Shown one piece after another: positions 1 through 64,000 of a DNA stretch of 64,000 bases. This stretch comes from Macrostomum lignano (Eukaryota): positions 124,001 to 188,000 of the forward strand of contig NIVC01001696.1 of NCBI GenBank assembly GCA_002269645.1, read 5' to 3'. Under the pieces are notes generated by a model. That model was not told the origin of the DNA, searched no databases, and saw only the letters and a program-made list of their open reading frames with translations. A program made the position numbers and the translations under genes. Every line of letters begins with the position of its first letter. Position 1 is the stretch's first letter.

Positions 1-336
1 TAACAGCTTAAGATTTATTTTTTGAGCTTTTTTCGCAAATCAACAGAGAACTAATTAATGCGTCTGTTGGAATATGACGGAGTTCGAACGATTTGCATGA
101 CGTGGTAAAGCATTTTCATAGACTTTTTATTGCATTACTCTGAGATTCTTTTCTGTTGACATAAATCTCACTGTTGTAGCCATCTAAAAATATACTTGAT
201 GGCTGTTTACGACAACCATAAAATGAGCCACCGCACAGAACCACCTAGATTGTTCTGCTAAAATATTTTTTATTCCATAAAGTTGTATTTATCATTAGTT
301 CTCACTGTTGTCACACAAAAATACAGCTAGATCTAT

Positions 337-2160
<1,824 letters not shown>

Positions 2161-2604
2161 ACGATTACGTCAATTGGTATGTATATTGCCTAAAAGTAGA
2201 TAAAATTATTTGTTCAGTATATTATCACTTGGAATATATTTATCATTAACACAAAGATGCGTACAATTCTCTAATGAACAATCATAAATAAGCAAATGGT
2301 TGTGCAGTTCAAATTTGAAACGTTAGGTGAACTTGTATCGAAGATGAATGTGAAGCATCAATAGTACCTTATCCTGTTTTAAAAAGTCGGCAATGCTTTA
2401 TGCTCAATTGCTATAGGTTGATTAGCTATACAAACGTAAGACAGACATTGTTTTACAATATACAATGTTCTCTCTCGGATTATAGTAACTTCTTGAAGTT
2501 TTAACGTCCGAATGACTTGAACAAAATTAACTGGCTAAAATGGCGCCAAGCGAATTCGTTACTCAGAAAAAGTTGTGAAAAGTCAAAGCTTGTCAGTTTG
2601 CTGC

Positions 2605-5600
2605 TCACGGGCGATCATAGCAGTCGCACATGCAGGTGGAGATCTCTTCAATCCAGCAATTATCCTCTGAAAACGAAACGGATGCAATTCTGCTAAAAAT
2701 CTGCTGGCTTTGATCATGAAATCTAACTTCACAGGATCAGAAGCTGAGTAACTTACGATACGGCATGCCGTGCAGGCCCTCCAGAGTGCTGGGCAGCGAA
2801 TCAAATGACGTCATACCGGAGGCGGCGAGCCCGATGAAGTTGAGAACCTGTGAGTTTGGAAAGTGGTTGCGGTGAAAGCACTGTCCATTGGCATCAGAAC
2901 TTGTCTGAAGTGAAACTCAAACCCAACTACACAAAGATTCGCATTGCTTACCTCTCCAACGGAGGTCTTCGCAGTCAGCTTCATCACGGAGCCACCAGAT
3001 GCCGCAGCAAGGTAGTCGTACTCTCCCTTGTACACTCTGGGACCGCAAAACTGGCCGGTGCCGATCACGTAGAGTTTGATTTTCTTAGAAACCAGCAGAG
3101 CAGCGACATCGGCACTCATGTTTGCGTCTTTTGCGGCAGCGTCGGTGAACAGGATGAGCACGGAATTTTCGAGTGCCTCCTTGGCTGCGTCCTCAATGGC
3201 TGACATGGCGTACTCGGGACAGTCGCCTCCGCCCGAAGGCCCGATCGCGTTCACGAAGCTCTGGATTGCGGACGCGTCGCTCGACCGGATCACATTCTTC
3301 ACGTAGGGATCGCCGTACCGGGATACCACGTAGTCCTTGAACACCGTGTTGTTCGCCATGATGGCGCTGATGTGAGTCCGCACGGCGAAGATCTCGGCAC
3401 CCATTGAGCCGGTGTCGTCAATGATGAACCCCAGAGAGCCGACCCGCTTCCTGGGGCAGCCGTTGGGCGAGCCGCACACTTTGTTGCGCATCGTCACTCG
3501 CTTGTAGCCGAGCGGGCAGGGCGCTGAAGTGTCGAAGCGTCGATAATTAGCGCCAATCAAAAGTAAGGTATTTTCTACGTAATAAGTAAAGAAACTTACG
3601 TTCAATTGGCTTGCATTTGTGATGGATGACCCATTTGCAGCAGCCTGAAATATGATAAAGAAGCAAATTTTCTATTATACAAAATTTAAAATTATAATCT
3701 TAGCAAAGTTCGACTCTGAAAAGAGAAAAACTCAACAAACTTACGTTCTGGCTTCATCTTTCGCATGTCGTCCAAGCAGCGAGGGAACGAACGCAGCGAG
3801 TACTTGCCGGCAGCAGCCAGGGCGAGGAAGTCAAGAACCTGCCGAAAAATGGTTTGATTGTTTTGTTTTTGTTTAAAGCTTATCTGGGATAAAATTAATC
3901 TAGGCAGTTGTTGCATTAATAGTGAGCTCAAAAGTAAATTTACCTCGCTAACTGATGACTTTGCTGTCAGCGTCATGACGTCCCCACCAGAGGCAGCTGC
4001 GAGGTCGTCGAATTCCCCCTTGTACACGCCGGAGCCGCAGAAGGTGCCAGTGGCGATGACAAACAGCTTCGTGTTCTTCGCCAACAACAGCGCCTTGACA
4101 GCGGCCAGCTTGCTCGCATCTTTTGCTGCAGCATCGGTGAACAAGACTAGCACAGAGTTCTTGCGGGCCTTCTTGGCCGCGTCCTCGATACCCGACATGG
4201 CGAACTCGGGACAGTCTCCGCCTGCAGATGGCGAGATCGAGTTCACAAAGGACTGGATGACCGACTCGTCGCTGGATCGAATCACATTCTTCTTGTAGGG
4301 ATCGCCGAATGTGGCCACCACGTAGTCCTTAAACACGGTGTTGTTGGCCATGATGTTGGCGATATGAGCGCGCACCGCGAAAATCTCAGCCGCCATTGAG
4401 CCCGTGTTGTCGATGACGAAACCTAGGGAGCCGTACTTGTGCTTCTTGCACGGACCGGGCACGCACACCTTCTTCTTCACCACAATATGTTCGAAGCCCT
4501 CCGGGCACGGACAGCTCTTTGTCGGCGGCTCGACGCAGACGAGGTTCTCAATGCTGGTCTTGCAGGAGCAGTCTGAAATATGTTGGAAAAATCGTTTTTT
4601 ATGCCTATGCTTGTAATTGACATTTGGTATAACCTCAAATCAGAAGTGGCAACTCACTTCCATCGGCGATGGCTTTCAGATCTTCCAGAGTCGTCGGCAT
4701 GCCGCGGATGAACCGAATGCCGTACTTGGCAAAGTTCTTGATGTAGTTCATAACGAAGTCGACATCGGACTTGTCTGGGGTCCTGTAGATTGTTCCGTTG
4801 GTGGCGGTGGTCAGTCTAGAGAACTCGGCACCCATGCCGCAAAGATTTCCGGTCGCCATCACGTTAAGTCGGATATTCTTGGACTCCAGCAGAGCCTTGA
4901 CATCCGGCTCGAGAGCCAGATCCTTGGAGCTCGCGTCGGTGAACAGGAAGATGACGGAGCCGGGACTGAGACGGTCGGCCACATCCCGGATGCCGTGCAT
5001 TGCCATCTCAGGACAGTCGCCTCCAGCGTTGGCGTTGATTGTGCTCACAAAGCTGTTGATGGCGGAAGCGTCCGTCGATTCGAACACGTTGGCCACGTAG
5101 GGATCGTTGTAGGTGCCAATCACGTACTTGTCGAAGATTCCGGATGTGGCAGCTGGAATGACAAGTTTCGACAATAATCACCTACTCTTGTAATGCGCTC
5201 GTTGATTGGTGCATTTAGCAACTTCGACTTGGTAATCGGAAGATCACTGTCTGTAAAACTTACTGACAACAGCCTGAATGCTGGACTTCACCGACGCGAT
5301 CTCCGTCCTCATGCTGCCAGTGTTGTCCACAACGAAGCCGAGAGAGACGTTAAAGTACTCGCGGTCTCCGGGATCCACAATCTCGATTGTCCGGTTGAGG
5401 CCTGTGCAGCTGCATGACAGCCGCTTATCGTAGGTGCAGTTCTTGGATGGACAGCTGTCGCAAACGGGATCTGAGCGAATTACGGAGGGGATCGTTGTCG
5501 GTCAGTAACAGATTAAATCAGTCTTCAACTATTGACTGAGCAGACAACAACAGAAACTTACCAAGCTGAGCAGCGACTTGCAGCACGAGGGCAGAGCCCA

Positions 5601-5628
5601 CGATGAGAATCAGAGCGGACGCCTTCAT
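2605..5628 (-). CDS. Secreted triple-VWA (hemicentin/VWA7-type) protein, copy 1; 9 exons, ~753 aa
   Basis: Exons 5628-5562, 5470-5264, 5152-4658, 4572-3944, 3838-3745, 3644-3600, 3523-2952, 2847-2757, 2666-2605. All introns are GT-AG with consistent phase (2262 nt total). Signal peptide MKASALILIVGSALVLQVAA. Three domains each show SLGF(V/I)(V/I)D(N/D)TGSM, (N/G)DPYV/K, GGDCPE and LFTDA(S/A)xKD, as in the hemicentin N-terminal VWA. Cys-rich linkers; ends CWIEEISTCMCDCYDRP*. Confidence 0.9.
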
Positions 5629-7449
5629 GGAGGCTTTGTTGCTTGAAGATTTTCTTGCTTAAGGGTTTTCTTTCGAGTTGTCTCGATTCGAGTTCTCTCG
5701 GAGCCTTTGACTGTGTGAGCTCCGCGATTGCCGCTTATATAGACATTTTGCGAGGCCATCTGAGTGTGTATTTTTGTTTTTTTTCAATCCAGCTTGTTAT
5801 CATCAACATAGGCGCAGTAATCTGCCCAACCACCCCCAGAGTTGTTTTCGTATTTTCAGGCTCACATCGAAATAATGAGGGGGCGTTGTGAGACCGCGTA
5901 TGCAGACGCAATTGTTTATGAGGCTTGAAAAAACAGCGGGACGATGTTTTTGCGAGAAATTTCTATTGGCTGGTAATAACAATAGCGGTGGCTGTTCTCT
6001 CCTTAGCAGTAGAGAACTGTCACATATTTTCGTCTCCTAAACTGCTTGTGCTTTGTTAGTGTGGCCTCTATCTGACTATCTACGAGTCGTATCTAAATAA
6101 TCTTTCGATATCTTTCTGTGGATAAAGCCCACTAACTTATTTTCTCAAAATGGGTCGTTAGTCTTAGACTCACAGTTAGGAGCAGACGAACATGAAGTCT
6201 CCTGTCTAGTGCGGTTTTATTGAGCAGCTAAGTATGGCTCTAAGAATTGCTCTACATCTCAAAGAAGGCAGTGCAACCGTCGGAGTAAATTTATCAATTG
6301 CAGAGCCTTGTCCCCGGTGCTCAGCGACTCGAGACAGCGTGGTCTGTGATCAGCTATTTCAATCCGCCCATGACAATGGCGGCATCGATGACAGTGCTCA
6401 TTCAATAACAATTGCCTTCTTGACACCTTCTGATCCTAGAGTCTGTTCCGCAGTGTTCAGCTGCCTGTGCCCAGGAAATTGAAGTAGGAGCGGATTGTGC
6501 TCAGGAACCTTCGGCTATCACCAATGATGAGTATCTCGATCCCTATTGTGAGCAGACTCCCAAGGGAACCCAAGAAGGACTGGAAGCGTTCGGCCATTTA
6601 AAAGTCGACTATCGCGATCGGAGAACAGTTTAAGACTCGTTCAGCAACGCAGGACTTCTGAGAATCAAATCAAGATGCTACGTGATCCTGACGTACGCAA
6701 ATATAGGTCTACTTTAAACTTTCTGATTTATTTCGTCGAAAAGTAAAGTTTACTTTTAACGACTATTTTACTTTATACATCTGATACAACGTATATCTGT
6801 ATAATACTTTACCATAACTCACTGTCAGTAGTGTAAGTAATAAGTAATACCAGCTTTGTTATTGATCGGTTGGGAACGGAATGGCTACGTTGAAGATGAT
6901 TGAGCCTCGCTGCGTTTTAATTGAAAATTAGTTCAAACTCATCTGTTAATTTAGTCTACATTACAACCTCAACTAAAGGTTTCATTAGAGCCTCTACTTT
7001 GCAGTGGGGGCATTTTAATTCAATATTCAAATACCTTCAGACGTCCATACTGTTTCTGAGATACTGCTGATGTATTTTAAAGTTAAGATGTACATGTACA
7101 TGTGGATACGAGAGGCCATGTTGCTCCGGTCTCACTTCAGCACTGTATAACCAATAATTGGCGCTTATCTTAAAAAATTACGGTACTGGAGTGCCAATTA
7201 GTATGGGCATTAAGCTCTAATTTATTTAAATTTCGTGACCAAATCTGCTTTGCTCTATCCTTGACTTTCGATGCAGCAATGTAATGATAGCCTGTTTAAA
7301 GGGTAGCTAGCTGAGTTAAATCTAGCGAACATGCACGCACCAGCGCGCGTTACCACCCGACAAGCTGACGGAGTCCGAAAACCTACTTGACTACATGTAC
7401 ATCATCAACTTCAAATATAGAATTGCTCTCAATTATTTTCTGCAGCTCA

Positions 7450-7822
7450 GTAGCTCAGTGGTTGGGTGCAGAGTAGCTCAGTGGTTGGGTGCAGAGTAGC
7501 TCAGTGGTTGGGTGCAGAGTAGCTCAGTGGTTGGGTGCAGAGTAGCTCAGTGGTTGGGTGCAGAGTAGCTCAGTGGTTGGGTGCAGAGTAGCTCAGTGGT
7601 TGGGTGCAGAGTAGCTCAGTGGTTGGGTGCAGAGTAGCTCAGTGGTTGGGTGCAGAGTAGCTCAGTGGTTGGGTGCAGAGTAGCTCAGTGGTTGGGTGCA
7701 GAGTAGCTCAGTGGTTGGGTGCAGAGTAGCTCAGTGGTTTGGGGCAGAGTAGCTCAGTGGTTGGGGGCAGAGTAGCTCAGTGGTTGGGTGCAGAGTAGCT
7801 CAGTGGTTGGGGGCAGAGTAGC
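7450..7822 (+). repeat. 23-bp tandem repeat GTAGCTCAGTGGTTGGGTGCAGA (~16 units)
   Basis: Direct reading. The unit contains a Pol III A-box-like TAGCTCAGTGG. Confidence 0.95.
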
Positions 7823-7984
7823 GTTTGCAGAGTGCATTTGCGCTTTCACATCGCGAGTTTTCTTTTCTGGCCAAGCTTCCAACTCTAAGCATAAATTTAG
7901 AGGCTTGGCACTCGCACCGTGATCTGTTCAAAGAACTTGACAAAATCAGCATCCCTAGTTGAGTCTTCAACAAGCCAAATCTTC

Positions 7985-8390
7985 TACTGGGCTGGAGACA
8001 AGCAATCCGGAAAATTCAAAACAGCTTTGTCATTAAACCGGCCGACTAGGGCAGCATCATGGTATGTTCTATACCGGAGGGACTACCTTCCCACCTTTGA
8101 AACCAAAAGATTTTCTATTTGCTCCCACCACAAGGTGGCCGATTCTCACAGTATTGCCTGAGGGACCGTTTGTCTCCGATTGCAGCTCCGAATACATTAG
8201 CTCCAAGTTCATCGACCTCTTTCTGCAATCAATCGCCAAGGAACAAGACTGGTTCATCTTTCATCTGTGACGCCGTTCACTTCCAAGCTGAACAAGGTGT
8301 GAACCTTGCTAATGAGTAAGTGTATTCTTGGCTACAATTTGGACGTTAAGACCTTATACACAAACATCCCGACCTACAAAGGTTTGGTTT
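7985..8390 (+). mobile_element. Degenerate Penelope-like retroelement reverse-transcriptase fragment
   Basis: Motifs in the expected order across stops and frameshifts: FVIKPAD*GSIMV (8032; IKPADKG), FYLLP..HK (8113), PFVSDCSSEYISSKFIDLFLQ, LDVKTLYTNIP (8342; DVxSLYTNIP). Confidence 0.75.
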
Positions 8391-9121
8391 GAGTTGGCTC
8401 TCGGACATGACTGTTTTTCCAGGCATCGTCACCTCTAGAGAAAATCCGTAGTGGGGAATGCCCCTTCTCCCTCTCCTCGGTGTTGAGAATCATCTGCATC
8501 ACTTCATCTGCGAATGCCCAGCCTCTACTCAGGCTCACCTACCTCGGACCTTCCCGCGCTATGCGGAGCCAGTTCATCGCCTGCCATTAACGAGACGTCG
8601 GTAGCCGTAGTCGAACCATCTAAAGATAAGGATTCTGTGGGGACTCAATGCCTACTTCCGGTATCTCCGTGGGCTCACAACGTGAGGCGATTGAAACAGC
8701 GACTTTAATACAAACCGTCAAGCATCGAATTCTCGTGTTCAATCAAGTCAAGTCAAGAGGCGGAGCCCCCACATGTTCGCACTAGCACTCTAGAGAAAGA
8801 AAGAAAGAATGAAATCTAAGAAATTGTCTATAGCCAAAACTCCTAATTTTGTGAATCGAAAAAATAGTAACTGATACTAAGCATTAATATGCAGTACTAA
8901 GCTTTACTTTCGAAATATACAAGTTGTAAAAACATTAACTAGATACATATGAGTATATGAATACAAGTTTTTTATGTATCCTCCTTTTGCCCCGGGCGAG
9001 TGTCTATGTGATGCATGTTTTCATTTATTTCCCTAGGTGAATAAATCATTTATTTCCCGCTGCCCCGCGGGCTGCTAAATTCGAGACAACAACCATAGAC
9101 AACGAACGGGGGATACATATC

Positions 9122-9255
9122 ATATTCCCCACTCATTTAGCTGTCTAGGGCCAAAAGCACTCGGTGTCTCGATCATTGACCTCAGCTTCGCCTCGGTCAA
9201 TAAACGAGACACCTCTTGCTTTTGCCCGCTAGACAACAAAATAAATGGGGAATAT
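9122..9255. mobile_element. 134-bp imperfect palindrome (hairpin MITE-like)
   Basis: Arms ATATTCCCCA..TGTCTAG..CAAAAGCA..GGTGTCTCG..ATTGACC and GGTCAAT..CGAGACACC..TGCTTTTG..CTAGACA..TGGGGAATAT around the loop TCAGCTTCGCCTC. Confidence 0.75.
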
Positions 9256-10089
9256 ATACCATTTATTGAAGTCCGCCACAGATAGTTGTAGCGGGCGGGC
9301 TGCCCTGCGTTTCACCCCGTTTCAACACGCCTAGGCTAACTATAACAATGAGGTACATTATTGCACGCTGATTGCAAGTTGTCTATGGCAAAAATCCTCA
9401 TTATCTTGTCTCACTAGAAGTCCGAAACCCGATTTCAAGAGAGCTGGTTCGTTCAGCTTGTTTCTTTTTTTACGAATTTCAATCAATCTGAATACGAGAG
9501 AAAAGTCAGTGGCATCTTTATCCAGGATTTCAAAACCATCAAATTTTAATTACGCTCGTTATCGCTACGATTTTTGCAATATTTAAATTTATAATGTCAC
9601 CAGCCACTCTAAATAAAGATTTCAAACTTCAAGCAATTTTAGAAGTTTAAGTCTTGAAAGCAGAATTTATTGCCATGCGCGAAAAACAAATAAAATATTT
9701 GCTTACTATATTATTAATTAAATAATAGTATTTCTGTACACAAAGATAGAGTAAATTCCAAATTACAATCATAAGAAAATAATTTTACTTTTTTAATTCA
9801 AGGCGTCGGGTGAAATTTTATTGCGAAGCATCATTAGTACTTAATCGCATTTTTTTAAATCGGCATTGGTTTATACTCGATCAATTACAATAGGTTGATT
9901 AGCTATACAAATGTAAGAGGGATGTGTTTTACGATATGCAATGTTCTCTCTCGGACTATAGTAACTCCTTGAAGTTTTAACTTCATACAAATCCGAATGA
10001 ATTAAACAAAATTAACTGGCTAAAATGGCGCCAGGCGAATTCGTTACTCAGAAAAAGTTGTGAAAAGTCACAGCTTGTCAGTTTGCTGC

Positions 10090-13000
10090 TCACGGGCGAT
10101 CATAGCAGTCGCACATGCAGGTGGAGATCTCTTCAATCCAGCAATTATCCTCTGAAAACGAAACGGATGCAATTCTGCTAAAAATCTGCTGGCTTTGATC
10201 ATGAAATCTAACTTCACAGGATCAGAAGCTGAGTAACTTACGATACGGCATGCCGTGCAGGCCCTCCAGAGTGCTGGGCAGCGAATCAAATGACGTCATA
10301 CCGGAGGCGGCGAGCCCGATGAAGTTGAGAACCTGTGAGTTTGGAAAGTGGTTGCGGTGAAAGCACTGTCCATTGGCATCAGAACTTGTCTGAAGTGAAA
10401 CTCAAACCCAACTACACAAAGATTCGCATTGCTTACCTCTCCAACGGAGGTCTTCGCAGTCAGCTTCATCACGGAGCCACCAGATGCCGCAGCAAGGTAG
10501 TCGTACTCTCCCTTGTACACTCTGGGACCGCAAAACTGGCCGGTGCCGATCACGTAGAGTTTGATTTTCTTAGAAACCAGCAGAGCAGCGACATCGGCAC
10601 TCATGTTTGCGTCTTTTGCGGCAGCGTCGGTGAACAGGATGAGCACGGAATTTTCGAGTGCCTCCTTGGCTGCGTCCTCAATGGCTGACATGGCGTACTC
10701 GGGACAGTCGCCTCCGCCCGAAGGCCCGATCGCGTTCACGAAGCTCTGGATTGCGGACGCGTCGCTCGACCGGATCACATTCTTCACGTAGGGATCGCCG
10801 TACCGGGATACCACGTAGTCCTTGAACACCGTGTTGTTCGCCATGATGGCGCTGATGTGAGTCCGCACGGCGAAGATCTCGGCACCCATTGAGCCGGTGT
10901 CGTCAATGATGAACCCCAGAGAGCCGACCCGCTTCCTGGGGCAGCCGTTGGGCGAGCCGCACACTTTGTTGCGCATCGTCACTCGCTTGTAGCCGAGCGG
11001 GCAGGACGCTGAAGTGTCGAAGCGTCGATAATTAGCGCCAATCAAAAGTAAGGTATTTTCTACGTAATAAGTAAAGAAACTTACGTTCAATTGGCTTGCA
11101 TTTGTGATGGATGACCCATTTGCAGCAGCCTGAAATATGATAAGAAGCAAATTTTCTATTATACAAAATTTAAAATTATAATCTTAGCAAAGTTCGACTC
11201 TGAAAAGAGAAAAACTCAACAAACTTACGTTCTGGCTTCATCTTTCGCATGTCGTCCAAGCAGCGAGGGAACGAACGCAGCGAGTACTTGCCGGCAGCAG
11301 CCAGGGCGAGGAAGTCAAGAACCTGCCGAAAAATGGTTTGATTGTTTTGTTTTTGTTTAAAGCTTATCTGGGATAAAATTAATCTAGGCAGTTGTTGCAT
11401 TAATAGTGAGCTCAAAAGTAAATTTACCTCGCTAACTGATGACTTTGCTGTCAGCGTCATGACGTCCCCACCAGAGGCAGCTGCGAGGTCGTCGAATTCC
11501 CCTTGTACACGCCGGAGCCGCAGAAGGTGCCAGTGGCGATGACAAACAGCTTCGTGTTCTTCGCCAACAACAGCGCCTTGACAGCGGCCAGCTTGCTCGC
11601 ATCTTTTGCTGCAGCATCGGTGAACAAGACTAGCACAGAGTTCTTGCGGGCCTTCTTGGCCGCGTCCTCGATACCCGACATGGCGAACTCGGGACAGTCT
11701 CCGCCTGCAGATGGCGAGATCGAGTTCACAAAGGACTGGATGACCGACTCGTCGCTGGATCGAATCACATTCTTCTTGTAGGGATCGCCGAATGTGGCCA
11801 CCACGTAGTCCTTAAACACGGTGTTGTTGGCCATGATGTTGGCGATATGAGCGCGCACCGCGAAAATCTCAGCCGCCATTGAGCCCGTGTTGTCGATGAC
11901 GAAACCTAGGGAGCCGTACTTGTGCTTCTTGCACGGACCGGGCACGCACACCTTCTTCTTCACCACAATATGTTCGAAGCCCTCCGGGCACGGACAGCTC
12001 TTTGTCGGCGGCTCGATGCAGACGAGGTTCTCAATGCTGGTCTTGCAGGAGCAGTCTAAAATATGTTGGGAAAAATCATTTTTTATGCCTATGCTTGTAA
12101 TTGACATTTGGTATAACCTCAAATCAGAAGTGGCAACTCACTTCCATCGGCGATGGCTTTCAGATCTTCCAGAGTCGTCGGCATGCCGCGGATGAACCGA
12201 ATGCCGTACTTGGCAAAGTTCTTGATGTAGTTCATCACGAAGTCGACATCGGACTTGTCTGGGGTCCTGTAGATTGTTCCGTTGGTGGCGGTGGTCAGTC
12301 TAGAGAACTCGGCACCCATGCCGCAAAGATTTCCGGTCGCCATCACGTTAAGCCGGATGTTTTTGGACTCCAGCAGAGCCTTGACATCCGGCTCGAGAGC
12401 CAGATCCTTGGAGCTCGCGTCGGTGAACAGAAAGATGACGGAGCCGGGACTAAGACGGTCGGCCACATCCCGGATGCCGTGCATTGCCATCTCAGGACAG
12501 TCGCCTCCAGCGTTGGCGTTGATTGTGCTCACAAAGCTGTTGATGGCGGAAGCGTCAGTCGATTCGAACACGTTGGCCACGTAGGGATCGTTGTAGGTGC
12601 CAATCACGTACTTGTCGAAGATTCCGGATGTGGCAGCTGGAATGACAAGTTTCGACAATAATCAGCTACTCTTATAATAGATTGGTGGATTTTTCAACTT
12701 CGACTCAGTAATCGGAAGATCACTGTCTGTAAAACTTACTGACAACAGCCTGAATGCTGGACTTCACCGACGCGATCTCCGTCCTCATGCTGCCAGTGTT
12801 GTCCACAACGAAGCCGAGAGAGACGTTAAAGTACTCGCGGTCTCCGGGATCCACAATCTCGATTGTCCGGTTGAGGCCTGTGCAGCTGCATGACAGCCGC
12901 TTATCGTAGGTGCAGTTCTTGGATGGACAGCTGTCGCAAACGGGATCTGAGCGAATTACGGAGGGGATCGTTGTCGGTCAGTAACAGATTAAATCAGTCT

Positions 13001-13104
13001 TCAACTATTGACTGAGCAGACAACAACAGAAACTTACCAAGCTGAGCAGCGACTTGCAGCACGAGGGCAGAGCCCACGATGAGAATCAGAGCGGACGCCT
13101 TCAT
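10090..13104 (-). pseudogene. Triple-VWA gene copy 2, with a -1 frameshift in exon 4 (pseudogene or sequencing error)
   Basis: Same exon structure as copy 1. The C-run at 11499-11502 has 4 C versus 5 in copy 1 (4015-4019), giving ...VYKGNSTTSQLPLVGTS*. Confidence 0.75.
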
Positions 13105-14933
13105 GGAGGCGTTGTTGCTTGAAGATTTTCTTGCTTAAGGGTTTTCTTTCGAGTTGTCTCGATTCGAGTTCTCTCGGAGCCTTTGACTGTGTGAGCTCCG
13201 CGATTGCCGCTTATATAGACATTTTGCAAGGCCATCTGAGTGTGTATTTTTGTTTTTTTCAATCCAGCATGTTTTCATCAACATAGGCGCAGTAATCTGC
13301 CCAACCATGCACCCTTGGAGTTGTTTTCGTATTTTCAGGCTCACATCGAAATAATGAGGGGGCGTTGTGAGACCGCGTATGCAGACGCAATTGTTTATGA
13401 GGCTTGAAAAAACAGCGGGACGATGTTTTTGCGAGAAATTTCTATTGGCTGGTAATAACAATAGCGGTGGCTGTTCTCTCCTTAGCAGTAGAGAACTGTC
13501 ACGGGCTATATTTTCGTCTCCTAAACTGCTTGTGCTTTGTTAGTGTGGCCTCTATCTGACTATCTACGAGTCGTATCTAAATAATCTTTCGATATTTTTC
13601 TGTGGATAAAGCCCACTAACTTATTTTCTCAAAATGGATCGTTAGTCTTAGACTCACAGTTAGGAGCAGACGAACATGAAGTCTCCTGTCTAGTGCGGTT
13701 TTATTGAGCAGCTAAGTATGGCTCTAAGGATGGCTCTACATCTCAAAGAAGGCAGTGCAACCGTCGGAGTAAATTTATCAATTGCAGAGCCTTGTCCCCG
13801 GTGCTCAGCGACTCGAGACAGCGTGGTCTGTGATCAGCTATTTCAATCCGCCCATGACAATGGCGGCATCGATGACATTGCTCATTCAATAACAATTGCC
13901 TTCTTGACACCTTCTGATCCTAGAGTCTGTTCCGCAGTGTTCAGCTGCCTGTGCCCAGGAAATTGAAGTAGGAGCGGATTGTGCTCAGGAACCTTCGGCT
14001 ATCACCAATGATGAGTCTCTCGATCCCTATTGTGAGCAGACTCCCAAGGGAACCCAAGAAGGACTGGAAGCGTTCGGCCAGTGAAAAGTTGACGATCGCG
14101 ATCGGAGAACAGTTTAAGACTCGTTCAGCAACGCAGGACTTCTGAGAATCAAATCAAGATGCTACGTGATCCTGACGTACGCACATATATGTCTACTTTA
14201 AACTTTCTGATTTATTTCGTCGAAAAGTAAAGTTTACTTTTAACGACTATTTTACTTTATACATCTGATACAACGTATATCTGTATAATACTTTACCATA
14301 ACTCACTGTCAGTAGTGTAAGTAATAAGTAATTCCAGCTTTGTTATTGATCGGTTGGGAACGGAATGGCTACGTTGAAGATGATTGAGCCTCGCTGCGTT
14401 TTAATTGAAAATTATTTCAAACTCATCTGTTAATTTAGTCTACATTACAACCTCAACTAAAGGTTTCATTAGAGCCTCTACTTTGCAGTGGGGGCATTTT
14501 AATTCAATATTCAAATACCTTCAGACGTCCATACTGTTTCTGAGATACTGCTGATGTATTTTAAAGTTAAGATGTACATGTACATGTGGATACGAGAGGC
14601 CATGTTGCTCCGGTCTCACTTCAGCACTGTATAACCAATAATTGGCGCTTATCTTAAAAAATTACGGTACTGGAGTGCCAATTAGTATGGGCATTAAGCT
14701 CTAATTTATTTAAATTTTGTGACCAAATCTGCTTTGCTCTATCCTTGACTTTCGATGCAGCAATGTAATGATAGCCTGTTTAAAGGGTAGCTAGCTGAGT
14801 TAAATCTAGCGAACATGCACGCACCAGCGCGCGTTACCACCCGACAAGCTGACGGAGTCCGAAAACCTACTTGACTACATGTACATCATCAACTTCAAAT
14901 ATAGAATTGCTCTCAATTATTTTCTGCAGCTCC

Positions 14934-15283
14934 GTAGCTCAGTGGTTGGGTGCAGAGTAGCTCAGTGGTTGGGTGCAGAGTAGCTCAGTGGTTGGGTGCA
15001 GAGTAGCTCAGTGGTTGGGTGCAGAGTAGCTCAGTGGTTGGGTGCAGAGTAGCTCAGTGGTTGGGTGCAGAGTAGCTCAGTGGTTGGGTGCAGAGTAGCT
15101 CAGTGGTTGGGTGCAGAGTAGCTCAGTGGTTGGGTGCAGAGTAGCTCAGTGGTTGGGTGCAGAGTAGCTCAGTGGTTGGGTGCAGAGTAGCTCAGTGGTT
15201 TGGGGCAGAGTAGCTCAGTGGTTGGGGGCAGAGTAGCTCAGTGGTTGGGTGCAGAGTAGCTCAGTGGTTGGGGGCAGAGTAGC
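14934..15283 (+). repeat. 23-bp tandem repeat, second copy (~15 units)
   Basis: Same unit as 7450-7822, one unit shorter. Confidence 0.95.
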
Positions 15284-15445
15284 GTTTGCAGAGTGCATTT
15301 GCGCTTTCACATCGCGAGTTTTCTTTTCTGGCCAAGCTTCCAACTCTAAGCATAAATTTAGAGGCTTGGCACTCGCACCGTGATCTGTTCAAAGAACTTG
15401 ACAAAATCAGCATCCCTAGTTGAGTCTTCAACAAGCCAAATCTTC

Positions 15446-15851
15446 TACTGGGCTGGAGACAAGCAATCCGGAAAATTCAAAACAGCTTTGTCATTAAACC
15501 GGCCGACTAGGGCAGCATCATGGTATGTTCTATACCGGAGGGACTACCTTCCCACCTTTGAAACCAAAAGATTTTCTATTTGCTCCCACCACAAGGTGGC
15601 CGATTCTCACAGTATTGCCTGAGGGACCGTTTGTCTCCGATTGCAGCTCCGAATACATTAGCTCCAAGTTCATCGACCTCTTTCTGCAATCAATCGCCAA
15701 GGAACAAGACTGGTTCATCTTTCATCTGTGACGCCGTTCACTTCCAAGCTGAACAAGGTGTGAACCTTGCTAATGAGTAAGTGTATTCTTGGCTACAATT
15801 TGGACGTTAAGACCTTATACACAAACATCCCGACCTACAAAGGTTTGGTTT
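15446..15851 (+). mobile_element. Degenerate Penelope-like RT fragment, duplicate copy
   Basis: Essentially identical to 7985-8390. Confidence 0.75.
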
Positions 15852-16583
15852 GAGTTGGCTCTCGGGACATGACTGTTTTTCCAGGCATCGTCACCTCTAG
15901 AGAAAATCCGTAGTGGGGAATGCCCCTTCTCCCTCTCCTCGGTGTTGAGAATCATCTGCATCACTTCATCTGCGAATGCCCAGCCTCTACTCAGGCTCAC
16001 CTACCTCGGACCTTCCCGCGCTATGCGGAGCCAGTTCATCGCCTGCCATTAACGAGACGTCGGTAGCCGTAGTCGAACCATCTAAAGATAAGGATTCTGT
16101 GGGGACTCAATGCCTACTTCCGGTATCTCCGTGGGCTCACAACGTGAGGCGATTGAAACAGCGACTTTAATACAAACCGTCAAGCATCGAATTCTCGTGT
16201 TCAATCAAGTCAAGTCAAGAGGCGGAGCCCCCACATGTTCGCACTAGCACTCTAGAGAAAGAAAGAAAGAATGAAATCTAAGAAATTGTCTATAGCCAAA
16301 ACTCCTAATTTTGTGAATCGAAAAAATAGTAACTGATACTAAGCATTAATATGCAGTACTAAGCTTTACTTTCGAAATATACAAGTTGTAAAAACATTAA
16401 CTAGATACATATGAGTATATGAATACAAGTTTTTTATGTATCCCCCTTTTGCCCCGGGCGAGTGTCTATGTGATGCATGTTTTCATTTATTTCCCTAGGT
16501 GAATAAATCATTTATTTCCCGCTGCCCCGCGGGCTGCTAAATTCGAGACAACAACCATAGACAACGAACGGGGGATACATATC

Positions 16584-16661
16584 ATATTCCCCATTTATTT
16601 TGTTGTCTAGCGGGCAAAAGCAAGAGGTGTCTCGTTTATTGACCGAGGCGAAGCTGAATAT
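16584..16661. mobile_element. Inverted, half-deleted version of the hairpin element
   Basis: Matches the reverse complement of the loop plus right arm of 9122-9255; the other arm is absent. Confidence 0.75.
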
Positions 16662-17494
16662 ATACCATTTATTGAAGTCCGCCACAGATAGTTGTAGCGG
16701 GCGGGCTGCCCTGCGTTTCACCCCGTTTCAACACGCCTAGGCTAACTATAACAATGAGGTACATTATTGCACGCTGATTGCAAGTTGTCTATGGCAAAAA
16801 TCCTCATTATCTTGTCTCACTAGAAGTCCGAAACCCGATTTCAAGAGAGCTGGTTCGTTCAGCTTGTTTCTTTTTTTACGAATTTCAATCAATCTGAATA
16901 CGAGAGAAAAGTCAGTGGCATCTTTATCCAGGATTTCAAAACCATCAAATTTTAATTACGCTCGTTATCGCTACGATTTTTGCAATATTTAAATTTATAA
17001 TGTCACCAGCCACTCTAAATAAAGATTTCAAACTTCAAGCAATTTTAGAAGTTTAAGTCTTGAAAGCAGAATTTATTGCCATGCGCGAAAAACAAATAAA
17101 ATATTTGCTTACTATATTATTACTTAAATAATAGTATTTCTGTACACAAAGATAGAGTAAATTCCAAATTACAATCATAAGAAAATAATTTTACTTTTTA
17201 ATTCAAGGCGTCGGGTGAAATTTTATTGCGAAGCATCATTAGTACTTAATCGCATTTTTTTAAATCGGCATTGGTTTATACTCGATCAATTACAATAGGT
17301 TGATTAGCTATACAAATGTAAGAGGGATGTGTTTTACGATATGCAATGTTCTCTCTCGGACTATAGTAACTTCTTGAAGTTTTAACTTCATACAAATCCG
17401 AATGAATTAAACAAAATTAACTGGCTAAAATGGCGCCAGGCGAATTTGTTACTCAGAAAAAGTTGTGAAAAGTCACAGCTTGTCAGTTTGCTGC

Positions 17495-20400
17495 TCACGG
17501 GCGATCATAGCAGTCGCACATGCAGGTGGAGATCTCTTCAATCCAGCAATTATCCTCTGAAAACGAAACGGATGCAATTCTGCTAAAAATCTGCTGGCTT
17601 TGATCATGAAATCTAACTTCACAGGATCAGAAGCTGAGTAACTTACGATACGGCATGCCGTGCAGGCCCTCCAGAGTGCTGGGCAGCGAATCAAATGACG
17701 TCATACCGGAGGCGGCGAGCCCGATGAAGTTGAGAACCTGTGAGTTTGGAAAGTGGTTGCGGTGAAAGCACTGTCCATTGGCATCAGAACTTGTCTGAAG
17801 TGAAACTCAAACCCAACTACACAAAGATTCGCATTGCTTACCTCTCCAACGGAGGTCTTCGCAGTCAGCTTCATCACGGAGCCACCAGATGCCGCAGCAA
17901 GGTAGTCGTACTCTCCCTTGTACACTCTGGGACCGCAAAACTGGCCGGTGCCGATCACGTAGAGTTTGATTTTCTTAGAAACCAGCAGAGCAGCGACATC
18001 GGCACTCATGTTTGCGTCTTTTGCAGCAGCGTCGGTGAACAGGATGAGCACGGAGTTTTCGAGTGCCTCCTTGGCTGCGTCCTCAATGGCTGACATGGCG
18101 TACTCGGGACAGTCGCCTCCGCCCGAAGGCGCGATCGCGTTCACGAAGCTCTGGATTGCGGACGCGTCGCTCGACCGGATCACATTCTTCACGTAGGGAT
18201 CGCCGTACCGGGATACCACGTAGTCCTTGAACACCGTGTTGTTCGCCATGATGGCGCTGATGTGAGTCCGCACGGCGAAGATCTCGGCACCCATTGAGCC
18301 GGTGTCGTCAATGATGAACCCCAGAGAGCCGACCCGCTTCCTGGGGCAGCCGTTGGGCGAGCCGCACACTTTGTTGCGCATCGTCACTCGCTTGTAGCCG
18401 AGCGGGCAGGGCGCTGAAGTGTCGAAGCGTCGATAATTAGCGCCAATCAAAAGTAAGGTATTTTCAACGTAATAGGTAAAGAAACTTACGTTCAATTGGC
18501 TTGCATTTGTGATGGATGACCCATTTGCAGCAGCCTGAAATATGATAAGAAGCAAATTTTCTATTATACAAAATTTAAAATTATAATCTTAGCAAAGTTC
18601 GACTCTGAAAAGAGAAAAACTCAACAAACTTACGTTCTGGCTTCATCTTTCGCATGTCGTCCAAGCAGCGAGGGAACGAACGCAGCGAGTACTTGCCGGC
18701 AGCAGCCAGGGCGAGGAAGTCAAGAACCTGCCGAAAAATGGTTTGATTGTTTTGTTTTTGTTTAAAGCTTATCTGGGATAAAATTAATCTAGGCAGTTGT
18801 TGCATTAATAGTGAGCTCAAAAGTAAATTTACCTCGCTAACTGATGTCTTTGCTGTCAGCGTCATGACGTCCCCACCAGAGGCAGCTGCGAGGTCGTCGA
18901 ATTCTCCCTTGTACACGCCGGAGCCGCAGAAGGTGCCAGTGGCGATGACAAACAGCTTCGTGTTCTTCGCCAACAACAGCGCCTTCACAGCGGCCAGCTT
19001 GCTCGCATCTTTTGCTGCAGCATCGGTGAACAAGACTAGCACAGAGTTCTTGCGGGCCTTCTTGGCCGCGTCCTCGATACCCGACATGGCGAACTCGGGA
19101 CAGTCTCCGCCTGCAGATGGCGAGATCGAGTTCACAAAGGACTGGATGACCGACTCGTCGCTGGATCGAATCACATTCTTCTTGTAGGGATCGCCGAATG
19201 TGGCCACCACGTAGTCCTTAAACACGGTGTTGTTGGCCATGATGTTGGCGATATGAGCGCGCACCGCGAAAATCTCAGCCGCCATTGAGCCCGTGTTGTC
19301 GATGACGAAACCTAGGGAGCCGTACTTGTGCTTCTTGCACGGACCGGGCACGCACACCTTCTTCTTCACCACAATATGTTCGAAGCCCTCCGGGCACGGA
19401 CAGCTCTTTGTCGGCGGCTCGATGCAGACGAGGTTCTCAATGCTGGTCTTGCAGGAGCAGTCTGAAATATGTTGGGAAAATCATTTTTTATGCCTATGCT
19501 TGTAATTGACATTTGGTATAACCTCAAATCAGAAGTGGCAACTCACTTCCATCGGCGATGGCTTTCAGATCTTCCAGAGTCGTCGGCATGCCGCGGATGA
19601 ACCGAATGCCGTACTTGGCAAAGTTCTTGATGTAGTTCATCACGAAGTCGACATCGGACTTGTCTGGGGTCCTGTAGATTGTTCCGTTGGTGGCGGTGGT
19701 CAGTCTAGAGAACTCGGCACCCATGCCGCAAAGATTTCCGGTCGCCATCACGTTAAGTCGGATGTTCTTGGACTCCAGCAGAGCCTTGACATCCGGCTCG
19801 AGAGCCAGATCCTTGGAGCTCGCGTCGGTGAACAGGAAGATGACGGAGCCGGGACTGAGACGGTCGGCCACATCCCGGATGCCGTGCATTGCCATCTCAG
19901 GACAGTCGCCTCCAGCGTTGGCGTTGATTGTGCTCACAAAGCTGTTGATGGCGGAAGCGTCAGTCGATTCGAACACGTTGGCCACGTAGGGATCGTTGTA
20001 GGTGCCAATCACGTACTTGTCGAAGATTCCGGATGTGGCAGCTGGAATGACAAGTTTCGACAATAATCACATACTCTTGTAATACGCTCGTACATTGGTG
20101 CATTTAGCAACTTCGACTTGGTAATCGGAAGATCACTGTCTGTAAAACTTACTGACAACAGCCTGAATGCTGGACTTTACCGACGCGATCTCCGTCCTCA
20201 TGCTGCCAGTGTTGTCCACAACGAAGCCGAGAGAGACGTTAAAGTACTCGCGGTCTCCGGGATCCACAATCTCGATTGTCCGGTTGAGGCCTGTGCAGCT
20301 GCATGACAGCCGCTTATCGTAGGTGCAGTTCTTGGATGGACAGCTGTCGCAAACGGGATCTGAGCGAATTACGGAGGGGATCGTTGTCGGTCAGTAACAG

Positions 20401-20517
20401 ATTAAATCAGTCTTCAACTATTGACTGAGCAGACAACAACAGAAACTTACCAAGCTGAGCAGCGACTTGCAGCACGAGGGCAGAGCCCACGATGAGAATG
20501 AGAGCGGACGCCTTCAT
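17495..20517 (-). CDS. Secreted triple-VWA protein, copy 3 (apparently intact)
   Basis: ATG at 20517, TGA at 17495-17497, splice sites conserved, exon 4 in frame (GGAGAA at the site frameshifted in copy 2). Confidence 0.88.
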
Positions 20518-21383
20518 GGAGGCTTTGTTGCTTAAAGATTTTCTTGCTTAAGGGTTTTCTTTTGAGTTGTCTCGATTCGAGTTCTCTCGGAGCCTTTGAC
20601 TCTGTGAGCTCCGCGATTGCCGCTTATATAGACATTTTGCGAGGCCATCTGAGTGTGTATTTTTGTTTTTTTCAATCCAGCTTGTTATCATCAACATAGG
20701 CGCAGTAATCTGCCCAACCACCCCCAGAGTTGTTTTCGTATTTTCAGGCTCACATCGAAATAATGAGGGGGCGTTGTCCCAAATGCAGACGCGATTGTTT
20801 TCGCGCCTCGGAGAAAAACAGCTGGACGATGTTTTTGCGAGACATTTCTATTGGATGGTAATAACAATAGCGGTGGCTGTTCTCTGCTTAGCATTAGAGA
20901 ACTGTCACGGGCTATATTTTCGTCTCCTAAACTGCCTGTGCATTGTTACTCGTAGTGTGCCATTGCTCTTCCATCTTCCATCTGAAGTGTATTTTTTGCT
21001 CTATGCTCAGACAGTTGTAAATATTCGTTGGGTCTATGCTATGCATTGTTATTGGGTAAAAGTAGCACCCGTTCTGTTGAGAAATAGCTCATTAACAACT
21101 AAAAGCTACACGAGTATTGATGTTTTTGAATCCATAGAAATTTTAGCAACCCTCGGATTCTGTTTACCGGCTCAAACGGGTGATGAGCTGCTGTAGTTTG
21201 GCAATAAATTTCTTTCTGTTTACACCTGAATCAACCTGTTAGTAAATCCTGCACTGCCAAGTAAACATGTTTTTGCAATTTTTATTTAACTGCTCTGCAT
21301 CAACTATTTACGGCTGATTCAATGGTTGTTCGCTTGTGGCATTGACCCTCATTCTCATTACGATCATTTACTTACCAAGAGAT

Positions 21384-21784
21384 CAGGGGCTTAGCCAGGA
21401 ATTTCCTACGGGGGGGACACACCAAGGTGAATTTCCTACGGGGGGGACACACCAAGGTGAATTTCCTACGGGGGGTATACACCAAGGTGAATTTTCTACG
21501 GGGGGGACACACCAAGGTGAATTTTCTACGGGGGGATACACCAAGGTGAATTTTCTACGGGGGGGGATACACCAAGGTGAATTTCCTACGGGGGGTATAC
21601 ACCAAGGTGAATTTTCTACGGGGGGATACATCAAGGTGAATTTTCTACGGGGGGATACACCAAGGTAAAAGTGCTATGACAGAGTCACATGGTAGCATGT
21701 ATAGCAACAAAGGGCAACAAAAAGTTTTGATCAGGCTCTTCGGGGGGGATACATCCTCCCTATCCCCCCCTCCCTACGCCCCTG
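21384..21784. mobile_element. hAT-type MITE (401 bp) with internal 30-bp tandem repeat
   Basis: Termini CAGGGGCTTAG / CTACGCCCCTG and a perfect 8-bp TSD CAAGAGAT (21376-21383, 21785-21792). About 9 copies of ACACCAAGGTGAATTTCCTACGGGGGGG-type units inside. Confidence 0.9.
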
Positions 21785-21821
21785 CAAGAGATTTTCTATT
21801 TTCACTTCCTAAAAGACAGAA

Positions 21822-23604
21822 GAGACAGGTGGGCGCCCACGAAAAAGACAGGGGCGCCCACCAAGAGACAGGGACAGGGGCGCCCACACTGAGACAGAGG
21901 CACCCACCAAGAGACAGAGCAGGGGCGCCCACCAAGAGACAGGGGCGGCCACCAAGAGACAGGGGCGCCCACCAAGAGACAGGGGCCGCCCACACGGATC
22001 GACAGAGGCGCCGACCAAAAGTCAGGGGCGGCCACCAAGAGACAGGGGCGCGCACCAAGAGACAGGGGCGGCCACCAAGAGACAGGGGCGTCCACCAAGA
22101 GACAGGGGCGCCCACCAAGAGACAGGGGCGCCCACCAAGAGACAGGGGCGCCCACCAAGAGACAGGGGCGCCCACCAAGAGACAGGGGCGCGCACCAAGA
22201 GACAGGGGCGCCCACCAAGAGACAGGGGCGGCCACCAAGAGACAGGGGCGGCCACCAAGAGACAGGGGCGGCCACCAAGAGACAGGGGCGCCCACCAAGA
22301 GACAGGGGCGGCCACCAAGAGACAGGGGCGGCCACCAAGAGACAGGGGCGCCCACCAAGAGATAGAGGCGCCCACCAAAAGACAGGGGCGCCCACCAAGA
22401 GGCAGGGGCGGCCACCAAAAGACAGGGGCGCCCACCAAGAGACAGGGACGCCCACCAAGAGACAGGGGCGCCCACCAAGAGACAGGGGCGTCCACCAAGA
22501 GACAGGGGCGCCCACCAAAAGATAGGGGCGCCCACCAAGAGACAGGGGCGCCCACCAAGAGACAGGGGCGCCCACCAAGAGACAGGGGCGCCCACCAAGA
22601 GACAGGGGCGTCCACCAAGAGACAGGGGCGGCCACCAAAAGACAGGGGCGCCCACCAAGAGATAGAGGCGCCCACCAAGAAACAGGGGTGCCCACCAAGA
22701 GACAGGGGCGGCCACCAAGAGACAGGGGCGGCCACCAAGAGACAGGGGCGGCCACCAAGAGACAGGGGCGCCCACCAAGAGATAGAGGCGCCCACCAAAA
22801 GACAGGGGCGCCCACCAAGAGGCAGGGGCGCCCACCAAGAGGCAGGGGCGCCCACCAAAAGACAGGGGCGCCCACCAAGAGATAGAGGCGCCCACCAAGA
22901 GACAGGGGCGCCCACCAAGAGATAGAGGCGCCCACCAAAAGACAGGGGCGCCCACCAAGAGGCAGGGGCGCCCACCAAGAGGCAGGGGCGCCCACCAAAA
23001 GACAGGGGCGCCCACCAAGAGATAGAGGCGCCCACCAAGAGACAGGGGTGCCCACCAAGAGACAGGGGCGGCCACCAAGAGACAGGGGCGGCCACCAAGA
23101 GACAGGGGCGGCCACCAAGAGACAGGGGCGGCCACCAAGAGACAGGGGCGCCCACCAAGAGATAGAGGCGCCCACCAAAAGACAGCGGCGCCCACCAAGA
23201 GGCAGGGGCGCCCACCAAGAGGCAGGGGCGGCCACCAAAAGACAGGGGCGCCCACCAAGAGACAGGGGCGCCCACCAAGAGACAGGGACGCCCACCAAGA
23301 GACAGGGGCGTCCACCAAGAGACAGGGGCGGCCACCAAAAGACAGGGGCGCCCACCAAGAGACAGAGGCGCCCACCAAGAGACAGGGGTGCCCACCAAGA
23401 GATAGAGGCGCCCACCAAGAGACAGGGGTGCCCACCAAGAGACAGGGGCGTCCACCAAGAGACAGGGGCGCCCACCAAAAGATAGGGGCGCCCACCAAGA
23501 GACAGGGGCGCCCACCAAGAGATAGAGGCGCCCACCAAAAGACAGGGGCGCCCACCAAGAGGCAGGGGCGCCCACCAAGAGGCAGGGGCGCCCACCAAGA
23601 GACA
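21822..23604. repeat. GC-rich 20-bp minisatellite GACAGGGGCGCCCACCAAGA (~85 units)
   Basis: Direct reading; variant units interspersed. Confidence 0.98.
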
Positions 23605-24961
23605 AAAGCGGCCACTGCAAGACACCAAATATTGGCGCCCCTTAGTGTTGCGGTCCTCACAGTTAAAAATCCTGCGTACGTCACTCCCAAGCCTGTGTAT
23701 TCAGCAGCTGTGGCGCAACACACACTATAGCATTGGCATCAGCAATGTTGACTTTGTTATCTTTCCATATTCGATTGAACCCATCGATAGCCTCTTAGTT
23801 CTAAGGCAAGTCAAGAATTGCGTGTCTATAGTTAATCGAGTCGAGATAGATAACAGGTATCCTACGCTAAACTACAGTGTACTATTTTCGCATGTAAATG
23901 AGCTGCTGACATTCACAGGTAGGATCATTGCTCTTCCGCTCCAGCATTCAAAGCTGCACGTTTCCTGTTCCTTGAGTACTGATTTATGCTAGCGCCCCTG
24001 GTGCTAAATCCTCTGGTGCTAAAGCTCTTGGTATTAAAGCCCCTGGTTCTAAAGACTTTCATCAAATCTCTGATTCATATTGGTTGAGAAACAGAACTCC
24101 TGTAAACATCATTGTTATTGTAGAGCGGCCTGTAAACAGTTAAAACTTTAATAACGTAATTTTTGAACACGGATAAGAATTTACATTTTAAAGTGTTTAA
24201 ACATTGGTGATGAGTAAAGGCTAAGAGTAAATGTATTTAGTTATATATTTTAAAAAATACAGATATAAATTGACATTTCTTAGAACTACAGAACTACATA
24301 CTACTACCTCCATAAAAACAAGTAGTATAATTAGTGGTGCTTACAATACAAGACTTATTTTTATTGTAAGATTAAAGCATTCTGAATTATCTCGAAGAAA
24401 AAAATATATTTTCATTGCAGCGATGAAAAGAAAATCATTGCACAGGTTAACTAAACAGGAGTAAACACCAATAAGCCGACTATAAAAGTAAACACTTTAA
24501 ACCTAAAAAAAGCAGATTTAAATACTGGAAATAATATTTGCACGTGAATTATTAAAGTAACACAGCCAAAATTAATGACAACAAATCAACAAAAAAGTGC
24601 TTCTTTTCACAACCAAAATAAAAATTAAACAGTCAGCGCAATTAAACAAACGTTTTAAAATAAAGTTCCCCACAATATTGGTTGCGAACATTCTGGAAGT
24701 GAACTGCAACGCGTGACAGTAAATTATAAACAAAATGAGCCGGATAAAAAGCTACTTTAGAATTTAAACAAAATTATATTAAATCAAGGAAGAACAGGTT
24801 CCGTACTGACCAGAAATATCATTTCAATTTTAGAATCAAATTATCATTGATAATATCGCACAAGTTATCATACAATTTAAAAAAGTTCACTTATTTGCAG
24901 CAGCATGGATAAAACACGCTTTTTCGTTTAAAAAACGGAAAATCAATCAATTTGTTTAAAT

Positions 24962-27197
24962 TCACTTTCGTCCGGCAATTTCCGGGTTGATGTCGTCCAG
25001 AGACAGGGTGCAGGTGGCTCGCATCAGTGACGGCTTCACAGGTAGGTGCTGCCGAGATGGAGGGTCCAATTTGTCGAAATAATGCTGCACAATGTCCCTA
25101 TCAGCTGGGCAGCTGTCTACAAACGCTGCGGTCTTGTACATGCGCTCCATGTACTGCTGAAGGAAGCGCAGATCCGGCGATGGAATGTCGTAATTGCGGT
25201 AAGCCTGCGGATGCGGAGGAACCACCGTTAACCTCACTTGACAGGCGAATACTAATTGAAATAATTGACAAGCATCAAGCATTATTCCCGCACCCAAATG
25301 CAGCGCACTGAAACAGACACTAAACACCTAACTGAAACCCACACTAAACACCTAACTGAAACCCAAACTAAACACCCAAGTGAAATCCAAACTAAACACT
25401 TAACTGAAATCCAAACTAAACACCCAAGTGAAATCCAAACTAAACACTTAACTGAAATCCAAACTAAACACCTAACTGAAACCCACACTAAACACCTAAC
25501 TGAAACCCAAACTAAACACCTAACTGAAACCCAAACTAAACACCTAACTGAAACCCAAACTAAACACCTAACTGAAACCCAAACTAAACACCCAAGTGAA
25601 ATCCAAACTAAACACTTAACTGAAACCCAAACTAAACATCCAACTAAAACCCAAACTAAACCCCAACTGAAACACACACTAAACCCCCAACTGAAACCCA
25701 CACTAAACCCCAACTGAAACACACACTAAACCCCAACTGAAACACACACTAAACCCCAACTGAAACACACACTAAACCCCAACTGAAACACACACTAAAC
25801 CCCAACTGAAACACACACTAAACCCCAACTGAAACACACACTACATGTAAACCCCAACTGAAACCCACACTAAATCCCAACTGAAACACAAACTAAAAAC
25901 CCAACTGAAACCCACACTAAACCCCAACTGAAACACAAACTAAACATCCTACCGAAACCCAAACTAAACACTTAACTGAAACCCAAACTAAACATCCAAC
26001 TAAAACCCAAACTAAAAACCCAACGAAAACCCACACTAAACCCCAACTGAAACACAAACTAAAAACCCAACTGAAATCCACACTAAACCCCAACTGAAAC
26101 ACAAACTAAAAACCCAACTGAAACCCACACTAAACCCCAACTGAAACCCACACTAAAACCCAACTGAAACCCACAGTCATAGCACCCAAACCCAATGACC
26201 AAATGGTCGCACAAAACCCCGATAAAAACCTTGGCAGCAATCCTGGCGTGATGCAGTTTGGGCATCAGCTGGCAATCCGCATAGCTAAGCTCCTGACCAA
26301 TCAGATACTGCACATCCGGTCTCTCAGCCAGGTAGCTGTTAATCTTAAACAGAGACGTTCTCAGCTTGGTATCGACTCCGCTCTTCAAGAAGATGTTCAA
26401 GCCAGTGTACAGATCTGCAAAGCAGCGCTCTGCGGCCGCTTCTTCGGGGCTTTCTTTCGGCAAAGCCAAGGCTGGACACCGCCACACGTCCATGAGCTGC
26501 TCAATTTCATCATTGGTGTCGCAGACCAGATTCTCCAAATCCGTGCCCTTGAGATCGCGACCTTTAATTACGCGAGCAACAGGCAGACGCTTGCCAACGT
26601 CAAGGGCTTGATAGGCTTCGGGTGGTAGGTCGGGGTTGACAGTAGTGACAAATAGGTTGACAATCTTTTTCTCGGCCAATAGATAGAAAACCATGAACCA
26701 TTGCTGGCTGATGGGGCAGGGGCCTTTGTCTTCGCGGCCGATTGGGGAAACCTGAAGTGGTAGAAAAAAACACAATTTTTTTTATATAACAATAAGCTGT
26801 TTTTTATTTTACTTTAAAATTATGTACATCCTCAGAGTTAGAAAAAGTCCATTGAACTATTAAACTAACAATAATTAAAATACTAAGCGAGAAAGCAGAT
26901 TAAAGTATTACTACAACTGAAATATGAACATTAAATGAAAGAATAGTAATAGTAAGTGCAAGTATTAAGTTATTGAGTTTAACAGTGTTTAATGTGGATG
27001 TGTCATGTGGGTAGATTTAATAACAGCTTCAAATCATGCCCAGGTTTGAATATTATTTATTTGAAAGTCATAATTTAGATTATGATATAATCAACTAATA
27101 AACAAGAAATGAATATAAAGTACATAAGAAATCTTTACAACAAATATAATGGGCATCTCACCTTAATAAAGAGTTCGATAACTGGTTTGTCATCCAT
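24962..27197 (-). CDS. CLIC: Chloride intracellular channel (CLIC/EXC-4 family), 3 exons, ~266 aa
   Basis: Exons 27197-27162 (MDDKPVIELFIK), 26751-26230 (..GPCPISQQWFM..VTTVN..ELSYADCQLMPKLHHARIAAK) and 25204-24962 (AYRNYDIP..FVDSCPADRDIVQHY). All phase 0, GT-AG. Motifs match CLIC IELFVK, CPFSQ, LADCxLLPKLH, FDIP and CPxDxE. Confidence 0.92.
25308..26174. repeat. Intronic 23/24-bp AC-rich minisatellite (CTGAAACCCAAACTAAACACCTAA then CTGAAACACACACTAAACCCCAA)
   Basis: Fills most of CLIC intron 2; the unit shifts from 24 to 23 bp along the array. Confidence 0.95.
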
Positions 27198-28410
27198 TTC
27201 TTAGGCGATTTTAATTTATACTTAGTCAATGATTTATTTACTCGGTTTGAGAAAAGTAATAAATAGCTATTAACAATACAGTCAATTAATTTAGTAAGAA
27301 TATGCAATTACAATCAGACTCAATATCCACTCACGATAATAAAAATACGGAATCGGGAATTTCAAAAATTGCTCGGGCGTTGCTTGTGATAGTTATAACA
27401 CAAATTTTAAAAAAATAACACAAGCCAAAAATATATTCAGTAAGAAATGATAATTTCTGTGTTAAAAATAAAAAACGCTATAAATCAAAAGCACTGTTTA
27501 ATACTAAAATCTTTTACGTGCAAATGATTAGAACTTTCAAATGACGCGTTTTCTTCGAAGCACTGCATTTGACATTATGTTTTTTTAAAAGATTGAATTG
27601 TGTGCTAGTAGCACTTCGATGGTCCTTAATGAATAATGAAATGAAGGGTAGCGTGAACGATCTTCGAACTAAATTCTAGGCAGGTATTTGTATTTTTATT
27701 CGTATTTATCTAAAAACTTGTGATAATTCGGAGAACTTTTCATTTATTATGGAGTTTTTTTACATCTCGCTTTGTTGGACAGAATCATGTGACACGCGCC
27801 GCTAATGGTCGCTATAAGAGTTTCAGATATAATAATGTGTATAATGTGATAGAAATTTATTTTTGCAACTAGTAATTATGGTTTGATAAATTATCTTGTA
27901 AAGAATAAAAACAAGCTCATGCTTTTTGTGATTTTGTTGTTAGCGATCGAGTTTTTTATCTACTAGTAGGAATCGATTAATCACATTTTTTTCGATATAT
28001 GTATGCAATAATGTACTGTGTGAATATAACTTTTTTATATTAATTTCTATCATTCTGGCTTGATTAAAGTAATGTATTTGTATTATCTTTTTATATGGTA
28101 GCTACCACATTCATCACATGTACACACACTATAGAAGTGCATGCATGCATTCATAATTGACATATGAATTAACGATCGGAATGCTCTGTAAAATTATATT
28201 TTTGAACTTAGAACCCATACATGTATTTAAAAGCAGTATTAATGCGAGTAACAATTTTTCCACTACCTGTCCGTGTCTACTTTTAGTAGTTTCTAAGTGA
28301 CATTTTAACATTATTTTTTCTTAGCAATTACAAGCCGGAGATTTTTATCTATGAATAAATGCAAAAACACAAAAATAGGTTTATGTCAGGTTGTCAGGTA
28401 GAGCCCTCTT

Positions 28411-28756
28411 CAAGACAGACACCCAATTCGTCAAGACACAGACACCCAATTCGAGACACAGACACCCAATCAAGACACAGACACCCAATTTAAGACACAG
28501 ACACCCAATTTAAGAAACAGACACCCAATTCAAGACAAAGACATCCAATTCAAGACACAGACACCCAATTCAAGACACAGACATCCAATTCAAGACACAG
28601 ACATCCAATTCAAGACACAGACATCCAATTCAAGACACAGACACCCAATTCAAGACACAGACATCCAATTCAAGACACAGACACCCAATTCAAGACACAG
28701 ACATCCAATTCAAGACACAGACACCCAATTCAAGACACAGACACCCAATTCAACAC
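28411..28756. repeat. 20-bp tandem repeat CAAGACACAGACACCCAATT (~16 units)
   Basis: Direct reading. Confidence 0.95.
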
Positions 28757-30397
28757 AGGCAGTCGCAGAACGTGATAGATACATACATGTACTTTACATT
28801 AACTGTTTTTAAAGCAGCAGTTCTCTAATATCAATAAATACCTTGATACTAATGCAGTTGACACTAAAGATTTCAAACATGAAAAACTCTCTTTACATGC
28901 ATACATGTACACTTCCACACTACTCATTAGATTAAGCTAGGATTATGATTTTAGAGCGAATGAGCTCAAATAGAAGCTTAGAATAGCTCTGAGTCTAAGT
29001 TTTCAGTTGGTCTCTGGGCTGTTTACAATTTGGTTTGGTAAACAATAAGAGTAGAACTGTTTGGTGAGGGCGCCCTGCTGCGGCTGTGCAAAATACAGCC
29101 CTAAGCTCGTATAAAGCTTTGTAAGACTAAAATGCAACTCTCAAGTGTTGAGCAAACTTGAAGCAGGAGACGGCGAGGGAGAGAGCTTGACTAGCGAACT
29201 CCCCACCCATTGCTGGACTTATATTTTCTGCTTCTAAAAGAGTACTAAACCTCTATATAGTCATAATAGCCGCGCGTGCTTTTTTATTTTTCTTTCTCAG
29301 CAAGCGCCATCATATGATTTAGCATTGGCAGAAAACGTCCTTCAAATGAACTCAGAGAGAGAGAGAGAGAGTGAGAGAGAGAGGGAAACGGAACTTATTG
29401 TAAAGTCTAATTCTTTTCTATTGCTAACGCCGCTGAAAAAGAAAGATTTCTGTATTTCTTTTCAACGACGGGATCGAGAGGGGAGAGAGGAAGAGAGCGA
29501 AACGGTGGTGTACAGACAGCGTCTCTTGGGGCGGGTAGATGACCTGCTGTGAGGGGATCAAAGCCTAGAGAGTTAGCCATACTCTCTTAGCGGTTGCATC
29601 GTAAAAGAAGAAGCAGAATTGAGAGGAGAGTGAAGCGGAAGGATTTCACACTGGGGGGGGGGGATCAGAAGGGGAGAGGAGGGATAGAGAGAAAGCAGCT
29701 GTATTCTCTCTCCCAGTCCCATGGCAGCGGGCAGAAACTGTTCAACCTCTTTCCCATGAAGCGTAGACGAGAACTGAAGCCCGCTGTTCTCCTATCGATC
29801 GACGTGAGCTCACTCCCTGGGCCCTGTTTTCGACGCTTGTCGCGCACTTAAGCTGCGGCTGCAGAGTGCGGAATGGCCTGGATGGCCGTCGGGGCGAGGA
29901 GCGGGGTAGAGCGGGTAGAGAGAGACTGCCTGGGTCTGAGGGGAGGTGGTCGCCGGTTTTTAGTCTACGCACGTTGGCGTCGGGGGTTTCGGGTTGGAGG
30001 ACCAACCCCCACCATCCCCTCCCCCCCAGCGGTTGTTCAGTGGCCGCCCCCAAAGGCGAGGAAAAGAAAACCCATGGCGGAGTGGAGGCTGCTGTTTCGT
30101 CAGTGCAGCGAGTGCGACCAATACCAGCCTGCCTAAAAAGGCTAATAGCTATAGTAGCCTAGACAAAAATCTATATTGCCGATCAAAACAGTGCTTCTGA
30201 GCCCCATGCTCACTCACCACCCCTGTCTGATTTGAGGGCGATTGAATTATAATATATAACTGGAAAAAATTGTCACTGCCATTGTTCAACCCTGAACTGA
30301 AGCTGCAGTCGCACAACCAATCATCCATTGGATTTTGTATACAACAGAGCTCATTGCTCCATTGTACAACTCGCCGACTACTTACCGATAAGTCGAC

Positions 30398-31418
30398 ATG
30401 GGCAACCAAGCCACATCAAGCCAGTCGCAGCAACAGCAGCAGCCTCAGACGCCGCCAAAGCAGCTGCAAACACGCCAGCCCGTGAAGCGAAATGAGCGTC
30501 AGTTGAAGAAGCCCAACTGGCTGTCCGGAGGAAAATCCCGTCAGTCTGGCGCCACCAGTGCAGCAGCAGCAACAGCAGCAGCCTCTGGGACACCTAAGAT
30601 GAGCAACGGCAGCAATGGGAAAGCGAAGACGGCGGAGCCTGCTGTGGTGACCGGCGCCAGCACTGCCGGCAAGGAGAGGCAGACGCAGCCGCCGAAGACT
30701 CTAACGCAGGAGACGAGCCGGGAGACAGAGGCCAGAGTCGTGGTGGCAGAGCTGACCCCAACGCCGGACTCTGCTAATCGCACCTGGTCCGAGGACGTCT
30801 CGCTGCCACCGCCAACGCAGGAGAGTCAGCCTGTTGATGCCAAGGAGGCCAAGACTGTCCCGGGCCATCGTCAGCGAGACAGCGGCATCTCCCAGCTGAG
30901 CACCGAAGAGTTTGAGCGCGCTTTCGAAGAGCTGGCATCTCGCTGCGAAGAAGACCGGCGTCATCGATCGGCGTCGCCCGAGCCGGCCACCTCTCCGCCA
31001 GAGGAAACTGAGGAGCGCCACGAACTTCTGGGCCCGCGGCTGCGTCCGCAGCGGTCGCCAACAATGCGACACCAGGCCCGGGGAGCCGCTGATGCTGCCG
31101 CAGCGGCCATCGTGGCTACTGAGGAGCAGCTTCTGCTTCGTCAGGAGCTGCTGATGACGCCCTCCAGCTTAGCCAACGATTCCGGCCGACACTCCGCCTG
31201 CAGCGTCATCAACGATGATCACCTGTTTCCGGACGCCGTGACACCCTGCAAGGTGGACAGCGGACTCCTGAACGACTACGACGTGCCCTACATGGACGAC
31301 GAGACATTCTTCGTCTTAGACGACTGGTACATCACGGACGACAGCCGGTGGTCCTACTTGCGCAGATCTGAAGCGCCTCAGTTGGCCAGCTTCGAGGACT
31401 GTCAGCTGACCGTCTCAG
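30398..31418 (+). CDS. First coding exon of an unidentified, largely disordered protein with an N-myristoylation-type start
   Basis: GC-rich 340-codon open frame MGNQAT..., low-complexity Q/A/S/P/E, ending at a strong donor CAG|GTGAGA (31419) where composition switches to AT-rich. Downstream exons not found. Confidence 0.65.
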
Positions 31419-32061
31419 GTGAGATATTGTACTGTGTAACATTATTGCTTAATTTACATGAATCTGTTCTACTATTGATATTTTATCGCAGTTTTATCGG
31501 TTAAAAAGTCACAGGGAATCTTCCATAAAATATTACGCTGAATCTCACAAATCCTACATCGAATCTCTTTGTTACTTGTTAATCTTTGGGGCGAGTTGTT
31601 GCGTAAAGTCAAAGCGTGTGTTCCTTCTACATAGAAATTGGTTCCCTCGCACCCAGCAGTCTGTTGCTTTGGCCCGAATATGGAGGAAAGATGGAAGGAA
31701 AGCGGAAAAAGGTTAAAGTGAGCGAAAATCCCGTCTATGGCCGTTAATCTTTCAATCCTCGACGCCGCTGGGTAAAAAGCGCTAACTTCTTACCTCCCAC
31801 CAAACGATTCCCCTTGCAAGAAAGATATCTACTGCAGGTCAAGCTAGAGTGTAGAAAGCAAGGATCTGGGGAAGCAGTGATAGCAGATATGGGGTTTGCA
31901 GCTTCGATAGATGCTCGCAAGATGCAGGCAGAAGGGATCTAGCAGGGGACCGCTAGCTTGCGCTGTATAGTATAAGTATCATAAATGGACAGAAGGATAC
32001 TACACTAGATTTCTGTAGCTAGTTCACGAAATTTTTACTTGTGTGTTATCTCAACGACTGC

Positions 32062-32434
32062 CTCTTGAGCCTTGGCATCTCAGCAACTCCCCTATATGAG
32101 CCTTGGCATCTCAGCAACTCCCTCTTGAGCCTTGGCATCTCAGCAACTCCCCTATATGAGCCTTGGCATCTCAGCAACTCCCTCTTGAGCCTTGGCATCT
32201 CAGCAACTCCCCTATATGAGCCTTGGCATCTCAGCAACTCCCTCTTGAGCCTTGGCATCTCAGCAACTCCCTCTTGAGTCTTGGGATCCCAGCAACTCCC
32301 TTATGAGCCTTGGCATCTCAAAAAATCCCCCTGTGAGCCTTGGCATCTCAGCAACTCCCTCTTGAGTCTTGGGATCCCAGCAACTCCCTCTGTGAACCTT
32401 GGCATCTCAAAAACTCCCTCTTGAGCTTTGGCAT
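32062..32434. repeat. 29/31-bp tandem repeat GAGCCTTGGCATCTCAGCAACTCCC(CTATAT/TCTT), forming a 60-bp dimer
   Basis: About 12 units, with alternating 31- and 29-bp variants in the left half. Confidence 0.93.
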
Positions 32435-32865
32435 TTTTTACATCAGATTAAATACAAAATGTAAAGCCGGTTAATTAAAAGATTATTCTCCTGCAGCAAA
32501 TTGTCAACACCGCTAGCTGTTTTCAACTCTAGTTTTCACCACTTAAAAATGTCTTTCTTCACTTTCGAAACGGAATGCTTGGAGGAGCTCGCATGCTTCT
32601 ATTTTTAGCTTCCTTTTGAGTATTGCTTTTTTATATTATCAAGTTGAGTTCTTTAGAAAAATTTAAAGAGGCTACTTTTTGCCTTTTGCATTTTTAACTT
32701 TTAATTTTTTAACTAATGGGTAGGTAAAAGTACACGTGTCCTGAAAAATTATTCCGCCAATTAAACAAAAACTACATGTACATCTAGTTTCTGAATTTTT
32801 CTTATCTTTGCATGGATTAATGTCATCTACTACATTTAACTGTATCTCAATCTATCTACCTTCAT

Positions 32866-33615
32866 CTCACCGCCTCTATCCCCATCTCCCCGCCTCCATC
32901 CCATCTCCCCGCCCCCATCCCATCTCCCCGCCTCCATCCCATCTCCCCGCCTCCATCCCATCTCCCCGCCTCCATCCCATCTCCCCGCCTCCATCCCCAT
33001 CTCCCCGCCCCATCCCATCTCCCCGCCCCCATCCCATCTCCCCGCCCCCATCCCATCTCCCCGCCCCCATCCCATCTCCCCGCCTCCATCCCATCTCCCC
33101 GCCCCATCCCATCTCCCCGCCCCATCCCATCTCCCCGCCCCCATCCCATCTCCCCGCCCCCATCCCATCTCCCCGCCTCCATCCCATCTCCCCGCCCCAT
33201 CCCATCTCTCCGCCTCCATCCCCATCTCCCCGCCTCTATCCCCATCTCCCCGCATCTATCACCATCTCCCCCGCATCTATCCCCGTATCCCCGCATCTAT
33301 CACCATCTCCCCCGCATCTATCCCATCTCCCCGCATCTATCCCCATCTCCCCGCCCCCATCCCATCTCCCCGCCCCCATCCCATCTCCCCGCCCCCATCC
33401 CATCTCCCCGCATCTATCCCCATCTCCCCGCATCCCTCCCCATCTCCCCGCATCTATCCCCATCTCCCCGCATCTATCCTCCTCTCCATGCATTTATCCC
33501 CATCTCCCCCGCATCTATTCCCGTCTCCCCGCATCTATTCCCGTCTCCCCGCATCTATCTTCATCTTCCTGCATCTACGAGTATCTTAATCTCCCCGCCT
33601 CATCCCTATCTCCAC
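32866..33615. repeat. Pyrimidine-rich ~18-19-bp repeat (CCCATCTCCCCGCC[T/C]CCAT)n; G-rich on the minus strand
   Basis: Direct reading; the minus strand has dense GGG/GGGG runs. Confidence 0.95.
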
Positions 33616-36600
33616 ATTTATCTCCATCTCCTCGCCTCGATTCCCATAATTTTATCTCCCACTTTAGCAACTGAGCTTCCGTACAAGGGAAAGTCATTTC
33701 ACTTTCATATTGAGAGAATTATCGTTATATTGTCATGCGGTGAATCCTACTGACCGGCATTTGGGATTTGAATCGCGCAAAGGTGAGGGATTTAGCTTCA
33801 AGCCGGGGGCCATAAGCTCCCAGATTGGCACTCTGTTTATTCCCCATTTTTCATCCCCTCCTCCGTCGGGGTCGGGGTTCCCTCTTACGATTCACCCCAG
33901 GCAGACAGGCCTTATCAACGCAGCACAGCAGAGTAGTCTTTCAGCTGCCTCTTCTCTCCCTTCTGATTAGCCCGCTTTTTTGCGTATATTCCAGCTGCCT
34001 CCCGCACTGAATTGCATCGGTGCTAAATTATTTGGTAGGGTCGGGTCTTCGTTGGGGTTGAATATTTCCTAGCTGGTATATCTATATCGCTTAGTGTGTA
34101 CCCCTGGTTAAGCTGTCGGCGCACAAGCGACTGCCCTTTTGCAGACCGGTTCCACGATTTTGTTTGCATGGCAATGCTTTAATTTTGGAGGGTGGGGCGT
34201 AGCCCAGTAGTCTGGGCCGGCGCTCTGATGTGCTAGCGGCCCAGGCTCGATTCCAAGTGCAGTCACATTAATTTGAGGCTAAATTGGAATCTCGGCTTGG
34301 CTCTGCTCGTGCAATTAACATTTTTTTCTCCGGCTTTTAAGTTTACGATGGCATAATAAAATTATATATACTGTCTGTATGAACGTCATGTTTCTAAAAA
34401 AACAGAAATAAATAAATTATTTCACTCCTTTGTGTACGTTTATGTTAACATCATAAGTATTTACATGCACTATACTATCGTATACTATACTATACTATTG
34501 TTTACAAGTAATTGCAATCGTGAAGGACACAGGGCTGTTTCTAAAAATAGATCAATCGATAACTTTCAGTACCTAAAATGTGCATCCATTTGTACTAAGC
34601 CATGATGAATATATGATGAAAGTACTACATGTACTTCAAAAATGGAGGCTGTTGCAAGTTAACAAGTTGCAATGCAAAAATTATTGCTTTTTATATACGT
34701 CTTTGTAGTTGGATTGGAGTCAACTACATATAGGTTATATCTACCTCTTAGTTGCCATCAATTACATTCGTTAGGTTTATTTTATTTTATCTTATTTATC
34801 AAATTTTCTGGATTTGAAGCCTATTGGGCCATAGGTAGGAAATAATTGTCTTCAAGATTTAAAAGACTAATTTAAGATGACGCCCAGATGTGCTATGATT
34901 AAAAATCGATACCCTTGACCTGAGACAATCGGGGGTTACAAGATCTTTGTAACGCACAAGTACATCATTGCCGTTGTCATGGAGCTTCAAGAGCATCCAC
35001 ATGCATTCTTTTCTTCATGCATGACTTCACGGAAAGCCTCTGTATTAGACGCCACCTAGAAAACCGTATTGGGAAAAAGGTTGTTATAACAAGAACAGCA
35101 ATTCTCTAGTAATTGCATTGTAAAAATGTAAAGATAACACGCTCGTTAGTAGTTATTTTAATGCAAGAAAAGCTTAGAAGCCAGAGACAGAGACAGACAG
35201 GACAGGGGGCGACGGTTAGACTTGCTTTTGTCTTGTAGTTTTTTCAGTTTTACACTTTTATTTCCATATTTGGCTTGTTAAATTTCTGCTCAGGGGGAAT
35301 TGCAAACATTAGAAAAATTTCGCGTATCGGTGCGTGGGCAGTATCGGTATTGATTTTGTTGTGATCGATCTCACTGATCCGATTATGATTGTCGCATGTT
35401 ACTCGTAACCTGAGAAGTATTTAGCTTTCTGGCTACTCAAGTACAAGCGGGGGTTACTCAAGTGTCCAAGCTAGAATTTTGTGACTCTATACTTATTTAA
35501 TTAAGATCTATACTCAAAGTAGCTTATATTCCCTTTTAATTGATTGTAGTTCCGCTAAATGACATCCGGTCAGTAGTCTTAATTCACTGGCTTTACCCCG
35601 CTTTGCCACGCAGGTCCCACCAGTCCAAAGGCGATGCCGCATGGGATTCACAGAGGACGCCTGTTTGGCCTGTGCTTTGGCCTAAAAAAATCCCGGGCAT
35701 GAGCCACTGCACTGCGCTATACAGACTACTGGCGTACAAGACGATAAGTAGGGTGATGCAAACTTAGACTGAAAAAGCTTTTTGCTTTTTATTTTGTTTA
35801 TTTATCGATGTAAGAGTAACTTACTTACATCGATTTTTTTGACTCTAATGCAGCACTCACTTTACCTGACATTGTATTTCTTTTGTTTTTTTGAAAACAT
35901 GAGCGTCTGATTCTTCTTTGTCATTTTGTCATTCCTAATTGCTGACCATATTCAAGGCATTATGTACGGATTTATTCTTGTGTGTGCATCAAAAATGCAA
36001 TTTTCATGACGACGCAATTATTATTTCTAAATACTATAACTTACGTTTTTTCGCACCATTTCAAATGGCTAATACGAGCGTAGTCATCCAGTTGAATCGA
36101 TGTGTAGTGAAACATCCATGACAAGTCAATCATCGAATAGTCATTGTCCAAGACAGTTGAATATCGTACTTTATTGCGCTGCTTTGAAGCTCTGCGCATG
36201 CCCTCTAAATGTCGCATTCTCCTCCTCCGTCGTCTGTACAGTTTGTTAAACTTTTGAACCGAGTTTTTTTGTTTTAATTCAACCCGTTATTTTAGAATGC
36301 CATGTTGGAGGCGTCTTCCATGGCCTTAATAAGATCCTCTCAAATCCCGGCTTTATAATTTTGTTTTTTTTCTAACTCCCCTTGGTTTGTTATTACAGGT
36401 TCCGTGACCTTAACAGGTTTTGTTTGTTCCTTACTGTTTGTGTTTCTCGCTTTTAACCCTTTTTGAAATTTGGCATGTGCATGCAATTTGATAAGATAAT
36501 ATCACGATTGTTGGCCCCCGATGACACCGAAAGACCTTGAGATATAAATTCAATATTAGTTCCCGCTTCATGCACGTGTTTCTATCTGTCATGATTTGAC

Positions 36601-38474
36601 CCGGAGGTAAGCAAATTTTTATTGAACTATTATAGCCTTAATTGTCACCTCCCCTCGCAACTCGTAAAATGCTATCATTCCGCTCCAAAGCTACGACATG
36701 GCAACTAAAATCTATTTAAATCGCTTTAGCTACAGACATTGCGCATCAATTATCAAAGTCCTAGCTGAAGGCAACTTAATTTATCCCGACTAAAATAACT
36801 TTTACACGAGGAAGGTATATGTTAATGCCCTATTATATTGGCTCTTAATAATCTATGCATGTCTTAAAACTTTTGGTCCTACCAAAGTTTGTTTACCCCC
36901 AGTTTCCTGATACTCTAGCAGGCAAGCAGTTAAAAATGTTTTTTCACCACCAGAGGCCATTTATGTATTTAAATATTTAAATAAGTTTAAATTCAATATA
37001 GTTTCATGATTTTCCTGCTATTCGGAGTGGAAAACTTTTCGGTCCGTTGTCGGCAATTTTTGAGTCGCTTGTCAGAGCTCCCGGAAATCTCTTTTTCCGG
37101 GGTTCGGCGCCTCCTTTTGACTCCCGCCGTTTCGCTGTCGGTGTTTCGCCCCGACTGGCGACGGATCGCGGAGTGAGGAGGCGCGCTGCTAGCTGGACTC
37201 TTGCCTGCCGCACGCGATCGAGGAATTCGCTTCGGGCAGAGATTTATTGTACATTTTTATAAGATCGTTGCAAAGGAAGTCAAAAAATGAAGCCGCGTAG
37301 GTAATGGCTGAGTGGTGGTAAGAATTATTTTTGACTGCTTCACATCGAAATAATTAATTAAATTTCAGTTTGACTTTGTCTCCAGATGTATATTTAATTT
37401 TTCAGTGTATAAATGCTCATTACTACTAATCAAAAATACTTCTTTATCGTTTAAATTTGTTTCAAAAACTGTATATTAATTTGTTCAACTCATGGGTGTT
37501 ATGCTATTTGTGAGAAATCGGTTTTTGTTTTTCTTTAGTTTCTTTTTTGGCGCCATTTTGAGTTGATTGTTTTTTCGTTCTAAACGCGTGTTTAATGCCT
37601 GTAAATTTAACTTATTGACTGATATTCACTGTAATATGGCACATCAAAAAGCCTTTTACATTAATGTTTTTCCCTAAAACTATAGACGTTCTGCTTCTTC
37701 CAGTGTCGTCCTGAATAAAGTTCTCAATGCGTAGCGGTCCAATTAAGAAAGAAATATCAGTCAAGAAATTGTTATCATGCAACTTTTGTAGCAGTGCAGT
37801 CGTTTGCTATTCAGTTTTGATGCACGAGCGTGTGTTCAAACATCAACGGAACGAACACACGTATAATAAATTAGTGTGCAATTATGTTACAAAGCAAGAA
37901 ATTTTATAATTCAGTAATTTTTTTCGGCAGTTTTTTATTCCGTTTTTTATTTATCGAAGCTTACTTAGTTTCAACGTTAAACGTTTGCATAGCAGCCAAA
38001 GTTGAAGCTTTCAAACATGAAAGATATTTACTGAACCATACTGCCTATAATCAATGTAGTCATTATCGCCTAGTTGGTAGGTCGTAGTAAGCAGAAAAAT
38101 ATCGTACTGTATTTTTACCGTAGAACGTTGTATTCTTACTTTTTTGGATATATTTTACTGTAGTACCTTTTAATACAGCCTTATACAGTCCTTATCTTCT
38201 GTAGGTTACTATCAAAGTTAGTTGCATCAATGCCCAGGGTATATATTACGCATATTAGTCTTATAGGGCCAGCTAGAAACACAGATATAAGAACAACTAA
38301 TACCGCCCATATATCAATGCAAGACACCTGTGCTCTGCGCCATTTTTCTCTCCAGCCCGAGAAGCCACGAGCAGAATTTTCAATAAGCCTGCTCAAGGCA
38401 AGGAAAGCAGTCTGCCGAGTTTTAAAACAAAAACATTCTGCAATCAAACGCCTGTCGTAGAAGCTTGACCTGAA

Positions 38475-40293
38475 ATGCCTGGCGGTGAAACTGTGACTTC
38501 TTCGTCAGTGGTGACGGCAGCTGCTGTTGCAGCAACCGCAGTCGGGTTATTAAGCGCCTCTCGACTGGTACGTCGTTGGCGGCGTTCGCGACATCTGTCC
38601 GCGCTTCGCTCTCGTCTCCAGGCAGCCTATCGAGAGGCGAAGACTCGCTTTGGCGAGCACATTAACGAGGAGGTGCGTCGACAGCAGCTGACAGACAGTG
38701 AGAAGTCGGAAATTTTAAGTCTAAGCACCGGCGAGCTACTGAGTCGGCTGCGAGCCAAGTCACTGGATCCCGCACGCGTTCTACTTGCTTACCAGGCAAG
38801 AGCTTACGAAGTTGACCGCGACCTGAACTGCGTCATCGAGTTCTTGCAGCCGGACCTGGCCGAAGTCAATCTAGACGGCCCACTCGCAGGTCTACCAATC
38901 AGCATCAAGGAGAGCATGGCTGTAAAGGGTAAATACAGCTGCTTTGGACTGGCGGCCTTTGCTGAGAAACCATTGCCAACGGAGGACTGTTCCACGGTGA
39001 AAATCCTGCGAGCCCTAGGTGGTGTGCCTTTTGTCCGCACCAGCGTGCCTCAGACGATGATGAGTGTACTCAGCCACAACCCTATCGAGGGAGCGGTGAA
39101 GCACCCAACAGCAGAGAATAGGTCACCTGGTGGCAGCAGCTCCGGTGAAGCGGCGTTGATTGCCGCTGGCGGTTCACCGTTAGGCCTCGGCTCCGACATT
39201 GGAGGCAGCATTCGTCTGCCTGCGGCATGGTGCGGCATCGCCGGATTCAAGCCGACTAGTGGGCGACTGTCGCGTCAGGGACAGCGTAGTGTCAGCGTTC
39301 AGAAACTTGTGCCAGCGTCTTGGGGCCCGATGGGACCGGATGTTGCTTCGCTTGCGGCCTTCATGAAGGCCTTCTGCAACAGTGAATTGCACGGTCAAAT
39401 TGATCCGGGCGTCCCGCCGCTGGGCTTCAATGAGACCATCTATGCTGAGTCGCGTCCCCTTCGAATTGGATTCTACTTGTACGATCACCAGTTCCAGGCA
39501 GTACCGAGCGCTGAACGGGCTGTGAAAGAAACAGTTGATCGACTGGCAAGTCGGGGCCATACAATGGTACCTTGGGACCCGCCAATTCGTCGACTAAACC
39601 TGATGGAGACCTACCTGCGCGCTGTGACCTGCGATGGCGCCGGCATACTTGATGATGCTTTGAACAATGATCGAGTATCGTACGCTGTCAAGCTAGGACT
39701 GCACGCGATTCAAGTAGGCTTCGATTTTGTAGGTCTTGAACAGCACCTCATGCACTTTTTCATGACAACCCGTTGTTCATTTACAGGTACCTTGGCCAGG
39801 TCGATGGGTCCGTCAGCGATGGTGCCGTTTGACAGGTGACTCTGAGACCGAAGAATGGCTCAGGTCGAGCGTCCCAATGCCCAACGTGTTGAGCATGTGG
39901 TACTTCAACCAAGAGGTGACCAGTTTACGCGAGGAATTCATGCACCGCTGGCGAGAAGATAAACTCGACGCTATTATTTGTCCAGCGCTCGGCTGTCCAG
40001 CAGTTGATTTGGAGCCGAAGTCACCATTCAACGGCTGTTTAAGCTATCTGGTACTTTACAACTTGTTCAACTTCCCCGCTGGCAGCGTGCCAGTTACCAG
40101 GGTGACCGCAAGCGACGTAGCAGCGATGTCGAACTACCCAGCTGGCAGGTCGGTTAGTCATGCGACAGTAGCGCGCATGCAGGCTGGCAGCGAAGGCCTG
40201 CCGGTGAGCGTTCAGTGCGCGGCTCTGCCTTGGCGGGACGAGGCCTGCCTGAGTCTTATGCGCGAGGTCGAGGCCGCTTGGCGCGACAAGTAG
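38475..40293 (+). CDS. FAAH: Fatty-acid amide hydrolase-like amidase (amidase signature family), 2 exons, ~581 aa
   Basis: Exons 38475-39713 and 39787-40293 (phase 0, GT-AG). N-terminal hydrophobic anchor, LAGLPISIKES (catalytic Lys), PGGSSSGE and GSDIGGSIRLPA (Ser-Ser), YNLFNFPAGSVPV, GLPVSVQ. Confidence 0.92.
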
Positions 40294-42188
40294 TTGTAGT
40301 TGTGGTTTAGTAACGGAACTGAGTTGAGCGTAAAACAATTAAAGCGGACTGACAAGCTCTTGAACATATAATCTGATAAAAGTGAAAGCAATAACTGAGT
40401 GAATAAACTACATGTACGCTCGTATATTTTACAGCATGAAATGAAAACAACTGACAACCATAGGCTCGTATTTTTGTTCATTTTTTAAACGGAAGTGGCT
40501 TTTTCTGTAGCTGTTTCTCGATTTAAACAATAAGCAGTTTTTCCATTTGCTTGTTTCAATTCGAATGCCTCTCAGGTGGGCTACTGCCTACTGCGCAGAC
40601 ATGCTGCAGCCGATAATACGTCAGCCAATTCGTCAGTGTAGAATAATTTCCCAATCAACAAACCTCGAACGATGAACAATCCCCTCACAAACGCGATTTC
40701 GTCAGGTGTCTTCTGTCAGCAGATTTGTCTGCGAAAGCAGACTGAATGGCCTTGGAAGTATGCTGGAATCGAATTGAACAGCACGGTTTCCAAATGAAAC
40801 GTTTACATATGAATTCTGTCTACAAATGGATTTTTGTAAAATTGGAAGGATTTAGAAACCTAGAAGGACTTTAAAAAAGGTTCATTATGGTTTTTTGGTA
40901 CCATCGAAAAAGGGAACGGAACTTTAAAATTCCTCATAATCTATAAAAATAATTTCACAACCTAAATTTTTAACGTTAAGGAAAAAGCTTGCCTGTGAAA
41001 TTTTATGCTTTCTATGTTCTGATTTAGGTTCAGAAAGCCAAATTTCGTTAAAAAATTCGTAAAATACGTAGGATTTTTCAGTTGATGAAAAGGACAGATC
41101 GTCCTTTACGACCTTTACGTAACGACATCATACGTCGGCTGATTAACTTCGGTGATTTGTAAAAGTACATATCTGTCATGGACGTCGATAGTTTTGTGTT
41201 TGATCCGATAGACAGGTGCACAAGTTTGCCGATCATATTTGATGTTGGAAGAATACTACTATACATAGGCTGGTAGGACAGCCCAAAATTAAATCAGTAT
41301 CGTAGAAAATGAAACTCGAACACTTCTCTAGAGGCCACGCAGTGTAATTTCAATTTAGTACTTCCTCTACTCAATTGGATAATTCTCTAGAGTATTTAAA
41401 AACCCGTAAAAGTTTTTAGTTTCAGGAGAATTCCCTTTGGGCCTTCCTACATGCTTAGAGGGACCAGTGCATACTGCCAGAAGTGAATCCTCACTGCAGA
41501 CATGCGAAGCCAATGTGAGTAATTAAAAACTGTGCAACTAGGGGCTCGATTCCAATTTTCGAATGGCACGGCTGTGGACTAATCCGTTGCCCTCACTCGT
41601 TCGATCGACCGACTGTGCACTACAATTCGGTTTCGAAAAAGTCCGGAAAGAAGCCTGCGAGAAGGTTGGCTGGCAGCCCAATTTTCTCCACTGCCCTGAT
41701 GGGAGTTTTCGGCCGCGAGAGGAACCTTTCACTGAGGTGGGGGAGGAGCTTGAAAAGTTGCAACCAATGGCTAGGAAAAAGCTTTTCGTACAACGCCGGC
41801 AGCGTTCTTGTTGTCGAAAGATTTCGCTGATTATACAGTCTTTCTGAATCGAAGGAAGCTAAAGCAGGTATGTTAGATAGGCAACCAACATGGGAAAAGT
41901 TCTGGACCCAAACCCACGACCCCCGCCGTGCAGCTTGATGGTTGAGCGAAAAAAATAACATAGCCATGGCTCCGCCCTGCTTATTAGCTCACGAAAAGCC
42001 AGCCCGTAAGGTGATGAACTTCGACTGCAGCAAATCAAAGCACTGCGCGAACTTTCATTGGCTTCCATCAGCCCGAAGCTACAGCCAAGAACATTGATAT
42101 ACTTCTGCTATTTGCAAAAGCTCTTGCCCACAAAGACTAAGTCGATCTGAATTAACTCTGGAAGTAACTCGATATCATAAGGTCAGCC

Positions 42189-45100
42189 ATGCCCCCGAAT
42201 CTGAAAGCGGCGGTCTCCGTGCTGCACGACTACGGCCAGCGCTCTACGCTCCATGGCCTCAGCCACATGCACCAGAGCGGGGATCCGTGGCGACGCGCCT
42301 TCTGGGTGATCCTGACCTTCGGCGGGTGTGCGGCCTGCTTCTACCACACCTACGCAACCATCTCTAACTACTTGGAGTCGCCAATCACCAGTATCTTTAG
42401 AGACGAGGGAGTCTCGGCCACTTTTCCCGACGTGACAATTTGCAATTTGAAGCCAGTGTCAGAAACGCTGCTTCATACGCCCTCAGAGCGGAGTCTGCTT
42501 TTCCAGCACCTGGAGAACAACTGGAATTTCTTTCGCAACTGGCTTCCGGAGAAGCGAAAACGACGATTTAATGAGACGCGAGTCGATTACAAGCTACGCC
42601 AGAGAGACCTGTTCAAAACCTACATGGATGTGTTCTGGGCTACGGACGACACGCGCGACTTTGGCCAGAGCGATCTGCACATGCTGCTCTCGTGCGTCTA
42701 CAAAGGTCGCCAGTGCAACAGCGACAATCTAAAGCTGATCCAGCATAATCGCTACTGGAACTGCTACACGTTTTTACCAACCAACGGCGATAGAAGCATC
42801 GATAGTAGCGATCAGAATAGTGGACTGAAGTTAATTTTATTCACCGACTCAAACTTTGATGACGATCGACTTAACCAACAGACACTTTACGAGCGTAAAA
42901 AAAGCGCAGATGACGAAATGCACCGGCCGTACGACCTGGAGGAGTATCTCAGCGTCGGCGATCGCACCATGAACCAGGTTCTCACCGGGAACAGCTGGGA
43001 AGCTGAGGGTCTGCGAATTTTTGTCCACCGAGAAGGCCAACACCCGATGACAACTGGCCTGGCTTATGACATCTCGAGTGGGGCCTCGACAACCATTGAG
43101 TTCTCCGAGGTGCAGGTGAACGCGTTAAACATTCCTCCGGAGCATGTGTGCCAGGAGAAAACACCAGATGAGATACTCTACGTGCGGTTCTTTGGAGATA
43201 ATTCAACGGGAGTCGGGTTTAAAAATTACAGTCTCACGCAGTCGCTAGCCGTAATTGAGGCCAAGCAACGCATGGTGTACGAAACCTGCAGCTGCTATTC
43301 GCACCTGCTACCGTTTCGTCACAATACGTCGACCTTGTGCATGTTTGCGCCGCATGGGGAACGGCATGAACCGTCTCGAGCTCTGCTTGATCGGATGAAC
43401 TGTCACGATGCTGCCTACCAGGAGGCGGAAAGTCGGACCGCCGACCTAATGCAAACCATGGAAGGTTACACACCATGCAACAATTGGAAACTACATGCCA
43501 CAAAGACTGAGGTGTCCTGGCCAAGAAACGACGAACTAATCGACTTTGTCAACTATATTGTCCTGCCGCGCTTTACTGAACCGAAGGAATACAAATCATC
43601 CAGACTAAATCATCTGCTCGGCAGTTCTAATTCGAGTCGGGGACAGTCGGTGCTTAAAAACCTTTTCAACGCAACCTGCAAGCCTGGTGGTCTTAATAGC
43701 AGTTTAGAAGACGCCTGGTGCTTGTCAAAGCACAAGTTGATCACTAACGTAGCTAGAGTGTGGATCAAGCCGGACTCACCGAGGGCCGCGGTGTACATGG
43801 AGGACTACAGCTACGACTGGCCGGAGGCTCTCAGCGAAATTGGAGGCATCTTCGGTCTGTGGATGGGTGAGACAGCGGTAGGCTTCAACTTATGCTAATT
43901 ATTTTAATAATTCTCTCAAAAATACTATTTTAGAGCACTTGTTATGTCTTCTGCTCCGACGTGGAGCTGCTACATTTAAGTAAGAAGTCAATCGTTCGCC
44001 TAAGCGGTTCGAGCTATCGCATTGCTCCGGTTGATACAAACTCCTCTTGGGATTCATCTTGTAACTACTTTATTATAAAATAATAGATTGTGCCCTAAAC
44101 AACAAAATATAGGGCTGGGGGGCATACTCTGTGTCTTCTCTGCTAACATACAACAGCACTGCAGATTAAATTTGTTCGAAGTTGTTAGAATGGTCATTGC
44201 TGGTACCATCCATTAATGGTATAGCTACAAGTGAAAGCAGTTAATCATGGCTTTTACCAGAGACGTTAAAATACTTTATATAAAAATACTTGGTAGATCA
44301 ATTAGTGTGCAGACAATTGCGCATTATTGCACGCTAATTGATCTTATTGTCTATGGTAAACTTGAAGTCTTCTCCACAGTTGGCTCTACCAGTCGTCAAT
44401 GTGATAGATGCACGGCATAAGAGTGCAATAATGCCTAGACCACAAGTGCGCTAACCTCAATCTACAAAATGAACTGCCCAATCTACAGAGTGAACTGCCC
44501 AATCTACAGGGTGAACTGCCCAATCTACAGAGTGAACTGCCCAATCTACAGGGTGAACTGCCCAATCTACAGAGTGAACTGCCCAATCTACAGAGTGAAC
44601 TGCCCAATCTACAAAGCGCACTCGTGGTCTAGGCATTATTTCACTCTCTAGCCGTGCACTATCTCCCCATTGAAGAACTCAAAATCGACAATCTAATCTT
44701 TTAATGACGCTCGTTCTAATCGCTATTAAGTTTCACAAAATTTGTTGAATTATTCACGAATAGTACGATTTTTTTGTAGTCGTTGCCTTGTACATCAAAT
44801 GCTTGATATTAGCCTTTATAATACCGGCACAAACTACCCCAATCAACCTTCACTGCTCTACTTGCATGTACGCTCGTACAGGCTTAGTCGTGACTACTTT
44901 CCTTCTTGTTTTGGTAGATCCATTGTGCATTGGGCTCGTGATGGAATGCTTTTAATGTAAGATAAGAATAAAAAGTATCGAATGCTGTTCAGATTCAAAA
45001 CAATCCAATTTATTTTCAGCCAGGAAAGTTCATGAGAGATTCCAGGTTTCTACCTGAAGCTATCTTATGACAAAGTAACATGTATCCATGCCAGACACGA

Positions 45101-46148
45101 CTCGCCCTGTTAGCTTATGGAAATTTTTTTAGTAAGCTTGAATCCATTAATTCAAGAAGTTATTTAACTATCAGTCATATGCCCGAAATAGTAATAATAA
45201 TGATAGTAATAATAATATTAATAATAAGAGTGACAATAATAATAATATTTGATTACACCTACCCCAATAAGTAGATGTGCAACCGACAGCTCAGCCGCAG
45301 CTATTTGCGCAGCGCATCTGAAGGCTGCGTACGGCTGTTCAGTCCAAGGACTGGGGGTCGCCATGCACACCCTCAATTACCCCAGCTAATGCTGGCACCC
45401 ATTTTACAGCTGGGTGAACTGAAGCAATGCAGAGTTAAGTGTCTTGCTCAAGGACACAAATTGTTCTGAATGGGTCGAGAATCGAACCCACGACCTTACA
45501 GTCATGAGTCCGACGCTCCAACCACTAGGCTACAACCACCTGCCCTTAGAACACAATGTTAGAGTATGTGTATTGTATAAGCGACCTCAATAAATATATA
45601 TTTTAGTTGAGCACAGACCATTCATTGGACTCCAGTTTCCTAAAAGATGAGATGACTCTTTGAAGCTACCATTTCTGAAATAATTCTTACTGGATACTTT
45701 GATCCATAAATTTACGAAGTTTCAATGCTTCCTAACCAATATTTTTCATTTTACAACTGCAGGCATCTCTCTGCTAAGCGTGTGCGAATTCGTCGAACTA
45801 GTTTTCATCCTGTTCAAAGCTTGCTCAACCAAGGACTCGGATGACAGGCGGTTGATGAGACTTCCGGGAGTGTGCAGCGGTGGGGCAGGTGCAGCGTCAG
45901 GGCTAACGGCTGGCGAGTTGGAAAATCTTCTCCGTCAAGTGTTGGTTAACCAGAGCTTGGAGGAGGAACAGGAGCTGGCAAATTTCTGGGCTGCCAGAGG
46001 CTTCAAGCAGCAGCAAAGTTTAGATGAAAGTGCGGAACTGCAGACGACTGCGGCTGAATACCGGAATTCACCAACCTACAGGCGTCCAATGCAATTTAGT
46101 CCGCCGCAACAGCAGCAACAGCAGCAAGGAAAGCAACAGCAGAATTAG
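42189..46148 (+). CDS. DEG/ENaC family sodium channel subunit, 2 exons, ~687 aa
   Basis: Exons 42189-43866 and 45763-46148 (phase 1). STLHGLSH (HG motif), TM1, FPDVTICN, CVYKGRQC, YWNCYTF, GLRIFVH, Cys-rich thumb. The spliced TM2 reads LSEIGGIFGLWMG|ISLLSVCEFVEL (GxS filter). Poly-Q tail. Confidence 0.93.
44391..44679. mobile_element. Foldback MITE with ~60-bp TIRs enclosing ~8 copies of a 21-bp repeat, in the DEG/ENaC intron
   Basis: ..TGCACGGC..GAGTG.AATAATGCCTAGACCAC.AGTGCGCT is mirrored by AGCGCACTCGTGGTCTAGGCATTATTTCACTC..GCCGTGCA. Internal unit AATCTACAGAGTGAACTGCCC. No clear TSD. Confidence 0.8.
45186..45540 (-). mobile_element. tRNA-derived CORE-type SINE
   Basis: Minus strand: A box TAGCCTAGTGG, B box GGTTCGATTC, CORE-like GTGTCCTTGAGCAAGACACTTAACTC..CAGTT..CTGTAAAATGGG, (TTA)n tail. 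Related copy at 61849. Confidence 0.85.
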
Positions 46149-46340
46149 TAAAAGAAATTTACTTGTTAAAACAAAAAAACTAAAAGTGCTTCCATATTTT
46201 CGTGGGTTCAAGAACTATGATATATAGAAGGATTGGATATTGTAACTATTTTCGCCACAATAAAGTAACAGACAAAATAAATGTGAACCAGTTGCGATGG
46301 CAATAGATATATTTCATTACTGAGCCTACATGTAATAATA

Positions 46341-47084
46341 TACCTTTTCCACTCCAAGTCTGTCACAAGTAACTTCAAATCTGCCGTAGATAGCAGAAAG
46401 GCATACATTCAGCTCGCAAGCCGAGCGCCAACTTAAGAGTCTATGGTTAAAGCTCAGATCAATTCTGTCAAAAGTAAGTTCAAATCTGTCAGAGATATAT
46501 ATGTTGACAGCAACGCGAGTTCACAACAATTTTTTCTTGCCTTACCCACCATGCCCTATGCAAGAATATGCTTAATAGACAGGCAGCGCCTGGTTAACAG
46601 CTACAACACTGGACGGGACTGGAGGAGACTGGCCATTGACCTCGGAATCAAAAGGACCACCGCAAACTTGATCCTAAAGCATTCAGACTGAGCATTCTGA
46701 TTCGCGAATTGCATGCCAGCATGCCTCATCTGACACATGACCACTGCCTACGATGGCACCTGCACACGTTGAGTTACGGACAGGCCTGCTTGGATCGTCG
46801 CGATATTTTTGTTTGAAATATCTATGCAACTGATTGACTGTAGCAGACATGTTAGCATAGTGAATTACAGAATTTGTTGCTTTAATTTGAGAGCACTGTT
46901 CAAAATAAACCTTTGTTTCGTTATCTGTTCAGTGGACAGATTTGAAATTACTTTTGACAGAATTGATCTGAGCTTTAACCATAGACTATTAAGTTGGCGC
47001 TCGGCTTGCGAGCTGAATGTAAGCCTTTCTGCTATCTACGGCAGATTTGAAGTTACTTGTGACAGACTTGGAGTGGAAAAGGTA
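46341..47084 (+). mobile_element. Non-autonomous IS630/Tc1-superfamily transposon (744 bp, ~150-bp TIRs)
   Basis: TA|TACCTTTTCCACTCC...GGAGTGGAAAAGGTA|TA. Internal HTH remnant LIDRQRLVNSYNTGRDWRRLAIDLGIKRTTANLIL. Confidence 0.85.
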
Positions 47085-47170
47085 TAGTATTGCTTTTGTC
47101 GTGCTATGTGTAACAGCGGGCATGCAAAACGGAACGGGCCATAGAATTCTATAGCCAAGTGTTTGAGTTA

Positions 47171-48303
47171 CACTCAGCAACATTTAAAACGCAACACTCT
47201 AACTAGAAGAAAAATCAACTCATTCAGAAGAGTCAAAGCGCATAGTCTATGGTTCAAATCGAGCTTCAGAAACGCGTGTAGCCTCCTCTCGCAAGTAACA
47301 GGGCGTTGACTCGACGTGGCATTCCAGGTGCAGCTGGTCCTTGAGTTCGCTGACAGCTGCTGCCCGGTGCGCCGGTGCATTATCGTCCTGCAGTATGCAG
47401 TTTGCGACGCCACCAAAGTGGTTGTTAACAAAAGGGAGCAGATGCGTCTGCAGCAAACGAGCGTACTCATCGCCGTTCACGTTTGCGTCTAAGAAAACCA
47501 GCTGGGTCCTGCCTCGCATTGAAATCCCTGCCCACACGTGTACGGAGGGTCCCTGCCCATCGCAGCTTTGCACGTGCTGCTGCAGAAGCTCTTGCCGTGG
47601 CTCACGCCAGACGCGAATTCGACCATCACTGCGAAAAAGACGAAACCGACTCTCGTCTGTAAAGATAACGCGCTGCCACTGTCCTTGCCGCCAGTGCGCC
47701 CGCTGCATGGCCCACAGTTCCCTGTTAGCGACATGTGCAGGACTCAGGCGCGGCCTCCTCCGCATTTTTCTTGACCGCAATCCTGCAGCGTGAATCCTGC
47801 GGCGAATCGTCTGCGCGCTGAGAACGTTGCCTCTGCGGCTTCTCTCTGCCCACATCAATCGCAGGAGTGTGGCAGGCAGTGTGGGGTTTCCACGCACTAT
47901 TCTCAGCAGGCGTCGATCTGCCCTCGCTGTTGTACTGCGAAGTTGGTGAAGCACCGTACCTTTTCTCGCGTGAGCCACGCTTCCAGTGGCTCTGCTCTTC
48001 TGTAGCAGACGTAAAACTGTTGAAGGCGACCTCCCGAAGTGGTTCGCAACTGTTCGAAGAGTACAACCTGCTTCCAACATTCCGACTGCTCGCCATCTTT
48101 CCGCGTCTGTCATCTGTTGAACCATTCTCTCAGCTGGATCACTCTATCTGAAAACAGTCCATAGTCATCGCCCTGTTACTTGCGAGAGGAAGCTACACGC
48201 GTTTCTGAAGCTCGATTTGAACCATAGACTATGCGCTTTGACTCTTCTGAGTGAGTTGATTTTTCTTCTAGTTAGAGTGTTGCGTTTTAAATGTTGCTGA
48301 GTG
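47171..48303 (-). mobile_element. Tc1-like transposon (1133 bp, 135-bp TIRs) with an internal deletion
   Basis: TA|CACTCAGC...GCTGAGTG|TA; near-identical TIRs 47171-47305 and 48169-48303. Confidence 0.93.
47247..48125 (-). pseudogene. Tc1 transposase ORF truncated before the catalytic Glu
   Basis: Paired-like HTHs, VIFTDESRF, VWAGIS and LQDDNAPAH are present. The WPxxSPDLNPIE motif is missing; the frame runs into the TIR. Confidence 0.88.
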
Positions 48304-51186
48304 TAACTCGGGGAAGGCAAGCCATAGACAACTCGATCTGTCATGCAATATGGAAAGGTGAGCCGGAATAGAAGGAACAGTTTGAGTTTTATTTACAGCA
48401 ATAATAAAAACAGACATTAATGAAGCACATTTTAAGTCACAAATTGAAACCATCAAATATAAAAAGGTCAACTCTTCGTTAGCGTATTCGCTTCTGGCGT
48501 CGACATCCATGATCCCCAAGGTAGCAAGTTTGATCGTAAAGAGCAAACCATCCACTGCTCGATCAATTGTTTTAAGGCTCACATGCGGCTTGTCAGGAAA
48601 GCTTCCAACCAGCTTCTCAGCCATTGAATTTAGCGTTAGAAAGGGATTTTGATGCACCTCTTGTTGCAAAAAAATTGCATCTCTGCGTCCACTACGCAGA
48701 TATTCCTAATAAAACTGAAACATCCGTCATCGACAGTCCACGATGCAAGGCGGCTATGATACGCTGTCGATCGCGTACAGAAATTTGCGGTGCCGTTTAT
48801 ACGACCGTTAGAAAATAAAAGCGTCTTGCCTCTGTGAAAAGCTCAAATCGTTCCTTCTAGGTCGAGGTCGAACCCTATGGGCCGTTCCGTTTTGGATGTC
48901 CCCAGTTCCACATAGCATGACAAAAGCAGTAGTAGTTCCCGGGTTCCAAGTTTCCAAATTTCATTGTCAAATAACTTTGGCCAAAGATCGCAGTAAAAAA
49001 ATCAATTTAAACAACTTTAAATTTTCATACACTTCAAGTAGCTATAGATTTCGTAGTTGAAAGGAAGATTGTCAGTGTAATGCTCCACTTCAATGTATTT
49101 CATTGTTGATGGCCGGTCACCGTACACTGAACGAATGAAAAGCTCCAGACTCTTCAAAATTGCACAGCATTCCTCTAGATTTCATCCGAGTTTGGTAATT
49201 TGAGTTTTTTTGAATAAGGATAAAGCATCGAGGGAATTTGGTTGATTTGAGAATTCGTTTTGAAGTTTCTTGTTATAACTTTGCATCCTGAAATTCTACC
49301 TACATGTAGTATGCGCTATATCGCAATCTTATTGCTGAACTTGAAAAAAAACTTGGAAAATGTTCAAGCTTCATAATATAATTACTTTTTTTCAAATAGA
49401 GAAAATGCATAATGAAATTTGTAGCTGAATTACTGTTGACAAGTTATTTCATTAGATAGTTATTCCATTCTCATTCGATAATTCAGGATCGACATCAGAG
49501 CTAGTGTCAGTAATTTTTAATGGAAGAATACTACAGCCAAAGCCCACTAGTCAAAATCACTATTCAATAAGTTCACTACTTGCTGTGGACCATGATTCTA
49601 ATCGATTTTCGGTGGAAGATGTCGAAGACACTCTTCAAGACCAGCTGGATCGGCGTGACCCGTAAGTGCAGGTGCAAATTTAAAAAATTGAAAAAAAAAT
49701 CTTGGGCACGTTTGATGACAGGAGTGGGCATCCAGAGGGCTCGTATATTTGTGGTAGATGGGCTACCACGATGATTTAATTTTTCTAACTTTGAACTACT
49801 AACTCACCGGAACACACACCTTTGTCGTCCCGTTCTTACGTCTGGCCCCCACGTCTGGCCCATCCTCTGGCCTCTGTCCGCCATTCTCTGTCCTGCATGT
49901 TTGTTGCCCCATTTTTGTTTCTCTTTGCTTCCCATCTGTTGCCCAATGGCCTGCCCCATCTTCTGCCCCAGTGGGTGCCCCAATGCGACGGCAATAAGTT
50001 GTGCATGCTCATATATAATCACCGTAATGAACTTTCTGTTACCGACTCTTGGTCTGGCTGTTGTTTTTATTAACTTTTGTTAACCAACTTTTACTCATCC
50101 CGCACCTCGGCTCCGCCGGATATCTTGCTCGTAGCGGCTCGGCTGAAGGCGATTATTAAACCAGAAAATAAACAACGAACTCTACTACTTATTCATTAAT
50201 CAATAAATTAGCCAATAGCATTATCTTAAATACTTTTCCCGCGGGGCGTACGAGCTAAAACAACCAATTGTTCTCAACTCTAAGCGAGCTCTGAAAAACT
50301 ACCATTCTGTAATGCGTAAATTACGGTGGTGGCAGCGATACGCTACTCTTAGTAAGCTTCAACGCATATCGACGTACATTGAACTCCGGTGTCTGTGGAC
50401 CCAAACTTGAACGACCGTGCCTATTTACGACCGCTCGACCGCGACTTCAACTACCATCCCCCCCCGGAATTGAGGACCCCGGCAGACGGAGTAACCCTGT
50501 AGAATTTTCTTGAGATTCGAATGCGCGATCTTCCGGATTAATTCGTGCGAACTCAACGCAGGCGGCAATACGAATTTGCTAGCTGCCCCAACTTCCAAAT
50601 TTGTTCCGCAAATTTGGAAAATTTGGAAAACCACCTGCACTTCATTATTTATACTACGTCATGTATGACTCATCGTATGCCATAAGAATTAATTAGTCCA
50701 CGACAAATAAATCGTAAAAATATATCTTTTTCTAGAAGTAAACTATCTTGGATTTTTGTTTATATCACAGGATAATCAATTCATTAGAAACTTAATCAAA
50801 AATGTTCAATACGGTTTAGTTAAATTTGCACGCTAAAATATAGGTCAAAGTAAGCACTGCTTGATTTTCTTACTGTACTTTTGTCTTCTTTTGTCTAAAA
50901 CTTTTAGCACTGCACCAAAATAGGGGTGTGTGCCAACTAAATACGCTAGAACATGTAGGGTAGGTACAGTATGAATTAGTAGATAAAACGCATATATGTA
51001 GAATACAGAAATGAGTAGTCGATATTTTCACTGTGCAGGTAACATCCGTAAAAATGTTTCGCTAAAGGGATACATTACATGCTCATCAAAGAAGAATATA
51101 TCGTCAAACTATTTCTGCATGGATTTAAAGCGTTTGTGTTTAGCCAAAAAAATTGACACAGCATTTGCTTTAAAAAATGGAACAGG

Positions 51187-54100
51187 TCAGCGCCTTTCCA
51201 CCAGTTGAATCAACCGATCCAACTTCGCTTCAATGTCGTTAATCTGTTTTCGTCGACGTTTCGACTGCAGCTTCAGGTTGTCCAGCTTTGCTTCGATGCC
51301 CCTCAAATCTGACCGCTTTGAAGTCGCCGCCGACCGAGTCCGGTCCAGCGAATCGATGCCCCGCTTTACAGCCGCAAAGTTGTTGTCAGCGCGAGCCTGC
51401 ACTCCGTCCGGGTCGCTGTTGGCGTCGACAATTCGACGAGTTAGATTTCTTCGGCCGAACCGTCGGAACTGTTTGGCTTGAAACTTGAGGAACTGGATGT
51501 ACACCTTCGGGTAGTTCGTCTCGCTGTGCCACCAGTTCTGAAATGTTGATTAGGGTGCTAATATCTTTTCAGTGAACGGTATACTATTTTTATGTTGTTC
51601 ATTGCAGAATCAAACTTGGGAAAATGTGGGCTAATGGATCATTTTTGCCCGTGGCTAAATGATACGGATATTTATGACATTTAAGTCACCCAAATTGCTC
51701 CGTCTGTAAAATATGAGAACCTAGCAACTAGTAATAGCTATAATTCTCATAGTTTTCAATGGAAACCTGCAATGGCACGGAAGTATTTCACTTACGCTTC
51801 TCTTGCCGCATTTCCAAATTTTCAGTAGGTCACTTCGAAATGCCAAAGCCACAGAAAGAAGAATGAAGTACATCGAATTGACCAGATAGAGGGGCGATGG
51901 CACTACGCTCATCCGGTTGCACTCAACCAGCATGTCGAAGTACATTCTTCTCCAGACTATCTTGGACTTGCTGGCAATTTTGCTCACTCTCAGGCTGAAC
52001 AGTGCAATCAGCAGATTAACCATGACGATGTTGACCAGCAGAAGGAACACAAACATGAAGCAGTTGTAGAACGCATCACTGCCTTTGTCATAGGCCATGG
52101 AGCCGATTTCATACCCAGTCAGATTGGTACTGTTCACGCTTTTGAACTGAATCCTATCGAAATTTGTGAACATTAGCTTCAGAGGTAGCGTAAATACCTG
52201 GACAAGCGACAGCCAGTAGTTCGCTCCCGCGGGAACAGGGAACAGCAGGTGAAAGAAGAAAATCCCGAAGGAATATATCACAATCAGGATGATTGACAGA
52301 AACGGTAGCAGGTCCTGAAGTAGCAGTTGAACCAGCATCATAACCATGGGCCCCGTCTTCTCAAAGAATGTCAAGAAGGAAATCAGTCGAATTCCCCATA
52401 CAAGAAAGCAGGTGGCTGCCAGCATTCTAAAGTAGTAAAGTCTAAAAGCCAACGCGCCTGCACAGCCAAAAACAATGACAACGGCATTAGCAACTTCTAG
52501 CCAAGAGAATGCTCTGTTGGTGCTCGAGAAAGGCAGAGAAGACCTGGTTAGAAGACGGAACGATAACTTGACGTAAGTTGAAATTCCGTAGAAAACGAAT
52601 ATATACAGTGTTTCATACAAACTGCCGAACCCATTGGCCAGTGGAGTCCCTATACTAACCAGGGTGAGTAGAATGAGCATAGCCACGTCTGAGAGGAAGT
52701 TAGAAAAAAACTTTACTCGAGGTGAAGCAGATGGATATCTCTCTAGCCAAATAATACCGATATCCTTCTTGACGTTTTCATCGTTAGGCAGCAGATCCCT
52801 AGTCAGGCTGCTGTGCCGGTTCTTCCACTCCGTGTCGGCCAGCTTGGTCATGCACTCACTGACAAACAGCTCTTCACAATCAGCTTCCAGCAGCAGTCGC
52901 AGCACTGTGCACGGCTCGATAGCATCTTTCTTAGTCTCGCCAAACATGCCTCGCAGCGTGTGCACACAGGTAAAAAGTGGACCGCTGTTTTCTGGCTCCA
53001 TCCGGCCGCAAATATAGTCGAAGAGCAGTTGCTGCTCATAGGCGCTGGCATTGCGAAACATTTCATCAATAGCGTTGAATGCGATGCATTTGAGCTTCTG
53101 TCTCAGTTCCTTAATCTCCTCGCGCTGCTCAGGAATCTCCTTCAACTTTCGCTTGAGCTCAACTAGCACTTTCAGACATGTAGGAATTAGCTCGAACTGT
53201 CTTGTGAGCACTAGGTCCGGTATGATCTTGAATTTATTGAGAAACAACGCTGTCTCAATGATGGACATCTCTGTTGCCTGAGTAAGATTTTCAGGATGTA
53301 AAATCGATGCAGCCAAGTACTCAGTTTCCAGGCTGATGAAGCCCATGCTTATTGCACTACGCAGAATCTCAGGTGCGTCAAGTTCAATGGAAGTGACAAG
53401 AAGGTTTACACCTGAGAGTGCTCTCTGATGTTGCTTAGGGACACGCGCTGATACACTGACGGAGCTCAGAACTCTGTTGGCCGTCTCCCTATCAGGCAGA
53501 TCCAATGCTCGCTTTGGCAAGTCCAAAAGTCTCAGCAGGTTTGTCTTTCTACCACCGCCATTTAAAAATGCTTTCTCAACTGCGCCATCCTTTCCACTGT
53601 TGCAGGCAAAGTCGATCGGTGTGAGTCCGTCATGGGTCGGTGAGGACAGCGACAAGCCCTTTTCAATGAGAAACTTGATGTTGCCCTCGTGACCTGCTTG
53701 ACACGCAAAGTGAAGACAAGAAGCTCCTCTGTGAGTTCCTGACGAGACTGTCAGTGACAGCAGTTGGGATGCTTCGATGCCAGATAAGCAGGCAAGTGGC
53801 TCAACAAAGTCTTTCAAGCGGTACCTGGTGGCAGCGAGATGAACCGCATGCGTCCCGGTTGAGCTGTGAAGCATCGCCTTGATCAGCTTTCCAACATTGT
53901 TGGTGTCCGCAGCCGCTTCTAAAATTTGCTTCAACAAGTTCTCTCGAATTTCGCACACTTGAAGACAAGTCTTACAAATGCTGTTCTCAGTGTCCGGATT
54001 TACTCCGGCTTTGGCAATGAGCTTCAGCGATTTGATGAAGGCTTCTATGCCGCTGGTTGCCGCAGTGTTCATGAAGAGTGCGTGCATCAGGGTGTTGCCG

Positions 54101-56094
54101 TCAGCGTCAACGCGAGTCATTTCGTCGCTTGATTTGAAAGCCTCGAGTGCAGCCACGTTCCAGTTGAAGCTCGCATAGAAAAGCGGGTTTCTCCCTGATG
54201 CGTCCAAGGATTTCAATGACTTATCGAGTTCGCCAAGGAAATTTTCCTTCATGAAATTGTAAGACTTGACGTTCGCGAAAGCAAGATGCGCCACGGTTTG
54301 CTGCTTGTTATTTCGCCAGAAGATGCAGTCACTCGCGAGCTTCTTCACAGCGGCATCAGTGAAAGTGAGCATGCCCCGCGAGATAGCGAGGTGCAATACT
54401 GTGTTGCCTGCGTCATCTGCGGCTTTGAGAACAGCAACCCTGGCAGCTGGTAGCAGCTCCAATAGAGTGGCCTCATCTTCACGGTGTGCCAAGCAATGCA
54501 GCACTGTCTGACCCAGTTTGTTCTGCTTCAACAGGCCTTCTGAGCCAGAAATCCTGAGTGCAGTGAGAAGTGCTTCTGAACAGTCTGTCCTATGGGCCAT
54601 GTAGTGCATGCACGTGTTTCCAGAAGTGTCCTGCAGGCTGACGCATGCGGTATTCATTGCATTCAGCAGTCGCAACAGCACGCTTGGCTGGCAGTGCACC
54701 GACGCCAGATGTAATGCCGTCTCTGACTTGTTGTTTAACCAGCAGGGGCATCTGAGATTTCTCAGCAGTGCTACTTTATGCTTATCTAACATGGCGTTTT
54801 TCATAGCCTGCCTCTCAGCGTCCTCAAGGGCAGCAAACATTGCGTCATCATTATTTTCGTTCATAGCGGCATAGTGCATCCACGTGTTTCCATCCCAATC
54901 AACCAGGCCAAACCTTTGGGCAACTTCCGGGTTCAAAGGCAACTCTGAAGACAACCTGAGCATTTGTTTTATGGTATCTACTCTGCAGTTTTGAAGCACC
55001 AGCTGCAACACCGATTGCTTTTTGTTATTTTTCCACCGAAAACTCTTTGGAAAAAACTCAAAAGCCCGAAGTACAGCCTCGTCTGCACCTCGCATGGCAG
55101 CATAGTGAATGCTGGAGTTTCCCTGTTGGTCTTTCGTTTTAAGATGCTTCGTGAGACAGCCACTGCGTGTGTGACCAATCTCTAATAAAGCCGGTATTCT
55201 CTCTGGACTGAACTTTTCAATCGACATGTGCAGCATTGTTTGTCCAGCGGAGTTCGGAGCAAACAGATCACTGCAACTGGTGGGTGTTGAGTCAACCAGC
55301 AGACTCAGCACGTCCTGGTGCTCTGTGTTTGAGGCGGCATAGTGCGCTATGGTGTTTCTGCGTGACGTCTTCAGCGTCTTGAGCAGTTTGGAAACCATTT
55401 CACCGCTATCTGTGATGTCAGAGAGAATTTTTCTCACAGTGCCAGTAGAATGGCAACCAAGCGACAGGTGGAGCGGCGTGACCGACTTGTAGTCTTCTTT
55501 GAGCAGAGCTCGAGACCCGAACAGTCGCAGAATGTGCAGCAATGTGGACTCTCCATCGGTGCTCATCGCTGCATAGTGAGTTGCAGTTCGTCTGCTTTTA
55601 TCGTGAACATGCTGACCCGAAAAGTCATCGGGTATTTGCATGAGCAGTTCATTGGCTTCTGAGAATCTACCAACTTTTGTCAAACGAATAATTCTTCTCA
55701 TAAAGTCCTTCTCTGCACACTCTTTGAGCAGCTCTGCGGCCTTGTGCGAAGCGTCTGTTGAATCTTGATAGTCGCTTGAAGAATCCTCACGAGCATTCAT
55801 AGTAGTGCCGTCTTCTTGGTCCAACTCGGCTTCTGAGTCGCTACTGTCGCAGTCCAGTTGAAGGACGGCATTGGATTTTACATGCAGACCAGATTGATGA
55901 AGTTCAGTGGGTTTCGGCAGCTGTGCTTCATCATCTTCACCGTCCCGCTGATGGAACTGGGCTGACGACTTTTTTTCAGCGAGGCTTTGCTCGGTAGAGC
56001 TGCCGCCAACAAAGTTCGCATCGACGTCTACAATTGTCAACTCCCTGACGTTGTGGCTGCCGTCACTGCTTCCACTTGATATGTCATCCGCCAT
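51187..56094 (-). CDS. Ankyrin-repeat TRP cation channel, 2 exons, ~1549 aa
   Basis: Exons 56094-51796 (phase-0 donor AGC|GTAAGT) and 51537-51187 (acceptor TTTCAG|AAC). Acidic N-terminus, ~18 ankyrin repeats (e.g. GNTVLHLAIS, GQTVLHCLAH), SPRVKF pre-S1, IRLISFLTFFEKTGPMVMML S4-S5, VNLLIALFS S6, SKIVWRR TRP-like helix, C-terminal coiled coil. Confidence 0.9.
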
Positions 56095-57556
56095 CCTTTG
56101 TTAATGGTGGGACGGCTCTCTGCGACGATCTGTCAATTCATGGTTTCATTGTCATTTTAAGAAACAGCTAACTGGTCTACCATGTTATGTCAAATGAGAA
56201 GTTACCACAGACAGGGTAAAAAATATTTGAACAATAGATTAACTTAAGCCTATATAAATACTTCAAATTTATCCGTTCAACATTCGGACGTCCGCCGACG
56301 TACCGACATACCTGACGCGGATAGTAAACTTACGATGGTCAACGTAACGGATGACGACAGTCTAGGGTAAAAGTATCCATTATTTTCCAACGACGTCGAT
56401 ATAGATGTGAAATTGCTGAACGAGATTGCTTTGTACTTTACTGCTTTACTGCCACTAGTGCTACCCTTTAATGACAATAATAAATACTTGGAATAGTGCG
56501 TTTTACCTCCTTTGAAGAAGACATTGCTGTCACTGGATATTAGAGCGCCTTTGCAAGGTTGATTTAGGAAAAACAGAAAACTAAAAAACTATCAAACGAC
56601 CCAAACCGTGATAACCGTAACAGAACGAATGCTTACCCGAAGTTCGCTTGAAATCCTTGAATAGAGATGATTAAATTTACTTTTAAAATCGCATATTTTC
56701 ACACTAGATTGTGTTAATTGCGCGAGAATCTATAGCTGGGAAAATTATAAGTATGCAGCGCCTATATTTATGCATGCAGTCGATGCACTGAATTTGCAGC
56801 AGTACGAGCCTTGTTTCTATTTTTACTGTCAAACCGAAACTGCAATGTTGCTGCAGACGTGTTTTGGGGTTGCAGTGCATATGATAGAGAGAGAATTGAG
56901 TTGGTTAAACGCAGCCCTTCATGAGCCACCTAAACTATTAATCTAGCCGTTCTCAGTTGGATGAATGAGTTCTTTTGCATTGTACGCGGTTTCATTGCTT
57001 TAAAAAAAGCACTGCACAGTGTTGTACGATACACCGCGTACAATTTTATTGTATATATATTACCAGTGATAGAATGGTGCATATGTGGATTTCATAAACT
57101 TGGCATGGCATGCTACAGCTGAAAACCATAAATCATATTGTATCAAAATTGGATGATTTATGGTCGCACCTGTCACTTTTTTGAAGCCGTTCCCCGGGGC
57201 CTGATAGCAATCTCTCGGCTTTTCGGGTTTGCCGGATAGCAACAAACTTTTAATTGCGTCACTTAACGATTGTAAATATTACTCTAAAAAATTTCAGTTT
57301 TCAGTAAGACAATATATGAGTCCATGTGTAGCTCACCTTCCAAATTTCCGAGCAAGGACCACTATAGCAGCATGTCGGCTATACTGCTAATAATCTGATA
57401 TACTGCTGTCGATAGTGGTTCTTTGTACATCTTGTTTCTGGAGTCACAGTTCTAACAAATAAAGCAAATATACATCGCGTATATATGTACACAGGTTACT
57501 GTATAATTACATGTACATATGTATCATGTGCATGTCCCAAAGGATTTTGAGCCAAA

Positions 57557-59121
57557 TGATGGGTTCGGCCTTTTTGAGCCTGTAGCTTCGGGCCTCAGAA
57601 CTCAGAAATGAATCACTTAGAACTCTGGCCTCTCACTCCTGTCAGATGGTCAGCCCCGTGGTAGCTAGTATAGGTTGTCCGCGAGCAGCAAGGTCCTATA
57701 GCTAAGAGAAGACAGCGAGAGACAAGCAGGGAGAATTTGAAAGGTAGAGATCCACAGATAATCCACAGATTAACCAACCCGCTGCCACCAGACCGTGCGT
57801 CCTGGCTCACCAATCCGGAGCTATCGAAATCGGACTTCCGACGTTAGAGGGGCACTGCACTTACCTGCCACCTAGTGTCATTTAGCTGTCTATCTCGAAG
57901 TCATAGCCGAATAGAAGGGACACTGCTGGGACTAAGATCGCATTGGCCATGCAGGGACAGAGAGGACTTCTGCAGGGGATTCTTGCGCTGGCGAGCCTCT
58001 ATACACTACTAAATTTACTAGTGTATAGAGTATACACTATACCGAATTACCGAATTCCCAGAAGTACATGTATAAGTACACGTAACTGCACGCTTTTGGC
58101 ACTAAATGTGTTAACACGTCGACAGATAGCGATGATGTAGGTGTATTGCTGCCTTTGGAGATCTTTAGACTAACATTTAACTTGTCTTAGCCGCTTAGCT
58201 GCCTGAGACCGCGCGAAAGTACCAGTCTGGCACTTAATTTGCATGCTTATCATGATTGCTTAGATCGACTATTTGACTGGGAACTGTGCCGCTTCCGGTC
58301 CACTGTGACCTCTGCCTCTCTAGATCTAGCCACTCATCTCAGCTGGCATTGCGAAAAAGAAAGAAAACGCCAATCTTTAACTTCCAGATTTAACTTTCTT
58401 ACTTAATCCGCAATCCTAAACGCCTTAAATTGAGTCAGAGCGAATGGCTACTTTTAGTATTAAATGAAACTTCTGCCTCGAGTTTGGCACACAAAAACAA
58501 GTAAAAAAGTGCAAATCCTATCAGACTACCTAGGAAGGGGTCAGACAAAGGGCGCACCCAGTTCAGCAGGTCAAGAAAGCCTCTCACCCAACTAATCAGA
58601 GGACTTATCTGCTGGTAGCCAAGGATTCCACAGAGACCGAAGCGCTCGGACGGGATGCTGATGCTGATCTCAACTGACGAGTGCCGCCGTTACTCTTCAG
58701 TTGCCGGTTGCTGTTGCTGCTCCTAGATCGCGACCAGGGAGTACTAACGATGCTGATCAGGGGAGACTTAACTATTGAAGCCGAAACTGCCGGGGGAAAG
58801 GGATCACGAGTGACCTCGGCCGAAGGACGAACGTTGGAGAGAGCTTCGCCCAAGAAGTCCAAGGTTGCCAGGGACCGAAAGAAACACCCTTACTCGAGCG
58901 CGGGCCGACATGCCGCCTTTTATAGCTCTCACGCGGCCGATTTGTTATAACGAGCGCCGAATTTTCCCATTGGCTGAGAGCCTTTGTTAAAATCGGCACC
59001 GAGTTTTCTGATTGGTCGAGCCGGGGGCGGTCAGGTCGACTCTGATTGGCTGAGCTCAAGACTCCAAAACCCACCCCACCAGGTGGCCATCAGACCCCAG
59101 AGAAGTTGACTGGTGCGGTCA
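57557..59121 (-). mobile_element. Solo LTR (1565 bp), leftward orientation
   Basis: On the minus strand it starts TGACCGCACC and ends CCCATCA; flanks TTTA/TTTG (4-bp TSD, 1 mismatch). Three CCAAT boxes, a GC box and TATAAAA near its 5' end. Homologous to 59969-61236. Confidence 0.7.
58918..59050 (-). promoter_or_regulatory. Pol II promoter in the left LTR (TATA + 3 CCAAT + GC box)
   Basis: TTTTATA 58918-58924; ATTGG at 58969, 59011 and 59045; GGGGCGG ~59023. Confidence 0.6.
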
Positions 59122-59968
59122 TAAATCACGAGCAAAACCGAATAAAAGTCACTTGTCTAGACATCCTGACGCCAAAACTGACTGCAAAAAGCCCATAAAT
59201 CAAAGGAGAAGGTAACAGAGCGAGTGGGGAGGAGGCTGGAAAGACCCTTTGACCCAGACAGGCTGGAGCCAAAAGTGACAGCTAGACCGCTATAAGTCAC
59301 TAAAAATAGTGAAAAAGTCACAAATCGGGGGGTCAGGATGGGATTAAAAACATTCCTCCCAGACTTAGTGTCGCCTGTCTAGACTGTTAGAGGTCAATCC
59401 ACCTCAGACCCGGACAGCCTGACCTTCAGAGATGCGTAAACAACCCAAAATTAGAATCCTAAGGGAAGTACCTCGAGTATCTAACCAAGGACTTCTAGAC
59501 TAACAGGACGTAAAACTCAAAGATCGTGCAATTCTTTTGGAGGCCACGATTTCCTGAAAAAAATACACTGCGAAGATAGGAAAAAATTAGTTTTTCGTCA
59601 CAAAATCAGTGATTGTATTTGATCTGGGGCAGTGAAGACTACCATTCTATTAATTTAACATGCACAACATGTTACTCTATTATATTTTCATATAGCTGTG
59701 TAGTGAAGTTTTCATTTTCAGATTGTTTTCACTTTATTTCATAAGCCCAAAGTTGCAAATACTCACAAGTTTTGACAGCTATTTTGACAAGCTTTGACAG
59801 CTATGCGTTTTACCCTTAAAAGTACTTTGGGATTAGCGATTAGCGATTCCTCTTCACCATCTTCACCTTCTACTTAATAAGATCTTTCTAATGTATATTT
59901 TTTCATTAATTTTTGTCATTCCTACGCGAAACGTCATAAATAATTACGTAGCGATTTTAAGTGATTTA

Positions 59969-61236
59969 TGACTGCACCTGGCGTATTTTTATGGCCCCGA
60001 GGGAACTGATAGGATTTTCTGGTCACGTGAGTTTGGGTGGCATCAAGCAGCCAATCAGAAAATTTGACGTCAGTTATAGCAAATCGGCTCAGCCAATCAG
60101 CGTCGAGGTGTTCCATTATAACAAATTGCGGTCCAGTTGGCGGCTATTTAAACCAGTTAGTTTTCAAACTTTCAAACATTAGTTTTTGGCCCGCTCGGAC
60201 CTCAACCTCCGGGACCTTGGCCTAACCTAGACCTCCGGGAGCTCGACCGTCGTCTCTTGATCCCCGGATCGCGACTCCCCCTGTCATCATCAAGGAAGAA
60301 TTCCCCCGGTCGTCAGCAGCGAACATCAAGGTCAAGATCATCACCTGCTAGCTATCAGCGAAGATTGTGACATCAGCATCATCCCGGGCCTACAGCTGCG
60401 AAGTGCGAAGTACTAAGCCGATTCAGTCACTGTGGATTTCCTGGTCTCCGGCTGTTGAGTTTCTGATTGGTTGGGTGAGAGGCTACCTAGACTTGCTTGA
60501 TTAGGTGATTCCTTATCTTATTGAGGCAGAGATCATTCAATAATACTGTTAGTAGTCTGATACTCCAATTCAATCTGAAGTGTGAAGTGAATCAGTGAGA
60601 AGGTTAAATCTGACAGTTATTTTAGAGGCTGGTTGGCGCGTTGAAGGCCAAAAGTACAATTCCTCGTATTTAGCTATGCAATAGTACATGTAACTACCCC
60701 ATAGTCTCGCCACTGCAAGAATCCCCTGCACAAGTCCCCTCTGTACCTGCATGGCCAATGCGATCAAGTCCCAGCAGTGTCCCTTATCATCGGCTATGAC
60801 TTCGAGATTGACAGCAAAAAGACACTAGTTGGCAGGTTAGTGCTAAGCCCCCTCTAGTCGGAAGCCCGATTTCGAAAGTTCCGGTTTGGTGAGCCAGAAC
60901 GCACGGGCTGGTGGCAGCGGGTCAGTTACTAATATTATTAATGTTAGTAATATATATAATATAATAATATATAATATAGTAATATAATATAATATTACCA
61001 ATAATATTAATACAGTTAATCTGCGGATTAGCTGATCTCTACCTTCAAAATTCTCCCTGCTTTGTCTCTCGCTGTCCCTCTCTTAGCTATAGGACCTAGA
61101 CTGCTCGCCACACGATCAAGCTACCATGGGGCTGACCATCTGACAGGAGTGGGGGGCCAGGACTCAAATTGATTTATTTCTGAGACCTGAGGCCCGAAGG
61201 CTTCCCGAAAGGGACCAAAAATGCCGAAACCCATCA
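59969..61236 (+). mobile_element. Solo LTR (1268 bp), rightward orientation
   Basis: TTTA|TGACTGCACC...CCCATCA|TTTA (perfect 4-bp TSD, TGA..TCA termini). Its last ~500 bp are an inverted homologue of 57557-58010. Confidence 0.75.
60023..60152 (+). promoter_or_regulatory. Pol II promoter in the right LTR (E-box, 2 CCAAT, CRE, TATA-like)
   Basis: CACGTG ~60024, CCAATCAG 60051 and 60093, TGACGTCA 60065, TATTTAAA 60145. Confidence 0.6.
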
Positions 61237-61848
61237 TTTAACCATATATTACTCAGCAGAGTCAAAGACTACACATAATACCATGCAGACTGTGGCAAGC
61301 AAATCAATATATAGTTTTCATTCGAATTTTAGCTTTTCCTCAACAACCGCTGTATATCGAAATTGACCTAAAAAATCACACGATCTTCGAGTTTTACGTC
61401 CTGTACATTATTATATATACGACGACGTACATGTACATGTACCAGGGGGTTATTAAGAGCTTCGGACCCTATAAGACATTGACGTGTTGATTCTTAACAG
61501 ATCTTATCTAATCTTCTTGGGTTGCTGCGCAAGTTGCAAGAACGAGCAAGATTTTCGCTATGATAATAATTAGGTAAACTTACCAGATCTGGGCGATACA
61601 TCGTATAAGATTTTAACTTTTAATTATATATCTTTTTACATAGCTTCGAATCGCATATTTTATTAAATTTTTGTCCCATTTTGCCATAAAAAATAAAGAA
61701 CACTTTGGCCAAATGAATGACAATGACAAAACAAATGTACCTCCTTTCTTAGAAGATCCTGCAAGAACCGAGCAGATTTAGAAGATATGCTAAGAATGGC
61801 ACAGAGAGACAAAGATCTGCTAAGTTTGAGAAACAGAATGTCCTCTAG

Positions 61849-62098
61849 GGGACTCACGACTTAAAGGTCGGCCGGGTTCGATTCCCGATCCCACTAGAAC
61901 AATTTCTGTCCTTGAGCAAGACACTTAACTCTGCATTGCTTCAGTTCACCTAGCTGCATGTAAAAGGGTACCAGCAGCATTAGCTGGGGTAAATTGAGGG
62001 TGGTGCGGTGTGGCAACCCCCCAGTCCTTGCACTGCTGTCAGCTGCACCCTCTCACTTAATTGGGGCAGGTGTAATCAATTATTATTATTATATTATA
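61849..62098 (+). mobile_element. 5'-truncated CORE-type SINE, same family as 45186-45540
   Basis: GGACTCACGACT..GGGTTCGATTCCCG..TGTCCTTGAGCAAGACACTTAACTCTGCATTGCTTCAGTTCACC..GGTGTAATCAA(TTA)n. Confidence 0.85.
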
Positions 62099-62606
62099 TA
62101 CAGTTTTCCTTGCTTCTCCTTCGTTCCTCGGTTGGTATCTGTTCATTATGGCAGCTACAATCCTCACAAGTACGAGGGAACTTGTGAACTTGCTGACCGG
62201 TTTTGAAAAATTAAATAATTTGTTCTTCTATTGATAAAAAAATACCGAATTACCATTCATATAACGTTTTTAGTTGCAAGGTAGGAAAATTTTGTTAGAC
62301 TTACCCTTTTCATAGATGCACGATAACTTTAAAAAAATGTTTATTTAACACGGTGAGTCACTTTTTCGGAGCGGACACGTCGACGACCCATATTACTCTC
62401 TTCAGCGGGCTCAACGGCGTCGACTTTAGAGTTTTATAATTGTTGTGCTTAATATTTCAGTTTACGTTGTATACGAAACGCTTTATAGCATCGCACTATA
62501 ATAATTGACAGACCTTTAATATTAGATCAAGCCTTGTTTCACAGGTCAAAACTTTCCTTCAGTTTTACGATAGCAATAAAAGTAAACTTTAGGCAAAACC
62601 TGAGGC

Positions 62607-62825
62607 ATGTTTCGCCAATTATCGTTTTTTGGATTTATCTTTATTTCTATCTGCTTGTGTGGCCTGCTATTGCCGTGCACTGTATTAGCTAAAGAAAATG
62701 ATGGTCAAAACCCAGGATCCTTGAACATTGGCAAACGTGATGATACAAAACCCGAAGATAGTTCATTCCTGCACAACTTTAAAAACAAAATTAAGAATGC
62801 CATGAAAGCTAATGAAAAAGCAGAA
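62607..62825 (+). CDS. First coding exon of a putative secreted peptide precursor
   Basis: ATG, hydrophobic signal-like MFRQLSFFGFIFISICLCGLLLPCTVLA, then KENDGQNPGSLNI-GKR, then an acidic/basic spacer; ends at the consensus donor GAA|GTAAGT. Confidence 0.5.
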
Positions 62826-64000
62826 GTAAGTAAATTTAACTAATAAATTTAATCATTTAACTTAAATATAATAAGTAGAATTAAATAAATTAATTGCCAA
62901 TGTCATATCAAAATGGTTTGGATACAATACAACATTATTTAGTTTTCTTTTTTTAAATCCTCTTTTTACATTATTATAATTTTATCTTGCATATGTTAGA
63001 TATCATTAATTCCTTTTAAAAGGCACTAAAGTAATAAAATTATATTAAAGTTAACCCTTGTCCATAGTCAGGATCATGCTGTGTGTGCCGGAAGCCACCC
63101 CAAAAATTTTTTTGGTGCTCCAGGTATGCCAGGTAAAATGCAAAAGTGCGCCAGGTGCAAGAGTCCTAAATCCTAATCCTAATTTTTTTAAAATGCACAA
63201 TATATACAAAATCATAATATATTATAAGTTGTAACATTTTGCGTAATTGCAAGTAAAGATTATAAATTGAAGATTTGAAGATTTAATGTTTTTAACTTCA
63301 AAAATAAAGAATAAAAAAGAGAAATAAAACACAATTTAGAGAATATTTTAAATGAAGCAATAGTTGTCAATTGTCATAACAATATATTTGCAAAATCATT
63401 GTAAAACTTTGTGCAAAATTTCACATTTCATGTACTTTACATTCTTTGATTTTGTCTTTCGCAATGGCCATGGCGTAGCCTCCTCTAGTGTGCGCTATGC
63501 ATGTGCACCATGCAAGGTATGCCAATTGTATATACGCCAAGATGTATACCAAAAGACCCTTTCAAAAATTTTATGCACCAAGTGTATGCTAGCTATCCTA
63601 AATGTGCACCGGAAATTTCCAGCGTACATAACATGATCCTGAGTGTGGACCCTTGTTGGCCTTGATATGATATAAACTAGTCTAGATGATATTATAATAT
63701 ACATTTTGTCTTTTTGAATTTTTTTTGAATTGAAAGACTGCCATTAGACTGCTTAGGCTAGAAGTATAGTACATGTACTTATGCTACCAATAGATAAATA
63801 TAAGGTGAAATCCAAAAATCGGGGGCAAGTTTTATGAAAATTCGTTTTTTGGCAATTTGAAGGCAATAAAGCTATAAAATAAATTTATTCAAGTTTTTAA
63901 AAGGTAAAAAAGTCTATTAAAGCACAAATTATTTTCGTATAGCTTTATTTTTAATAAAATGATTTGTTAAAACGGTAAGTTTAATTACGACCTAAAATGA

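What the first reader, a model, noticed from the sequence alone, without database searches (positions are those of the whole stretch)
25842..25849. TACATGTA caught as a TA-duplicating insertion inside a repeat unit: a probable transposon excision scar
Seen: neighbouring units read GAAACACACAC-TA-AACCCCAACT, but this one reads GAAACACACAC-TA-CATG-TA-AACCCCAACT, so the empty site is visible next door. Known: Tc1/mariner elements duplicate TA, often end CA...TG, and leave footprints retaining terminal bases, including TA-CA/TG-TA types. The Tc1 at 47171-48303 has exactly TA|CA...TG|TA ends. Inference: an element inserted here and excised.
Basis: partly seen in the sequence, partly recalled or inferred. 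Interest (0 to 1): 0.72.

Follow-up and report, generated by a model that had tools for sequence, protein, structure and literature searches.

The report
Transposon excision scar in flatworm minisatellite
One unit of an intronic tandem repeat in the flatworm Macrostomum lignano carries the 6-base scar that a TA-inserting "cut-and-paste" transposon leaves when it jumps out; the mechanism is ordinary, but such scars are unusually common in the roughly 180 kb of this genome that I sampled.

Summary
At 25842-25849 one unit of a 23/24-bp minisatellite reads CAC-TA-CATG-TA-AAC. The five preceding units are otherwise identical and read CAC-TA-AAC, as do all the other units of the array. The TA is the only TA in the unit.

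The window is Macrostomum lignano (assembly GCA_002269645.1). The array lies in the last intron of a CLIC-like gene. The same scarred unit is present in a paralogous contig, where it has been duplicated, so it is real, old and inherited.

The footprint reading is supported by further evidence:
- TACATGTA is the most over-represented of all 136 TA-N4-TA words in about 178 kb of this genome (30 observed, 3.6 expected). In five unrelated loci it is 11 observed against 2 expected.
- A second TA-to-...TACATGTA indel separates paralogs at 34613.
- A parallel word, TACGAGTA/TACTCGTA, is enriched 6-fold. It shows an exact TA-to-TA-CTCG-TA paralog polymorphism and its own in-repeat example at 33576.
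- Resident TA-flanked elements carry the matching ends: CA...TG at 47171-48303 and CGAG...CTCG in locus L004.

Not shown: which family made the scar. The resident Tc1-like copy is a deleted, non-autonomous one.

The mechanism is known. The abundance of scars in this genome is the modestly new part.

The parts
25842..25849 (.). TACATGTA, read as TA + CA + TG + TA: the putative excision footprint, a net insertion of 6 bp at a TA.
25829..25857 (+). The 29-bp repeat unit that carries the footprint (CTGAAACACACACTACATGTAAACCCCAA).
   Evidence: The same unit, with one substitution, occurs twice in paralog L001.
25714..25828 (+). Five identical 23-bp units (CTGAAACACACACTAAACCCCAA). They serve as 'empty-site' comparators.
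25307..26173 (+). Minisatellite with a 23/24-bp period and about 37 units. It fills most of the last intron of a CLIC-like/GST-C gene.
26224..26757 (-). Upstream exon of the CLIC-like gene (P0001 residues 11-188, 98% identity).
24965..25207 (-). Last exon of the CLIC-like gene (P0001 residues 186-266, 99% identity).
47171..48303 (-). Resident Tc1-like element of 1133 bp. Its ends read CACTC...GAGTG and its terminal inverted repeats are at 47171-47311 and 48163-48303. It is internally deleted and non-autonomous.
47169..47170 (.). Left TA target-site duplication of the Tc1-like element.
48304..48305 (.). Right TA target-site duplication of the Tc1-like element.
47247..48125 (-). Truncated transposase ORF of 292 aa. 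It contains HTH_38, HTH_Tnp_Tc3_2 and the first two-thirds of a DDE_3 domain. The ORF runs into the terminal inverted repeat, and the region of the third catalytic residue is missing.
34613..34632 (.). 20-bp insertion, TGATGAAAGTACTACATGTA, at a TA that is uninterrupted in paralog L003. It ends in TACATGTA, and its filler copies the left flank ATGATGAA.
33576..33583 (.). TACGAGTA inside a degenerate 19/20-bp repeat. Neighbouring units read GCATC-TA-TCTT; this one reads GCATC-TA-CGAG-TA-TCTT. It belongs to the second footprint class.
36073..36082 (.). TACGAGCGTA, an 8-bp TA-duplicating insertion relative to paralog L003. It belongs to the third recurrent word.
40409..40424 (.). TACATGTACGCTCGTA: two recurrent TA-flanked words abutting and sharing a TA.
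61428..61441 (.). TACATGTACATGTA, a tandem double footprint. It is consistent with re-insertion at a footprint TA followed by a second excision.

Best explanation
The extra CATGTA at 25842-25849 is most likely the excision footprint of a TA-specific cut-and-paste transposon of the Tc1/mariner superfamily whose ends read CA...TG.

Inferred sequence of events:
1. The element integrated at the single TA of one minisatellite unit and duplicated the TA.
2. The transposase later cut it out with staggered breaks, which left the terminal nucleotides of the element on the flanking DNA as short 3' overhangs.
3. End-joining sealed the break as TA-CA-TG-TA.

The scar lies in an intron and is presumably neutral. 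It was inherited by at least two paralogous copies of the locus and was copied again when the array expanded in one of them.

Shown: the exact TA-to-TACATGTA difference against neighbouring units; its presence in two contigs; the strong genome-wide excess of this word; a second, independent footprint class with the same behaviour; and resident elements with matching ends.

Inferred: that an element was ever present at this site, the cut stagger, and the repair route.

Not resolved: whether the agent was a relative of the resident CACTC-ended Tc1-like element with a 2-nt stagger (2+2 retained bases; my estimate about 0.5), or an unseen family with CATG termini and a 4-nt stagger, whose self-complementary overhangs would religate uniformly to TACATGTA (about 0.3).
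For: The word sits at the only TA of the unit, and 37 in-array comparators lack it. It is present in paralog L001, twice within a duplicated 214-bp block, and the corresponding part of the array is absent from the short L003 array.

TACATGTA occurs 19 times in the window against 0.86 expected. Of the 32 ACATGT hexamers, 19 lie inside TACATGTA. In about 178 kb of non-redundant sequence it occurs 30 times against 3.55 expected, which ranks it first of 136 TA-N4-TA classes with p = 4e-18. In five unrelated loci it occurs 11 times against 1.96 expected, p = 7e-6.

A second indel with an empty-site comparator lies at 34613. Its filler is templated from the flank.

The parallel class TACGAGTA/TACTCGTA occurs 13 times against 2.0 expected and 11 against 1.6 in the unrelated loci. 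It shows an exact TA-to-TA-CTCG-TA insertion in L001 relative to L003 and the window and an in-repeat case at 33576.

Resident TA-flanked elements have the required ends: CA...TG at 47171-48303 and CGAG...CTCG at L004 15932-16971.

Established mechanism: Tc1/mariner ends are cut 2-3 nt inside the element on one strand, and end-joining leaves footprints of the first or last 2-4 nt between duplicated TAs (PMC2170065, PMC6943129, PMC2874221). TACATGTA is cited as a Tc1 footprint in C. elegans (PMC3520976).
Against: No allele with an element at this site, and no true empty allele of this very unit, was available. The comparators are neighbouring units.

Only one CA-ended element was found in 245 kb, and it lacks the third catalytic residue.

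PMC3520976 describes TACATGTA as a rare Tc1 footprint in C. elegans, so its uniformity here needs either a particular repair bias or cohesive CATG ends. No CATG-ended element was found.

A few TACATGTA copies lie inside repeated elements and were therefore spread by copying rather than by separate excisions: window 60685 matches L005 2475, and L001 8441/8844 resemble L008 16066.

The +1 flank is C in 45% of cases against 17% background. This could be a target preference, but it could also mean the real motif is longer.
Confidence: 0.8

Rival explanations
1. TACATGTA is a functional palindromic protein-binding site, enriched by selection, as proposed for Phytophthora (motif-1, MYB-related factor) and as known for Iroquois-class homeodomains. 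On this reading the copy in the array is incidental.
For: The word is abundant, palindromic and absent from coding exons in the window. In Phytophthora the same 8-mer lies upstream of about 12,000 genes, and the authors of that study rejected a footprint origin (PMC3520976). A 2024 paper reports an oomycete MYB-related factor that regulates effector genes and names this 8-mer in its abstract (PMC11134190; listing only, not read). Three window copies lie in a divergent intergenic region at 27.2-30.4 kb.
Against: Selection does not explain a clean 6-bp TA-duplicating insertion in one unit of an intronic minisatellite. It does not explain the indel at 34613 with templated filler. It does not explain the non-palindromic parallel class TACGAGTA/TACTCGTA, which behaves in the same way. 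Conservation among paralogs (4 of 6 sites intact at 3-4% divergence) is what neutrality predicts.
Confidence: 0.05
2. The insertion is an unrelated small event, from replication slippage or from repair of a random break with templated or untemplated filler, and it matches the footprint word by chance.
For: Minisatellites are prone to indels. Other small indels of 3-20 bp separate the paralogs.
Against: CATGTA is not a copy of adjacent sequence, and there is no CATG anywhere else in the array. The chance of this exact product is about 3e-5. It is the only off-length unit of the array. The same word is 8- to 12-fold enriched genome-wide.
Confidence: 0.05
3. An element did insert at the TA, but it was lost by a host deletion or recombination between its ends rather than by transposase-mediated excision.
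For: Paralog copy 2 at 12680 lacks an 8-bp TA...TA segment that four other copies have. That difference is most simply a microhomology deletion between TAs.
Against: Host deletions would give heterogeneous remnants, not the same 2+2 (or 4-nt) word 30 times.
Confidence: 0.05
4. The insertion is an assembly or long-read sequencing artefact.
For: None specific. The assembly comes from long reads (my own knowledge).
Against: The same 29-bp unit, followed by the same diagnostic units, is present in a second contig and twice there.
Confidence: 0.01

Closest known systems
Tc1 and Tc3 excision footprints in Caenorhabditis elegans (Plasterk 1991; van Luenen et al. 1994; cited through PMC2874221, PMC2170065 and PMC3520976)
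   Same: TA target, TA duplication, and element ends reading CA...TG. The non-transferred strand is cut about 2 nt inside the element, so the flanks keep CA and TG. TACATGTA is a documented product.
   Different: In C. elegans it is described as a rare product. Here it is a uniform and very abundant word. The host is a flatworm, and the cut stagger of the local family is untested.
Minos (Drosophila hydei) 6-bp footprint, described as repair by heteroduplex formation (Arca et al. 1997, listed in the references of PMC6943129; details are from my own knowledge because the paper is not held)
   Same: The second class seen here, TA-CGAG-TA / TA-CTCG-TA, is what I recall as the Minos footprint type: four terminal nucleotides of a CGAG-ended element plus the TA. 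The insertion is 6 bp, as at 25842.
   Different: The resident CGAG-ended element (L004 15932-16971) looks mariner-like rather than Minos-like. For the CATG word, a 4-nt model needs CATG termini, and none were found.
Sleeping Beauty canonical footprint TAC(A/T)GTA (PMC6943129)
   Same: The same superfamily and the same logic: terminal nucleotides retained between duplicated TAs.
   Different: Sleeping Beauty has a 3-nt stagger and leaves a 5-bp net insertion. TACAGTA (7 observed, 9 expected) and TACTGTA (20 observed, 10 expected) are not clearly enriched here.
Phytophthora 'motif-1' TACATGTA (PMC3520976; PMC11134190)
   Same: The identical palindromic 8-mer, highly over-represented in non-coding DNA.
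   Different: There it is interpreted as a transcription-factor site and reported as conserved. Here there is direct indel evidence for creation at TA sites. The organism is a metazoan, not an oomycete.
Stowaway/mariner footprints in plants (abstract of PMC4561436, seen)
   Same: According to the abstract, excision of these elements usually leaves a small duplication plus short sequences from the element ends.
   Different: A different host and different families. I found no report of a genome-wide word excess.

Membership tests
Tc1/mariner excision footprint | Lies at a TA dinucleotide that is duplicated. | tested here: met
   CAC-TA-AAC versus CAC-TA-CATG-TA-AAC. The TA is the only one in the unit.
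Tc1/mariner excision footprint | The bases between the two TAs equal the terminal 2-4 nt of an element's ends. | tested here: met
   CA + TG match the ends of the resident element at 47171-48303. Which family acted is not established.
Tc1/mariner excision footprint | An empty site, or a site filled with the element, exists at the same locus in another allele or strain. | tested here: inconclusive
   The only comparators are neighbouring units and a paralog whose array lacks that part. True empty-site comparators exist for sister cases: 34613 versus L003 and L001 13660 versus L003 and the window.
Tc1/mariner excision footprint | The same word recurs at unrelated TA sites more often than chance predicts. 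| tested here: met
   30 observed against 3.55 expected, rank 1 of 136. 11 observed against 1.96 expected in unrelated loci.
Tc1/mariner excision footprint | A transposase with the appropriate cut stagger is or was active in the host. | not testable with these tools
   This needs an excision assay or mapping of the cleavage positions.
Tc1/mariner transposon (element 47171-48303) | TA target-site duplication and terminal inverted repeats. | tested here: met
   TA on both sides. The arms are 147 nt and 98% complementary; the six outermost positions of each arm are palindromic flank.
Tc1/mariner transposon (element 47171-48303) | Transposase with paired helix-turn-helix domains and a complete DDE/D triad. 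| tested here: not met
   HTH_38, HTH_Tnp_Tc3_2 and a partial DDE_3 domain are found. The two aspartates align with the Sleeping Beauty transposase. The ORF enters the terminal inverted repeat at about residue 271, so the region of the third residue is deleted. This is a non-autonomous family member, not an intact element.
Transcription-factor palindrome (Phytophthora motif-1 type) | Positional bias towards promoters and conservation above the neutral rate. | tested here: inconclusive
   There are too few sites. 4 of 6 comparable sites are intact in paralogs, as neutrality predicts.
Sleeping Beauty-type 3-nt footprint | TA + 3 nt + TA words are enriched. | tested here: not met
   TACAGTA 7 observed, 9.1 expected; TACACTA 7 observed, 7.3 expected; TACACGTGTA 0 observed.

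The most novel reading that the evidence does not exclude
In Macrostomum lignano, Tc1/mariner excision scars may have accumulated to roughly one TACATGTA per 6 kb, plus a comparable number of TACGAGTA/TACTCGTA. They are the most over-represented GC-containing TA-N4-TA words in the sampled sequence. Scaled to a genome of about 0.76 Gb (size from my own knowledge), that would be on the order of 10^5 scars. Scars would then be a quantitatively important source of small insertions and a readable fossil record of DNA-transposon activity. They could also be a possible seed for palindromic protein-binding sites, which would reopen the question of whether the abundant TACATGTA motif of oomycetes began the same way.
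Probability: 0.4. Interest if true: 0.6.

Novelty: new member of a known kind. Interest (0 to 1): 0.42.

Why it matters
A single footprint is textbook biology. What is useful here is that the tandem repeat supplies its own empty-site control, and that the same reasoning extends to the surrounding genome. Two footprint words dominate the TA-N4-TA spectrum of about 180 kb of M. lignano DNA, and they appear as paralog polymorphisms.

If this holds genome-wide, it has three uses:
- It gives a simple way to measure past cut-and-paste activity, and to infer the end sequences and cut stagger of families that are now extinct.
- It suggests that M. lignano, a transgenesis-capable regeneration model, has or recently had active Tc1/mariner transposases that might be harnessed.
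- It is a caution for motif discovery, because an over-represented palindrome in non-coding DNA can be a mutational by-product rather than a selected binding site.

Tried and rejected
- Oomycete origin. The literature hit for TACATGTA and the long intron-poor ORFs suggested an oomycete. This was rejected when the neighbouring protein matched M. lignano at 98% identity and L002 matched the window at 100%.
- Exact-protein look-ups of window ORFs (ASC channel, transposase, amidase) found nothing.
- The paralogous locus of the Tc1 insertion site could not be reached, so presence, absence or scar at 47169 could not be scored. The ASC cluster members have no contigs. The ankyrin paralog L004 is too divergent outside coding sequence.
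- A wrap-around alignment of arrays to perfect arrays was uninformative. It was replaced by anchor spacing.
- Two alignments used wrong coordinates and were redone.
- A search for CATG-ended or other CA-ended terminal-inverted-repeat elements found only the known one.
- Alternative footprint words were not enriched: TACACTTA (the 4-nt type for CACT ends), TACGCGTA (2+2 for CG ends), TACGATCGTA (3+3) and the Sleeping Beauty-type words.
- A hairpin (palindromic-nucleotide) origin, as in hAT-type excision, was rejected because the flank CACACTA would give TAGTGTG, not CATG.
- The older primary papers (Plasterk 1991, Arca 1997, Zagoraiou 2001) are not held. A search for the Minos footprint words found nothing relevant.
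- No paper on M. lignano transposon footprints was found.

Full report
**Observation.** The word TACATGTA is at 25842-25849. It lies in a tandem array at 25307-26173 with a 23/24-bp period. Parsing the array unit by unit shows five identical 23-bp units, CTGAAACACACACTAAACCCCAA, at 25714-25828. They are followed by one 29-bp unit, CTGAAACACACACTACATGTAAACCCCAA. The difference is exactly CATGTA, placed at the only TA of the unit, so TA becomes TA-CATG-TA. All 37 units read ACTAAA at this position. Apart from the regular 12+12 half-units, the +6 unit is the only off-length unit. There is no other CATG in the array, so the inserted bases were not copied from adjacent sequence.

**Organism and context.** The ORF next to the array matches a Macrostomum lignano protein at 98% identity. 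One of the three contigs that encode this protein (L002, NIVC01001696.1 of GCA_002269645.1) is 100% identical to window 14962-37197. The window is therefore flatworm DNA. The protein is a CLIC-like/GST-C protein. Its exons map to 26757-26224 and 25207-24965 on the minus strand, so the array fills most of the last intron, which is about 1 kb long.

Two paralogous loci, L001 and L003, are about 96-98% identical to the window. In L001 the scarred unit and the two diagnostic units that follow it are present twice, inside a duplicated 214-bp block (L001 11349 and 11563). L003 has a short array of about 16 units that lacks this part. The insertion is therefore real. It was a single event, it is older than the split of the two paralogs, and it has since been copied by array expansion.

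**The resident element.** The element at 47171-48303 is 1133 bp long. It has 147-nt inverted arms that are 98% complementary, its ends read CACTC...GAGTG, and TA lies on each side. The target was itself palindromic (GAGT-TA-ACTC).

Its 292-aa ORF has HTH_38, HTH_Tnp_Tc3_2 and a partial DDE_3 domain. It aligns with the catalytic domain of the Sleeping Beauty transposase, including the first two aspartates. The ORF runs into the terminal inverted repeat at about residue 271, and the stretch that should hold the third catalytic residue is missing. It is a deleted, non-autonomous copy.

Its QDDNAPAH motif has alanines at the positions equivalent to 246 and 248 of Sleeping Beauty. According to PMC6943129 this places it outside the K248 group, with the Tc3, Minos and Bari-type elements. 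That assignment is my inference from the alignment. No other copy of this element was present in the 245 kb I held.

**Is the word special?** TACATGTA occurs 19 times in the window against 0.86 expected from dinucleotide shuffles. Of the 32 ACATGT hexamers, 19 lie inside the full 8-mer. The flanks are unrelated to one another.

To avoid ascertainment bias I fetched five unrelated M. lignano loci, L004-L008, totalling 116 kb. They hold 11 copies against 1.96 expected from order-3 Markov simulations, p = 7e-6. In about 178 kb of non-redundant sequence the count is 30 against 3.55 expected, and the word ranks first among all 136 TA-N4-TA classes, p = 4e-18.

A few copies lie inside repeated elements and were therefore spread by copying. 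Window 60685 matches L005 2475, and L001 8441/8844 resemble L008 16066.

**Independent cases with an empty site.**
- At 34613 the window has 20 extra bases, TGATGAAAGTACTACATGTA, at a TA that is uninterrupted in L003. The insert ends in TACATGTA, and its filler repeats the left flank ATGATGAA. This is the signature of templated repair of a double-strand break.
- A second word class behaves in the same way. TACGAGTA/TACTCGTA occurs 13 times against 2.0 expected and 11 against 1.6 in the unrelated loci. L001 13660 reads GGA-TA-CTCG-TA-GCT where L003 reads GGA-TA-GCT and the window also lacks the insert, which polarises it as an insertion in L001.
- At 33576 a degenerate 19/20-bp repeat reads GCATC-TA-CGAG-TA-TCTT where its neighbours read GCATC-TA-TCTT.
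- A TA-flanked element with CGAG...CTCG ends lies at L004 15932-16971. It is 1040 bp long with terminal inverted repeats of about 200 nt, and its terminal sequence and a C-terminal protein remnant look mariner-like.
- A third word, TACGAGCGTA and its complement, occurs 7-8 times against about 0.1 expected. It is an 8-bp TA-duplicating indel against L003 at 36073, and it abuts TACATGTA at 40409. I cannot derive its exact structure from known cut patterns.

**Mechanism.** The established facts are these. Tc1/mariner elements insert only at TA and duplicate it. The ends are cut 2-3 nt inside the element on the non-transferred strand (PMC2170065). End-joining of the donor site leaves the first or last 2-4 nt of the element between the TAs; for Sleeping Beauty the result is TACAGTA or TACTGTA (PMC6943129, PMC2874221).

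A CA...TG-ended element with a 2-nt stagger leaves CA and TG overhangs that cannot pair. Fill-in and ligation then give TA-CA-TG-TA. PMC3520976 cites TACATGTA as a rare Tc1 footprint in C. elegans.

The CGAG class matches what I recall of the Minos 6-bp footprint, in which 4-nt overhangs form a heteroduplex that is repaired either way. This is from my own knowledge, because the paper is not held.

This leaves two versions for the CATG word. In the first, 2+2 bases come from CA-ended elements such as the resident one. In the second, 4 nt come from an unseen family with CATG termini, whose self-complementary overhangs would religate uniformly; that would explain the uniformity and abundance of the word. 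The evidence bearing on the choice is as follows:
- TACACTTA, the 4-nt product expected for CACT ends, is not enriched (2 observed, 3.2 expected).
- TACGCGTA, the 2+2 product expected for CG ends, is absent.
- No CATG-ended element was found.

The choice stays open.

**Other features.** The base just outside TACATGTA is C in 45% of cases against 17% background. Tandem forms such as TACATGTACATGTA occur at 61428. Both fit a target preference of the ATG-TA-CAT kind with re-use of footprint TAs, but that is inference.

**Rivals.** A selected protein-binding palindrome, as proposed for the identical 8-mer in Phytophthora (PMC3520976; see also PMC11134190), explains neither the TA-duplicating indels nor the non-palindromic sister class. 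Chance or slippage is excluded by the exactness of the word and its recurrence. Host deletion of an inserted element would not give a uniform remnant. An artefact is excluded by the second contig.

**Verdict.** Two reservations remain: no element-filled allele was seen, and the agent family is not identified. The phenomenon is a known kind. The part that may be new is the degree to which footprint words are over-represented in this flatworm genome. I found no such report in the held literature.

Noticed in passing
window 33576-33583; L001 13660; 13 sites in about 178 kb: A second TA-flanked word, TACGAGTA/TACTCGTA, is enriched about 6-fold. It shows an exact TA-to-TA-CTCG-TA paralog polymorphism and an in-repeat example. 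It matches the four terminal bases of a CGAG-ended element.
   Followed up: yes
window 20083, 36073, 40415, 42888, 44869; L004 3199; L006 5665; L007 20379: The 10-mer TACGAGCGTA/TACGCTCGTA occurs 7-8 times against about 0.1 expected. It is an 8-bp TA-duplicating indel at 36073. Its structure (CGAG+CG?) is not explained by simple 2-, 3- or 4-nt models. The copy at 42888 lies inside the continuous coding ORF of the ASC/ENaC channel gene.
   Followed up: partly
L004 15932-16971: A 1040-bp TA-flanked element with ends CGAGGGGTGTCCCAAAAGTTCCCGG..., terminal inverted repeats of about 200 nt, and a remnant of a mariner-like transposase C-terminus. It is internally deleted.
   Followed up: partly
window 46341-47084 and 47085-48934: A nested transposon cluster. 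A 744-bp element with 150-nt inverted repeats (98% complementary) and a helix-turn-helix-like ORF fragment abuts a second inverted-repeat element (arms 47085-47149 and 48870-48934). The Tc1-like copy sits inside the second element. A TACATGTA lies 6 bp to the left of the first element.
   Followed up: partly
window 2204-21669: A unit of about 7.4-7.5 kb is present three times in tandem. Each copy carries a VWA-domain gene, and at least two carry a 23-bp minisatellite (7449-7822 and 14934-15283).
   Followed up: no
window 331-2160: An (ATCT)n microsatellite of about 458 units at 96% purity.
   Followed up: no
window 21399-23604, 28415-28757, 32048-33552, 44458-44613: An unusually high density of minisatellites with 19-30-bp periods. 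One is an 88-unit array of a G+C-rich 20-mer. Arrays make up about 11% of the window, and their lengths differ widely between paralogs.
   Followed up: no
window 57554-61239; L005 1920-2940: A large, degenerate inverted-repeat structure (arms about 450 nt, 85-90% complementary) is related to a repeat in L005. A TACATGTA at 60685 is shared by both copies, so it is part of the repeat family.
   Followed up: partly
window 57997-58030; 27 sites in 180 kb: TAAATTTA (27 observed, 6-11 expected) and TAGGCCTA (8 observed, about 1-2 expected) are also over-represented TA-N4-TA palindromes. One TAAATTTA sits at the centre of a 34-nt near-perfect palindrome. They may be further footprint types (AA...TT and GG...CC ends), or a composition effect.
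   Followed up: partly
window 12680 versus 5196 and 20083; L001; L003: One of five paralogous copies lacks the 8 bp between two TAs (TA-CGCTCG-TA becomes TA). By parsimony this is a microhomology deletion that erased a TA-flanked word, so such words can also be lost.
   Followed up: yes
L008 8665-8751: An 83-bp TA-flanked hairpin-like element with CA...TG ends (TA-TA-CATACGGTACTAG...GTACCGTATG-TA-TA). It may be a miniature inverted-repeat element.
   Followed up: no
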